A DNA stretch of 63,933 nucleotides, counting the filler. It is 22 parts of 22 records of this genome, joined end to end, with 100 filler letters (N's around TTAATTAATTAA, not from the genome) between each part and the next. Parts side by side here need not be neighbours in the genome. Positions count along the whole stretch, not along the records: positions 46,008 to 51,854 come from SRR16133337_83105; 21 more parts are not named here. One strand, 5' to 3'. Under the pieces are notes generated by a model. It did not search any database, had not been told where the DNA came from, and saw only the letters and a list, made by a program, of their open reading frames with translations. The translations under genes and the position numbers were made by a program. Positions 1-63,933 of the stretch are shown one piece after another. The stretch's first letter is position 1, and every line of letters starts with the position of its first letter.

Positions 1-517
1 AAGGAGCAGAGTGTGGGATAATTTTAAGAGGCAGAAACAAAAATTTACAATTTGGACAAAACCCTTGAATACCACGCAACACTTTTCATGTATGCAACAA
101 AGGAAACCTATTTTCATTGTTCCAATATTCAGAATATTGTGAATAATTTTGAAAAAAGTGACACCTTTTCATATTTTTCTGTCAACAATTTCAACGAACC
201 CCTTTTCCTTGCTTGCATGTAATATGGTTTCCCAAGTCAACTGCATAAAGAAAACTCCACCTAAAACTATCAAAATATTGCCCGATAAACATGTCAATAA
301 AAGTCACAACATCACAGTAAACCAAACGCTTCGGGAGGTACGGAAAACTTGGCAAAACGACCGTAATCAACCACTTCACCGAAAAACTCGCCACAAACCA
401 CCAACCGCTCGTTCATGTGCACACCAACAAGCGCGGCAACTTTTTTGCAAAAAGTGAAACACGTCGAAGGCCCATACGATGTATGTAGAGAGCGCTTGAA
501 AGCTTGGCGGGAGATAC

Positions 518-1763
518 CTGTTGGTTCGTCTAGTAGGAGCAATTCCGGCTCATTTGCAAGAGCTCTCGCAATTGTTACGCGCTGTTGCTCTCCTCCCGAA
601 AGCTCAGAGGGCTAATAAAACACATCACTTTATGTCAGGGGATTTGTTTGGCGTAAAATTTGGCGAATTCTTTTTTTAAGAAAAATGTCCATTTTGGTGG
701 AAAATTTCAACAACACAATTTCATATTCTTTTTCACACAAATTCATTTTTGCTTTGCAAAATTTTCATAAAAATCAAAGGTGATCGGATCCTGGTGTATT
801 TTGGGCATGTGAAAAACAAAATTCTTTGTGATTGTGCCAACAACTTACCAAATGCTGAACTCTGTCTTGTAGACCAACCACTAACATAAGAAGCAACACA
901 CATTCTTAAATAAGCAGATTCACGAGCTTCTTGGCAATCAGCAGCAAGTTGGCTTGAAATCGCCTTTTATTTTTCATCAAAAAAGTGTTCCATTTGGGGT
1001 GTGTTTCACAGTGAACCGCTTGGTACTGGTGCAATAATAATATTGCGTAAAAGGGGAAATTAGGGAAATTCAAAGAAGAAAACAGACAAACAAATATATA
1101 TTTTTAGTGAAGTGATGTACAACGAAATTAAATGGCACATAGTATGTAGCAATTGTCATTGGCCATAAAAATATATCTGCTATGTGTGACGACGTAGTAC
1201 AAAGAATGCCATATTGCGTGTGTTGAGTTTCGACAAGGGTGGATGGATGTGTTATGGTGGGTGGAATGCATCTTGCCAAGCTCATGTTCATTTGCCAAGC
1301 CCAGTTTGAAATTTTTAGAGAGAGAAAATTATTGAGACATCGCTCAAGACAACAACATGGCGACAATATGATATTTTCAAAGAATTTTATGTAGAATCTT
1401 TACATGAATATGAAACATGTGTTATGAGCTCACCCCTTGCAATGGTTTTGACATGCAATTTTTTTTGGAATTGTTTTGTTAACAAACAGAACCACAAAAA
1501 ACGAAACACAAGAGTTGTGTTGTCACGTACTTTCGCCTCAAAACACTCCCAATTAACACAAATTTTACTTGACATATTTCAATAAACTCACATTGCAAAA
1601 GTTCCATGGCCCTTCGTTTACTTTCTAGAACCGGTTTTTCGCTCAGTATCGTCATGGGCAGCTCAACATTTTCAAATGCAGACATTGTGGAGATCAAATT
1701 AAAAGTTTGAAATACGAAGCCAATTCTTCGCAGCCGTAGGTCTGCCAGATAAGAATCTTTAGA
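518..1763 (-). CDS. Spliced eukaryotic ABC ATPase of LolD/MacB-like (ABCH-type) class, partial; exons 1763-1592, 880-849, 611-518
   Basis: GT-AG exons join in phase to give [100 protein letters not shown], containing the Q-loop, signature motif and Walker B. Confidence 0.9.
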
Positions 1764-2235
1764 CTAAATAAAACAAACAACACGGGATCGAACATACAGA
1801 GTCTCGCGCCTCTGCACACCCTCTAACATTCGAAAATTGTTTGTTTGTTTTTTGGAAAAGCAAGGGTAAGACCCTTGGGAGTGGAGAGTGGGATGTGAGT
1901 GGGGGTGCATGGGTCCAAAAACATCACTTTAAAAAATCATGGAACGTGAAGGCTTCTACAGAGGTGTCTTATTTCGTACAATTCTAAGTGAGCCACTCTA
2001 GTTGCATAGGCCTCTCAACATCTACAAATTTGATGTCTAAGAGAAACGAGAAAAGTGCAAAATTATTCAGGATGTATAAAATTCTTGAATGCTATGGTTA
2101 CAAAATTAAATGAAGTGGTTATGCATGGCACAATTACTCTTTAAAAAATCATTCCAAAATGTTTTTCTACAAAAGTAGCATCTCTTGAGGAATTTTTTTA
2201 AACACTTAGGGAATTTTGAATGACAGGGCAAGGAA

Positions 2236-2335
2236 NNNNNNNNNNNNNNNNNNNNNNNNNNNNNNNNNNNNNNNNNNNNTTAATTAATTAANNNNNNNNN
2301 NNNNNNNNNNNNNNNNNNNNNNNNNNNNNNNNNNN
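2236..2335. other. Artificial contig spacer (first of 21)
   Basis: N44-TTAATTAATTAA-N44, which places stops in all six frames. Spacers start at 2236, 5709, 7881, 10519, 12776, 15165, 18461, 20817, 23622, 25952, 29086, 33196, 37687, 39832, 42895, 45908, 51855, 54197, 56694, 59330 and 61552, giving 22 contigs. Confidence 0.98.
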
Positions 2336-4309
2336 AAAAACCAAAAACATCGCTTCTGAAAATCTTTAGACAGAGTCCTATAATACTTGAATAATTTATA
2401 AAGTTCTTCAATATATCAAGCATAATATTTAAACTCCAATCATTCTCCTTTTTCAACGCGGTAGCCCATTTTTTCACGGAGTGGCGGGTGTTGGTGTGTC
2501 TAGATTTGCATTTGCTAATGGAGAAGACTCCAGTCACATGCGTGCGTATCTGGAAGAATAGTACAAATTGTACTTGGTAAAAAATGCTGCCCTGTCTTCA
2601 AAACATATACACATAGGCAAATTAAAAAACACTACATGCAACCAAAAGTAATTTCCACATAAGCGTATTGACATCGATAGATATATACGGGCAATTGACT
2701 TCGAATAGTTCATCGCATTGGAATATTTGCTTTCTTGCATTGCGATTTTCAAGGGGGTGGAATAGGTTTTATCTTGTTCTGAAAGTTTTATGGAAAACAA
2801 ATAATAGCTTAAAAAGTTACAAGTAAGATGAAAACGCGGATGTGGAATAAACTTACTACAAACATACCAAAACTAATGTACACATAAATATATCCAAATG
2901 CGTCTGGGTACGGAACATTGACTTCGATGGGTTCATCGTCTTTTCTTTCTGCATAATTTCCTGAGAACATTGCATTGAAATATTTGCTTTTTTACATTGT
3001 AAGTTTCAAGGGGACAAAATAGATTTTGTCTCCAACTTTTATTTTCTTACAACCTTCCATGGTTTTCATTACGTTGTTGAGGTCATCAATTGTCAAACCA
3101 TCCGGTAATTCAAGAAGAGATGCCATTTCGTTAAACTTTTAAATCCAAACCCCCAACTCTGTTACTGTTGCTCAATTTCACGCTGGAAGTCACTTTTGAG
3201 TAATAGCGCCACGCAGGTCTTTGTGTGGCGTTGAGGTGGCTCGAGGGTGAGGGTTTGGATTTTTAAACAATATGGCGTTTTATTTTCGGACTTTTGGAAT
3301 TTAAAGAAATATGTGGCTGTAATTTATCGCATTTTCGGGTCTAAATGAATATATCTTATTTTTTTAATCTCGTGTCGGTATTTATTTCAAAATCATTCGC
3401 AATCTTTTACGTCACCAATACAAACTTATAGTGTTGAACTGCAATTTGCATTTATAACGAACTTATTCCTACTGTCGAAGCAGAACCCAAAATACAGGGC
3501 CTCCAAACTCGTTACCTCACACCCACGAAAATTGTCATTTTTTTGAAAATTAAGCATCCCTTGTTTTTCTTTCTTCCCAAAAACAATTGTTTTATTTGAA
3601 AACTGACAAAACATGTCTATGTGGCTGTGTAGGGACGAGGTGTTCTAAATGCGTTAGATAATGAATAGTAAAAAATATTGCATTGTATGAACAGCATTCG
3701 GAGAAAAAAATATATTTCCGCAAATGGTTCATTAATTGTTTACGTCATATCAGCAAGGAGAACTCTAGAGAGGTGAAAATTTTTGTTTGGCGATGCAGGA
3801 GTAATGCCTTTTCACAAGTGTTTAAAATTTCAATTGCGTTTCATATTTCTGTACATCAAAACAGAATTTCGAACCTGTGATGTTCATGTTTGAAGAGAAA
3901 ACGAGGTAAAAAACAAAGTTTTATATATTTTTGTTTCAAATGTTAAAATATACAAATTGTTGATTTGATATCCGATCACGTAAACAGGCAAAACGTAGTT
4001 TCAGGTAAGACATCCAAGCGAACATTGTCACGCCCAAAAAATAAATTTTATTATATTGAAATGTTTCTAATTGAGCTTTAGTATACAGGGTCTAACGGAG
4101 TAAGACCCTCTCCTCATCCACTCCCCAACCCCACACTCCCACCCACACATCACCAAGACAAGTTTTTGGTGATTTTTAAATAGGGTACTCCACACATTTT
4201 TATTCAAAAAAATGACCATTTTGTTTGGGTGCGGGCTCTTACTAGGGGTGTGGGGTGGGGTTCTTATTCCGTTAGATTTTGTACATATTTTTTTCTTTGT
4301 GTTATATAG

Positions 4310-5434
4310 ACGGATAGAAGAAAATTCATTATCTGGTACGATACCAACTGAAATAGGAGGAATGACGTCACTGGAGAATATGTGAGTGCACTATACAAAT
4401 GCACAATCATTGAGTGTAATAGAATTTCAATCCGACCATTCTTGTTTGTTTTTAGATATTTGGGGTTGAATGATTTGACAGGATCCATACCGACCGAAAT
4501 CGGCCATTTAACACATCTACTGAATTTGTATGTTTATGAAAAAAATGCAAGTTTTGTTTTTTAGTACAACGAAGTTCTATTGATCTCTCTGTTTTATTTG
4601 TTTTTTGAATGGTATGTTTAGAGATATTCCTGAAAATCAGTTGTCAGGGCGCATTCCAACACAAATTGGTAGACTTACTTCCTTACAAACTCTGTAAGTA
4701 TTTAAATATGGCTTTGTTTTATTTAATTTTGTCACAATAGAGTATCACATTTATAACTTTTTTGCGGCACGTGACAAAGTAAAAAAGCAAAATTTGTTAT
4801 TTAATGCTGGACGCCAATCAAGCTTAGTGGTGAGGGGAGGTGTGTGTGTGTGGAGGGAATGTGCGGACTGTACAACCTAGATATTCTTTTTAAAACGCCA
4901 CAGTTTTTCGATTTTCAATTTGTGTCGTTGTGTTGCTCTCACTGAATTGTTGTTGTTTTTTCCAACACGTACTTTAATAAACACTGCGCTATTTTTCTCT
5001 AAAATTTTTAATATCTCCATAACCCCAAAACTCTGTCGTTTGGTATTATTATTTTTACACACGTGGTGTTCACACGTCGCATTGCTCATAAATTTTTCAA
5101 ATTGTGGTGAAGAATTATTAAAAATTAAAAATTGTGGTTATCATGAAGTTGGAATTTATAACTGTGGTGAAAAGTCGGGTTTTGACCCTGGCAGCTTTTA
5201 TACGGCAATTGTATTCCGCTTTTATTTAAAAAAGAATTAACACATTTTGTTTTTGACGAACACAACAACGATTTTACATTTTATTTGCTCGTCAGACAGT
5301 GTTCTTATACGTCCATTACATGGATTTTTTTCTTGAATTGTGTTATCAAATTTTCTGTTTAGATTTTTATCTACCAACGAGCTTTCTGGAATAATTCCAA
5401 CAGAAATTGGACATCTGACTCACTTAGCGACAAT
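4310..5434 (+). CDS. Leucine-rich-repeat protein, four 72-nt exons (4310-4381, 4456-4527, 4622-4693, 5363-5434), partial
   Basis: Each exon is AG/GT-bounded, phase 2, and encodes one 24-aa plant-type LRR: RIEENSLSGTIPTEIGGMTSLENI, YLGLNDLTGSIPTEIGHLTHLLNL, DIPENQLSGRIPTQIGRLTSLQTL, FLSTNELSGIIPTEIGHLTHLATM. Confidence 0.92.
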
Positions 5435-8400
5435 GTAAGAACATGTACACACAGGTCGTATGGCATTTATCATACACCGTTCTATTCCCTTTTAAAATTG
5501 AAGTTTATAACTCGATTGATGCAGAAATTGCATTACGAGTTTTTTGTAAATATCATTTTTGATGAATTAATCATTTTTCCTACCACTCGTATGGACATAT
5601 ATGTCTTTAAAATTATAAAATGGAAACTTTAAACTGTGCCTTCACACTGGAAACACATAAAGCGCAATGATGTATAATTTTTCTCTTACAGGGTATATCA
5701 ATGAATAANNNNNNNNNNNNNNNNNNNNNNNNNNNNNNNNNNNNNNNNNNNNTTAATTAATTAANNNNNNNNNNNNNNNNNNNNNNNNNNNNNNNNNNNN
5801 NNNNNNNNTATCAGTTTCACTAATTTCATCAAATCGTTGTGTGGAATGTAGAACAATAGGGCGAAGCTCCAAAAATTAACAACAAGTTCCCAAAAAAACT
5901 TGAAAAGCAAATTGAATTCGTAGAAAAATGATTTAAAAAAAACAGCAATAAAAGAGGTCGTTTACATTACCTTGTTGTAAATAATCCCTTGTCCTTATTA
6001 GATTTTTTTTCATTTCAGCTGCCGTACGTCCCATTTTTGTGACCCCTGCCTTCTTCCTCAGATCGACATATTTCCTTAGCTGAGTATTTAGCGTGACAAA
6101 AAAAAATCCGAAACAATACAGTGTTTTATTTTAAGTGTCAATTTTTTTTTGGTGTGTAGAGTACGGTGTGAGGAAGAATCCCTCCCATTTGTCATTTTTG
6201 TGGAACTCTACCCCGTTTCTAGTGGTAGAAAAAATAAAGCCCATTTTGTTGTGTCTTTAAAAAAATAGAACTGAAAGAAAATTTGCAAATATGGGTGAAT
6301 ACTATTTCCTCAGCAACAAATGTAATAACAAGAAATTTCACACCACAAAATGACATTATTTTGTAAAAAAGTGAAATTTCTTCTCCTCACCAGCTCAGTT
6401 GCAACAATATCTCCTTATTTTGGACGAAACGTTCACGGGAAACTAAAATTCGCACAACTCCTTTTTCTCTTGAAACGTCTCTTTTGAATTGTAAAATTTC
6501 ATTTTGGTAACTACAACAGTGGTTTTACTCTTTAAAAAAGTTTTACTTTATTGTGTACCTGTAGTTGTAATTCAGCAGTTGAAAGTTTATTTATTGCGTC
6601 GTTTGTCAAGCACTCGAGTACGGAGGATTCCTAGAGAAAAGCACATACCCTCATAGTTTTAAGGCAACACATACGAAAGTTTCTTAGTCTTCTCAACCAA
6701 TGGTACAATTTCAACACAATATTACGTGATATTTCGTTTGTGTGGAAATTTGCGATGTATTTTTCTCCTGTTCCAAAAGTCGCGACGAGATTTGATAATG
6801 AAGTTGTCCTTGAAGGGAATCTAGCAGTCTCGCTGCTGTAAATTTCACTTTCTGTGTGACGGATTTGAGAGTTTTTGGTGGTGTGAAAATTCTTGGTGTG
6901 CATAAAACTTTTCATATTTTGTCACTATCAAATTGTCACCATATTTTTATGAATTACATTGTGCGTCTATAAAATTTGACCTGTCTCTTCGTACGTACTT
7001 GGGGCCGGGAAGCTTGCCATCTCAGTGCAGGGAGGGAGCATAGTGGAGTCAGGGAGTCGGGAGGATACACACCTAACAATTATGAGAAGGAGAGCGAGCG
7101 AGCCTGAAGGCAATCTTTCAGAGAGGGAGAATAGCATGCCGAGTTGTTACAGGAGATCGAGCAGTGTAACTCACAAATTCGAATTTCTTTGTTTTAGATG
7201 ATGTCACGTTTACAAAAAATGAAGTTAGCGTTTAAATTCTCGCCATTATACAATTAAGCAGAAATTTTGAAAGAAAATGTGTTTTCGTCGGAGAAAAAGA
7301 AGCACAGTTAAAACGAACAATGTATAAATTGGGTGGTATCGCGGCGTGTTTTATTGGTGCTCAATTGTCTATTGTGGAATTTGGTGGATTAATTCCTTTG
7401 GGGTTCAGGCATTTCGATTGTAAAATTCTTATAAATCCAGTACATTGCCTGTGAGTGAAACGCAAAGGTAAGTCACAATCTTGGAAAATATCGCTTAATT
7501 TGAGAGTGTGGGTTGTTATTTTGCAAGAACTAAACACAAATTATCTTTTTCAAAAGGGCCTGTGTGTCGTTTGATGAAAAACTTCACACCAATGTTTTCA
7601 CTAATTTTCCATCGAGAAAAGAAAGAGGCATATTGGTTTTAATACAAGCAGTTGGCCCACTGCTGAAAAAACAACGAAAACACTTATTTGTAAACTTGTA
7701 ATCTAAGCTTAAATTTACACATACGTGTTCAATGTTCTGATGCGAATTTATATTAACGTCCTGCAGAAACAACAACAAAACGAGTGATGAGAAACTTTAT
7801 ATATGTATGTTTTTTTTCAAAAACGTATCAAATATTACAATTCACCGATCTTTTGTGCACTAAAAACAATTTTTGAGCGANNNNNNNNNNNNNNNNNNNN
7901 NNNNNNNNNNNNNNNNNNNNNNNNTTAATTAATTAANNNNNNNNNNNNNNNNNNNNNNNNNNNNNNNNNNNNNNNNNNNNAACTGGCGAAGTCGCAACTC
8001 TACATTTTAAGACTTAATTTGTGACCAGTGGACATTTTTTGTCAAAAACAAGAAAATTGTAACACAATTCTCCCTCAATTGGATATATTTTAACAAACAC
8101 ATTTGCTATTTGTCGCGTCATAAAACGGTTGTAGTAAAAAGTACATTTAACGAGATGTAACCAAGAGCAGTCCACTACCCTCGCATTGTGCCTCCCGCTG
8201 CAATCGCTATATTCCTTCCTAGAGTACGCTGTGACCTCCTCCTCCAGCCAGGCCCGCTACACTCACTCTGAAAGGCGATAACCCTCCCACATGGCAGTCC
8301 TGCCCACCGTCTCTTCCCGAAAGGATTTCAGATTTAAATTTCGAATTTGTTAACCTTTTTTTGACGGGTGGACACCCAAGCGTTATTGTACATATGCGTG

Positions 8401-9632
8401 TTTACATATTTTCTTTTCAAATTTTTTTTTCAATATATACAAAACCTCCAAACCACTCTAATCAGCAAATTCGGACTTTACTAATTGTTTTATGAAACCC
8501 CGAAAGAATGCACGCGTGAGCGTCGTGCGAAAAAACACACCAAATCGCCTCTGAAAAGAATGGGTGCTAGGCCATCGATCGCTGAACAAAAACCCACGAA
8601 CTCACGAGAAGGTTCGACACTAAATTCTGAAGGCAAAAAGATTCACGACGAAATTCAAAACATTCTCCAAACCAACGAAAACAAGTACGATATGATGTCG
8701 AGGTCAGATGGAATAAGGTTACTCCGCCTTTCAGAAGAAATGTTTCAACTTAGCAGAAAATGCAGAAAATCTGGCCGCTGTATAAAATGCCGCCGAGTTA
8801 CGATTTTAGGTAAAGAATGAAAATTCCACACATTTTTGGGCATGAGGGTTCCTTGTGAAAATATTTTTGTGGGAGATGTAGTTTCATTTCGGAATGTAAC
8901 CGTATTTTGGATGTTTGACCACGAACAAATGACGTTGAATAATCGTTTGTTTTAGAAAAAATAATTCTTTTCAGTTACAGCGCTTTTGAAAAATATCATT
9001 TCGACAATTTGTAGATTAAAAAAACTGAAAAAGCTGTGAATGCAGCAACAAGGAAAAATACGACAGAACATGTATTTTATTGTCGTTTTCATTAAAAAAA
9101 CCCACTTTTCAAAAATATTTTGTTAGTCTTAGCAAGATACGTTTTTGATGTTTTTTGCATAAAAACGTTTAAAAATTGGGGAAAATAAGTGACAAGGGCA
9201 AAGTACCTGAACCCCCAAAGAAAATGTTCATATATATCAAACTATGGGCACTATAAAATAGGCGACCCTACGACTTGGGATTTTTGGAAAGACAAAACAA
9301 AACAGAACTCGAGCCTCAAGTTCCGGGAGGCCTACGACTCGGGAGGCCCCTACACTCGGAATTTTACAGTACTGATTTTTTTCACCAGCGTCTCATTTTA
9401 AAGCCAATATTATTTTTTTAAGTGTTGCCGAGGGGATCGTTCAGTACGGCGCTAGGGTTGCAAAGCAGAAAACAAACAAACAAATATCGAAATTAATCAA
9501 AAATAAATCATCTTTCCAAAAGGAACCATAAGCAGTGGTTGTTTTATATTACTGTACCCGGTACAATTTTTCTAAGTTCATCACCACATCACAAAGATTC
9601 GTGCGATGAAATTTTGGATGTTTTCATTTTAG

Positions 9633-9907
9633 ATGAGCCAAGAACACACGGAGAAAGGCTTCGAGATTGTCCAGATCACACTGATGTGATAGAAACACGC
9701 GGATCAAGTTGCGCGACGTGCGGACCAGGAGACTTTAGAACTCAATATAATTGCGCTGATTGTGCACAAATGTGTACACTTTGTTTTCAAAACACAAAAT
9801 GTTGTCATCGGTATAGACATGAAAGATTTTATGAAGGAAATCTGGCAGGGAGAAGAAATCTGGTCAATTTTGATGACGTAGAATCTGGGAAGTTTAAATT
9901 ATTTTAA
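9633..9907 (+). CDS. Probable exon encoding a ZZ-like zinc finger
   Basis: After TTTTAG the frame reads CATC...TQYNCADCAQMCTLCF...HRYRHERF, i.e. three CxxC pairs plus a His pair. Exon limits are uncertain. Confidence 0.4.
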
Positions 9908-12900
9908 AGTTTTGAATTTAGTAAAACATGGACTAAAGAGATGTATTTGAGTATGCGAAAATTTGATTTTTTTTTTAATGATTTACCACCAATCTTGATT
10001 CAACGGGGAATTTGTACGAGGCTCACTCATCGCAGATGTTGAAAACAAGAAAAGAAACCAATTTGACCATTTTTGTATAACATTTTCTTACTTCGATGTC
10101 TTGTGATTCAGCACACATTTTTCGACTGTTCGAAAATTAAGCACTTGCTAATTCATTGGTACATTTTGTGGCGTTCACAAATTTTTCACATGGCGTACAT
10201 AATTATACTCTAAAAAACATTGGCCAAGTGTCATTTTTATTTTTCCTGGTTCACAATTTCATGTTGACCACGCGGTGAAAATATTCAATGGCGGAGTCAG
10301 TTTCTCAACTGCGTTTCGCCTGTTCATTCGTGTGAGAATTTCTGAGAAAAATTGAAAAAAAAATTGGAGAAAACAATATTTTATATTTCCATTTTTTTGT
10401 TTTGTTTCAAAACTTATGTTTTGGCTGAGAATACAGTTTACAATGTTAAAAATGTGTAAAATTAGAAAAGCGTTAACATTCAATGAACAAGAGAGGTCCC
10501 AAAATCCCTAAATGAAATNNNNNNNNNNNNNNNNNNNNNNNNNNNNNNNNNNNNNNNNNNNNTTAATTAATTAANNNNNNNNNNNNNNNNNNNNNNNNNN
10601 NNNNNNNNNNNNNNNNNNGTAGTGATGTGTAGAACAACTGCACTTGTTGCAATTACTGTCTTATTTTTAAAATGTTGGTGAAAAAGAAAATCCGATTACA
10701 CCATGAAACAGTATTTTCGTTTTTCATGCCTGCAGGATAGATATGAAAATATATAGGACACGCATTACTGTAGAATATACCCCCTGCATCACACAACAAC
10801 AATGTCCCAAAATTTTTCGCCGTGTACACGCATCAATGTACTTACAAATTAAGAAAGGCGTGACCGCATGAATATGCATTATATTATTCCTTGACAATGT
10901 TTTAAGATTCTCCGAGACGAACGTGTTTATATTCCACGAGTTGGATACATCAACTTGTGTGAGTCTGGATGTCGGAGGTGCGCAACCAGGTGAAAAAACT
11001 GAACTACAACTGTTGTGGTTATTTGGTTGTGTGTGATTGCTTACATGCAGTTTGTATTTCAATGTTCGAGATGTTGTTTTGAATGGCGTTGGTTGAAGTA
11101 TATTGTGTTGAGTTTCCCTTGTGATTAGAGGTGATCTAAGTTGAAAAAAAAACAAGGATATTATATTATCACATTCAGTAAGTTTTACAATATGGTATTT
11201 GGAAATCCAATATATTATCAAAAATCATTTCTTGCAGGGTGAAATAACATATTGTATATGGATTTATTTTTACAGAGCCTGCAACATTTTTTACATATTA
11301 TTTGCATAACTTCATAAACTTCGAATTTTCAAATGTTGTACCATTTCAATACACAAAACAAAAAGCATAACGTGGTTTAGAAGTTCAGTTTTTTCCATTG
11401 CCCGCATTTTCAAAAATAACTGTTCACAAAAACAAAACAAAACGTATGGCGTAAATCGAAAACAACTGTACCTAAATTGAAAAGTGTATGATTTCTCTTG
11501 AGTTTCGAAAGCGGTCTTAATATCACGAACTGTAAGTTGGTCTTAATTTTTAAAGGAACCAAAAATATTTTCACACGTACAAATAGACGTGTAGAAGTGT
11601 TACTTATGTGCGTTATTGTGCTACAACTTTTGAAATTATAAAATTTCATTGATTTATCAGGATTTTTTCACTATTATTAACACTACACATGTTTGAAAAT
11701 ACAAAATTCACACATTTTCCTATTTTTTGTTTGCTCGATCTCACGTAATCTGTAATTGTTAACTACAAAATGAAAATGATTGTTTACGTTTACTTAGTTT
11801 TCATAAACAAACCCCACAAATAACAGAGAAATTTCAAAATTTTGATAAATTTGTTCGATTCCCTTATTTCGTATATTTTTATTTTAAAATTTTGAATTCG
11901 AAACAAAATATGTGAATTACTACTGTTTTTTGATAACAAAATTGTATGTTGAAGATTGTATTTGCACTGCGAGTTTTTAGTGAGTATTTTTATTTCCTAT
12001 GTGAAAATGTTGGTTTATGGAACGTGTGGGGAACTAAAAACACGCAATTTCACCCTTTCGTTGGCTGATGAAACAAAGGGAGATAGTTCATGTTTTTCAC
12101 ACTCATCATAATTCAAAAAATTGACGAGCGCACGTGTACAAAAATCACAGTTCTGATAAATAAACACAAATAACACTTCGTTTTGCTTATTGTGATGGTA
12201 TATAAATAATACAATGGCAGGTGCAAGTAGAGGAATAAAGTGAGAGGAACAGTGTGCTTGGGATGGGGTGGAATTTCGGGTGTGGAATGTGAAGAAATAA
12301 GTGTGGTGGTTGTGTTTGGAAGTGTGTGCGTGTGATAGGCGGATGTTGGTGCTTTCCAATATCAAAACAAAACATTCTTAATTCTTAATTGCTGCCCAAT
12401 ATCAAAGACTGGTTTGTGTGAAATTGTTATCATGTACAAACACATTAGCAAACATGTACTGTATGATAACATTTTTCCACTTCCAGCAAGTGTTAAATTC
12501 AGTTTTTTTTTGTATTTAATTTCAATACGCACACTCCAAATAAAATGAATATGGAATTATAAAAATATCGATTTGTATCTAAAAAGTGAAAGTAATTGCC
12601 TGAAAGGCATTCGAAAATAAATATATGTTTCTTGAAGGCACTATGGTTCAAATGTGTTTATAAGCGCCTTCAATGAGCAGTCCTTAGTACGGGGTCCTCA
12701 ACAAATTACACTACCGTTGGCATACAGTAAATGCCCACATATAACATCTGGTCAAACATATTTTTTTTAAGAAAANNNNNNNNNNNNNNNNNNNNNNNNN
12801 NNNNNNNNNNNNNNNNNNNTTAATTAATTAANNNNNNNNNNNNNNNNNNNNNNNNNNNNNNNNNNNNNNNNNNNNTGGGTTTATTGAAGGGGGGTGGTTT

Positions 12901-13591
12901 ATTCACTGATATATACCTTGTATTGTTATAATTATCTTATTTTTCACGCCTTTCGTTTCCTTGTGCGGAATGCAATTTTCATCATTTTGTGGAAATGATA
13001 TTCGTTTTCCGTGTGCACAGCCATGCCATGAAATTCACTGCAACATTCGAAAGAGATCCGATACCTCAGTGGCGTCGATTTGTTTTTCTTGGGCACAAGA
13101 TTTTGTTATTTAGTTTGTGGTAGCTCCAGATTGAGAAAACAATATTCAGATTTTCAAAAAGCAATTTCACGTGAGTATGCGATTTGTGGTTATTGGAATA
13201 TGTTATCAAACAACAATAAGGAATCTGTAAGAGCACTAATAATTTTTGCCCCGGGATTTTCAACTTGTAATTTGGTGATATTATCAAAATCTCGCAATAA
13301 AATTGCTTTTCACTCAATTAAATTTCACTCAATTAAATCTAAAGTGAATCCACTCTGTACAGTCCTCAAATGCAGGAACGCGCAACGTGCATTCAGGGAC
13401 ATGTACTACTGACTTCATTTTCAGTTTACCGCCAATAGAAGTGTTTTACGGTACATTTATGTTCCGGATTCCATAAAAAGTGCACAATCCCAAACAACCA
13501 CGAATCGGCAGTCTACTCAGGAGTGCACATGTTGATATATTTTAATATGATGAAGCAATCATTGGGCACAAAATAATTTACATGTACGCAC

Positions 13592-14037
13592 CTGTTGGAA
13601 TATATGTCGGCGCAATAGTTGGCTGAGGTGTAGGTACCTAAATAAGTTTAAAAGAACACAAAAATATTTTCAAAACTGCCCAATTTCATATTTATACTTT
13701 TTTTAACATTCAAATAAAACAATGTGTGGACACTAAATTGTATATTTTAAAAAACAAGTTTAGATCAAAGAAATGATACGGCTTCTCAGTTGTATAGTTT
13801 ATTAATTTTTTAAAAAAAAACAATAAAAATTGCGTGTGCCTTACAAATGGTGGAAAATATATTTGGTTGTGAATTCTTCAAATAAAGACGACAATGTAGT
13901 AGAGTGCTTTAATGGATATATTTGTAAAATATGTGTAAATCGAACACGAGTTGCGGCGTACTTACGGGTACCGGAGATTTTGTAGGCTGGTGTGTAATTG
14001 TTGGAGTTGGAACAGAACTTGGCCTTGTAGTTGGAGT
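13592..14037 (-). CDS. Pro/Thr-rich (mucin-like stalk) exons 14037-13966 and 13637-13592, partial gene
   Basis: In-phase AG/GT-bounded exons reading TPTTRPSSVPTPTITHQPTKSPVP and VPTPQPTIAPTYIPT. Confidence 0.55.
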
Positions 14038-17000
14038 CTACAAAACAGTAATACCACCCTGTCAGTTTGATTTTTGAATATTAGATTCTCAATTTCGGGG
14101 AAAACTTTTTTTAAAAAAAACAAATTGTCAAGGGAATTCATATGTTTTCAAGTATTTCTTCTACAAATATGAAATGTACTTCCATCATGACATGTTTTGT
14201 TAACAAGCATAAAAAGTATATCTTGAAATTTCTATCTTTGAAACAAACCATTCAAGTTTCCAGTTACTTTGTAAGGATACGAAAACACTGTCGTGCTGAA
14301 ATTGCTTATGGATCATTGTATCTCCAAAAAGATCTGTGTTCAGAAGTGCTTTTATCCAATGAGCCTATATCGTAATTATATAGTGTTAAAATTATTTTTG
14401 ATTTCATTTTCAGAAATCGACATTGTTTGTCTTGTAATTGGGAACAAATCTAAAATTGTTTACAGGTAAGTTATGCACGGAGAAGACACTCCAAATTCTA
14501 TTTGTGCACCTGCATATCGTGGAAATAACATAGCAACTATTTATTCAATCGAATATTCACATGCACGTGATCCAAGAGACTTGAAATATAAAAATCTAAA
14601 TATATCCGTTCGTGCTATGTAGGGAAAAAAGATAAAAGTTGTGAATGTGTATCCGTTTAGCACAATTTCGGAATGGAGTGGGGAACATATATAACCAAAA
14701 ATTTCGATTCTACTTGTAATATTCCCAAACTTTTATATAATTTCTTTTGTTTGTCGTTTCGACCCAAAAATGTTTTGGTGAAGATTAAGGTGCAATTTAA
14801 TAACTTAGCCATGTGACAATCTGTAATTTGGGGTAAAACGCACACATTTGAATTTCGAAAGTTTAAACTCTTGGAAGTGTAGAAATGGCGAAAATGAGCA
14901 ATGAAATAATGTACAAAATATTTTAATTCTTCATAACAGCTGTTGGCGTGTACACATAAAGCCATTCACATGACAATGTACTTGTCACTATAAGCAACAC
15001 ATATGCAGTCTTCGCGGATTCAAATGTTTAAAATTTGTCTCAAACCAGAAAAAATTCAAATTGAAAAAACGTTCGGCATACTCACTCATTTTTCATAAAT
15101 GTTTATTTTTGAAACACGTTATTTATACTTAGAGGTTTGAAAAAATTTTGTTTTCAAATTCGACNNNNNNNNNNNNNNNNNNNNNNNNNNNNNNNNNNNN
15201 NNNNNNNNTTAATTAATTAANNNNNNNNNNNNNNNNNNNNNNNNNNNNNNNNNNNNNNNNNNNNAAGCAATATTTTACGTGTCCTGGAGAGACCACAAAT
15301 ATCTGATACCAAATGTTTATTGAACAACTTCAAATCCCATATCTTGACATGACGCCTTCACATGTTTAAATTCCGGATCATTGAACTTGCCAAAATGTAC
15401 AGCACAAATCTTCAAGAATCCATCAGTGCAAGTTTGTACATGATTTGCCAACGCATTTCCCATCAAGCAAGTTTTGTTTTGTATCAAAGTGTCTGTCTCC
15501 CACACCTTGAAACCCCATTTCTTTTCGCCAATATGAACAAAAACGCCTCTTTGCTCGTCGTTTTGAGAGAAAGGATCAATCTAATACAATTCAAGAAATT
15601 CACAACAAATCACGATACCAGCATATGTAAATTTTACTCGGTGTTTTTAGAATAAACGTGAATGTATTTTTCTTGGTAGGTGGGTTAGGTTATGTGTTTG
15701 GTTTTGAAAAAATCAACAAATCGTGTGAAAAACATGACTGAAAGCTCAAAATATGAACAAAATGAGTTTTTTGGACATTCAACTTTTTCCTTACTGCCCG
15801 AAAACAATTCTGCAAATATCATGCGAGACAGGGCTGTTGAAATCGCATTCTCACAAAAAAGGGAAAGAGTAGACTTCACAGTTATCGCTCACAGAAAAAC
15901 AACACAAAAGTTCCACAACTTTGTGTGAACAATGTCTTTTTCAGTTTGCAATCAAAAATTCATTTTTAAAGTTAAAAATTATTTTATTGTTGTGTGACTG
16001 ACATGCAAAATTGTTTTGTGTGTTACCCATACAACCCAAAATAGTGACTGAAAACGAAAGTGCTTTTTGTGGCTATTCCATGATTTAGGTGACATTAATT
16101 TGCATTTTTTTAAGAATCAAGTTTTGTTGGGAAATGACTTTCCGTGACCCCCATTTTTTATGTCATGAATGGATGCCTTATGAAAAAGTAACAACTTTCC
16201 CGCAGTTCATTTTTTTCAAATGTTAAATTTCACTGTTCTATGGGCATCACGTTTTTCATCTAGATTGCTCAATATTTGTGAAATCGATCATATTGAGTGG
16301 TCTCTGAAGGACAGAAAGTTGTCAGTGAGCGAGTTAGGTCGTTGGCAAGTGGAAAATGAAACAAGTGAAACATTTCTTTTTGCAAAAAATACATGGTTTC
16401 ATTATTTCAGTGTGATTTCAGTGATAATTTTTGAAAATGCAGAGCGTGAAGTGTTTGGTGGACGAATTGTGTCGGAAAGAGGGTGAGTGTTTCTTTCTCC
16501 TCCTTCCGGAGCCCATGCACGTATTACTTTTTAAAAATAGAGCGTTTCCGACATTTTTTGAGCAAGGTATTTTTTGCACCTTTCAAAACATTCATTCAAA
16601 ACACCCACAAAATTTTACTTTTTTTGAGTCCGCACAATTGCTTAAGGTCAGTTTTCATTTTTCAACTCGTGTTTTTTAAAATTGCTTGTTTTTCCAAAAG
16701 AAAGTCGTTTTTAGAAAGGAGTGAACATACTCATCACCCAGCTACGTCGATTTAATTTTATTATTAAATATTTTCACATTTTGACTAATTTCGCCCCAAA
16801 AACAGTGAAAAATGATCTCCGAGAAACTAAAAAAATCACGCGCAGTGTTATCATTTTGGATGTCTTTCTATGTGGTGAGGATTTTTTTGAAAATCAGATT
16901 TCGTCCATTTCCCACTTTTTGGTGAAAAACTTGATTCTTAAAAAAAATGAAAATTAATAGGATTGCAACACAGTAGACTCACCGCAAATACACCACTCAC

Positions 17001-17197
17001 ACTCATAAAGTCAGTGGATTGTGCAATTCCCCCTAAAAAGCATACAAACGCATTATCAGTGTGCATGCGTTTTCCCATACAAAATCCACACATTGTGTGT
17101 AGTGGGTGAGTTTACTGTGTTGAGATGATATTCATATCACCAAAATCCTCAGCCCCCACAACCCATGGTGAGTCCCTATGTACACTCAAAAAATCAC

Positions 17198-18385
17198 TCA
17201 TCCACACTTCAATCCCATTGCCTTTTTCATGATGATACATACGTCAATTTCAAAATCGGAGTCCATGAGATCGTAGTAAACACTTTGTGTGATGTAAGAA
17301 TGAACAAGATTTCCCGAATCAGACAGAAATGTCAAAATCACAGTATTGTCACTTGATTGTCGGGTTGAAAGAGGAAATTGAAATACTTTGACTTCCATTT
17401 GGATTCTCGTGAAACCGTAGTATGAACATTTGAAGAGATGCCATTCTGCATCATTGACTGCTCGAACTTGGTTCCCATACTTCGGTGGATCATGAAGGTT
17501 GACGAGCATGACCGCATCAAGATCTTGCTGCCTCCAAATTTGCTTCATATTTTGTGGCGGCACAGTCAACCTCATGACCAGGTCAGCCGAACAAACGCGA
17601 TCAAAACATGTCGCACGGTCAGTACAGACATGTGACAAATCCCCATCATGAATCACAACAATTGAGTTTTCTACCAAACACACGATGTTATTACATCACT
17701 GAAACAGCAAGTTCTTGATCTTGCAAAAACACTGTCTTCAGTGCAAGTAGCGAAAGTTGGTCAGGTATGCAACGTTGCATTTCGCACTTTTATTGTGCCG
17801 TAGAGAATTAAATCCCTTTTCACTTTTTGGACTCGTTTGCGTCAATGGTTTGAAGGATGTTCACAAAAATTTGACAAAAGTCGTGTCACAGAGTCAGCAA
17901 CAAAAGATGCAAAAAAATTTTGACACCACCAACGAAATCACTGTCGCAGTGAATGGCATGCCATCGTTTTCGTTTTGAAATTGGCGTTAGGGTTTAATTC
18001 TCTGCAGGACAGTCGTGCAAGGTGACGTTGCAAGGGAATAAAGAGCATTGATGTGATTTCTAAAATGATCCGCAAATTATTCAAAAACAAAGCCAAAAAG
18101 CTGTGACCACACAATAAAAATTCACACGTTCACCCTTTGCCCGAGGCACGAGAAAAATTTTGATTGCACAGTGGTGTATTGGGAAGGATTCATGGCGAGG
18201 AACCTTCTGACGCGGCTTGACACATTTCGAACACCAAACACACCTCCAAACATGTCCCTCAATGTTGCCTCGTATTGCTGAAAAAACAGTTCATTTTTGA
18301 GGTATTCAGCTCGGCGCAGTTGCCGTATCTCCTCTTCCTTTGGGTGGGCAAGGCATGACCAAATAAGAATAAAAAGAAGAAACAT
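17198..18385 (-). CDS. Hypothetical secreted eukaryotic protein (multi-exon, structure unresolved)
   Basis: Signal-peptide-like MFLLFILIWSCLA at the start of one open frame, plus a 161-aa open frame downstream on the same strand. No family recognised. Confidence 0.35.
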
Positions 18386-18630
18386 CGGAAAATTTGTGGC
18401 TTCGTGGAGCATCAGGAAAAAAGTAAAAAACATAAAAAAAACCCTTATCCTATTACAGGANNNNNNNNNNNNNNNNNNNNNNNNNNNNNNNNNNNNNNNN
18501 NNNNTTAATTAATTAANNNNNNNNNNNNNNNNNNNNNNNNNNNNNNNNNNNNNNNNNNNNGCAAAACACCTGAATACCCAAACGAAAAGTCTCATTTTTG
18601 AGAAAATACATTTTGTTTGAATTTGTTTAG

Positions 18631-20717
18631 TTGTCTCTGGATGTTTGGAAAAATGTTGAAGCTTTCCTGTACGATTTGGATGGCAGACGGGGTCCAAATG
18701 ATGCCCCGACTACTCTACAATCTGGATATTTGTCTCCATTAAAAACATTTTTTGAAATTGTTTTTGATCAAAAAAAAGTCCCTGCAAAAAATGCTGAAAA
18801 GTTTGTCAGATCAAAAACTGGTATTTGGACACCGAAAAAAGCAGAAGGTTTTGAAGAGGAGCATATAGAAAATTTTTTGACTTATGCTCCGAATGAGGGT
18901 CACTTTGAACAAATGAACATATACGCCGTTGCTTCACTTATAACAGCCACACGTGGGACCGAGCAAACAAATTTTTTAAGGACTGATTGGGAAAAGGGTT
19001 TTTATAAGGGTCAGAGATATGTCGGGTATAATTTCGACCCCGCTGGGCCTGGAAACAAAACTCATGGTCGAGGATTCCGGTAAATATGAAAGAATTTTTC
19101 TACCACAAATAAAAATATATTTTGTTCCTGAGAATCTTGATCTGTTGAAAGTTTCTGCCAAAAATTGTGTTTCAATGAGTGAATGTTAATTTAATGAACC
19201 ACAAATTAAACAAAGATTTTGTTATGGGTTTTGTTTTAGAGCGGTCCCGGATAAGACGTATGGATCATTTAATACTGTGACAAGTTTTTCAGATTATTTG
19301 GAGAAAATTCGCGATTTGAAAACAGATCGTCTTTTCATGACGTATCGCGCAGAACTAGGCAGATATATAAACACACCAGTTGGGCCCAATACGTTATGGA
19401 AATGGCCGTCTGAAATCGCATCCTACCTTAATCTCCCAAATCCCAAGAGATATACTCCTCACTCGTTCCGCCGTACTTCCACAACATTTTTAGCTGAGGC
19501 AGGAGTATCTGTGTTGAATATAGTAAACCACGGCCGATGGAAAAATGTAAAAACAGCACAAGAATATGTTGCGAACTCTAAGAGTCATCAATTGAGGATG
19601 GGCGCAATTGCGCTGCCAGGTATGTTACATTTGTAAACATTAACTCTCGAGGGAGGTGGATGTAGGGTGTGGAGTAAGTGGATGGTCGACAATTCCGTTT
19701 TTGCGTTCAAAAAAACAAAAACAAAAAACATTGGAGAAACTTTGAAACATGATTTTTGAACAAATTTTAAGTTTGAAAAGTATTGTTTGTAAAAACAAAG
19801 AAAAACAATATACACATTTACGGAAACTCGAAAGTTTTTTTGTTTTACAATTTTTGATATTTTTGTGTCTGTGTTATAGGAGGCGTTTTACAGGCACCAA
19901 ATGGACCACCTGCCGTGTTTGTTGCAAATGTTCTTGATGAAAATTCTACAGATTCTGCTTCAGGTCGAAATTCTTCACCAAATGGTAATAATTGCATTTT
20001 ATAATTAGCAAGATCAGTCATTATTTGTTCTGCAATTTTATCAGGTGCTTTGTGCATGTTTTTTTAAAATGTGTCGTGAAGTGCTGATATTTTCTTGGCA
20101 GTGAAATATTTATTCGATGTGTATTTTTTAATTTTAGAATTGGATCTGATAAAAGAGAAAATTTTAGGTTTGAAATGTGACGAATGCAATGTTATGGAAT
20201 TTTTTTTAATAACATTTAATATTACGTTTTTTAGGTGAAATCGTTGAAGCAATTCCTGTCATGCAAATCGAAAATAATAATATCAAGAAAAGATTATCAA
20301 GTTCGAGCAGTCAATCTCTTGTCCGACCTCTCAAAAAATCTCGTGGTGCATTTCAGGCACCCCGCTTTATGAAGGATATCGCTGCAGCAGAACCAGGTAC
20401 GGTGTTAAGCACATAAAAAAGCCATCACAAGGAATTTCGGTTAAAAAATTGTGTATATTTTTTTAATGCTCTTTTCCATCTCAAATGTAAAGATTTTTTG
20501 GAATGTATATTTTTTAGGTGGAGTGCATCATACACCAAATGCTTCAGTTCAAGCAAAACAAGGAAAGGAACGTCCAATGCGTGTTTCAGTGAACATTGTG
20601 AAAGATAACGGATTAAGTCGTGTGAAAATCACAGAGAAGATGAATTTTGGGGAGTTTTGTGAAGAAAACGATCTTGATTTTTCTGATTTTGTAAATTGTA
20701 GTTTGGTATTTCAATAA
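18631..20717 (+). mobile_element. Crypton-like tyrosine recombinase gene with introns; exons 18631-19079, 19240-19619, 19880-19984, 20235-20396, 20518-20717 (5' part missing)
   Basis: All four GT-AG introns splice in phase. Catalytic motifs: ATRGTEQ (R), NKT (K), YTPHSFRRTSTT (HxxR), HGRW, AQEY (Y). C-terminal FVNCSLVFQ. No RT in the contig. Confidence 0.85.
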
Positions 20718-21030
20718 ATCTTCTTTGTAATGAAAAATGTATCAAATTACTTTAATCTTTATTTTCCTTGCAGCTTGTAAAAAGTAATGAATAGACGTGT
20801 TGCTCAAATATTTGTTNNNNNNNNNNNNNNNNNNNNNNNNNNNNNNNNNNNNNNNNNNNNTTAATTAATTAANNNNNNNNNNNNNNNNNNNNNNNNNNNN
20901 NNNNNNNNNNNNNNNNGTATTGTACTACACACGTTTTTTTCCCTAAAAAAATGACTATTTGGTTAGAGAAATATAGGTCAAGGGTTCCTTTACTTAGGAG
21001 AGTACCGGTATGCTCTTGATGTATACGTAC

Positions 21031-22860
21031 CAACAGTAGAAACAACCGCCATTACCAAATAGACATAATGAATGTACTCAAAATCGTTCTTTTGTGGATA
21101 AGGAGTGTCATTCGCAAAATTTACCCAAAATTCCTTCAACTGAGCTTTTATAAATTGCTTCTCCTCGTCGGTGTAAGTGCTAAAAACAAATAAGCTCACT
21201 AAAGAAGGTTTTACGGCACATGACGCTGTATCAAAAAATAAAATCCCCCAGCATATGTGATGTTCGAAAGAAAAGAATGTATCTCGCCAAAAAACCCTTC
21301 CGTACGATTTTAAATGCATGTTGTGGAAAAATAAAATGTTTACAAGCACATAAAATTGTATTCAAAAATGATGTGGCTGATCAAAACCGAAATTTTTGAA
21401 GTGTATAGTTTCATGTTGGAAAATAATTCACATATATGTAACAAACGAGATACGTTTGTTTGTGAAATCGCCGTATATCTCCCATCCTCTCCACGCAACG
21501 GCGCCCACACATTCCCCTTTCAAACAACAATAACACACAAAATGTACCATGGCATATTATTTGTATGCTCAAAATACATTACTCTAGCTCTATAATCAAC
21601 GATACAAAATAAACTTGAATTTTCTTTTAGCATAAAACTGACGTAATAATATTTCGTCGGTTTGTGAGGAACATCTTCGGGCTTTGTTCCTTTTTTAAAA
21701 CACACCACATCGCGAACAAATTTCCTTCAATTTTTCCTTGTATAAAATCAACCGGCAAAGTGTAATTGCTACAATTTTAAAATCGATTCAGCAGTACGTG
21801 ATGTTGTGATACGTTCGACTATTTTCTATTTTTGGGGGATTTGTTTGAAAGCCAAATGCAACATTTCAACACGTGGGACTTGGTTCAGTAATATACAGCA
21901 CTTTCCAATTCCGTCTACTCACACTTGGATCATAAAATTTAAAGTGGGTCTTACTCAACATAATCGATTTAGTGACATTGCTTTGTGTGTTTTGACAAAA
22001 AGGGGTGTTGCACATGTCATCAACTAAACTTTCACTCGTGTGGTGGCTTTCCAATGTTTTTCTCTTTCAAAGGAGAGGTGTCGTTTGAAAATCCATACAC
22101 TATTTTATGTTTTGGAAACTTTCGATTTTTTTATGGATATTACTTGAGTTGGCGTATAAAACTGTGTGTAGGAGTTGGAGAGCGCGGTGTGAATTTATAT
22201 AGGGTGAGTGACGAGAAAGCAGTCAATGGTTCTTTGCTTTCAATTATCATCTTTGGAATCAATACAAAGGAAATTCAATCCAACTTTAAATAAATATCGT
22301 AAGCATGCAGACGTACGAAAAAATAATTATACTCGGGCGTTCTAATTAAATATGTTCTCCAAAGTTGCAGGTGTCACATTTTTACACAATAAGTATATTT
22401 TCTATCCTGCAAACACACTATTTAAATATCCTGAAGAAATAGCTGTGAAATATTGCATCAATAAATGTGGACATGTGATCCATGATTTTATGATAGTAAG
22501 AATACGTTATTTGTATAAATCTTTTGTTTCCATTAATAAGTATGCTTCTTCACACAAAAAAGGCATAAAAGTGTGCCGTTAAAAATCTTCGCCTTCGATT
22601 TCAAAAGAATCGAAATTCATTGTGTTGCAAACGTTTTGTGTTGCAAAAAAAGAAATGATTTTGTTTTTTCCTCCGTACCTGCCATGATATTTTCGCTCGA
22701 AATATTCTTCAAATTCCACATTTGCATTATTCGTGTCTTCGCGCAACCTGTCTGTCCCGTAGCTGCTTTTTTCAACAGTCATTATAAGAATGCCTCCAAG
22801 AAATATTAAGAATACAAGAAGAAATACCAAAATTACGACGCGCTTCCTCAATTCGCTTCG
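21031..22860 (-). CDS. Potassium channel, probably two-pore (K2P) type; exons 22860-22679 and 21179-21031, partial
   Basis: A phase-2 join gives a TM helix (VVILVFLLVFLIFLGGILIMTVE), a long cap-like loop, and a pore helix FEYIHYVYLVMAVVSTVG that ends at a splice donor just before the expected YG. Confidence 0.65.
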
Positions 22861-23213
22861 CTGAGTGGAACAAAAAAAAACAAAACACAAACAAAATTGA
22901 TAGCAAATACGATGTACGGGGATATTATGAGGCCAACAATATTCTTTAAGTTTGCGTTTCTCATATTATACCATCAATGAAAGATTCCAAATGTAATATT
23001 ATCGCGACAAGAATTGCTTTTTTACAAACAAAATAGGTGACGGAATCAATATAAAAGAAATAAATGACCAAAAATATGTTAGTTACTGGATGGCTCTTGT
23101 TTCCTCAAAATTGTATTCTTGTTGTTAATGTCAAAACTATGTCACATTACTGTTTTTTTACATTTCCGTCATAAAATGGATGCCTTCTCAGCAAGTGTTT
23201 TTTAAAAAACGTC

Positions 23214-23596
23214 GAAACTCCAGTAACGAAACGTGAAAGGGGTTGATGTTGTCCATAAATACTCTGTTGCGGGCAACAAATAAAACGTCGAAAAAATTGT
23301 ATACATTCCGTTTCACTAATGCAGGGTGCTGTCGTAGGGTACAAAAATCTAGATATTTTCCCCTGCAGTTCAAAAAAGTTTCACATACAAAACAATGTTG
23401 AATTTTACAAAGAGCTCAGATGGAAGAGGGACACAATTTTGAGTGATTTGGTATGGAGTACTTGTTGTGAAAAATATAGATGATTGAAATAAAACAAAGA
23501 ATACAAAGAACTTTCGGGAACCAATGAAACTCCAGTAAAGAAACGTGAAAGGGGTTGATGTTGTCCAGAAATACTCTGTTGTGGAAACAAATAAAA
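23214..23596. repeat. About 70-bp direct repeat (23214-23285 and 23526-23596)
   Basis: GAAACTCCAGTAA(C/A)GAAACGTGAAAGGGGTTGATGTTGTCCA(T/G)AAATACTCTGTTG...ACAAATAAAA occurs twice. Confidence 0.9.
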
Positions 23597-25929
23597 AATT
23601 ATTTTTTGGGATTCAGGTAATNNNNNNNNNNNNNNNNNNNNNNNNNNNNNNNNNNNNNNNNNNNNTTAATTAATTAANNNNNNNNNNNNNNNNNNNNNNN
23701 NNNNNNNNNNNNNNNNNNNNNAAAATACCTGAATCCCCAAATAACATTTTCGATAATATAGATATTCAAAACTTATCACATGCAACAAACGAAAAAGTGT
23801 TGCTTGATACAATATCTTATTTCTCTCACCTTTAAGGTTAGTTTTTGAAGGTAACCAAACGAGCTTTATCGTGTGAAGAATTTCTTTCTCGCTTGTACAG
23901 ACATCTATGAGATAGAGTGCGACCATGCGAGATATAGGGCACTCCTAACAAAACAAGACATAACGACGAGACAAATATTTCTGTCAACACAAAAAATGTC
24001 TTTTAGATTTCCAAGGGTAGAATTTTAGAATTTAGTTGCTTTACAAATAACTTTTTTGTCCAACGCCTAAGAACAAATTGATGTTTTTAAAATATAGACC
24101 GTCTACACGCGTTCATCTTTCACAAATATTGCATTTTTGAACGTAATGTCCACGCTTAAATTGTAGAAACTATCATTTTTTCAAATTCGACCTCTTCATC
24201 GCAGGTTGTAGAAAATGGAGTTGACAAAAACAATTGTTTTTGATCAATATTGGATTTTTAAGTCATTTTTCATAAAACTATTTCAAAAATGGGCGCTTCT
24301 CGGACTTGGCCCTTCTAAACATCCGCGATCCGATGTGGAAATCCAATTCGCAAAACGACAAATATTGCGTTTCAAAATATGACATGTATGAAAATTGTAT
24401 AAGAATACTGAACGATATTTAAATCGTCTTCTTTCCTAAATGTGGGACAAATTTCAAAAAATTTCAACAACAAAAAAACATTTCGCATCTTCTTTAAACA
24501 ATTAAAAGCGGTACACTACGCATCCAATTAAACATTTGAATCAATTCATAAAGCATAATATACAGTATATTAGTGCTTTCATTTTCATATTTTTGGTTGA
24601 ATTACCTATCGGATACTCCCTCTGGCAAATAGAACTCAATTTTCATTCGAAAGTACAAATTTTTCTCGAAAAAGTAAATTTCCCTTTCCCATATTTTAAT
24701 TGATGCCCACAAAAACAAAGGGATATTATTTTTTTCGATCCCAAATAAATATAACAGAGTTTTAGAATGGCCGCACCTTTTCAATTGATGTCAGAGATAG
24801 GATTTCTTGATTTTTTGCCTTGATATGAGACCCAGTGAATAACGATACAACCTGCGCACGAAATAAACGGAATGCTACATCGTTCCAATTTGAAACTGGT
24901 TCATTATCAAGTTCTTCTTTTGATGGCTACAATAGAACAATATTTAAAAATACACACAAAAAATTGAAATAAATTCAGAATGTATTAAGTTTTAAATACC
25001 CAAACAAATACACGCACACGCACACACAAACATACACACACACACGTCCGTCCATACACGTGGACCACACACAAAGCACGCTAGGACATTTTTTTGTTGG
25101 TGGGGTGAAAGAGATAAAATTCAAAATTGAATGACGTTTTTTTTAAAAAAAAAAAACTTATTGCCTCTTGGCACTTCATTTTACTTTTTGCAAACTGATC
25201 ATTTTCCTGAGAAAAACAATATTTCACCGAAAGGACAACACGAAGATCAGAAACATCAAAATAGAACTGTTTTTGTGCCTTCTGCCTTCAGTGCATCCAC
25301 ACAAATACAACATATGAATGTAGAATTTTTCACCATTATTGCCGCACTTTCAATTCCCGTACATATACAAAACAGTTGCAGTCCGAAAGAAGTTTTGAGA
25401 TCTCGTTAAACAAACTAAAAAATGTTTCGCCCTCAAAGAAATCAAGTTGAAAATCTGAGAAAAAAAATTAAAAAGTCATTTTTGTAAAACAAATAATGAT
25501 TTTGACAGAAAAGTTAAAGTTTTAAAACCCAACCGATTCTATTTCGTAAATAAAAAAGAATATATTTACTAGTGTGTGTTTGAATTATCGACTATCTTTT
25601 CACCTATGGAGAACAGATTCCACACACCCCACGCCACATTTCATCCACTACCACTCACACCCTTTTTAAAAAAACTTACATCAGTTGGAAGTGTTTTCTG
25701 GAGAATGCCTGTGCTGAGCGGAAGTCCTGAAATATCGAGTATGTACCGACATATGCGCGCAAGTGAATACGCATGATTCAATAGGGACGTACTTAAACAA
25801 AAGTCGAGTGATTTGCTGAAAAGATGAGATGTTTTTCTATGGAGCAAATCTAAAAATATAAAAAACATGTTTGCGTTGTGGTAAAACGCTATGTTTGATT
25901 TTTCTACATGAAATTGTTTTGGTGTAGGG

Positions 25930-26074
25930 TGTGTGTGTGTATGTGTGTGTGNNNNNNNNNNNNNNNNNNNNNNNNNNNNNNNNNNNNNNNNNNNNTTAAT
26001 TAATTAANNNNNNNNNNNNNNNNNNNNNNNNNNNNNNNNNNNNNNNNNNNNCACACACACACACACACACACAC
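25930..26074. repeat. (GT)n and (CA)n microsatellites at contig ends
   Basis: GT repeat ends contig 10 (to 25951); CA repeat starts contig 11 (from 26052). Confidence 0.85.
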
Positions 26075-26484
26075 CTCCATTTTTGTTTGTTTCTGGAGCA
26101 AGAACATTTAAATATACGCCGGTGTGTAAGTTTCGTGAAATGTTTACATATTTTTGCCATGTGTTTCAGCAATAACTAATAGGGAACTTGCGAACGCGAT
26201 CGGAGACGGGTTACATTTTTGTGTGTTGCTCCGCATTTTAACTATATTTCAAGTGTACAACTAGGAATGCTTTTTCACAATCTTGCGAAACCATCAATAC
26301 CGTTTTTGTACAGTTTTGGTTGCGCTTTAACAAGTGCTGGGTTTTTTATGGCAAAAAATATTGAAAATTGGGGTGGTGGGGTTGGTTTTTATTGATTTTC
26401 GAAGTCGTCGCCGTTAATGAAATCACTTAAATAGCTTGGTGTCTTTAAAATCTATCACATTCATTCCTTCTTTGTTTGTTTTAG

Positions 26485-28809
26485 ATGATGCTGTCCCAAC
26501 CATCACCCATTCGTTCCTTCTCTGGTCCTCTCGACGCGCTAAACATGTCCCTAACTCCGCCTGCTATGTCAATTTCTCGTAGTTCATCAGGTAGTTTTGG
26601 TGACCAAGGGAATGGCGTAAGAACAAGCCTTCCGACAACCGGGGCAACGGAGATGGGAATACCGAAAATCTCTCGTAAAACACTCACAGCTCTCTTCCAG
26701 GGCAATTACCGCGATGTTTTCGATCATTTCTGTCTTATTGATTGTCGATATCCCTACGAATATGCAGGTACATTGATAAATTCATTTTTGGGCTTGAAAA
26801 TGGAATGATATGTAAATACACTCTTGCACTCCCGCCTCTCTTCCACAACTTCCTACTCCTCGCTCCACACTTTCAAAAAATAGCATTTGTTTTATATTGA
26901 AAAAATTACCAACGTTTTTCGCATTTTTGTGAAAATTTTGTGGGTTTTGTCATATTTTACAATGCAAAATAAATGTTTATTTTGTAGGACTTATGAAAAT
27001 TATATTTTTAGATGGCGTGAATTCCAAAAGTTGCTTCCAACGAAAGTTTTCTTTCCACCCGGGTGAATTGAAAGTAGGGTTTGAGTTTATTTCGTCTTGG
27101 TTTGTGTCCCATTGAGCATGTAATTATTGGTCGTTTTGCATTTTATGATGTTCGAAGTCTTTCAATTGCTGCACCGAAAATTTTGTTTATGGGATCTGGG
27201 AGGTTTCCTGTCGCTTGAGTGTGTATTTCGTTTCACTTTTTGTTGATGTGAAAAACACGAAACATATTCACTATCTTTCGTTCAGGCGAACAAAATTTCA
27301 TCAATATTTTCAATGTTTGGCATATTTATTTAATTTTCCTTGAGTTAACGGAGAATATATAATTATGAACATAATCCAACGAACGAACTTGTAAGACGGA
27401 TTAAAATTTACACAGCTTAATGGAACGGGTGGTGTGGGTATGACTAAGAAAAATTGAATTTTAGGCACAACACCCTTTTTTGTTCGCGATTTTTGGGGTG
27501 GGTGGGGTGGGGGGTGTGTGTGTGTAGTTGCTGAAACATGGTGCAGGAGTCTGAATTTTTATGTTTAGGTTGTAATTTTTGTTTGTTTTGTTTTAGGCGG
27601 TCACGTTCAAGGTGCAATTAACATGAATGAGAAAAAACACATATCCTCATTCTACGAGGCAAATAAGAACACCCCATCGAATATATGTCTTATTTTTCAT
27701 TGCGAATTTTCGAAGAGTCGTGGCCCAAAATCGGCATCGCATTTCAGGAAATTGGACAGGTCACATAACCGGTACCCAAAACTCACATTTCCTGAAATCT
27801 ACATACTTGATGGTGGATACAAGGAATTCTTTCATGCAAACTTTTGTAAACAGTATGTACCCCGCAGTGACACGCATTTTTGTTGGGGTTGGAACGCTTG
27901 ATACAAAATTGTTTTTGAGTCTTTCACTTTTTTGTTGTCTTTTTCTTAAGGCTGTGCGAGGTTTAATGTGGTAAGAATCGCCAGACTACCTACAAACATT
28001 TTTTGGGAAATTAAAAAAAGATGTTTTTGGGAAATTCTGAGGTACTCATGGCATTTTTTTAAAAAAGACAATTTTCGAATGGTTTCCAGATGCATTGGGC
28101 GCTCTGTCCAAAAAAATAGAGGAAAAAATGATTTTTGTGAACGGTGTACATTGTTGTATTCCCTGATTTGTTTAAATTTTGGTTTCTAGCACAATATGTT
28201 GGTTGTATTGAAGTACTAGGAATGTCATGAGAGGGTGTGAGGGAGAAAAAATAAGTGTTTTTCGAAGCCAATTGAACTTGAAATGAAATTTCCGATTGTT
28301 GTAGTGAAAATCTATGTTCGCATATTTCGTGTGTTTTTAATTCGCAGCTGGATTTTACCCGAACGATTTTTTGTGAAAAAAATGAAATAATTTACACGAC
28401 CTTACAAAACGTTGTCTTATTTGAAATTGAACACACAAACTTTTTATCCAATTTCTTCAACACCAAACTGGCAAAATACACAATTATATTCATACACCTG
28501 GCGGTTTTTCATGAAATTTTCATTGCTCACAAGATCAAGTGAACACACAACGCACAGTTACGAAACCGACACATAAATTAAATAAGAAGAATATGTTCTA
28601 AATGTCTTTGTGTTTTTGTATGTTTTAGGTTCTGTAAACCATTGTCGTATGTTTCTCAGTTTGATAAGAGATTCTCTGATCAAAACCGCATGTGTACAAG
28701 CAAAAACAGGAAAGATTGGAATGGAAAAAATCCTCAAAAAAGAGCCACGCGCCAGCGGACTCCTGCGAGTTCTGTTGATCTTTCTCGAACAATGTTTCAT
28801 TATCGATAA
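26485..28809 (+). CDS. cdc25: Cdc25 (M-phase inducer) phosphatase; exons 26485-26767, 27597-27852, 28629-28809
   Basis: Spliced product has [20 protein letters not shown], catalytic IFHCEFSKSRGP, YPKLTFPEIYILDGGYKEFF and FCKPLSYV. Splice phases are consistent. Confidence 0.92.
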
Positions 28810-29300
28810 TTTCTAGTGTAGTAAAATGAAGATGTCTGGGGTAACTTTTGTGGAGATTTCAATTTAGAAATATTTAAAAAAAATCAAAAAGCTGAAAATT
28901 TGTGGTTGATTTGTTGATTCGATTCAACATTCGCGAAGTGTGTGCCTGGTGGGTTATCATATCCACGCTCAATATTTGGAATTCGAGCTGGGTGGAGTTA
29001 ATTTGGTTTTGATCATGAATTCTACATGTGCATTTTTGTTGGGGCTATTACATGTAAATTGTGAAAAAGTGAAGTTTCCACCTACNNNNNNNNNNNNNNN
29101 NNNNNNNNNNNNNNNNNNNNNNNNNNNNNTTAATTAATTAANNNNNNNNNNNNNNNNNNNNNNNNNNNNNNNNNNNNNNNNNNNNCATTGGAGGAATTCA
29201 AATAAATATCTTGCGGATTTATGGATTTATTAAAACAAAAACAATTTACTATTCGTATTTTCGTTTTTTAAAAAGCAACTCTTTAAAATATAAAGTATAT

Positions 29301-29990
29301 ATGTTAGCCATGTTTCAGCAAATAGGAGTCGATGCAGAAACCGTAGTCTCAGAAGAAAAAACACTTTCTATCTATAAATTAATTATGGAAAGCGGTCTAG
29401 GTGGACAAATTATCATTGGCATTTTATTGATCTTATTAACCGTTTCGTTATATCTCTATTTTGAACGTTTTTTTGCGATCAAAACGGCAAGTACGATTGA
29501 TAAAGATTTTATGAATCAAATTAAAGATCATGTAGCAAATGGTAGTTTGGAAGCCGCAAAATCATTATGTTTAACTTTAGAAACCCCTGTTTCTAATTTG
29601 ATAGGAACCGGTATTTCACGAATAGGAAAACCTTTAGAAGACATCCATACCGCAATTGAAAATGCTGGAAAGTTAGAAATATACAAGTTAGAAAGCAACA
29701 TCAGTGTGATCGCAACCATTGCTGGAGCAGCTCCAATGATTGGATTCTTAGGAACCGTAATTGGAATGATTATTTCAATTCATGAAATTGCAAATGCTGG
29801 CGGACAAATAGACATCAAATTGTTGGCAGATGGATTGTATACAGCCATGACCACAACAGTTGGTGGGTTAATTGTTGGAATTATTTCCTATATTTCCTAC
29901 AATCATTTGGTCGTAAAGACGGATAAAGTTATCTATCAGATGGAAGCCAAATCAGTAGAGTTCTTAGATTTATTAAATGAACCCGTTTAG
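29301..29990 (+). CDS. exbB: MotA/TolQ/ExbB proton channel family protein
   Basis: ATIAGAAPMIGFLGTVIGMI and ADGLYTAMTTTVGGLIVGI motifs; precedes exbD. ATG at 29301 preferred over the upstream TTG. Confidence 0.93.
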   Translation: MLAMFQQIGVDAETVVSEEKTLSIYKLIMESGLGGQIIIGILLILLTVSLYLYFERFFAIKTASTIDKDFMNQIKDHVANGSLEAAKSLCLTLETPVSNLIGTGISRIGKPLEDIHTAIENAGKLEIYKLESNISVIATIAGAAPMIGFLGTVIGMIISIHEIANAGGQIDIKLLADGLYTAMTTTVGGLIVGIISYISYNHLVVKTDKVIYQMEAKSVEFLDLLNEPV

Positions 29991-30033
29991 AAAAAGGAGC
30001 AAAGTTTCAAAATCATGATTCAACAAGTAAAGG

Positions 30034-30426
30034 ATGAATATAAGAGGTAGAAATAAAGTAAATCCTAATTTCAACATGTCCTCGATGACGGATATTGTTT
30101 TTTTACTGTTGCTCTTTTTTATGTTAACCTCTACATTGGTCACTGTAACCGCTATTGATGTACTATTACCAAAAGCAGGAGGGAAGACAGAAAATAAAGG
30201 AACCGTAGCCGTCTCAATTACAAAAGATGCGAAATTTTATGTAGATCGTAAAGAAATTGCCAAGGCAAATTTAGAAAGTGTCCTAAAAAAACAATTTTCA
30301 GGGGAATCTCCTAAAACTTTAGTCATTCGTGGAGACCAAGAAGTGTCTTACAAAAACATCATGTATGTGATTGACATCGCTAATAGAAATAAAATCAAAA
30401 TGATTTTAGCCGTAAAAGGAATGTAA
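30034..30426 (+). CDS. exbD: Biopolymer transporter ExbD
   Basis: FNMSSMTDIVFLLLLFFML TM segment with conserved Asp; VIRGD motif. Confidence 0.95.
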   Translation: MNIRGRNKVNPNFNMSSMTDIVFLLLLFFMLTSTLVTVTAIDVLLPKAGGKTENKGTVAVSITKDAKFYVDRKEIAKANLESVLKKQFSGESPKTLVIRGDQEVSYKNIMYVIDIANRNKIKMILAVKGM

Positions 30427-30605
30427 TTTTCAAAGGGGATTCTGTGATACTTCCCCCAATTCCGTTTTCGGAGAATTTAGGGACTTTGTTTTTGGCTTTT
30501 GACTTTTGGCTACTGCTTAAAGCCTACAGCCAGAAAGGAAGTTGGTTGAATATATTCTGTAAACCCATTTAAAAAATCTAAAATTTTCAAAATCTTTAAA
30601 AACAG

Positions 30606-31442
30606 ATGCCCTATTTAAAAACAAATCCTCAAAAAAAGGCAGCAGTCATAACCGCAGTTTTGATGAGTTTGTTATTATTAGTGATGTACTTTTTTGGAAT
30701 GCACTATCTAGATCCTCCTGAGGAATATGGAATTGCCATCAATTTTGGGACTTCAGAACTGGGAAAGGGTTCTACAAAAATCCAAGAAATCGTAAAATCA
30801 TCTCCTGAGCCAACACCATCAAAACAAGAAGTTGCCAAAATACAAGAAACCCCTTTAGAAGAGATTAAAGAAGAGGTATTAACACAACAAAATACAGAAA
30901 CACCCGTAGTTCAAAAAGAAGTTCCGAAAAAAAAGACACCCACTCCTAAAACAAGCCCCCAAGAAATTGTAAAGAAAGTCGTGGAAAAAGAAGCTCCAAA
31001 ACTTTCTAAAGAAACCCAGAATGTCTTGTCTAATTTGTTAAAAGGAAATAAGTCAGATGGAAATCCCTCTAAAGGAGAAGGAGAGAATGTAGAATCGGGT
31101 TTAAAAGGAAAAGAAGACGGAGATCCTACTTCTTTAAAATACTATGGAAATGGAGCTAGTGGAGGGGATATAAATTATAATTTATCAGGACGAAAACCAT
31201 TGATTCGACCGATTATAAAACCCAATTGCAACGAAGAAGGAATTGTAGTTGTGAATATAGAGGTAGATAAATCTGGGAAAGTTATCAGAGCAGTACCCGG
31301 TGTAAAAGGAAGTACAAATACAGCTCCCTGTTTATTAAAACCCGCCAAAGAGGCGGCCGAAAAAACAACATGGAATGCAGATGGAGATGCCCCTGTAAAA
31401 CAAGTCGGTATCATCATTTATAGATTTTCTTTATCAGAATAA
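30606..31442 (+). CDS. tonB: Energy transducer TonB family protein
   Basis: N-terminal TM helix, Lys/Glu/Pro-rich linker, C-terminal EEGIVVVNIEVDKSGKVIRA domain; follows exbBD. Confidence 0.85.
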   Translation: MPYLKTNPQKKAAVITAVLMSLLLLVMYFFGMHYLDPPEEYGIAINFGTSELGKGSTKIQEIVKSSPEPTPSKQEVAKIQETPLEEIKEEVLTQQNTETPVVQKEVPKKKTPTPKTSPQEIVKKVVEKEAPKLSKETQNVLSNLLKGNKSDGNPSKGEGENVESGLKGKEDGDPTSLKYYGNGASGGDINYNLSGRKPLIRPIIKPNCNEEGIVVVNIEVDKSGKVIRAVPGVKGSTNTAPCLLKPAKEAAEKTTWNADGDAPVKQVGIIIYRFSLSE

Positions 31443-31555
31443 GAGACTCCATCCAACTTCCTTTTCAGATTTTTACCCTAAACTTGCCGAAGGGTTTCCT
31501 TTTTCCTTTTTTCAGTCAAAAAGCGACCATCAGAAACCGTAATTCGTAAATCAAA

Positions 31556-32776
31556 ATGACCTACCAAGAAACCCTAGATTGGATGTTTGCCCAGTTACCA
31601 GTATACCAAAAACAAGGAGCGACAGCTTATAACAAAGGGCTATCCCCTACTTTGTTATTCGCAAATAAACTAAACCATCCCGAAAACAATTTTAAAAGCA
31701 TCCATGTAGCAGGAACCAATGGAAAAGGGTCTACCTGCCATATGTTGGCTTCGGTATTGCAAGAAGCAGGTTATAAAGTAGGACTGTATACTTCTCCACA
31801 TTTAAAAGATTTTAGAGAGCGAATTAAAATAAATGGACAAGAAATTTCTGAAAAAGTAATCCTAGACTTTATTGCCCTAAACCGATCTTTTCTTGAAAAC
31901 AATCACTTGTCTTTTTTTGAAATGACGGTAGGTTTGGCTTTTCAATATTTTAGTGACGAACGGGTAGATTTCGCCGTTGTTGAAGTCGGTTTAGGAGGAC
32001 GTTTAGATTCCACCAATATCTTAATGCCTGAAGTTTCAGTAATTACCAATATCGGTTTGGATCACACGCAATTTTTAGGAGATACTTTAGAAAAAATTGC
32101 TTTTGAAAAAGGGGGAGTTATTAAAAAAAAGATCCCTATCGTTATTGGTGAATATCAAAAAGAGACGTTCCCAATATTTAAAAAATTAGCCGAAGAAAAT
32201 AAGGCATCCTTGTATCTGGCATCAAAACTTGTCGTTAAAAAAGTAGCCTCAGATTTAAAAGGAGGTTATCAAAAACACAATATAAAGACCGTTGTTCAAG
32301 TGGTTTCTATTTTAAAAGAAAAGGGATTTAAGATTTCAGCATCCACTCTTTTTAAAGGTTTGGGTAAAGTGGTATCAAATACAGGTTTGTTAGGAAGGTG
32401 GCAGGTTTTAAAAAAGAAGCCTAAAACCATTTGTGATACGGCACATAATAGAGAAGGGTTGAGGTATACCCTGGAACAATTGAAAAACGAGTCCTTTGAA
32501 AACTTACATATCGTTTTGGGAATGGTAAAAGACAAAGATTTGTCTTTTGTTTTACCCTTATTTCCAAAAAAGGCACGTTATTATTTTTGCAAACCCAATT
32601 TAGAAAGAGGTTTGGAAGTAGAGGCCTTACAACGACAAGCAATGCAGTTTGGATTGCAAGGATTCTGTTTTAAATCTGTAAGTCAAGCCTATAAATCAGC
32701 ACAAAAACAAGCTTCCAAAAAGGACTGTATTTACATTGGTGGAAGTACCTTTGTGGTTGCAGAAATTTTATCCTAA
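31556..32776 (+). CDS. folC: Bifunctional folylpolyglutamate synthase/dihydrofolate synthase
   Basis: IHVAGTNGKGS, YTSPHL, EVGLGGRLDSTN, CDTAHN motifs. Confidence 0.97.
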   Translation: MTYQETLDWMFAQLPVYQKQGATAYNKGLSPTLLFANKLNHPENNFKSIHVAGTNGKGSTCHMLASVLQEAGYKVGLYTSPHLKDFRERIKINGQEISEKVILDFIALNRSFLENNHLSFFEMTVGLAFQYFSDERVDFAVVEVGLGGRLDSTNILMPEVSVITNIGLDHTQFLGDTLEKIAFEKGGVIKKKIPIVIGEYQKETFPIFKKLAEENKASLYLASKLVVKKVASDLKGGYQKHNIKTVVQVVSILKEKGFKISASTLFKGLGKVVSNTGLLGRWQVLKKKPKTICDTAHNREGLRYTLEQLKNESFENLHIVLGMVKDKDLSFVLPLFPKKARYYFCKPNLERGLEVEALQRQAMQFGLQGFCFKSVSQAYKSAQKQASKKDCIYIGGSTFVVAEILS

Positions 32777-32781
32777 AAATA

Positions 32782-32812
32782 TTGGTGAATCTAAATATCT
32801 ATCTTATATTTG
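32782..32812 (+). promoter_or_regulatory. Bacteroidetes housekeeping promoter of tRNA-Val
   Basis: TTG (32782-32784), 20-nt spacer, TATATTTG (32805-32812), matching the -33 TTG / -7 TAnnTTTG consensus. Confidence 0.75.
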
Positions 32813-32822
32813 CCACCGTTGA

Positions 32823-32897
32823 GGGCAATTAGCTCAGCTGGTTCAGAGCACCTCGTTTACACCGAGGGGGTCGGGGGTTCGAATCCCTCATTGCCCA
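32823..32897 (+). tRNA. tRNA-Val(TAC)
   Basis: Acceptor stem GGGCAAT/ATTGCCC, D arm AGCTCAGCTGGTTCAGAGC, anticodon arm CCTCG-TTTACAC-CGAGG, T loop GGTTCGAATCC. CCA not encoded. Confidence 0.97.
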
Positions 32898-32905
32898 CAC
32901 GATAG

Positions 32906-32942
32906 GACTTCTTCCTTTTTTTGGTTGGAGTCTTTTTTTTTC
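32906..32942 (+). terminator. Probable intrinsic terminator after tRNA-Val
   Basis: Imperfect stem GACTTCTTCC/GGTTGGAGTC followed by a T-run. Confidence 0.5.
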
Positions 32943-33195
32943 AAATAAGATTCCTTGTCAATTAGATCGTCTAAGAATCCGTTGACGAGCTATCGAGTTT
33001 CGCCTTTGTTTTTTCAATTTGCATTTCAAGTTGAACGCCAAAAGAGACCCAATTTTTCTGCTTGTGTCTTTCCCATTCCAACACACGCTTATTCATCTCG
33101 TTCAACCAATTGGGCTTCAATTGACAGGACTTATTTTTTCTGACTATTTGCTCTGCCACGTGAGAGTTTGGGATACATTTTTTGTTTGAAATCGA
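32930..33195 (-). pseudogene. Frameshifted fragment resembling the coiled-coil region of a large serine recombinase
   Basis: Reads ...WLNEMNKRVLEWERHKQKNWVSFGVQLEMQIEKTKAKLD, then after a 1-nt shift near 32990 LVNGFLDDLIDKESYLKKK, matching the KLDxLxxxFLDGxIxKExYLxKK pattern of these recombinases as I recall it. Confidence 0.55.
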
Positions 33196-33295
33196 NNNNN
33201 NNNNNNNNNNNNNNNNNNNNNNNNNNNNNNNNNNNNNNNTTAATTAATTAANNNNNNNNNNNNNNNNNNNNNNNNNNNNNNNNNNNNNNNNNNNN

Positions 33296-33337
33296 ATAGC
33301 AAACCTAAAACTTTCGGGTTTCTAACTGGGCGGAGTA
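33296..33337. repeat. Partial copy (loop plus right arm) of the 66-bp palindromic bacterial element
   Basis: ATAGCAAACCTAAAACTTTCGG-GTTTCTAACTGGGCGGAGTA at the contig start. Confidence 0.9.
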
Positions 33338-33391
33338 CATCATAAAACCCTTTATAGATTATTCGTATTTTAGCCACTAAAATAAAATCTC

Positions 33392-35089
33392 TTGAAAAAC
33401 AACATTCTCTTTTTTCTCTCTTTCTTTTTCTTTAGCAACAGCCTTAGAAGTCAGCAAACATACCCTCAAAATTATTTTAGAAAGCCTTTGGACATTCCTT
33501 TGATACTTTCTGGAACTTTTGGAGAATTGAGAACAAATCACTTTCATGCTGGAATCGATTTAAAAACACAACAAAAAGAAGGTTTTAAAGTATATACTGC
33601 TGCGGAAGGCTATATTTCTCGCATTAAAATTTCACATTGGGGTTATGGAAAAGCACTTTACGTAACCCATCCCAATGGATATACAACTGTATATGCACAT
33701 TTGAAAAAGTTTTCTAAAAAAATAGAAGACTATATCCGAAAAAAACAATATCAATTAGAGGAATTTGAAATTCAAGCATTTCCAAAAAAAGAGGAACTCC
33801 TTATTTCAAAAGACGAAGTAATTGCCTATTCGGGTAGTACAGGTGGGTTTATTGCCCCCCATTTGCATTTTGAAATTCGCCATACAAAAACAGAAAAAAT
33901 CATCAATCCAATGCACTTTGGTTTGGTTTTAACAGATACCAAACATCCAAAAATTCTTCATTTACGAGCCTATGCCTTAAACGATTCTTCGCACATAAAC
34001 GCAAGTAACCGACCTATACCCATTACAATCAAAGAAATTGAAAAGGGTATCTATAAGGCTCACAATATTAGTGGCTACGGAAAAATAGGGTTTGGCATCC
34101 ATACCTACGATCAACAAGATGGAGCTTTGAATAAAAATGGAGTTTATAAAATTGAAATGCTTGTCAATGATCAGACAGCTTACGAACACCGCTTAGAAAC
34201 ATTTTCATTTAAGGAATCTAAATTCATGAACTTATTGATCGACTATCCTTATTTTTCTGTACACAAAAGAAAATATCAAAAAACCTACATCCATCCAAAA
34301 AACAAATTAAGTATCTATAAAAAAACAGAAGAAAAAGGAATTCTTCTTATCGAAGACAAACGAGACTATCAAATACAAATCAAAGTAAGCGATTTTCATG
34401 GAAATACCTCTTCTTTAACCTTCTCTGTAAAAGGAGAGAAGAAACAACCAAAACTCAAAAAGAAAATCCAAAAGACTCCGTATTTTATCAACCATTTAGA
34501 ACCCATATCTTTTAAGAAATCAGGAGTTAAAGTTGAATTTCCAAAAAACACTTTTTACGATGATTTCTATTTAGATTTTAAAATAAAAGACAGTATTGCC
34601 CTAATCCATAAACCCGAAATTCCTTTGTCTAAAAGTTATACGTTGAGTTTTGAGGTAACGAATTATACAGAAGCCCAAAAAGAAAAATTATATATCGCTC
34701 GTATTCATAAGGATCACTATTTTAATTATTGCCATACCCATAAGACGGACAGTATTTTCAAAACTTCCACTAACTTTTTAGGGAGCTACAAATTACATGC
34801 AGATAACGAACCTCCTAAAATTTACGATTGTAGTTTTTACTCAGGTCAAAATCTAACAAAATATTGGTATTTTACCATTCGAGTAAAAGATGAATTATCA
34901 GGTTTAAAAACCTACAGAGGTGAAATTGATGGAAAATGGATTTTGCTAGAACTCAATGTAAAAACAAATACCTTAACTTACGAATTTCACAACAAAGAAC
35001 TTGACAAGGGAAAACATATATTTACACTATTTGCTATGGATAATGTTGGAAATACTTGTACATTTACATCTCCCTTTTATCTAAAATAA
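33392..35089 (+). CDS. M23 family metallopeptidase (Bacteroidetes type)
   Basis: GTFGELRTNHFHAGIDLK, YAHL and PHLHFEIR motifs; signal peptide. Confidence 0.93.
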   Translation: MKNNILFFLSFFFFSNSLRSQQTYPQNYFRKPLDIPLILSGTFGELRTNHFHAGIDLKTQQKEGFKVYTAAEGYISRIKISHWGYGKALYVTHPNGYTTVYAHLKKFSKKIEDYIRKKQYQLEEFEIQAFPKKEELLISKDEVIAYSGSTGGFIAPHLHFEIRHTKTEKIINPMHFGLVLTDTKHPKILHLRAYALNDSSHINASNRPIPITIKEIEKGIYKAHNISGYGKIGFGIHTYDQQDGALNKNGVYKIEMLVNDQTAYEHRLETFSFKESKFMNLLIDYPYFSVHKRKYQKTYIHPKNKLSIYKKTEEKGILLIEDKRDYQIQIKVSDFHGNTSSLTFSVKGEKKQPKLKKKIQKTPYFINHLEPISFKKSGVKVEFPKNTFYDDFYLDFKIKDSIALIHKPEIPLSKSYTLSFEVTNYTEAQKEKLYIARIHKDHYFNYCHTHKTDSIFKTSTNFLGSYKLHADNEPPKIYDCSFYSGQNLTKYWYFTIRVKDELSGLKTYRGEIDGKWILLELNVKTNTLTYEFHNKELDKGKHIFTLFAMDNVGNTCTFTSPFYLK

Positions 35090-35163
35090 CAGCGGCATTG
35101 TCAATTTTAAATGATGAATGACCGATAAAAGAGGGATAAGACCTAACAGATAAATATTTATTT

Positions 35164-37623
35164 TTGATAAAAAAATTCACATACTTTCTACTCTTTTTTT
35201 TAACAACAAATCTCTTAATTGCTCAAACAGCAACGGTAAGGGGAACGGTAAAAAACAGTAAAAGAAACCCGATAGAAGGGGTAACTATTTCTTTTGAAAA
35301 GCGGAAAGGAACCACCACGGATAAAGATGGAAAATACACACTCACCATTCCTGCTCAACAAGAAATTGTATTGATATTCAGTCATGTTGCTTATAACAAA
35401 CTCTATAAAAAAGTCAAAATCTCCAAAAACAGAACTTTCAGGTATTCACCAACACTGAGTTACAAAACAGAAGAAATAGAGGAAGTAACTATTCAGGACA
35501 AAAGAAAAGAGGTACAAGGAATTACCACGATTAAAAAATCCACACTAAAAAACCTACCCGGAGCCAATCCTGGTGTAGAAAATTTACTGATGACCTTTGC
35601 GGGTGTCAACAATAATAACGAATTGAGTACCCAATACAATGTTAGAGGAGGTAATTTTGATGAAAACCTTGTTTATGTAAACGGTATAGAAATCTACAGA
35701 CCCTTTTTAGTGAGGTCTGGGCAACAAGAAGGATTGAGCTTTGTAAACACGGAGATGATTCAGAATATAGATTTTTCTGCAGGAGGATTTCAAGCAAAAT
35801 ATGGAGATAAACTTTCCTCCGTTTTAGAAATAACCTACAGAAAACCCAAAGAAACCACCACAAATATAAATCTGAATTTATTAGGAGGTAGCGCTACTTT
35901 TGAAGGGAGGTTTCTTCAAAACAAACTCTCAACAATAACAAGTATTCGCTATAGAAACAACCAATTATTAGTCAATACAAAAGATACCGAAACAAACTAC
36001 AAACCTTTGTTTACAGACCTCCAAACTTTTTTATCCTATAAACTCTCTGAAAAATTATCGTTCGATTTTTTAGGAAATCTTTCTATCAATAACTATCACT
36101 ACACTCCTTTAACGAGAATAACTCGTTTTGGAACGATTGACAACCCTATTGAATTGGTTGTTTTTTATGAAGGAAATGAGAATGACAAATTCAACACTTT
36201 ATTCGGTGCTGTAAATACGATTTACAGACCTTCAAATGATTTAAAAGTAACATTGACAACTTCTGCTTACAACACAAAAGAAGAAGAATTTTTTGATATC
36301 ATAGGGGCTTATTCTTTAAATCAAATAAATGAAGACGAAGCATCTGCTGATTTTGGAGAAATAGAATTTAGCGAAGGAATTGGAGGTCAAATTAACCATT
36401 CTAGAAATGAATTGGATGCGTTGATTAAAAATATTCAGTTAAAGATCTCCTTAAAAAATGGAAACAACCATTACGAACTAGGAATGAAAATCCAAAAGGA
36501 AGACATTAGGGAAAGAATCAACGAATGGGAATTGATTGATTCTACAGGCTTTGCTATTCGTCCTGCAAGTCATACCGTTCCTAACAACCAACCTTCTTCT
36601 CCATACACAGGTCCTATAGAACCTTACCAGTCCATAAGAGCTGATAACAAGGTAGACATTCGTCGTTTTAGCAGTTTTGTACAATGGAGCAAAAAAACAG
36701 TGTGGAAAGAACACGAAATCTGGTATAATTTTGGAGTACGAACTCAATACTGGAATGTTAGTACTGAAGGGTTTACATCCGCTACACAGAATACGGTAAG
36801 TCCGCGTGCACAATTTACGATAAAACCCAATTGGGAACAAGACATGCTTTTTAGAGTCTCAGGAGGTTATTACCATCAACCTCCTTCTTATAAGGAATTA
36901 AAAAACGATGAAGGGGAAATTCTAAGAGATGTAAAAGCACAACAATCCTTTCATTTTGTACTTGGAAATGACTATAGTTTTCAACTGTGGGATCGCCCTT
37001 TTAAGTTAATAACAGAGGTCTATTCAAAAAAATTGACCGCGGTAAACGCTTATACGGTTGATAACGTTAGAATACGCTACAGAGCAGATAATGTGACTAC
37101 GGCTTCTGCTATTGGACTAGATATCCGTTTAAATGGTGAATTTGTTCCAGGAAATGAAAGTTGGGTAAGTTTAGGACTTTTAAAAACCACCGAAAATATA
37201 AACAATCAAGGAGAAATTCCCAGACCTACAGATCAAAGGTTTAAACTCGGAATTTTATTCCAAGACTATGTTCCTAGTATTCCTGACTTAAAAGTCTTTT
37301 TAAATCTCGTTTACAATGCTGGACTTCCTGGAGGTTCTCCTTCTTATAATGATCCTTATGCTTATCAAAGCAGACTCCCTGGATATAAAAGAGCAGATGT
37401 TGGATTTTCGTATACCATTGTAGACGATGCTAAAAAATACAAAACGGGTTTTTTAAGGGGTTTTAAAGCACTAAATATAGGTTTAGAAATCTTTAATATT
37501 TTTGACATTCAAAACACCAATACCAATACATGGGTTAGAGATGCCTATTCTAAACAGATATACGGAATACCCAACTATATGACTGGCCGTGTATTAAGTA
37601 TCCTTTTAAATTTTAGATTTTAG
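35164..37623 (+). CDS. TonB-dependent receptor with N-terminal carboxypeptidase-regulatory-like domain
   Basis: Signal peptide; plug YNVRGGNFDENLVYVNGIEIYRP; GGFQAKYGDKLSSVL; C-terminal Phe. Confidence 0.93.
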   Translation: MIKKFTYFLLFFLTTNLLIAQTATVRGTVKNSKRNPIEGVTISFEKRKGTTTDKDGKYTLTIPAQQEIVLIFSHVAYNKLYKKVKISKNRTFRYSPTLSYKTEEIEEVTIQDKRKEVQGITTIKKSTLKNLPGANPGVENLLMTFAGVNNNNELSTQYNVRGGNFDENLVYVNGIEIYRPFLVRSGQQEGLSFVNTEMIQNIDFSAGGFQAKYGDKLSSVLEITYRKPKETTTNINLNLLGGSATFEGRFLQNKLSTITSIRYRNNQLLVNTKDTETNYKPLFTDLQTFLSYKLSEKLSFDFLGNLSINNYHYTPLTRITRFGTIDNPIELVVFYEGNENDKFNTLFGAVNTIYRPSNDLKVTLTTSAYNTKEEEFFDIIGAYSLNQINEDEASADFGEIEFSEGIGGQINHSRNELDALIKNIQLKISLKNGNNHYELGMKIQKEDIRERINEWELIDSTGFAIRPASHTVPNNQPSSPYTGPIEPYQSIRADNKVDIRRFSSFVQWSKKTVWKEHEIWYNFGVRTQYWNVSTEGFTSATQNTVSPRAQFTIKPNWEQDMLFRVSGGYYHQPPSYKELKNDEGEILRDVKAQQSFHFVLGNDYSFQLWDRPFKLITEVYSKKLTAVNAYTVDNVRIRYRADNVTTASAIGLDIRLNGEFVPGNESWVSLGLLKTTENINNQGEIPRPTDQRFKLGILFQDYVPSIPDLKVFLNLVYNAGLPGGSPSYNDPYAYQSRLPGYKRADVGFSYTIVDDAKKYKTGFLRGFKALNIGLEIFNIFDIQNTNTNTWVRDAYSKQIYGIPNYMTGRVLSILLNFRF

Positions 37624-38166
37624 ATTGTTTAGATTTTTTTTAAAGGAGTTCGTCAAAGTGTCTTGTCCTAAAATAGGTTTACATCANNNNNNNNNNNNNN
37701 NNNNNNNNNNNNNNNNNNNNNNNNNNNNNNTTAATTAATTAANNNNNNNNNNNNNNNNNNNNNNNNNNNNNNNNNNNNNNNNNNNNGAAAAGTTTTCTTG
37801 GACGGCATATAAGCGAGTGATTTTAGAGAATTTGGAGAGTGCCACGTAATTAGAATTTTGTAAAAATAAAATGTCATTTTGTACAATTATTTTTTTATCT
37901 TTACCACAACCCTTAAGATGTACAGTGACATGGTTGAAGAGAAAACTGATTCTTTTACTCCCTGCACAACAACACTTTAACAAATTTCATATTACTTATC
38001 TTCACCGAAAATTGTTTCTCCCTTGATGTTCGAGACACAAATTATTTGGAGCATCAATTCTATGGGTATCAATAAATTAGAAAATCTTTTGTTTTAATTT
38101 CATTCACGAGTACATGAACGTGCGAGAAACCATTCCCAATTGATAATTGTGAGCACTTTTCCCAGC

Positions 38167-38187
38167 CACGTGACCAATCACTATAAC
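38167..38187 (+). promoter_or_regulatory. Clustered CACGTG, CCAAT and TATAA elements upstream of the malic enzyme ATG
   Basis: GCCACGTGACCAATCACTATAACT lies 30-50 nt before ATG 38217. Confidence 0.4.
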
Positions 38188-38216
38188 TAGCACATCAACG
38201 GGTAATACGCGCACTG

Positions 38217-39519
38217 ATGGAGTCTAAGGAGGAAAAACACCAAGGAGGTCACTTTGTCATTCCTTGGATCAAAAGTGTCCAGAGCGGAATCGACCTCATA
38301 AGAAACCCGAAATTCAACAAAGTGAGTATGGCTGGAGCCCTTTTGTGGGTGTAATCAGGCACCACGAATTTCTTAAGTCGCTTATTTTTGTGAAATTGCG
38401 TGGAAGGAAAGGAATTTGTGTGTTTTTCAAAAAATGAAACTTTTGGGGTGTAAATATTTTTGTCTTTTTGTTTCAGGGGTTGGCGTTTTCTGATGCAGAA
38501 AGGGATCACTTGCGTTTGAAAGGTGAGTATTGTGAGTGCTTGCCAGTCACAAATGTCTGTCAGGTGTAAGTGCTTGGATTTTTGTGGTGGGTGTGTTTGT
38601 GACAGTGTGGCAGTTTTGAACGCCATTTTCGAGCTATTTTTAGAACCTTTATGAGTGTCGGGGTTTTGCTCGTGTGGCACAGCTGTCAGATGGAAAATAG
38701 TGTGTCAAATGTTGTTTGCTTAATTTGGAGCTTTTTTGTTGTTGTTTGAAATTTCAATTATTTGAAAGAATTAAAATTACAACGCGAATTCTCAAAGAAT
38801 TAAAAAGAGAACATAACATCCAATTTTGGACGAAATGTAAAAACTTATAACAATTTTGGAGGACTTTTGTGAATGTGTTGTATTTTCTTTGTTACTGAGC
38901 GCCTTTTCAATTTCTGGATCCCCAAACTACACCTGAGAATATAACAATTATACATATGAATAATACTCCTTTTTCACAAAAGGTAATTTCTGTGGAAATT
39001 TCAATCGTGAAACAAATAATATCATTATTTTCAGTTTTTCACAACATTTTCTTCGCACACATTTAGGGCAGATGTTTAGTCAAGTGTTTGAAAATGTGTG
39101 AAAGGTTCATCACGTGTTTGAGTTTTCATATCGACTTGCTTTCTTACCAAAAAAATAAATTATGCAAAAATCTTGGAAATTGACAACATTTTCTTTTAAA
39201 TGAAGTGTATTTGCAAATTAGTTTCCATGCATCACCGAAATTCTTACACGATGAATATGTGAAATTTTTCTGATTTCGTCATGTTTTAATTTTTCACAGA
39301 GGATTCAACAATTTCGTGAAAAACTTTTTGTGTTTTCTGACAAGTGTTGTTACACTTTAGATCAATTATTGGAACTAAATTTTATTTTTGTGTTGCTAAA
39401 ATTTAGGCTTACTTCCACCTCGTGTTCAGACCATCGATGAACAAGCAAAACTCGTTATGTGGTCACTGTCGAGAAAAGATGATCCGCTTGAGAAATATCA
39501 ATATTTTATGACTCTTTTG
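38217..39519 (+). CDS. NAD(P)-dependent malic enzyme, 5' exons 38217-38321, 38477-38522, 39407-39519 (partial)
   Basis: Spliced in phase: MESKEEKHQGGHFVIPWIKSVQSGIDLIRNPKFNK-GLAFSDAERDHLRLK-GLLPPRVQTIDEQAKLVMWSLSRKDDPLEKYQYFMTLL. Confidence 0.9.
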
Positions 39520-39931
39520 GTATGTGTGTTTATATGCGATTTCATAAGGACCGGAACCAATTAAGCGCTAAAAATAACATGAAATGAAAAGTGAAAAATG
39601 AAGTGAAAAGTAAAAAATATTTTCATCTGAAAATGAGAAAAAAGTGAAAATATATTTTGAATTTCCGATTTTTCTGATCGATCGATTATTCGATTAATTA
39701 ATCAATTAATGAAACCCACAGAACGGTTAATCAAAATTATCCTTAATACAATGGACTGGAAGGTGGTAGGAGAGAAAAAATTACCGTCCTTTTTTTTGTG
39801 AGTCCATTTTTCTGAAACCTATAAGTATTACNNNNNNNNNNNNNNNNNNNNNNNNNNNNNNNNNNNNNNNNNNNNTTAATTAATTAANNNNNNNNNNNNN
39901 NNNNNNNNNNNNNNNNNNNNNNNNNNNNNNN

Positions 39932-39957
39932 TTTCGGGTTTCTAACTGGGCGGAGTA
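39932..39957. repeat. Partial copy (right arm) of the 66-bp palindromic element
   Basis: TTTCGG-GTTTCTAACTGGGCGGAGTA at the contig start. Confidence 0.9.
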
Positions 39958-40275
39958 TATCGTACAATTTCTAAAGATGTAAATATATCATTTTTTAAAA
40001 AAAGGGAGGTTTTTTAAAAAAATCTATGATTCCATCCCAATCAATTTTCGGAGAGTTTAGCAAATTTATTTTTGTTTGCAACAAGACTCCATTTTCAAGT
40101 ATAACCTCTATGGTTATCGGCTGTCAGTTATAAAAAGTGAGCAAAAGGGCTGTAGGCTTTAAGTAACAAGCAAAAATTTGAAAAAGAAAGACAACAGGAT
40201 TACTTCACCGTATCACTGTTTCAAGGTATCACCGTTTCACTATCTACAATAATAAAAGCTTACAGCCAAAAACAA

Positions 40276-40306
40276 TTGGTTACCATAGGGTTTTCTAATA
40301 TCTTTG
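40276..40306 (+). promoter_or_regulatory. Bacteroidetes promoter of thrS
   Basis: TTG (40276-40278), 20-nt spacer, TATCTTTG (40299-40306). Confidence 0.75.
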
Positions 40307-40325
40307 CATTCTTAAAATTAGATTC

Positions 40326-42266
40326 ATGATTAAAATTACATTGCCCGATGGAAGTGTGAAAGAAGTTGCAAAAAACAGCACTGCTTATGACCTTGCAAAA
40401 GGCATCAGCGAAGGGTTGGCAAGAGTTGTTATCTCTGCAAAATTTAACGATACCACTGTTGAAATTGTAACGCCATTAACCACTGATGGAAATTTAGTTT
40501 TGTACACCTTTGACGATCCAGAAGGTAAAAAAGCTTTTTGGCATTCCTCTGCACACGTACTGGCACAAGCAATACAAGAAATATATTCTGGTGTAAAATT
40601 AACCATTGGTCCTGCTATTGATACCGGTTTTTATTACGATTTAGATTTGGGAGACCAAACTATTTCTGAAAATGATTTTTCAGCGATTGAGAAGAAATTC
40701 TTAGAATTAGCAAGGGGAAAACATGAATTCAAAATACGCAAAATCTCTAAAGCAGATGCCTTGGCGAAATACAACGAAGAAGGTAATGAATACAAAGTGG
40801 AGTTGATAGAAAACTTAACCGATGGCACCATTACATTTTGCGATCATGACAACTTTACAGATTTATGTAAAGGAGGACATATTCCAAACACAGGAAGCAT
40901 TAAGGCCCTAAAAGTAATGGGGGTTGCGGGTGCTTACTGGCGTGGTGATGAAAAAAACAAACAATTAACACGTTTGTATGGGATTTCTTTCCCAAAACAA
41001 AAAATGTTAACCGAATATTTGGCTTTGTTAGAAGAAGCAAAAAAACGAGATCATAGAAAACTCGGTAAAGAACTTGAATTGTATACCTTTTCCGCTAAAG
41101 TAGGACAAGGATTGCCTCTGTGGTTACCAAAAGGTGCTGCCTTGAGAGAACGTTTGGAACAATTCTTAAGAAAAGCACAGAAGAAAGCTGGCTATGAAAC
41201 GGTGATCACCCCTCATATTGGACAAAAAGAATTGTATCTAACTTCTGGGCATTATGAAAAATATGGAGAAAATAGTTTTCAACCCATCCATACACCAAAA
41301 GAGGAAGAGGAATATCTATTAAAACCTATGAATTGTCCACATCATTGTGAAATTTACAAGGTAAAACCGTATTCATACAAAGAACTACCTATACGATTTG
41401 CTGAGTTTGGTACGGTTTACAGATATGAACAAAGTGGAGAATTACATGGATTGACACGGGTTCGTTCTTTTACGCAAGACGATGCACATATTTTCTGTAC
41501 ACCAGAACAATTAGATTCTGAATTTAAAGCAGTTATTGATTTGGTTCTGTACGTATTCAAAGCATTAGGTTTTGAAGATTTTACCGCACAAATCTCTCTA
41601 AGAGCTCCTGAAAACAAAGAAAAATATATTGGTAGTGATGAAAATTGGGACAAAGCAGAACAAGCAATCCTCCATGCAACCCATGAAAAAGGCTTAAAAA
41701 CAGTGGTTGAATATGGGGAAGCTGCTTTTTATGGACCTAAGTTAGATTTTATGATAAAAGATGTTTTGGGAAGAAGTTGGCAATTAGGAACCATTCAGGT
41801 AGACTATAATTTGCCAGAACGATTCAACCTAAACTACAAAGGATCAGACAATCAATTACACAGACCTGTCATGATTCACCGGGCACCTTTTGGTTCTATG
41901 GAACGTTTTATTGCTATTTTATTGGAACACACAGGTGGCAATTTCCCCCTTTGGCTAACCCCAAAACAAGTTATTTTACTTCCTATCAGTAATAAATATG
42001 AGAAATATGCTAAAAAAGTTTCAGAAATGCTAGAAAATTCCGAAATTCGCACCCTGATTGATTCTCGAAATGAAAAAACGGGTAGAAAAATTAGAGATGC
42101 AGAATTGAGTAAAACCCCTTATATGATTATCGTTGGAGAAAAAGAAGAAAACGATGGAACTGTATCGATAAGAAAACACGGAAAAGGAGACTTAGGAATC
42201 TTTACAATAGAAACATTTATTCAATTGGTACAAAAAGAAGTAAACCGTATCTCGGTACAATTTTAA
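40326..42266 (+). CDS. thrS: Threonine--tRNA ligase
   Basis: TGS N-terminus [50 protein letters not shown]. Confidence 0.99.
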
Positions 42267-42302
42267 ATAACACCTGTTTAAACAGGTTTAAATTTTTGAG
42301 TC

Positions 42303-42863
42303 ATAGCAATACGTAGAAACAGATCCCCTAGAAAACCTTGGAGAACCCAAAACGAAGACCAACACAGGATCAACGGAAAAATTAGAGATGTTGAAGAAGT
42401 TAGATTGGTAGGAGAAAATATCAAAATTGGTGTGTATCCTATTAAAGAGGCAATAGAAGTTGCTAGAGAACAGGAATTGGATTTAGTAGAAATTTCACCA
42501 AAAGCAGTACCTCCTGTTTGTAAAATTGTTGATTACAAAAAATTCTTGTACAATCAGAAAAAAAGAGAAAAAGCACTAAAATCAAAAGCAACCAAAGTGG
42601 TGGTGAAAGAAATTAGGTTTGGACCTCAAACAGATGAACATGATTATGATTTCAAAAAGAAACACGCTATGAAGTTCCTTCAAGAAGGAGCAAAACTAAA
42701 AGCATTTGTATTCTTTAAGGGAAGATCTATCATCTTTAAAGATCAAGGACAAATCTTATTATTAAGATTGGCACAAGAACTCGAAGAATACGGAAAGGTA
42801 GAACAAATGCCTAGACTAGAAGGAAAAAGAATGATTATGTTTATGACTCCTAAAAAAAAGTAA
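42303..42863 (+). CDS. infC: Translation initiation factor IF-3, probable ATA start
   Basis: [19 protein letters not shown] and KEIRFGP motifs. The frame is open upstream of the TTG call to ATA at 42303 ([28 protein letters not shown]). Follows thrS. Confidence 0.95.
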
Positions 42864-42868
42864 AAATA

Positions 42869-42894
42869 TACTCCGCCCAGTTAGAAACAAAAAT
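42869..42894. repeat. Partial copy (left arm) of the 66-bp palindromic element directly after infC
   Basis: TACTCCGCCCAGTTAGAAAC-AAAAAT at the contig end. Confidence 0.9.
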
Positions 42895-42994
42895 NNNNNN
42901 NNNNNNNNNNNNNNNNNNNNNNNNNNNNNNNNNNNNNNTTAATTAATTAANNNNNNNNNNNNNNNNNNNNNNNNNNNNNNNNNNNNNNNNNNNN

Positions 42995-43417
42995 ATGGCT
43001 TTATCTATTATTATTTTTTTTTTTATTCCCTTTATATATAACATTAAACAAAAAATAAAATTCAATTTAACTTACCATTTAAATAGTTTTTATAATTATT
43101 ATATAATAAATAACATAAATAAAAATTTAAAAATACTTTTATTAAATAATAATTTAATTTATAACAGTTTAAATTCTAATAAAATAAATTTAAGCAAATT
43201 TAATTATTTGTTACTTTACTCAACAAAAGTTTATAAATTAAATTATAAGAACCAAAATTTAGTAACATTTCGTTGAAATTTTCAAAATTTATTTATAAGA
43301 AAAGTTCTTTTTGTAGTTTTTATATTATTACTGATATCCTTAGGATTTTTTAATGACTTACACTTAGGGCCTTACTATATAATTTTTTACTTTTTAATAA
43401 TCTTTTTTATAGTTTAA
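42995..43417 (+). CDS. cob: Probable 3' end of mitochondrial cytochrome b (TGA=Trp)
   Basis: Reading TGA 43274 as Trp extends the frame to TAA 43415-43417. MALSIIIFFFIPF ... VTFR ... KVLFVVFILLLISLGF ... LGPYYIIFYF resembles the last three cob helices. Converges on nad1 with a 4-nt gap. Confidence 0.6.
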
Positions 43418-43421
43418 AAAC

Positions 43422-44357
43422 TTATATTAATCTAGATAATAAAATATTTCAAAAAATTAAAATAAGTGATAAAGGAAAAAGGTATTTTCAAGCATAAAAT
43501 AAAAGCTGATCATAACGTACTCTAGGGTAAGCTGCACGAATACTAATAAAAATAAAATTAATTATAGTCAACTTTAAAAATAATTCAAAAAAACCAGTAA
43601 AATTGCTTCAAAAGATTAAAACCATTAAAAACCCTGCTATAAGTACTTGAGCGTATTCTGCAACTAAAATAAGTAGTAAGTTAACTCCAGAATGCTCTAC
43701 TTGGTAACCTGCTATTAATTCAGATTCTGCTTCTGCTAAATCGAATGGTATTCTATTAGTTTTGATTAAAATAACTATTAAAAAGGTAAAAACATTTAAA
43801 GGTACTAGGTAACTTAAACTAATTTTTAAATAAATTAATTGATAAATAACTATATCAAACATATTAAAAGAATTAACAAATATAATAGGGCTTACTAATA
43901 ATAATCCAAAGGAGAGTTCATAAGATAGGGTTTGTCCAATGTATCTTATAATACTAATCAAAGCGTACTGGTTATTACTTGATCAGCCAATACAAATAAT
44001 TCCGTAAGAAAAGAAGGAGGTTACTAATAAAAATAAAAAAATAGGTAAACTTATATCTAAAAGGGTAATATTCGTTATAGTCATTGCCTGTTTATTTATA
44101 AAAGGCAAAGTTATTCAGCCACCTAAGCTTAAAATAAAAGTATACGTGGGTGCTAACATAAATATTATAGCATTTGTTTTTGTAGGGATTATTAACTCTT
44201 TAGATAATAGTTTAATGGCATCTGCTATTGGTTGTAATAAACCATAAATACCTACAAAAGTAGGACCTACGCGTCGCTGTAAGCTAGCCATAATATGCCT
44301 ATCTGCTAAAGAAATATAAGCTACTGAACCTAAAACAACAATAATAATTATTAACAT
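43422..44357 (-). CDS. nad1: Mitochondrial NADH dehydrogenase subunit 1 (TGA=Trp; start may be an upstream ATA/ATT near 44387)
   Basis: LQRRVGP, GLLQPIADAIKL, NRIPFDLAEAESELIAGY, RAAYPRVRYDQL...WK. Continuous frame when TGA is read as Trp. Confidence 0.97.
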
Positions 44358-44389
44358 TTTAATTATGAGAAAAATAAATATATATATAT

Positions 44390-45907
44390 TTATATAAAAA
44401 ATACCATTATATTTATATAAATAGCTAAAAGAAATGCTAATATAAAATTAATATTTAGTTGAATAACAAACTTATTAAATTGAAATTTTTGTATTAATCA
44501 ACTAAATTTTTTATAAATAACTAAATGATTAGCCGTTTCTACTAAATAATTATCAATAGATATAAAAATAAAAAATCCTTTTTTTAAATTATGGTATAAA
44601 GATCAATTTAATAAGGAATCTAATGAAAAGTTAGTAATCCTTTTAATTAACTGTATTCATAAATTTTTTAAAATAGTATTATTATGTGAAAATTTTAATA
44701 AATTTTGAGTTTTTGTATTAAAAAAATTTAAATCTTCAAAATTATCAATAAGACATGTAAAGAAAATTATTAAAAATGTACTATATATTAAATGAAGCTC
44801 GTTTCAGTCGCTTAAAAACCAAAATAACGATATTTCCTGCAAATTAAAATAATAATTATTAGATATAAATATATTAAAAAATAAAAAGCCTATTAGTTGA
44901 CTTAAGATTCCTAAAATAATTAAAATAGTTAAGGGTAACCATTTAGATTCATATAAATTTAATAAATTTTTTTTTTTAATATTAATTCTATCGCTAAATC
45001 ACGAGAGTAAATAGCCAATATATAAAGCACTACAAATAAAGCTTAAAAAACACATTAAAAAGGCACTAAATATAATAAAAGAGTTTACTATTATATTATT
45101 AAAAGCCCAGTATGAGTTAAAAAAAAGTTCTTTAGAATAATAACTACTAGAATTTGGTAAATTTAACATAGTTATACACCAATATTCTTCTAAAATACTA
45201 ATTAAAGGTAATAAATTAAATATTCCCCCCATGAGCCGACAATCCTGTTCATTATGTAACAAATGTATAATAAACCCTGCAAATAAAAATCCAAAAGCTT
45301 TAAAATAAGCATGGGTAGTTAAATGAAACAAACTTATAGACAAATCTCCTAAACCCAAACTCATAAACATTAAACCTATATGACTAGCTGTGGAATTAGC
45401 TATTACTCTTTTTATATCAAATGAAGTAGCTGCTATTAAACTAGTAATTAATGTTGTTGCTGTGCCTAAAACCATAATAACCAGTAAGAATTCTGGATTT
45501 ATTTTAATAATATTAAAAGTTTGAATAATTAAAAAAACTCCAGCTATTACCATAGTTGCCGAGTGTATAAGCCCGGATACTGGAGTAGGTCCTTCCATAG
45601 CGTCTGTTAATCATAAATGAAAAAAAAATTGGGCTGACTTACCAAAAGCAGCTAATATTAGACTAAATCCTAGTATTTTAATAATGGAGTAAGAGTATAT
45701 TTCTGTTGAATTAAAATAAATAAAAAGTTTATTTATTACAATAAGGTCCGAATCTTGTAAAATATGTAAAGATAAGAAAATAGCAAGCATAAAACCTAAA
45801 TCCCCAATTTTATTATATAAGACTGCTTTTAGTGCGCTTTGATTAGCCTCTTGTCTAAAAGATCAAAAGTTGATTAATAAAAAAGAACAAATACCCACAG
45901 CTTCCCA
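44390..45907 (-). CDS. nad5: Mitochondrial NADH dehydrogenase subunit 5, 5'-truncated (TGA=Trp)
   Basis: WEAVGICSFLLINFW, GKSAQ, AMEGPTPVSGLIHSATMV, FHLTTHAYFKA. Frame continues to TAA at 44392-44390. Confidence 0.97.
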
Positions 45908-46259
45908 NNNNNNNNNNNNNNNNNNNNNNNNNNNNNNNNNNNNNNNNNNNNTTAATTAATTAANNNNNNNNNNNNNNNNNNNNNNNNNNNNNNNNNNNNN
46001 NNNNNNNTCAGGTTTGCGAGGGACAAAAAATACGTTCCTCTCTATCGCGTGGCGTTCATCAGACTGTAAAACAAAAGGAGCGAAATTTCGGTCCCCTTAT
46101 ACCAAAAAATGAATTTTACACAGGTTTCTTGCCACAAAAATCTGGCACGTAATTTCGGTCCAACTAAAAAACTTGGCGCGTAATTTCGTTCCAACTCAAA
46201 TCAAACCTGGCACGTAATTTCGGTCCTTCCAACTAGAAGAATAAACAACACAAAACAAA

Positions 46260-46655
46260 ATGTCACAATCCACAGCATTCCAGGTCCTAGCGAAAGCACC
46301 ACACCGATGTGTCAACCTGAACACTAAACATTCATTGGCAACTCCACCTGCCATCACCTGTTTCCTTGAAAACAATTTCGCCATTATCTACGTGTCATAC
46401 TATGTAAACCACAATAATTGGCCAGTACCTCTATTTTACTGCACAATTGACAGCAAGAGCCAATTTTTTCCAAATTGGTGTAAGCTGCGTCACGATATGA
46501 CACTTCTGGAGGGTGATCTTTTTTATGGGACCTGGATTTGCGATTCACGCTTTTTATGGCATATTAAACTTCACGAACAGTCCATGAATTTTGTGGCACA
46601 TTATGGACTCCCTCTCCCACTCATGACGCAATTTCTTGATACTGCAAGTATGTAA
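46260..46655 (+). CDS. Upstream ORF or first exon(s) of the DIRS-like element
   Basis: ATG in an A-rich context, 131 codons, ending over a GTATGT donor at 46648. The join to gag is not resolved. Confidence 0.4.
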   Translation: MSQSTAFQVLAKAPHRCVNLNTKHSLATPPAITCFLENNFAIIYVSYYVNHNNWPVPLFYCTIDSKSQFFPNWCKLRHDMTLLEGDLFYGTWICDSRFLWHIKLHEQSMNFVAHYGLPLPLMTQFLDTASM

Positions 46656-46914
46656 TGTGGGATTTCACAAATATTAATCTTTTGTGTTAAATTATGGTGA
46701 AAACACCTTCTCTAAAAATAGAATCAGGAGCAATTTTAATCTTGAATTCCACAAGTATTTATTTTGAGCACTACATCATGGTGACAAACCCTACCATTTA
46801 AAAATAGATTCAGGAGCATTTTCAATATTGGAATTCACTCGGATCTCCTTTTCACGCAATACTATGATTTTCATCTCAAAATAAGTTCGGTGAATTTATA
46901 TTTCACATTTTTAG

Positions 46915-47930
46915 TGACAATCATATTTATGAACTCTCCGTGACTTATCTCAAATCAAAATTTCCAAAAGCATTTCTTCGCAGCGATGAACTTGCACCAC
47001 CAAACGTCCTTGAACAACGAATTACCAATTTTGAAAATGACCTCCGCCAAAAAGACATTGATATCCAACGGGCTTTTCAGGATGGGTCGTTCGCTCGCAA
47101 AATGGCGTTGCACTTTGATTCGAGTCCACGAAAAAACAATTTTTTACCAGGGGGAACGGTGAAGGCCCTGAACAGTGTTATGCCAACTAAGGATATTCCC
47201 GTTCAAGGCGCCAATTGGCCTGATGTAGGGATGCGTGTACAACTCACGGGTTCCCCGGATAAGAAAAAACTCTGGAAATACGTGGTTCATGACCTTTTGC
47301 GCCAAATGCATAAACGCACAGTGGGTCGAGAAAAAATTTCGCTCATGGCAGCGCACGCAATTGACAAATTTAATGCGATTGACGACCCATCCAGGGAAGA
47401 GACTGCGGATTTTAGGGACGATATGATGGACCTGTGGCAATTCTCAACTTTTTATGACGCAGAATCAGCCCTTCACATACAAGAGCACGTTGTAGCACTT
47501 CTTGCACACAATACATACGGAAAATTCAAATCGAATGTGCGCCTTGAAGCAGGACCACGCCCCTCCGTTCTGAATGAGGACGAGATTAAAGAAGAAAATG
47601 AGCGCCGTGAGAAAACGCAAGAAAACAGGAAATCGTAGGTCCCCACACCAACGCCCTCAAATTGCCTTACACAAGCATCTCCAAACGCATACATCAACCA
47701 CGTTTTACAAAATATCATGAATATTATATAACTCCTTTACCCTAAGACTAACATCCTCATTATGTTCATATAGTAGGACCAAATTCCGAAATAATGTGGG
47801 TAGCGCGCGATACAGAGGACGTAACGGGTACAAGAGACGCCGCAATAATTTTTCTCGCGGACCAAGGAGCAGAGGAAGAGGAAGAGGAAGCTTCCGGTCT
47901 TTTCGGTTCAGCCGGAGGGGAAGACGTTAA
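46915..47930 (+). CDS. Gag-like protein, spliced (46915-47634 + 47774-47930)
   Basis: Lies upstream of pol. Removing intron 47635-47773 adds an Arg/Gly-rich tail RTKFRNNVGSARYRGRNGYKRRRNNFSRGPRSRGRGRGSFRSFRFSRRGRR. Confidence 0.75.
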
Positions 47931-48030
47931 TAGTCTCCAACTCCGGCCAGTCTACCAAACATATGACACCCAACTCAGGTCTGTATTTTCCAACCGTAAG
48001 TCACTAACCTAAGCCTCTATGTATCTTTAG

Positions 48031-50371
48031 CAATGGTTTTCGCTTTCCATGTACCAAATTTGCAAATTTGCCGGTTGACATACGGCGCCTATGTACACGC
48101 GTACTTCCTCTTGCCTTTTATAAAAGAAATAACATCACACCTTGTACTCTTTGGCAGGCGGACAAACTAAGATGCTTAATCGAAGAAGGTCGAAATCTGC
48201 GCACATACCACAATTTTCACGATCACGGTCATCCCTACCCCCACAGGTTAGAATGTTGGCGCACAGAAGCACCAAGGTTCGCAACAAGCTCAACACTCAT
48301 AAAAGGTATCCTCCAAAATGGTTTATCACTATTTCCATATTTTACACGCGCACCGCAACGGCAAAAACCAGCGGAAATCTCAAAAATAAAAACGCAACAA
48401 ATGGCCACATATAGAGCATCACCACAACTCAGAAACAAATTATTTAAACTTCTTGACAAGGGTGTCATTGAGGTACTACCTCGAGAAAAAATTAAACATG
48501 CACACATCCACCACATATTTGGTATCCCCAAGAAAAATGGTGACATTCGAGTTACTGCCAACTTAAAGCCCCTCAATCAATTTTTGCGTGATACACCGAT
48601 AAAAATGCAAGGACCAGCTCGTATCAAACAATTAATCTTTCAAGATTGTCTTTTCACATCGGAGGACTTCACTGATGCTTACTGGACAATTCATGTCCAA
48701 CAGTCTTCCAAAAAATTCCTAGCATTTTTCTTGTCTCCGACGACGGTGTGTGTATGGTCAGTCATGCCATTTGGTCTAAAATTAGCATCATACATATATG
48801 AAAAAACGCAAAGAGCAATAAATTCCGAAATAAAAAACCTTGGCATCACACGATCAGCGTATCTCGACGATGGGCTTACGATTACACCACCACAACCCCG
48901 CCAGGTCGAGCGCGCCCACCAAAATCAATTTCTGGTTAATCTAGTTTTTGTTGCTTTGGGTTGGAAACTCAACATGAAAAAGTCACATTTCATACCATCC
49001 ACAACAATACAACATCTCGGTTTTGACTGGGATTCACACAAAATGACAATTTCCATCCCCCAAGCTAAACGGTGTTCCATTTCCGAACTCTGTAAGGACT
49101 ATTGGGAGCAAGGACGCAGGGGTTCCCCTATCACATATCGTGACATTTTACACATTATCGGAGTCATACAAGCAAATTATCTGGCAATCCCCAACATGAA
49201 CATACACACACGGCATTTGAACCAGTGGCGTAGAAAATTTGCGAAAAAACACTTCCCAATTCCGAATTATGATGTCCAAATAAAATTACCGCACACAGTT
49301 CTCCTTGAGATCAAAAGTTGGGTGGTGAAAATACACAAGTTCCACACGCGTAACCTCATACCTGATGCATCATTTGCAACTATCCACGTAGATGCTAGTG
49401 GAAGTAAAGGCTGGGGTTACAATGTCGTCAATAACATACACAAATTCCACTTCACAAGCAGCCAGGGCACGTGGCCGAACTTCCTCACAAACGCATCTAT
49501 TAACTGCAAAGAACTTTGGGCCATATTTTTTGCCTTAAAATCCATTCTCTCAGCAGAAAAAATTCAAAACTGTACACTTGACATTGGCACGGATAACACC
49601 ACTGCCTTAGCATATTTCCAAAAACAAACTGGTAAATTTGCTCATCTCCTACAACCAGTTCTGTCGACATTCCAATTATTAGAGCCAGAAAATATAAAAG
49701 TCCGCTTCTTTTGGATAGAAACAGCAAAAAACACAGCGGACAAACCCTCACGTGAATTTCTCGACAGACACACCTATTCTCTACCGTACAAAATCTTCCT
49801 CACTGTTACAAAACACTATGGTGAACCCGACATTGACCTGTTTGCGTCTGCTTGTAATGCCAAAACAAAACCTTATGTCAGTTTAAACCCACAGCCAGAT
49901 GCTTTATACGTAAACGCTTTTCGTGCGGACAAAAAATGGAGCCAATTTCAAACAGTTTGGGCTTTCCCACCGATCCCTTGTATCAATAGAGTTTTAGCAC
50001 GACTTAAACACGATTCACCACATTTATTTCTGCTGGTTGTGCCGTTTTGGACAAATAGTACCTTTTTACCAACATGTTTTGATATGTTAGTGGACCTTCC
50101 AACTTGGCTGACAAGCATTCCCATGCACGAGAATTTAGATACAGAGATACACAGTGCTTGTGTGAAAACCCCGACATTAGACCTAATCTTAATGCCCTTA
50201 TCCGGGTCCTCACAAAACATTTCGGCCTTTCGGACAAAGTTACATCACTGGTACTTGAAAGTCGCGCCAAAGGCACTAAATCAAATTATTCGGTCAAATG
50301 GCGAGAGTGGGTTGCGTTTTGCCAAGAAGAGCGCTATTGTGCTCTCAATGTTACAGGGCTTGGCTCACTAG
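48031..50371 (+). CDS. DIRS pol: reverse transcriptase, RNase H and DNA adenine methyltransferase-like domain
   Basis: RT: IPKKNGDIR, DFTDAY, VMPFGL, YLDD, HLGF. RNase H: VDASGSKGWG, INCKELWA, TDNTTA, NTADKPSR. MT: IDLFAS, WAFPP, LVVPFW. Confidence 0.95.
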
Positions 50372-51204
50372 AGTTCGTAGCCGCATGTGCTACCAGAAGA
50401 GATACAGGTGCTGGGGTCGCAGCACAGGCGCAATACATGTTACGTTTTGTGGAGCGTCTCTTACACTTTGAAACTCTGCGACCTCTTTTAGTGGATGCAG
50501 CAATGCGTAACAAACCAGTTTTCCCTCGTTGGACTTCCGTGTGGGCTATAACACCTCTGATAGAGCACCTCCACAAAATGGGGCCACATACTAAACTCTC
50601 GTTGAAAGAGCAGAGAGCTAGAACAATGGCTTGCGTAAAATTGGATTGCCTTGGTCAGAGACAAGTTTGCTCGAAATTGTACAGAAATTACTGTGTCCTA
50701 TCGCCACTCGACCAAGAGGGAAATCGATCGGTCACACTTCGTGTCTTTAGACGGAAGTCATATAGACCTGGTCAAAATGATTTCGGCATGCCCTTCACAA
50801 TTCATGGAGTGAAATATGAAAATGAATTTTACACTTCTACACCTCATAATATTGCGTGGATGTGGGACAAAGAGCAACAAGTTATAGGCAATAACACACG
50901 ACCTGGGGTTTTCCCCCCGCTAACACCAAGGGCAGGAAGGTCACTACTCTCCCCTCAGACGGTTTCAACTATTTTACACAAAATAATGTCTGATGCCAAT
51001 ATCCCACCACAATATACTCCGGGGTCCTTCCGAGCGGCTTCAGCGAGCCACTGTTATCAGCAAGGGGTTCCAATTCGCAAAATATTAGATCGGGCTGATT
51101 GGGCATCGGAAGAGACATTTTTCAAATGGTATAGAAAACTATCTGACCTCCAACCACGCTCCGAAAACCAAGATCTCACTGTTGAAATTTCGCTTCGTTC
51201 ATAA
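50104..51204 (+). CDS. DIRS tyrosine recombinase (overlaps the pol 3' end by up to 268 nt)
   Basis: SRAKGTKSNYSVKWREW, PRWTSVW, YTPGSFRAASAS, ILDRADWASEETFFKWY. Confidence 0.92.
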   Translation: MADKHSHAREFRYRDTQCLCENPDIRPNLNALIRVLTKHFGLSDKVTSLVLESRAKGTKSNYSVKWREWVAFCQEERYCALNVTGLGSLEFVAACATRRDTGAGVAAQAQYMLRFVERLLHFETLRPLLVDAAMRNKPVFPRWTSVWAITPLIEHLHKMGPHTKLSLKEQRARTMACVKLDCLGQRQVCSKLYRNYCVLSPLDQEGNRSVTLRVFRRKSYRPGQNDFGMPFTIHGVKYENEFYTSTPHNIAWMWDKEQQVIGNNTRPGVFPPLTPRAGRSLLSPQTVSTILHKIMSDANIPPQYTPGSFRAASASHCYQQGVPIRKILDRADWASEETFFKWYRKLSDLQPRSENQDLTVEISLRS

Positions 51205-51954
51205 TTGGTAATAATTTGACTTAACTTGTGAAAATCAACAGTTAAAAAGCATTGAGACAACAACAATACAAAAATTAAATCCTCTTCAAAAAACTAACTC
51301 CATACCGGTCCTCCATGAGATAGCCATTCCTACAAAATTACGGCGAATGCGCCTCTTGTCGGCCAAAACTGCTGCCACCTTTTGCATATCACAAAAGGCT
51401 CTTTTCAGTCTTAAACTTAAAATACCGCCCGCTAAAAAAGGAGCTTTTCATCAGTTTCGTCCCTTAATGTTTAGAAGCTTAGCATATAATTCTTTAGGTG
51501 AAAGATACCAATTAATTAATTTTCATTATTGTAGTTTATTTAACTCATTTGAACGACATTCCTTGTATTACACGCAATAAATATTTGGAATCCACTTTTT
51601 CTAACAAATTATGCCACTAAAAATTTCAAATTTCATTACTCTCTAGCGTAACACCTCGCACCCGGTTTCTGGAAATTAAGTTACACAAAATACTTTCACT
51701 CGGAATAACCGGGTCACACCACGTCCGTCAGGGAACGCTATAGGTGGTGACAATACAAAATTAGCGCGATATTACATTACTTCACTAGGTGCGAGATCGA
51801 AAATACTTTTCGTTTCTACATAGGAAGCATACATGTTTGCATGTTTTGTTTCACNNNNNNNNNNNNNNNNNNNNNNNNNNNNNNNNNNNNNNNNNNNNTT
51901 AATTAATTAANNNNNNNNNNNNNNNNNNNNNNNNNNNNNNNNNNNNNNNNNNNN

Positions 51955-51978
51955 CCCTACACGACGCTCTTCCGATCT
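51955..51978 (+). other. Illumina TruSeq adapter remnant
   Basis: CCCTACACGACGCTCTTCCGATCT at the first base of contig 18. Confidence 0.97.
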
Positions 51979-54900
51979 TATAATGTCGTAAGTAAAGGCA
52001 TAGCGTTAAATTTGTTTTAGATAAAAATTTGATATTTCACAGGAAATAAACTTTCTTACCCTCTGTTGTGATAGCACCTGAAAATTAAATAATGTAGTAT
52101 TTTTGTTTTTGCATAAAACAATAGACATTGCTTTTGTGTTGCGAAAAAAGCAACCGAAAGTTCTTCTATTAATTTTTAAACACTTGGAGAGGTTACTATC
52201 TTTTTTCTCCGTCTGTGAAAGTCAATTTAGAAGGAAATTTATCCAAACGCAGTATGCGTCTCCTCGAACAGCGACGTATACTTGTGTATACAGTTATTAC
52301 TGACTGATCAATCCATTTTCATGTCAGTTCTAGGTTGAAACATAGAAAAGCTCTAGACAAACTTGCGTTGGGACGAAAAATATTCGTTTCAATAAACTTA
52401 ATGTCATTACATTAATAAATGTCATTACATTAATAAATGTCAGTATTAATTCAACTAACCTGATTCGTCTGACGTAGATTCGCCTTCATTTCCACTAAGT
52501 TTTCAATTATTTGGACAGCATACTTTCCGGTGTTGTGTTGTGCGCATAAATGCAGAGCAGTATCTTTGTCCTTAAAAAATTTATCAAAGAAAAAAATAAA
52601 ATACAAACCATTGTTTGAATAAATCAAACAGCTATTTTGTTCTTACAATTATAAGAACACATTTGTACGAACAAAGTTTGAGGCATGATGGTTGGGCAAA
52701 ATTTTTCCAAATTCTCGATGAAAAAATTGTGATGAGGAAAACTTTAGAATACAAAAATTAAGATTAAATTCTTAAAACGTTACGTAGAGGAAACCCCCGA
52801 AGATATGCTGTGAAAGATAGCAAGAATTTCTTTTTAATATACATCGTATGTTTCAACTGAATATTTAAATTTATAGTTTTATTTCAGAATTTCAGGAACT
52901 TGAAAAATGTAGTTTAATTTTTAAGAAAGGCATGGCACTGTTTCAGTCAGTTTTTAAAACACACCCACCTTATTCACAGCATTCACACCGACTCCGTTTT
53001 TTTGAAGGTATGTCATTTTTTCAATAACATCAGACACAGATTTGTCCTTACATGCTTCCATCATCAGTGTGTTTCCATTCTAATCGAAAAGAAAATTGTA
53101 AAACACGCACAATCATTAATTATGTACCAGTTCAACCCAACTCAGTGAGATAAACAACACATTGGATATTCCGAGCAAGTTTTCAATGTATAAATCTCAC
53201 CCTCAAAAATTGTCCTCACACTAAAAGATATTGCATATCAAGCGCAAATCCAACCATTGTAAAGTTCTGACTGGTAGTCGGTAGGATTTGTTCAGTTGGA
53301 ATGATTTTTTAAAACACTTCGTTGGGTTTTGATTTTAAAAGTATGAATCAAATAAAGTTTGCAATTTTCATACGAAACCCGTGTTGTGAAATAATCATAA
53401 AATTAAAGTCAGATCCTCCTTCGATTCTTAATTATGAAACAAAACTTACAAATTGTACCGTTTTAAAAATATAGCAGTGCAACATATTGTTTCAGAAAGA
53501 TTTTTAAAAGTAATTTGTGGAATAATCACAACATTGATTCTTCACTCAAAATTCACAAGACACACACCTCATCAGTTGCTTTGAAATCGAGCTTGTGTTG
53601 TTGTAACAATGTGCTGTTGGTGAAATCTTTCCAGCTTTGGACAAAAAAGATGTGCTTCAATATGACGTACCGGTCCTACAAGTAAGGAATACGCAAACAA
53701 ATTTACATATGAAAGTTTTTGTTCCTCAATCCGTTAAACAATAACGAAATCCTCGCTATCAATTGTCACACAAATGTAAATCCAACTCGAAGGAAAAAGA
53801 AGAAGCAAATAATACATTTTTTACGTTGAAGACAAAAATAATTTAATGAACTGTATAGCGACATCATTGAAGTTGCACAATGTTACAGCTTACTTCATTC
53901 CCACAACATGGAGAATATACAACAGTAGTAATCAAAAATTAATTTTCAATTTCCTTAATTTTCGAGTGTAAAAACTTATTAACCTTCCGCACTCCCACAC
54001 TCATTCATCACCCTCAAAAAACACCCAACGGAGTCACATGGTACGAAAGGAATGTGCCTCCAATCTATACAACTTCTTTTCTTAGTTGTGTGAATGTAAA
54101 AATGAAAGTGGGTGTAAATGCAAAATTTTTCACATCATTTTACAATTACTCCATACATCATCACCAGCAAGCTTTGCGTCATGTTCAAACATCTTCNNNN
54201 NNNNNNNNNNNNNNNNNNNNNNNNNNNNNNNNNNNNNNNNTTAATTAATTAANNNNNNNNNNNNNNNNNNNNNNNNNNNNNNNNNNNNNNNNNNNNAAAA
54301 CATAACGAGTTTTAGAAGTTAAGTTCACTCAAAACCCACTTTCCCGAAGCAAAACACCAACGCTCATCCTGAAAACTTGTTCCTTTCTTCGCTCCGAACA
54401 TTCAAATTTCACGGTTCATACATGCGGTTTTACCCCTACGCGGCCACAAATCTGAACGAGAGAATATTTTTTGAATACTTCAAAGCAATTAAACGGTTGT
54501 TTTTCTATCGTATGTAATTTTATTGTACAATTGTTTACTTGCAACTTGTAATCCTAGCCCCTTGAGAGTGCTTCATAGTTTTTAGTCCAGTAGTCTTATT
54601 CTTTCTATTTTGTCTACAATCCTCCATTTTCGCATGATAATATTTCGCTTGTCTGCTGAACCGTGAACCACACGAAAAACATGTGTGATCTTTCTTCGAT
54701 GGGCCTGAAATAAAATCGAAACACATGTATCAGTATAAAATCTAAAATCGATTTTTTAGGGCATAAATGTACAAAACAAACATCGTTTTAAACAATGTAA
54801 ATACTGTGGTAGTCAGTTGGTGTTAGAAACAACAAACACATTCAATGATATGCAATAAGTAAAGTGTTTTAGTATTTCATATAAATTTTGGACTGTAAGT

Positions 54901-57173
54901 AAAAAACAAAACAACGATGCTGTCATATAAATAGTCATCAAAGATTAAATAATGTATGTAATTGCTGATGACAATGTGGGTGTAAATTCCACTTTTTATT
55001 GAGAATTTGAAATGCTGTAGCACAATGTACACTATTTTTACGACTTTGAGTTACCTTGAGTTACCTAGTTTCATAATTAAAAATACGTGAATAAATGAGC
55101 TCAGCAGTAGGGTAACAAGTTCTAAAAATGTTCGGAATTGTTATAAACACCTCTCCTAACAAAAACGAATTAGAACGAGCCAACACCACGAGAGAGGCGT
55201 TGTGGAAATGAAAAATACTTTACATTTGTTTCATACTGTTATTGCCCAAAAGTGAAATGTTCAAAAAATACATTGCAAAAGCAAACTTTCCTTAAAACAC
55301 GATTTTCTCGTAGTTTAAATCCATGTATTAAATCGAGTGATTTACCGCTGTCTTGTTATTAGCTTTATTATGCCTGTTCACGTGATGAACATTTTTGAAA
55401 TCGGGCTTAATGTGTACATATCTTTGATAAAAATACAATCTTTGGTTGGTGTAACTTTGGTAGAGTTCTTACTTCAAATGTCATTCCCGAAAACAACAAC
55501 AACAAAACTGTTTATATACTCACACATTCCGATGTTTTTCATCTCGGCCAATAATTCGGGAATTTCACCCTACAACAACACATAAAATAATTGGATTACA
55601 CAAGACGCAAACTGCAACCAATAAAAGTAGCACTTTCACTAGCTATTGTAAACAATTTTTATTAAAAGATACCTATTGTTCTCCATAAATAAATAGAAGA
55701 ACTTTAAATTAGAGGAAAAAATATGGTAATTGTAAAACAATTTATGATCTATCATTTTGAATTGTATCTAATTTGCCGTGTGCTTTGGGATCTCGTAAAA
55801 CATCTATACATATTCCAAAGAAATTTTGATATGATTAATACACGTTATGTTCATTGATCTATTTTTTCAAAAAAATCCTCCATTGAATACAAAAAAAGCT
55901 CGAAAACTTCAAACTCCTTAGCAAACCACAATAAACATCCTGAATATCCAACTAAAAGTTTCAATTGCAAACTTACTCTTTAAGCAACATTTCTCCAAAC
56001 AAAATTCCTTTAAACAGTAATTTAGGCAACACAAATTCTTAAACTTGTAAAATTTCACACGATAAATTATTTCTCTAACGGACGAGTTACAACCTGTACA
56101 ATTTCTCCCAACCCAATTCATTCCAACTAATGCCTCCATTTTGTTCCTTGAGCGAAAACAAAGTGACACCGCCGGGCGATTTTGCCAATTGAGTGAAGAA
56201 AGAAATGAGTTCTCTAGGGACAGTAGGCATCTTACAGAACAGCACTCAACAGTTTCGGAAAGCCAGGTAAAAATTTGTACCAATTGGGCTGGGAAAATTT
56301 TAACAAAAAAACTCCTAGCAATTAAGGTGGAACTTTTATTAATTTTTCACATATTTCTTTTTCACAGGAATTCAACAATAAATCTAATTTTTTTAAACAA
56401 GTATGAAGGATCAACGACTCAAAACACATGAGCAACATAAAAGAGTGTCAAAGACGGTATTTCATGACACAAAGTATGTGTTGTAATCTCAATTAAGTTT
56501 TTCATGAAATAAAGAGAAGCGGTGTGAAATTTCGCCGTGAACAAATAAAAGCAAACAAATTCTACTAAATTGACGTCAATTGCCTGGTTTTGTTGTCGTA
56601 ATATCTTCACAGCGTGTTGTGCAATAATTTAAGCGAGTTCTTTTCCCATACAAAAGCTCTTTCTTGTCACAATTCGAAAATTCGGATAAATTGNNNNNNN
56701 NNNNNNNNNNNNNNNNNNNNNNNNNNNNNNNNNNNNNTTAATTAATTAANNNNNNNNNNNNNNNNNNNNNNNNNNNNNNNNNNNNNNNNNNNNTCTCGAT
56801 ATTGGGAATTGAATTTATTGGACAAATTGTATTTTTAAACCAAATATTGACACAAAACTCTGTTTTTTTGTTTCGTTTTTTCTTGAAAAATTCACCCCAC
56901 AAGTTGAAATTCAGTTTTGAAGCATCTAAATCTGAAAAATAATATTAATTTATGACTCTTTTGATAAATCATTACACCTGAAACCCCCAAACGAACATTT
57001 TCTTATTTGTAACTTGAGTTCCCACACAAGTGGACAGGCAATCACATTTACGAAACTGGCACACCATTAATAATGTTTTTTAACTTTTTTGAGAAAAATT
57101 ATACATGCTTTGATGTTTTTATTTTCGCTGCTCCCTTGATTTTTTTCTTCACAATACAATGACTTTATTTTAG

Positions 57174-59021
57174 TAACAACTACGGCAACGATGGAGGCTA
57201 TGGCAATAGTGGCGGGTACGATAACAGCGGAGAGTACGGCAATAACGGAGGGTACGACAACAGCGCTGGATATGGAAACAACAACGGTGGAGGAGGATAT
57301 GGAGGCAACAATGGCGGATACGACTACAACACTGGATATGGAGACGGCAACTACCCTCAAGGAGGAGGTGGAGGATATGGCGGGGACCAACACGGCAAAG
57401 GAGGAAATGATTACGACAAGGATGTTACTTATCACGTTGCTGGTGGTAAACCAATGTCTTCCCATGGCGCTGCTGGAAAATACGGCAAAGATGCTGATTA
57501 CGACAAGAAAGGAGGCGAATACGGCGGTGATTATGGCGGTGATTACGGCGGTGATTATGGTGGTGACTACGGAAGTTCTGACTATGATAAGGACTATGAT
57601 GGCGTCTATCACCAATACGACAAGAAATACAAGGACAATGGTAAGTTTCGGGTGATCATTTTTGACGGAAATATTTAAACATGAACTTATCGTCTTGATT
57701 TCCAAGAACGTTACACTACGGTTTTTTGTCGAATGTGAAAAGTTTTTTCTAGCAACGAAAATGTGAATGTTGCATTTTTATGTGACACCCTGTATGGAAA
57801 ATATTACAAAGCAACATATCCACAAGGACCCTATATTATTCATCTTTTGTCATAATTTTTGAAATTAAGTGAGACAATTCAAGAATTTAGACATCCATAA
57901 TGTCAATTAGTTTTTAGAAAGGAGACACGCGCCGTATGGAAGAGCACGAAGATTTATTGAGGACTACAGTATCTAAAAATTCCATTTTTTGCTCAGAAAA
58001 TTCAATTGGGCTGTTATTTATGTTTAAAGTTTTTTTTAAGTTCGGCTCTGTCTTGAGGAATTTAGATTTTACATAAATTGTGTTTTTTGTAGTGACTAAA
58101 TTCTTCAGAGTGAAGTTCGACTATGCAAAGGTTCGTAAAGCAGACCCATACAAATATGAACCAGCACATCACATGTGTGTTGATGGTACTGCTTATGACG
58201 AACATGGTCAAAAATATGCTGATGCAACTTTCTGTTACGATGATCCTGAAGAAATTGATATCTGTCTTGACACTGACTACAGAGACAATCAAGGTACAAA
58301 CACGCGTCTACTCACGGTAATTGTGTTCAGTGCCTAATATTTGTTGGGAACAGTTTTTTCTTGTCGGGAAAACTTGTGGAAAATAACCAAATTCATTTTT
58401 GTATTCTTTTGGTTGAGATACTTTAGAATTTTTTGTATTCTTTTGTTGAATTTGAGAAAACATGCACTTTTTACTGTTTCCGAGAATAATAGTACTTTAA
58501 AATTTGGACAAACTTCTAAACAGTGACGACTTTTGCATTTTTATTTTTGAAGATTTTTGAGGTATGGAAACTGTTATTTCTGATATACCAACCCCCCATC
58601 ACCCTTTTTTGAATCTCCATATGGTATCGACATCTCCAAAACCAAACACATGCGTACAACGCACAAATCTAACGGACAACACTAATGCTGAATACGGCCA
58701 CTTTTTGCACTTGCACATTTCAATTTGAGAAAGGGACAAATTCCTTGAGTAAATTTTTTGTGCGTTTATTATTGCTAATAGTGTACAAGGGTGAATATGA
58801 TAAGAAACCATTCTACACAAATGGAGATCACACCGGATACCATGACAAATACTCACAATATTCTCAAAACAACTACGACTATTACAGCGAATACAATAAC
58901 TTTTATGCTGATGATGAACTTGCATACGGAGCTGATGGAGGATACGGAGGAGGAAATGGTGGAAGCGGGGGTTACGGAGGAAATGGTGGAGGATATGGAA
59001 ACACTTATGGATATGCCGGAG
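57174..59021 (+). CDS. Gly/Tyr/Asn/Asp-rich protein; exons 57174-57640, 58093-58293, 58782-59021 (partial)
   Basis: Phase-1 joins; GGYG, GGDY and NGGY repeats flank a small Cys-containing exon (HHMCVDG...FCYDDPEEIDICLD). Confidence 0.8.
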
Positions 59022-60039
59022 GTACTGTAAAACATAATTCACTGATGGTGGTATTTACATTTTTTCGGAGGAGAACCTTTTTTGTATCATGTAAATTCTC
59101 TATTTTTAGGTGTATCATAGAAAATCTTCAGGGCAAAGATACACTCCCTCATTTAGACCGCTTTTAGGCCAGAATTCATGAGGGTAGGAAAATGTTAGGA
59201 ATGAATCATTTTTTGGTAACAATGGCATTTAAAAAAAATAAATTTCTGTGAATTTGTATATAAAGATATCCACTTCCAATGTGGGGGCGGTGTAAATTAT
59301 ATATTTTATTTGGATCAAACGAAAAACGTNNNNNNNNNNNNNNNNNNNNNNNNNNNNNNNNNNNNNNNNNNNNTTAATTAATTAANNNNNNNNNNNNNNN
59401 NNNNNNNNNNNNNNNNNNNNNNNNNNNNNATTTCCCTATGTTCGGCGAATGTTTCATGACAAATGTTGAAAAACACGATAAAATTCACAAAATTCACAAA
59501 ACGTTTTGAAAAAAATGAAAAATAACATGAATTTTACAAAAAATGTGAGAAAAAGATGAAGTTTTGAAATAACAAACAAATATGATTGGTATGAACGCGA
59601 AAACCCATTAAGTTTCAAAGTTTCAAGTGGAAGGAGTTTTACATGGTCAAGTTTTCAATTTGCAAAATTTTTATTTTGAATAATTGTGAGGTTATTGATG
59701 GGTGGTTATTCATTATTTATTGACATACACTGTACTGTACATGGGTTATGTTGCTTATTGAAGTGTAGTTGGTAGTGTAATGGTGTGGTAGTTGGTAGTT
59801 GTGTGATATGAGTCATTCCAAGTTTCACATGTTGATTGGATATTCATAAATATATATGCCAGAGTTGTTCTAAATTGCATATAATATATTTTGGTACGAT
59901 AAAAACCAAGAACTAAGAGTTTACATTTCAAATTCTCAAAGTGAAACAATAGCGGTTGTTTGCAAAAAAGTTAGGAAAAAAAATCTGAAAATGACTTGAT
60001 AGACGAAATATTGTTGTTTTTTTTTAATTTATTTATTAG

Positions 60040-61423
60040 GGACAAGGCATGTCCATGACGTACCAATTTAACACCGAAATAGCAACATCGTCTGACCCAT
60101 CCCAACATGGTCAACGAGGGGACGTAATTCTTGTATCAAGCTTTAGGATTAGATACATCGAAATTGATCGAGTTTATGTTGATACGGAGAATTGTACACT
60201 CGGCCTCGTTTCGGATATCAAATGGACTATTCCAAACGACGAACAGGTTTCATGCATACACAACACTTTTCATTTTCTGTAAAATCACGGGTCGTATCAC
60301 CAGACCTTTTCAACCCATCGCCTCACAATTACCTCCCAGCTCGCCGCATTTTTACCACTACGCAACCTCTAACTAGAAAATCCTAAAAAAAACAAATCGC
60401 ATGCTGATATCAACCGAAATAGAATAATATATTCTCATGAAAAGGATTTGCACAGCCAATTTTTTTTTATTTGGCAAAAAAGAGAGAGAAAATAGTGAAA
60501 ATACTTATTTTTTGATTTTTTTACATTTCCACAAGATTAGTAGTGAGAATTTTCTCATAAATGGCGTGAATTTTTGTATTTTTTACACCCACCCCAACCC
60601 ACACACTCCACATTCTCCCTTTTCTTTGTCACAGTGTATATCGTTTATACATACATACTCATTTCATCGTTGTTGAAACGCTGTGTGACGTTTTTGTGTA
60701 CTCAACCGTGGGTAGTATTACATACTCTAGTTGTAACTCATGACTATTTCCTTTGCTGCGCCCCACACTCCGAACACTGGTAGTGAAAAAATAGTTTGGT
60801 GTTTCAGTATTTGACAAGCGTTACGTACTAACACTCCCACGCACATCCGTTTACAATCCACAGCAACCTCCACGTACATTCACCACCTCCCATAGTCCAC
60901 CATCCGTTACTTTTTCAGGAAACCGACTGAAAGTTACATATTCGGAATTTTTATACGTCACATTTATTGTTTTACTTCTTTTTGTAAGAGTAGTTTTAAC
61001 TGCGGAGTTTAAATGACAAACTGACGGGGTTGTTGAAGTTTTTGGGGTTATGGAATGGCACCTGGGACTTCATAGTACGCACAAACATTGACGTGTTTGA
61101 TTTATGTGATTCAATGTACGAACTGATTTTTGTGCTTCCAAATTTTTATTAGAATCAAACTTCACTATGTTTTGAAATGTTGTAGGTCGCATGCATATCG
61201 GTGTTTTACAATTAAAGGATTTTTTTACATCCGAAAATAAAAAAATTCAACAAGTTTTGAAGCAGGTGATTTTTTGTGCCCCAATGACTTTGTTCGAATT
61301 TACAGTGCTAGTGGTATTTACCTTTTTTGTGTGTTTATGATTTTTTAGGAAACAATTTTTACCGTTTACCCAGTTTCGCACATTACAAGCGATATTGAAA
61401 AAATTGAGTTATTAATAGAACAG
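60040..61423 (+). CDS. Internal exons (60040-60246, 61349-61423) of an uncharacterised protein
   Basis: AG/GT-bounded phase-0 exons reading GQGMSMTYQFNTEIATSSDPSQHGQRGDVILV...NDEQ-ETIFTVYPVSHITSDIEKIELLIEQ. Confidence 0.6.
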
Positions 61424-61653
61424 GTGAGTGTTTGATGTTCGGAAGTTTCAATATTTTACAAATGTAAATGCGGAGTATGCACAAACCATACTAATGTAGA
61501 ACAATGTGTCTACGGATTTTTAAAAGCGATGCTGTTGGTTTTTGGGCTCGTNNNNNNNNNNNNNNNNNNNNNNNNNNNNNNNNNNNNNNNNNNNNTTAAT
61601 TAATTAANNNNNNNNNNNNNNNNNNNNNNNNNNNNNNNNNNNNNNNNNNNNCT

Positions 61654-62556
61654 CCAAATGTATGGTATTCTTATACAGGAAGTGGTAGTGAGGAAGCAAT
61701 CACTATAGACCTCTCTAATTCTGATTATAAGGTTTCATTTTTAGTTTATACGGGAACTCCTGGAAGCTTAACATTGGCTGGGCATGGTGGTGCATATGGT
61801 GCATTTTCTTCTGATGGGACTTCTACCTATTATATTACGATTACGGGTAGTATCCTCAGGGTAGGAGCTTTTGAATTAAACCTTTCGTGTGCTCCTCTTG
61901 CCTTAAACGATGATTGTAACAGTGCTACACCTCTTGTTCTAGGTACAGCTTTAACTGATGAGTTTACTATGGGGACTACACATCCAGTAGAATCTAAAGT
62001 ATGCAATCCTTATTTTGGTCGTAATCTATGGTATTTTTTTGTCGCTCCTACTAGTGGTTTAGTAAACATTAGAACAACATTAATAGGAGCAAATCAAGCG
62101 AGTCTTACCGTTTATGAAGATTGTGATCAAGTATTATGGTCGTTCCATTGTTCTAAGAATCACAATAGAGGAGAAGAAGATATTTCGCTTACAGGTTTAA
62201 CGGCAGGAAATCCCTATTTAGTGGAAGTTTGGAATGTAGATATAAAAGAAGAGTATACTGGTAAATTTGAAATTTTAGTCAGCGAAAGCTCACCATTATC
62301 TACTACAAATTTTGATGATGGTGACTTACCCTTTACTCATTATCAAAACCCAGTAAATACTAGGTTACCACTAAAAGCTAAAAAAAAGATGCAACGAGTA
62401 TTTATTTACGATATATTAGGAAAAAAAATATTGAGCGTATTTCCTAATAGCCTAAAAATAGATATCGATGTTTCTGAGTTGGAATCGGGAGTCTATTTTA
62501 TTGAAGTAACAACTATCGATAACAGAACTAAGATATTAAGAATTATTAAAAAATAA
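61654..62556 (+). CDS. T9SS type A sorting-domain protein, 5'-truncated
   Basis: Frame is open from the contig start (PNVWYSYTG...); NDDCNSATPL and LWYFF repeats; CTD YQNPV...IYDILGK...LESGVYFI...KILRIIKK. Confidence 0.9.
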   Translation, partial: PNVWYSYTGSGSEEAITIDLSNSDYKVSFLVYTGTPGSLTLAGHGGAYGAFSSDGTSTYYITITGSILRVGAFELNLSCAPLALNDDCNSATPLVLGTALTDEFTMGTTHPVESKVCNPYFGRNLWYFFVAPTSGLVNIRTTLIGANQASLTVYEDCDQVLWSFHCSKNHNRGEEDISLTGLTAGNPYLVEVWNVDIKEEYTGKFEILVSESSPLSTTNFDDGDLPFTHYQNPVNTRLPLKAKKKMQRVFIYDILGKKILSVFPNSLKIDIDVSELESGVYFIEVTTIDNRTKILRIIKK

Positions 62557-62561
62557 TTATA

Positions 62562-62625
62562 CACTCCGCTCACTTAGAAACAAAAAGAAGGCTCTAAAAA
62601 TTCGGGGTTCTAAGTGGGCAGAATA
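62562..62625. repeat. Degenerate full-length copy of the 66-bp palindromic element
   Basis: CACTCCGCTCACTTAGAAAC-AAAAAGAAGGCTCTAAAAATTCGG-GGTTCTAAGTGGGCAGAATA. Confidence 0.8.
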
Positions 62626-62919
62626 TATATTCCATCCTATTCCGTTTTTAGAGAATTTAGCCCATTTACTTGGTTCTACCACTGATTTTAATAAAAGTTT
62701 ACAAATCAAACATATAACCGCTTTATAGAATCACTGTATCTAAATACAAGAACTAATTTTTACTTTTTTTAAATTGTTTAGGATACTATTCATTGTATAA
62801 CCAAAAATATTTACTTACTTTGCAGTATCAAATCTAATAGAATTTATTCTATCTTAGAAGTAGTACTTGCTAAAAAGATTACTAAAAAAAGAGAATCTTC
62901 ATTCGTAAAACAATATCGA

Positions 62920-62972
62920 TACTCCCTTCCCTTAGAAACTCGAAAATTTTAGGGTTGCTGTTTTTGTTTCTA
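62920..62972. repeat. Degenerate inverted copy of the 66-bp element
   Basis: TACTCCCTTCCCTTAGAAACTCGAAAATTTTAGGGTTGCTGTTTTTGTTTCTA. Confidence 0.8.
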
Positions 62973-63165
62973 GCAAGATCATCTTGAGCCTTTCGAACTC
63001 AAGACAGACTTTGTCGAAGGGTTCAGGGCAGGCAAACAGACAAAAAAAAACTTACAGCCTAAAGCCAAAAATAAAAGAGATAAAAATTTGGAATTAGGAT
63101 GAAATATACGCCTAACTTAAAACACAGGATTTTCTGTAAACACACCCTATTGATACATAGAATTA

Positions 63166-63822
63166 ATGAAATTTAATTTAGAATACAATTCGGATCGAAA
63201 GCTTATGATTATACCAGAATACGGTAGGCATATTCAAAAATTAGTAGATCACTGCGTTGCATTGGAAAGTGCCGATGAACGAAAAAAAATGGCAAATGCG
63301 ATTGTAGATGTCATGGGAAATTTACAACCTCATTTAAGAGATGTTCCAGATTTTAAACATAAACTTTGGGATCAAATTTTTATCATGTCTGAATTCAAAT
63401 TAGGTGTTGAATCACCTTATGGAACACCAGACAAGCAAGAATTAGAGGCAAAACCAGAACCTTTGGCCTATCCAAAACAGGCTTCAAAATATCGTTTTTA
63501 TGGGCATAATATTCAAACAATGATAAAGGTAGCATTGTCTTGGGACGAAAATGAGTTAAAAGAGGCACTTATTTATAGCATTGCCAACCATATGAAAAAA
63601 TGCTATCTAAATTGGAACAAAGATACCGTGGATGATGCTGTTATTTTTAAGCATTTAAAAGATTTATCAAAGGGAGAAATTGATTTGAAAGAATCAGATG
63701 GAGTACTTTCTGATAGTAGCAATTTACTAAAAAAGACTTCTAATATTAAAATTTCTGGGAAACAACGCAGTAGTAGCAACACTAATAAAGGTCAGAAAGG
63801 ACATCAAAATCGCCATAAATAG
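63166..63822 (+). CDS. DUF4290 domain-containing protein
   Basis: LEYNS...IPEYGRHIQ, PHLRDVPDFKHKLWD, YRFYG, IANHMKKCYLNWNKD: a conserved Bacteroidetes family. Confidence 0.9.
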   Translation: MKFNLEYNSDRKLMIIPEYGRHIQKLVDHCVALESADERKKMANAIVDVMGNLQPHLRDVPDFKHKLWDQIFIMSEFKLGVESPYGTPDKQELEAKPEPLAYPKQASKYRFYGHNIQTMIKVALSWDENELKEALIYSIANHMKKCYLNWNKDTVDDAVIFKHLKDLSKGEIDLKESDGVLSDSSNLLKKTSNIKISGKQRSSSNTNKGQKGHQNRHK

Positions 63823-63866
63823 TATTTTTTATTTATAATTTTTAAAGGGTGATTTTATTTTTTGTA

Positions 63867-63918
63867 TACGCTACTTGCTTAGAAACCCAAAAATTTTAGG
63901 ATTGCTATTTTTGTTTCT
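63867..63918. repeat. Degenerate inverted copy of the 66-bp element
   Basis: ...TTAGAAACCCAAAAATTTTAGGATTGCTATTTTTGTTTCT. Confidence 0.75.
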
Positions 63919-63933
63919 GTTCTGGCTATAGGC

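What the first reader, a model, noticed from the sequence alone, without database searches (positions are those of the whole stretch)
47635..47930. Retrotransposon gag interrupted by a canonical spliceosomal intron
Seen: the gag-like frame stops at 47638, exactly over a GTAGGT donor (47635). A GACTAAC branch point (47746-47752) and a CATATAG acceptor (47773, with an in-frame NAGNAG alternative at 47776) follow. Excising the 139 nt restores the frame and appends a 52-aa Arg/Gly-rich tail ending at TAA 47930. A further TTTTAG acceptor at 46914 opens the ATG-less gag frame. Known: DIRS gag proteins often end in basic RG-rich tails, and retroelements normally lose introns, so intron-bearing YR retroelements are rare. 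Inference: this apparently intact element keeps an unspliced RNA as its genome and uses splicing to make complete Gag.
Basis: partly seen in the sequence, partly recalled or inferred. Interest (0 to 1): 0.8.

Follow-up and report, generated by a model that had tools for sequence, protein, structure and literature searches.

The report
Spliced gag in a DIRS-like retrotransposon
A tyrosine-recombinase retrotransposon of an unidentified eukaryote carries real introns, and one splice donor on the gag stop codon joins to two acceptors, giving either Gag with a basic tail or a Gag-Pol fusion.

Summary
The window is 22 short contigs joined by spacers. Contig 46008-51854 is a eukaryotic DIRS-like element with gag, then RT-RNaseH-methyltransferase, then a tyrosine recombinase. 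It sits among Bacteroidota-like, mitochondrial and intron-bearing eukaryotic contigs.

The splice motifs alone are no more than chance gives. However, contigs of the only public run that holds this sequence (X1, library type unknown) contain the predicted joint 47634->47774 (139 nt skipped, GT..AG).

- The 139-nt joint appends a 51-residue tail with 19 Arg and 8 Gly.
- The 396-nt joint puts gag in frame with pol, across nine in-frame stops.
- Both acceptors have an RCTAAC branch motif 22-23 nt upstream.
- A loose end at 46913 supports the TTTTAG acceptor, with a 5' exon lying outside the contig.
- Window and X1 copies differ at 38 sites. In gag, pol and YR, 18 of 22 differences are synonymous.

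Best reading: an intact element that uses alternative 3' splice sites, not frameshifting, to make Gag or Gag-Pol. Not shown: whether X1 is RNA or DNA, and what RNA serves as the replication template. This is a new variant of a known kind (compare copia, BARE, Ogre).

The parts
46008..51854 (+). One assembly contig (5847 nt, GC 0.416) holding the internal part of a DIRS-like tyrosine-recombinase retrotransposon. No terminal repeats lie inside it.
   Evidence: Spacers N44-TTAATTAATTAA-N44 lie on both sides. Pfam finds RVT_1 and Phage_integrase. No inverted or direct terminal repeats were found.
46260..46655 (+). ORF0, 131 codons from ATG 46260, of unknown function. It lies upstream of the 46914 acceptor, so it is inside the apparent 5' intron.
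   Evidence: No Pfam hit. The Atlas gave nothing usable. 4 of 6 differences against X1 are synonymous, P about 0.03.
46910..46914 (+). TTTAG acceptor in front of gag exon 2. The upstream exon is not in the contig.
   Evidence: Loose end at 46913 'before': 28 letters in one X1 contig. No match longer than 11 nt to those letters anywhere in the window. These letters are open in the gag frame (my own reading).
46915..47634 (+). gag exon 2 (240 codons). The first in-frame ATG is only at 47102.
   Evidence: 5 synonymous and 1 non-synonymous difference against X1. No homologue was found.
47635..47640 (+). Shared 5' splice donor GTAGGT. The gag stop TAG 47636-47638 lies inside it.
   Evidence: Both joints start after 47634.
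47635..47773 (+). Intron 1a, 139 nt, with GACTAAC at 47746-47752 and acceptor ATAG ending at 47773. It has stops in all three frames.
   Evidence: Joint 47634->47774, GT..AG, depth 7.36. The unspliced form is also present in X1 (record 5, 47605-47803, depth 8.96). Stops in all frames.
47774..47930 (+). gag exon 3: a 51-residue Arg/Gly-rich tail plus TAA.
   Evidence: 19 R, 8 G, pI about 12. The single difference against X1 (47834) is synonymous in this frame and non-synonymous in the other open frame.
47979..47984 (+). Possible further donor GTCTGT, 48 nt after the Gag stop.
   Evidence: Loose end at 47978 'behind': 23 letters not present in the window. This is inference only.
47635..48030 (+). 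Intron 1b, 396 nt (3 x 132). It uses the same donor, has CACTAAC at 48002-48008 and acceptor TTTAG ending at 48030.
   Evidence: Joint 47634->48031, GT..AG, depth 26.7, 49 letters on the shorter side. Record 3 (3944 nt) is contiguous across the joint.
48031..50371 (+). pol exon: about 135 residues of unknown function, then RT, an RNase H-like region and a Dam-like methyltransferase region. The first in-frame ATG is only at codon 124.
   Evidence: Pfam RVT_1 E 7.3e-14; Dam E 0.0047 and 0.0018, below the cut-off. 31% identity over 594 columns to P0001, running through the RT, RNase H-like and Dam-like regions. 10 synonymous and 2 non-synonymous differences. ATG position.
50083..51204 (+). Tyrosine recombinase ORF. 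It overlaps pol by 289 nt in another frame. The first ATG is at codon 119.
   Evidence: Pfam Phage_integrase E 1.2e-6, 28.9 bits against a cut-off of 27.1. ATG position. 3 synonymous (one inside the overlap) and 1 non-synonymous difference.

Best explanation
Contig 46008-51854 is a genomic copy of an intact, intron-bearing DIRS-like retrotransposon (gag, then RT-RNaseH-methyltransferase, then tyrosine recombinase) of an unidentified eukaryote.

Its transcript is processed by the host spliceosome. One 5' splice donor sits on the gag stop codon (47634|47635) and is joined to either of two acceptors.
- Acceptor 47773|47774 removes 139 nt. It completes Gag with a 51-residue Arg/Gly-rich tail, presumably nucleic-acid binding, ending at TAA 47930.
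- Acceptor 48030|48031 removes 396 nt. It fuses the Gag core in frame to Pol.

So alternative 3' splice-site choice does the job that frameshifting or readthrough does in other retroelements. A further acceptor at 46914 receives a 5' exon that lies outside the contig and presumably supplies the gag start codon.

Shown: the two joints exist in nucleic acid of one public run, the frames fit, and the ORFs are under purifying selection.

Inferred: that the joined molecules are mRNAs, that the proteins are made, that the tail binds RNA, and that the unspliced RNA is the template that is reverse-transcribed, which is why the genomic copy keeps its introns.
For: 1. One search gives two joints with the same left edge, both with GT..AG ends and no positional ambiguity.
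   - 47634->47774: depth 7.36.
   - 47634->48031: depth 26.7, with record 3 contiguous from 47586-47634 into 48031-51854.
2; both joined forms stay in frame. One ends in the RG tail and the other runs on through the whole pol ORF.
3; nine in-frame stops separate gag from pol in the unspliced DNA, so readthrough cannot link them. pol has no ATG before codon 124. Its ORF opens at 48008, 23 nt before the acceptor.
4; both used acceptors carry RCTAAC 22-23 nt upstream. These are 2 of the 5 CTAAC on the + strand.
5; of 22 differing sites in gag, pol and YR between the window and X1, 18 are synonymous, 3 are not, and 1 is synonymous in YR only. P about 2e-8 against an expected synonymous share of about 0.22-0.24. 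The one difference in exon 3 is synonymous in the RG frame.
6; a loose end at 46913, exactly at the predicted acceptor, carries letters found nowhere in the window.
7; another contig of the window holds an ABC-transporter gene cut by two GT..AG introns. So the window's assembly is genomic DNA of a eukaryote, and the unspliced element is a DNA copy.
Against: - All junction evidence comes from contigs of a single run. Its library type is not on record and no RNA holder is listed.
- The 139-nt joint is marked 'between: not known' and rests on one contig with 30 letters on one side.
- The splice motifs by themselves are at chance level.
- 'Gag' is named by position only. It has no Pfam hit, no word-based hit, no hit among 1.84 billion representatives and no Atlas hit. 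The fold model is unusable at pLDDT 44.
- No terminal repeats are seen, so completeness and mobility are not shown.
- The Gag-Pol junction contig is deeper (26.7) than the Gag-tail one (7.36). That is the reverse of the usual excess of Gag, although the tool warns that contig depth cannot rank parts of a gene.
- No other copy or relative could be fetched for comparison.
Confidence: 0.65

Rival explanations
1. The splicing is real, but what X1 shows is DNA. On this reading its organism carries retrotransposed copies of spliced element RNAs (139-nt-less and 396-nt-less copies). The joints would then be fossils of splicing and would not measure any expression strategy. The intronless gag-pol copies might even be the main genomic form.
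For: X1's library type is unknown and no RNA holder is listed. The window's own assembly is DNA. Spliced DIRS-1 transcripts are reverse-transcribed and integrated in marker assays (PMC7192593, passages read). The 396-nt-less contig has the same depth as the whole pol-YR contig because it is that contig.
Against: X1's contigs are long and carry a single variant at all 38 differing sites. That fits one expressed locus better than a mixed family of DNA copies. Three alternative paths leave one donor, which is the usual picture of transcript isoforms. A genome holding only processed copies and no master copy would be odd.
Confidence: 0.2
2. There is no splicing. The short forms are deletion variants or de Bruijn-graph artefacts. 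Gag simply ends at TAG 47638, and the RG-rich frame is a chance open frame.
For: The motifs are at chance level. Two of the three frames are open over 47775-47930. The evidence is a single run, contigs only, and the 139-nt joint is marked 'between: not known'.
Against: The two skips share one left edge that lies exactly on a GT. Each ends on a YAG preceded by RCTAAC. Both restore long meaningful frames. 'both = 0' means no repeat at the joints that could cause a graph mis-join. pol has no start codon of its own for 123 codons and is cut off from gag by nine stops.
Confidence: 0.06
3. The locus is not a mobile element but a host gene, or genes, domesticated from a DIRS-like element. It would then carry ordinary host introns and alternative isoforms.
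For: There is strong purifying selection between two samples. X1 shows a single variant. The 5' and possibly 3' exons lie outside the contig. No terminal repeats are seen.
Against: All three enzyme modules (RT, methyltransferase-like, YR) and gag are kept open together, with the overlapping-ORF layout typical of the mobile elements. The contig's GC (0.416) stands apart from the other eukaryote-like contigs at 0.32-0.38. Both assemblies break within 26-71 nt of the same two places, as expected at repeats. A diverged 43-nt pol-like fragment at depth 3 hints at further copies (record 7).
Confidence: 0.09

Closest known systems
[quoted passage not shown]
   Same: Gag-position ORF, then RT, an RNase H-like region and a Dam-like methyltransferase region, then a tyrosine recombinase. 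There is no integrase or protease, and the ORFs overlap. The defining features are taken from PMC4157794 (passages read).
   Different: No terminal or internal repeats are visible, so it cannot be placed in Dirs1-like or PAT. Gag has no zinc finger and no relative. The coding region is split by spliceosomal introns. In the papers I could search, none describes this for DIRS. PMC3783388 has 0 occurrences of 'intron' or 'splic'. PMC3266345 has 0 occurrences of 'intron' (search listing only).
Ogre (Ty3/gypsy LTR retrotransposon of legumes)
   Same: An intron lies between the upstream ORF and the RT-bearing ORF, and splicing joins the ORFs. This is described as 'Ogre splices between ORFs' in PMC3735527 (passage read). 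The original paper PMC2596294 is not held.
   Different: Ogre is an LTR element with integrase. Here one donor has two acceptors, and the alternative product is a Gag with a different C-terminus.
copia, BARE1 and Arabidopsis Ty1/copia (EVD) subgenomic Gag RNAs
   Same: Alternative splicing of the element's own transcript sets which of Gag or Gag-Pol is made. The unspliced RNA is kept for replication. Sources: PMC3735527 (passages) and PMC5580714 (abstract).
   Different: In those elements the unspliced RNA encodes Gag-Pol in one ORF and splicing creates a Gag-only message. Here the unspliced RNA encodes neither complete Gag nor Pol, because nine stops lie between them. Both products need splicing.
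Foamy viruses (recalled, not checked in any call)
   Same: Pol is expressed from a spliced mRNA, not by frameshifting. Gag ends in Gly/Arg-rich boxes instead of zinc knuckles.
   Different: Foamy virus Pol is made without a Gag fusion, and these are LTR retroviruses with integrase.
Penelope-like elements
   Same: They are retroelements whose genomic copies keep spliceosomal introns (PMC8557442, passages read).
   Different: Their introns are mostly in the 5' UTR. Retention is ascribed there to an unusual retrotransposition mechanism, not to an expression switch. The RT clade and the endonuclease also differ.

Membership tests
DIRS-order (YR) retrotransposon | Reverse transcriptase domain | tested here: met
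   Pfam RVT_1, E 7.3e-14, 52.4 bits against a cut-off of 29.6.
DIRS-order (YR) retrotransposon | Tyrosine recombinase instead of DDE integrase | tested here: met
   Phage_integrase, E 1.2e-6, 28.9 bits against a cut-off of 27.1, in ORF 50083-51204. No integrase or protease family was found in any of the 4 proteins scanned at E up to 0.1.
DIRS-order (YR) retrotransposon | Putative methyltransferase domain, which separates DIRS from Ngaro and Viper | tested here: inconclusive
   Dam E 0.0047 and 0.0018, at 17-18 bits, below the cut-off of 28.1. The region aligns with P0001, whose own Dam hit is E 1.7e-5 and also below the cut-off.
DIRS-order (YR) retrotransposon | RNase H domain | tested here: inconclusive
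   No Pfam hit. A region with D..E..D-like motifs aligns to P0001. Reading those motifs as RNase H is my own recollection.
DIRS-order (YR) retrotransposon | Terminal inverted repeats with an internal complementary region (Dirs1-like), or split direct repeats (PAT) | tested here: not met
   None was found in the 5847-nt contig. The longest end-to-end pairs are 16-20 nt at 75-88%. The contig probably stops short of the termini, so this lowers the claim of completeness, not of kinship.
DIRS-order (YR) retrotransposon | Gag protein upstream of pol | tested here: inconclusive
   An ORF is in the right place and under purifying selection (5 synonymous, 1 not). It has no similarity to anything and its fold model has pLDDT 44.
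Spliceosomal (GT-AG) intron | GT donor, AG acceptor, branch-site motif 15-40 nt upstream of the acceptor | tested here: met
   GTAGGT at 47635. GACTAAC at 47746-52 with AG 47772-73. CACTAAC at 48002-08 with AG 48029-30.
Spliceosomal (GT-AG) intron | Precise removal seen in molecules from the organism | tested here: met
   Joints 47634->47774 and 47634->48031 in X1 contigs. The caveat is that the first is marked 'between: not known'.
Spliceosomal (GT-AG) intron | The joined molecules are RNA | not testable with these tools
   X1's library type is not on record.
copia/BARE-type Gag subgenomic splicing | A single gag-pol ORF in the unspliced RNA, with splicing creating a Gag-only message | tested here: not met
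   The unspliced sequence has nine in-frame stops between gag and pol.
Ogre-type inter-ORF intron | Splicing fuses the gag-side ORF to the RT-side ORF | tested here: met
   The 396-nt skip gives one continuous frame from gag exon 2 through pol. Membership in the Ogre lineage (LTR, integrase) is not met.

The most novel reading that the evidence does not exclude
A tyrosine-recombinase retrotransposon has replaced translational recoding with a splice switch. A single donor is built onto the gag stop codon. Two alternative acceptors decide whether the Gag core receives an RNA-binding Arg/Gly tail or the whole Pol. A 5' leader exon and a further donor 48 nt after the Gag stop complete a retrovirus-like set of spliced messages. 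Only the unspliced RNA is copied back into DNA. This would be the first YR retroelement shown to depend on host splicing for all its structural and enzymatic proteins.
Probability: 0.45. Interest if true: 0.75.

Novelty: new variant of a known kind. Interest (0 to 1): 0.62.

Why it matters
Retroelements are expected to lose introns, and introns have been used as an argument that an element moves as DNA. Here an intact DIRS-like element needs splicing both to finish Gag and to reach Pol. That would show YR retrotransposons can regulate the Gag:Pol balance at the RNA-processing level, as copia, BARE, Ogre and foamy viruses do. It would also show they must have a way to keep spliced RNAs out of reverse transcription.

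There is a practical warning as well. ORF-based annotation of such elements (gag 'ending' at 47638, pol 'without a start codon') misreads them. Such contigs also turn up inside bacterial bins.

Tried and rejected
- **No RNA holder listed.** The look-up of sequencing runs returned one run, X1, of kind '?'. This is not evidence either way.
- **No whole genome is held** for the window.
- **No other copies or relatives found.**
  - pol protein against metagenome contigs: 40 pattern matches, 0 confirmed.
  - pol protein against genome contigs: 16 matches, 0 confirmed.
  - pol protein against viral contigs: 3 matches, 0 confirmed.
  - A 28-nt exon-2 pattern found 0 matches in all three collections.
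  - No other copy lies in the window itself.
- **Gag homology.** 157 word candidates, none at E <= 0.001. 0 of 1,835,955,588 representatives. No usable Atlas hit. No similarity to the N-terminus of P0001.
- **Gag fold.** pLDDT 44.3 and pTM 0.33 from a single sequence. I judged this too poor for a fold search, so none was run.
- **ORF0.** No Pfam hit. The Atlas hits fall below the recognition level.
- **A 35-nt 'mini-intron' 47996-48030.** I considered it as a link from ATG 47963 to pol. By my own reading it leaves the frame off by one, so I rejected it. The acceptor is real but is used with the 47635 donor.
- **A donor GTAATG at 46652 joined to 46915.** By my own arithmetic this would put ORF0 in frame with gag. 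No such joint appears, so it is left open.
- **Cover of 47979-48030 in X1.** From the bin means I estimate it at about zero. The only contig bridging the region is the 396-nt joint. I do not use this as evidence beyond noting it.
- **Host intron signals.** I tried to derive them from the other contigs by motif counts. There is no enrichment anywhere.
- **Earlier findings of this scan.** Nothing by place, sequence or words.
- **Literature.** Searches found no paper describing spliced gag or gag-pol in DIRS-like elements. The Goodwin and Poulter papers on DIRS1/Ngaro and the Ogre paper are not in the library (for the latter). An earlier report of introns in YR retrotransposons cannot be excluded. 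No supplements were opened.

Full report
**What the window is**

The 63,933-base window is not one piece of DNA. Twenty-one spacers of N44-TTAATTAATTAA-N44 divide it into 22 contigs of 2.0-5.8 kb. The finding lies in the longest contig, 46008-51854 (5847 nt, GC 0.416).

The neighbours are of mixed origin.
- Contigs at 29186-33195, 33296-37686, 39932-42894 and 61652-63933 carry Bacteroidota-style genes. These include a TonB-dependent receptor, a T9SS sorting domain, DUF4290, ThrRS and IF3.
- Contig 42995-45907 (GC 0.227) is mitochondrial, with ND1 and ND5 read with TGA=W. Its ND1 is 65-84% identical only to unnamed metagenome proteins, then drops to about 43% against alphaproteobacteria. The eukaryote is therefore poorly sampled.
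- Most other contigs lack long ORFs under any code.
- One of them holds an ABC-transporter gene on the minus strand, cut by two GT..AG introns. This shows that the window's assembly is genomic DNA of a eukaryote mixed with bacteria.

No whole genome is held for the window.

**What the contig encodes**

Three long frames follow each other on the + strand.
- 46868-47638: 256 codons with no family hit.
- 48008-50371: 787 codons. Pfam gives RVT_1 at E 7.3e-14 and a weak Dam-like match.
- 50083-51204: 373 codons. Pfam gives Phage_integrase at E 1.2e-6.

No integrase or protease was found. The pol frame is 31% identical over 594 columns to a hookworm hypothetical protein, P0001. The alignment runs through the RT, RNase H-like and methyltransferase-like parts.

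This is the gene set and order of the DIRS group of tyrosine-recombinase retrotransposons, as defined in PMC4157794 (passages). No terminal or internal repeats are present in the contig. It therefore cannot be assigned to the Dirs1-like or PAT subgroup, and it probably stops short of the element's ends.

The 'gag' label rests on position only. There is no word-based homologue, no hit among 1.84 billion representatives, nothing in the Atlas, and the fold model is unusable.

**The observation**

- TAG 47636-47638 lies inside GTAGGT 47635-47640.
- GACTAAC is at 47746-47752.
- AG is at 47772-47773, with a second TAG ending at 47776.
- TTTTAG ends at 46914.
- TAA is at 47928-47930.

Removing 139 nt keeps the frame and adds 51 residues, of which 19 are Arg and 8 are Gly.

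Taken alone this is not more than chance. The donor...CTAAC...YAG pattern occurs twice on this strand, against 1.83 in shuffles. CTAAC is, if anything, under-represented, with 5 observed against 8.7. A second frame is also open over the tail region.

**The decisive evidence**

One public run, X1, holds 79% of the contig's sampled words. Its library type is not on record and no RNA run is listed. Laying its contigs on 46008-51854 gave two joints.

| Joint | Skipped | Ends | Depth | Shorter side | Note |
|---|---|---|---|---|---|
| 47634->47774 | 139 nt | GT..AG | 7.36 | 30 letters | 'between: not known' |
| 47634->48031 | 396 nt | GT..AG | 26.7 | 49 letters | record 3 (3944 nt) is contiguous from 47586-47634 into 48031-51854 |

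The unspliced path is present too (record 5, 47605-47803, depth 8.96).

It uses the same donor and the TTTAG acceptor at 48030, and it puts gag exon 2 in frame with the whole pol ORF.

In the unspliced DNA, nine in-frame stops lie between gag and pol. pol has no ATG before codon 124, and its frame opens at 48008, 23 nt before the acceptor. Both acceptors carry RCTAAC 22-23 nt upstream.

The two skips share one edge on a GT, each ends on a YAG behind a branch motif, and each restores a long sensible frame. That is very unlikely to arise from deletion or mis-assembly.

**Further junction hints**

- At 46913 an X1 contig carries 28 letters before the match that occur nowhere in the window. The upstream exon must lie outside the contig, and by my reading those letters are open in the gag frame. 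gag exon 2 has no in-frame ATG before 47102, so the start codon is probably in that exon.
- At 47978, 48 nt after the Gag stop and just before GTCTGT, another X1 contig leaves the window sequence for 23 letters that are also absent from the window. This may be a further donor.

**Selection**

X1's contigs differ from the window at 38 sites, and at each of them all of X1's depth carries the other letter. X1 therefore represents a slightly diverged copy or strain, about 0.65% different, not the same sequence.

| Region | Differences | Synonymous |
|---|---|---|
| gag, pol and YR | 22 sites | 18 (3 not; 1 synonymous in YR only) |
| ORF0 (46260-46655) | 6 | 4 |
| Downstream ORF 51215-51580 | 5 | 1 |
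| Outside these ORFs | 5 | not applicable |

- For gag, pol and YR, the chance of 18 or more synonymous out of 22 is about 2e-8, given a synonymous share of about 0.22-0.24 for random changes.
- The single difference in exon 3 is synonymous in the RG frame and non-synonymous in the other open frame.
- ORF0 lies in the apparent 5' intron. Its 4 of 6 gives P about 0.03, a weak hint that it is coding.

The element is therefore intact and constrained, not a decaying relic.

**How it most likely works**

- Shown: joined molecules exist with both acceptors, the frames fit, and the genes are under purifying selection.
- Inferred, splicing: the host spliceosome processes the element's transcript. Use of acceptor 47773 yields Gag with a basic Arg/Gly tail, which plausibly stands in for a nucleocapsid-type RNA-binding domain. 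Use of acceptor 48030 yields Gag-Pol.
- Inferred, unspliced RNA: it would give only a tail-less Gag core. It is presumably the template that is reverse-transcribed, which would explain why the genomic copy keeps its introns.
- Against a simple stoichiometry model: the Gag-Pol junction contig is the deepest of the three paths. The tool warns that contig depths cannot rank parts of a gene.

**Rivals**

- X1 may be DNA. The joints would then be retro-copies of spliced RNAs. Splicing would still be real, but its role in expression would be untested. Marked DIRS-1 elements do integrate spliced copies (PMC7192593).
- The locus may be a domesticated gene.
- Least likely, the joints may be deletions or artefacts.

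I give these 0.2, 0.09 and 0.06, against 0.65 for the main reading.

**Comparison with what is known**

- Splicing that balances Gag and Pol is known in Drosophila copia, barley BARE1 and Arabidopsis Ty1/copia. There a single gag-pol ORF is spliced to give a Gag-only message (PMC3735527, passages; PMC5580714, abstract).
- In Ogre, splicing joins two ORFs (PMC3735527, passage). The original paper is not held.
- Penelope-like elements keep introns (PMC8557442, passages).
- Foamy viruses make Pol from a spliced mRNA and have Gly/Arg-rich Gag C-termini. This is recalled and was not checked.

The present case differs in class, since it is a YR retrotransposon. It also differs in design: one donor on the gag stop codon, two acceptors, and neither full product available without splicing.

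Seven full-text searches found no description of this in DIRS-like elements. Two DIRS survey papers do not mention introns (listing). The founding Goodwin and Poulter papers are not in the library, so earlier mentions of putative introns in YR retroelements cannot be ruled out.

**Verdict**

- This is a new variant of a known kind.
- The missing piece is proof that the joined molecules are RNA.

Noticed in passing
window 1-63933: The window is 22 contigs joined by N44-TTAATTAATTAA-N44 spacers. It mixes Bacteroidota-like contigs, eukaryote-like contigs and a mitochondrial contig, so adjacency across spacers means nothing.
   Followed up: yes
window 42995-45907 (minus strand): A mitochondrial contig (GC 0.227) with ND5 and ND1 read with TGA=W. 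ND1 is 65-84% identical only to unnamed metagenome proteins on 1.5-32 kb contigs, then about 43% to alphaproteobacteria. This points to a poorly sampled eukaryote.
   Followed up: partly
window 611-1640 (minus strand): An ABC-transporter gene cut by two GT..AG introns. By my reading: one exon ends at 1592 before GTGAGT, a 32-nt mini-exon lies at 880-849 followed by GTAAGT, and the next exon starts at 611 after TTATTAG. The introns are about 711 and 237 nt. This shows the assembly is eukaryotic genomic DNA.
   Followed up: partly
window 46260-46655: ORF0 has 131 codons with an ATG and lies inside the apparent 5' intron of the element. It has no family. 4 of 6 differences against X1 are synonymous. 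A GTAATG at 46652 would join it in frame to gag exon 2, but no such joint was seen.
   Followed up: partly
window 46069-46231: Four copies of a 31-nt motif (68-100% alike) lie near the 5' end of the contig. X1 contigs have loose ends at 46106 and 46139 inside this array.
   Followed up: no
window 50083-50437 and 48031-48400: The YR frame has no ATG before codon 119 and the pol frame none before codon 124. YR may therefore also depend on recoding or splicing. No joint was seen there.
   Followed up: no
window 19190-19633: A 148-codon ORF on another contig matches Phage_integrase (E 3.4e-6). It may belong to another tyrosine-recombinase element.
   Followed up: no
window 49582-49624: An X1 contig of 189 nt at depth 3 matches only these 43 nt of pol, with 7 differences. 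This hints at a diverged relative of the element in the same run (record 7).
   Followed up: no
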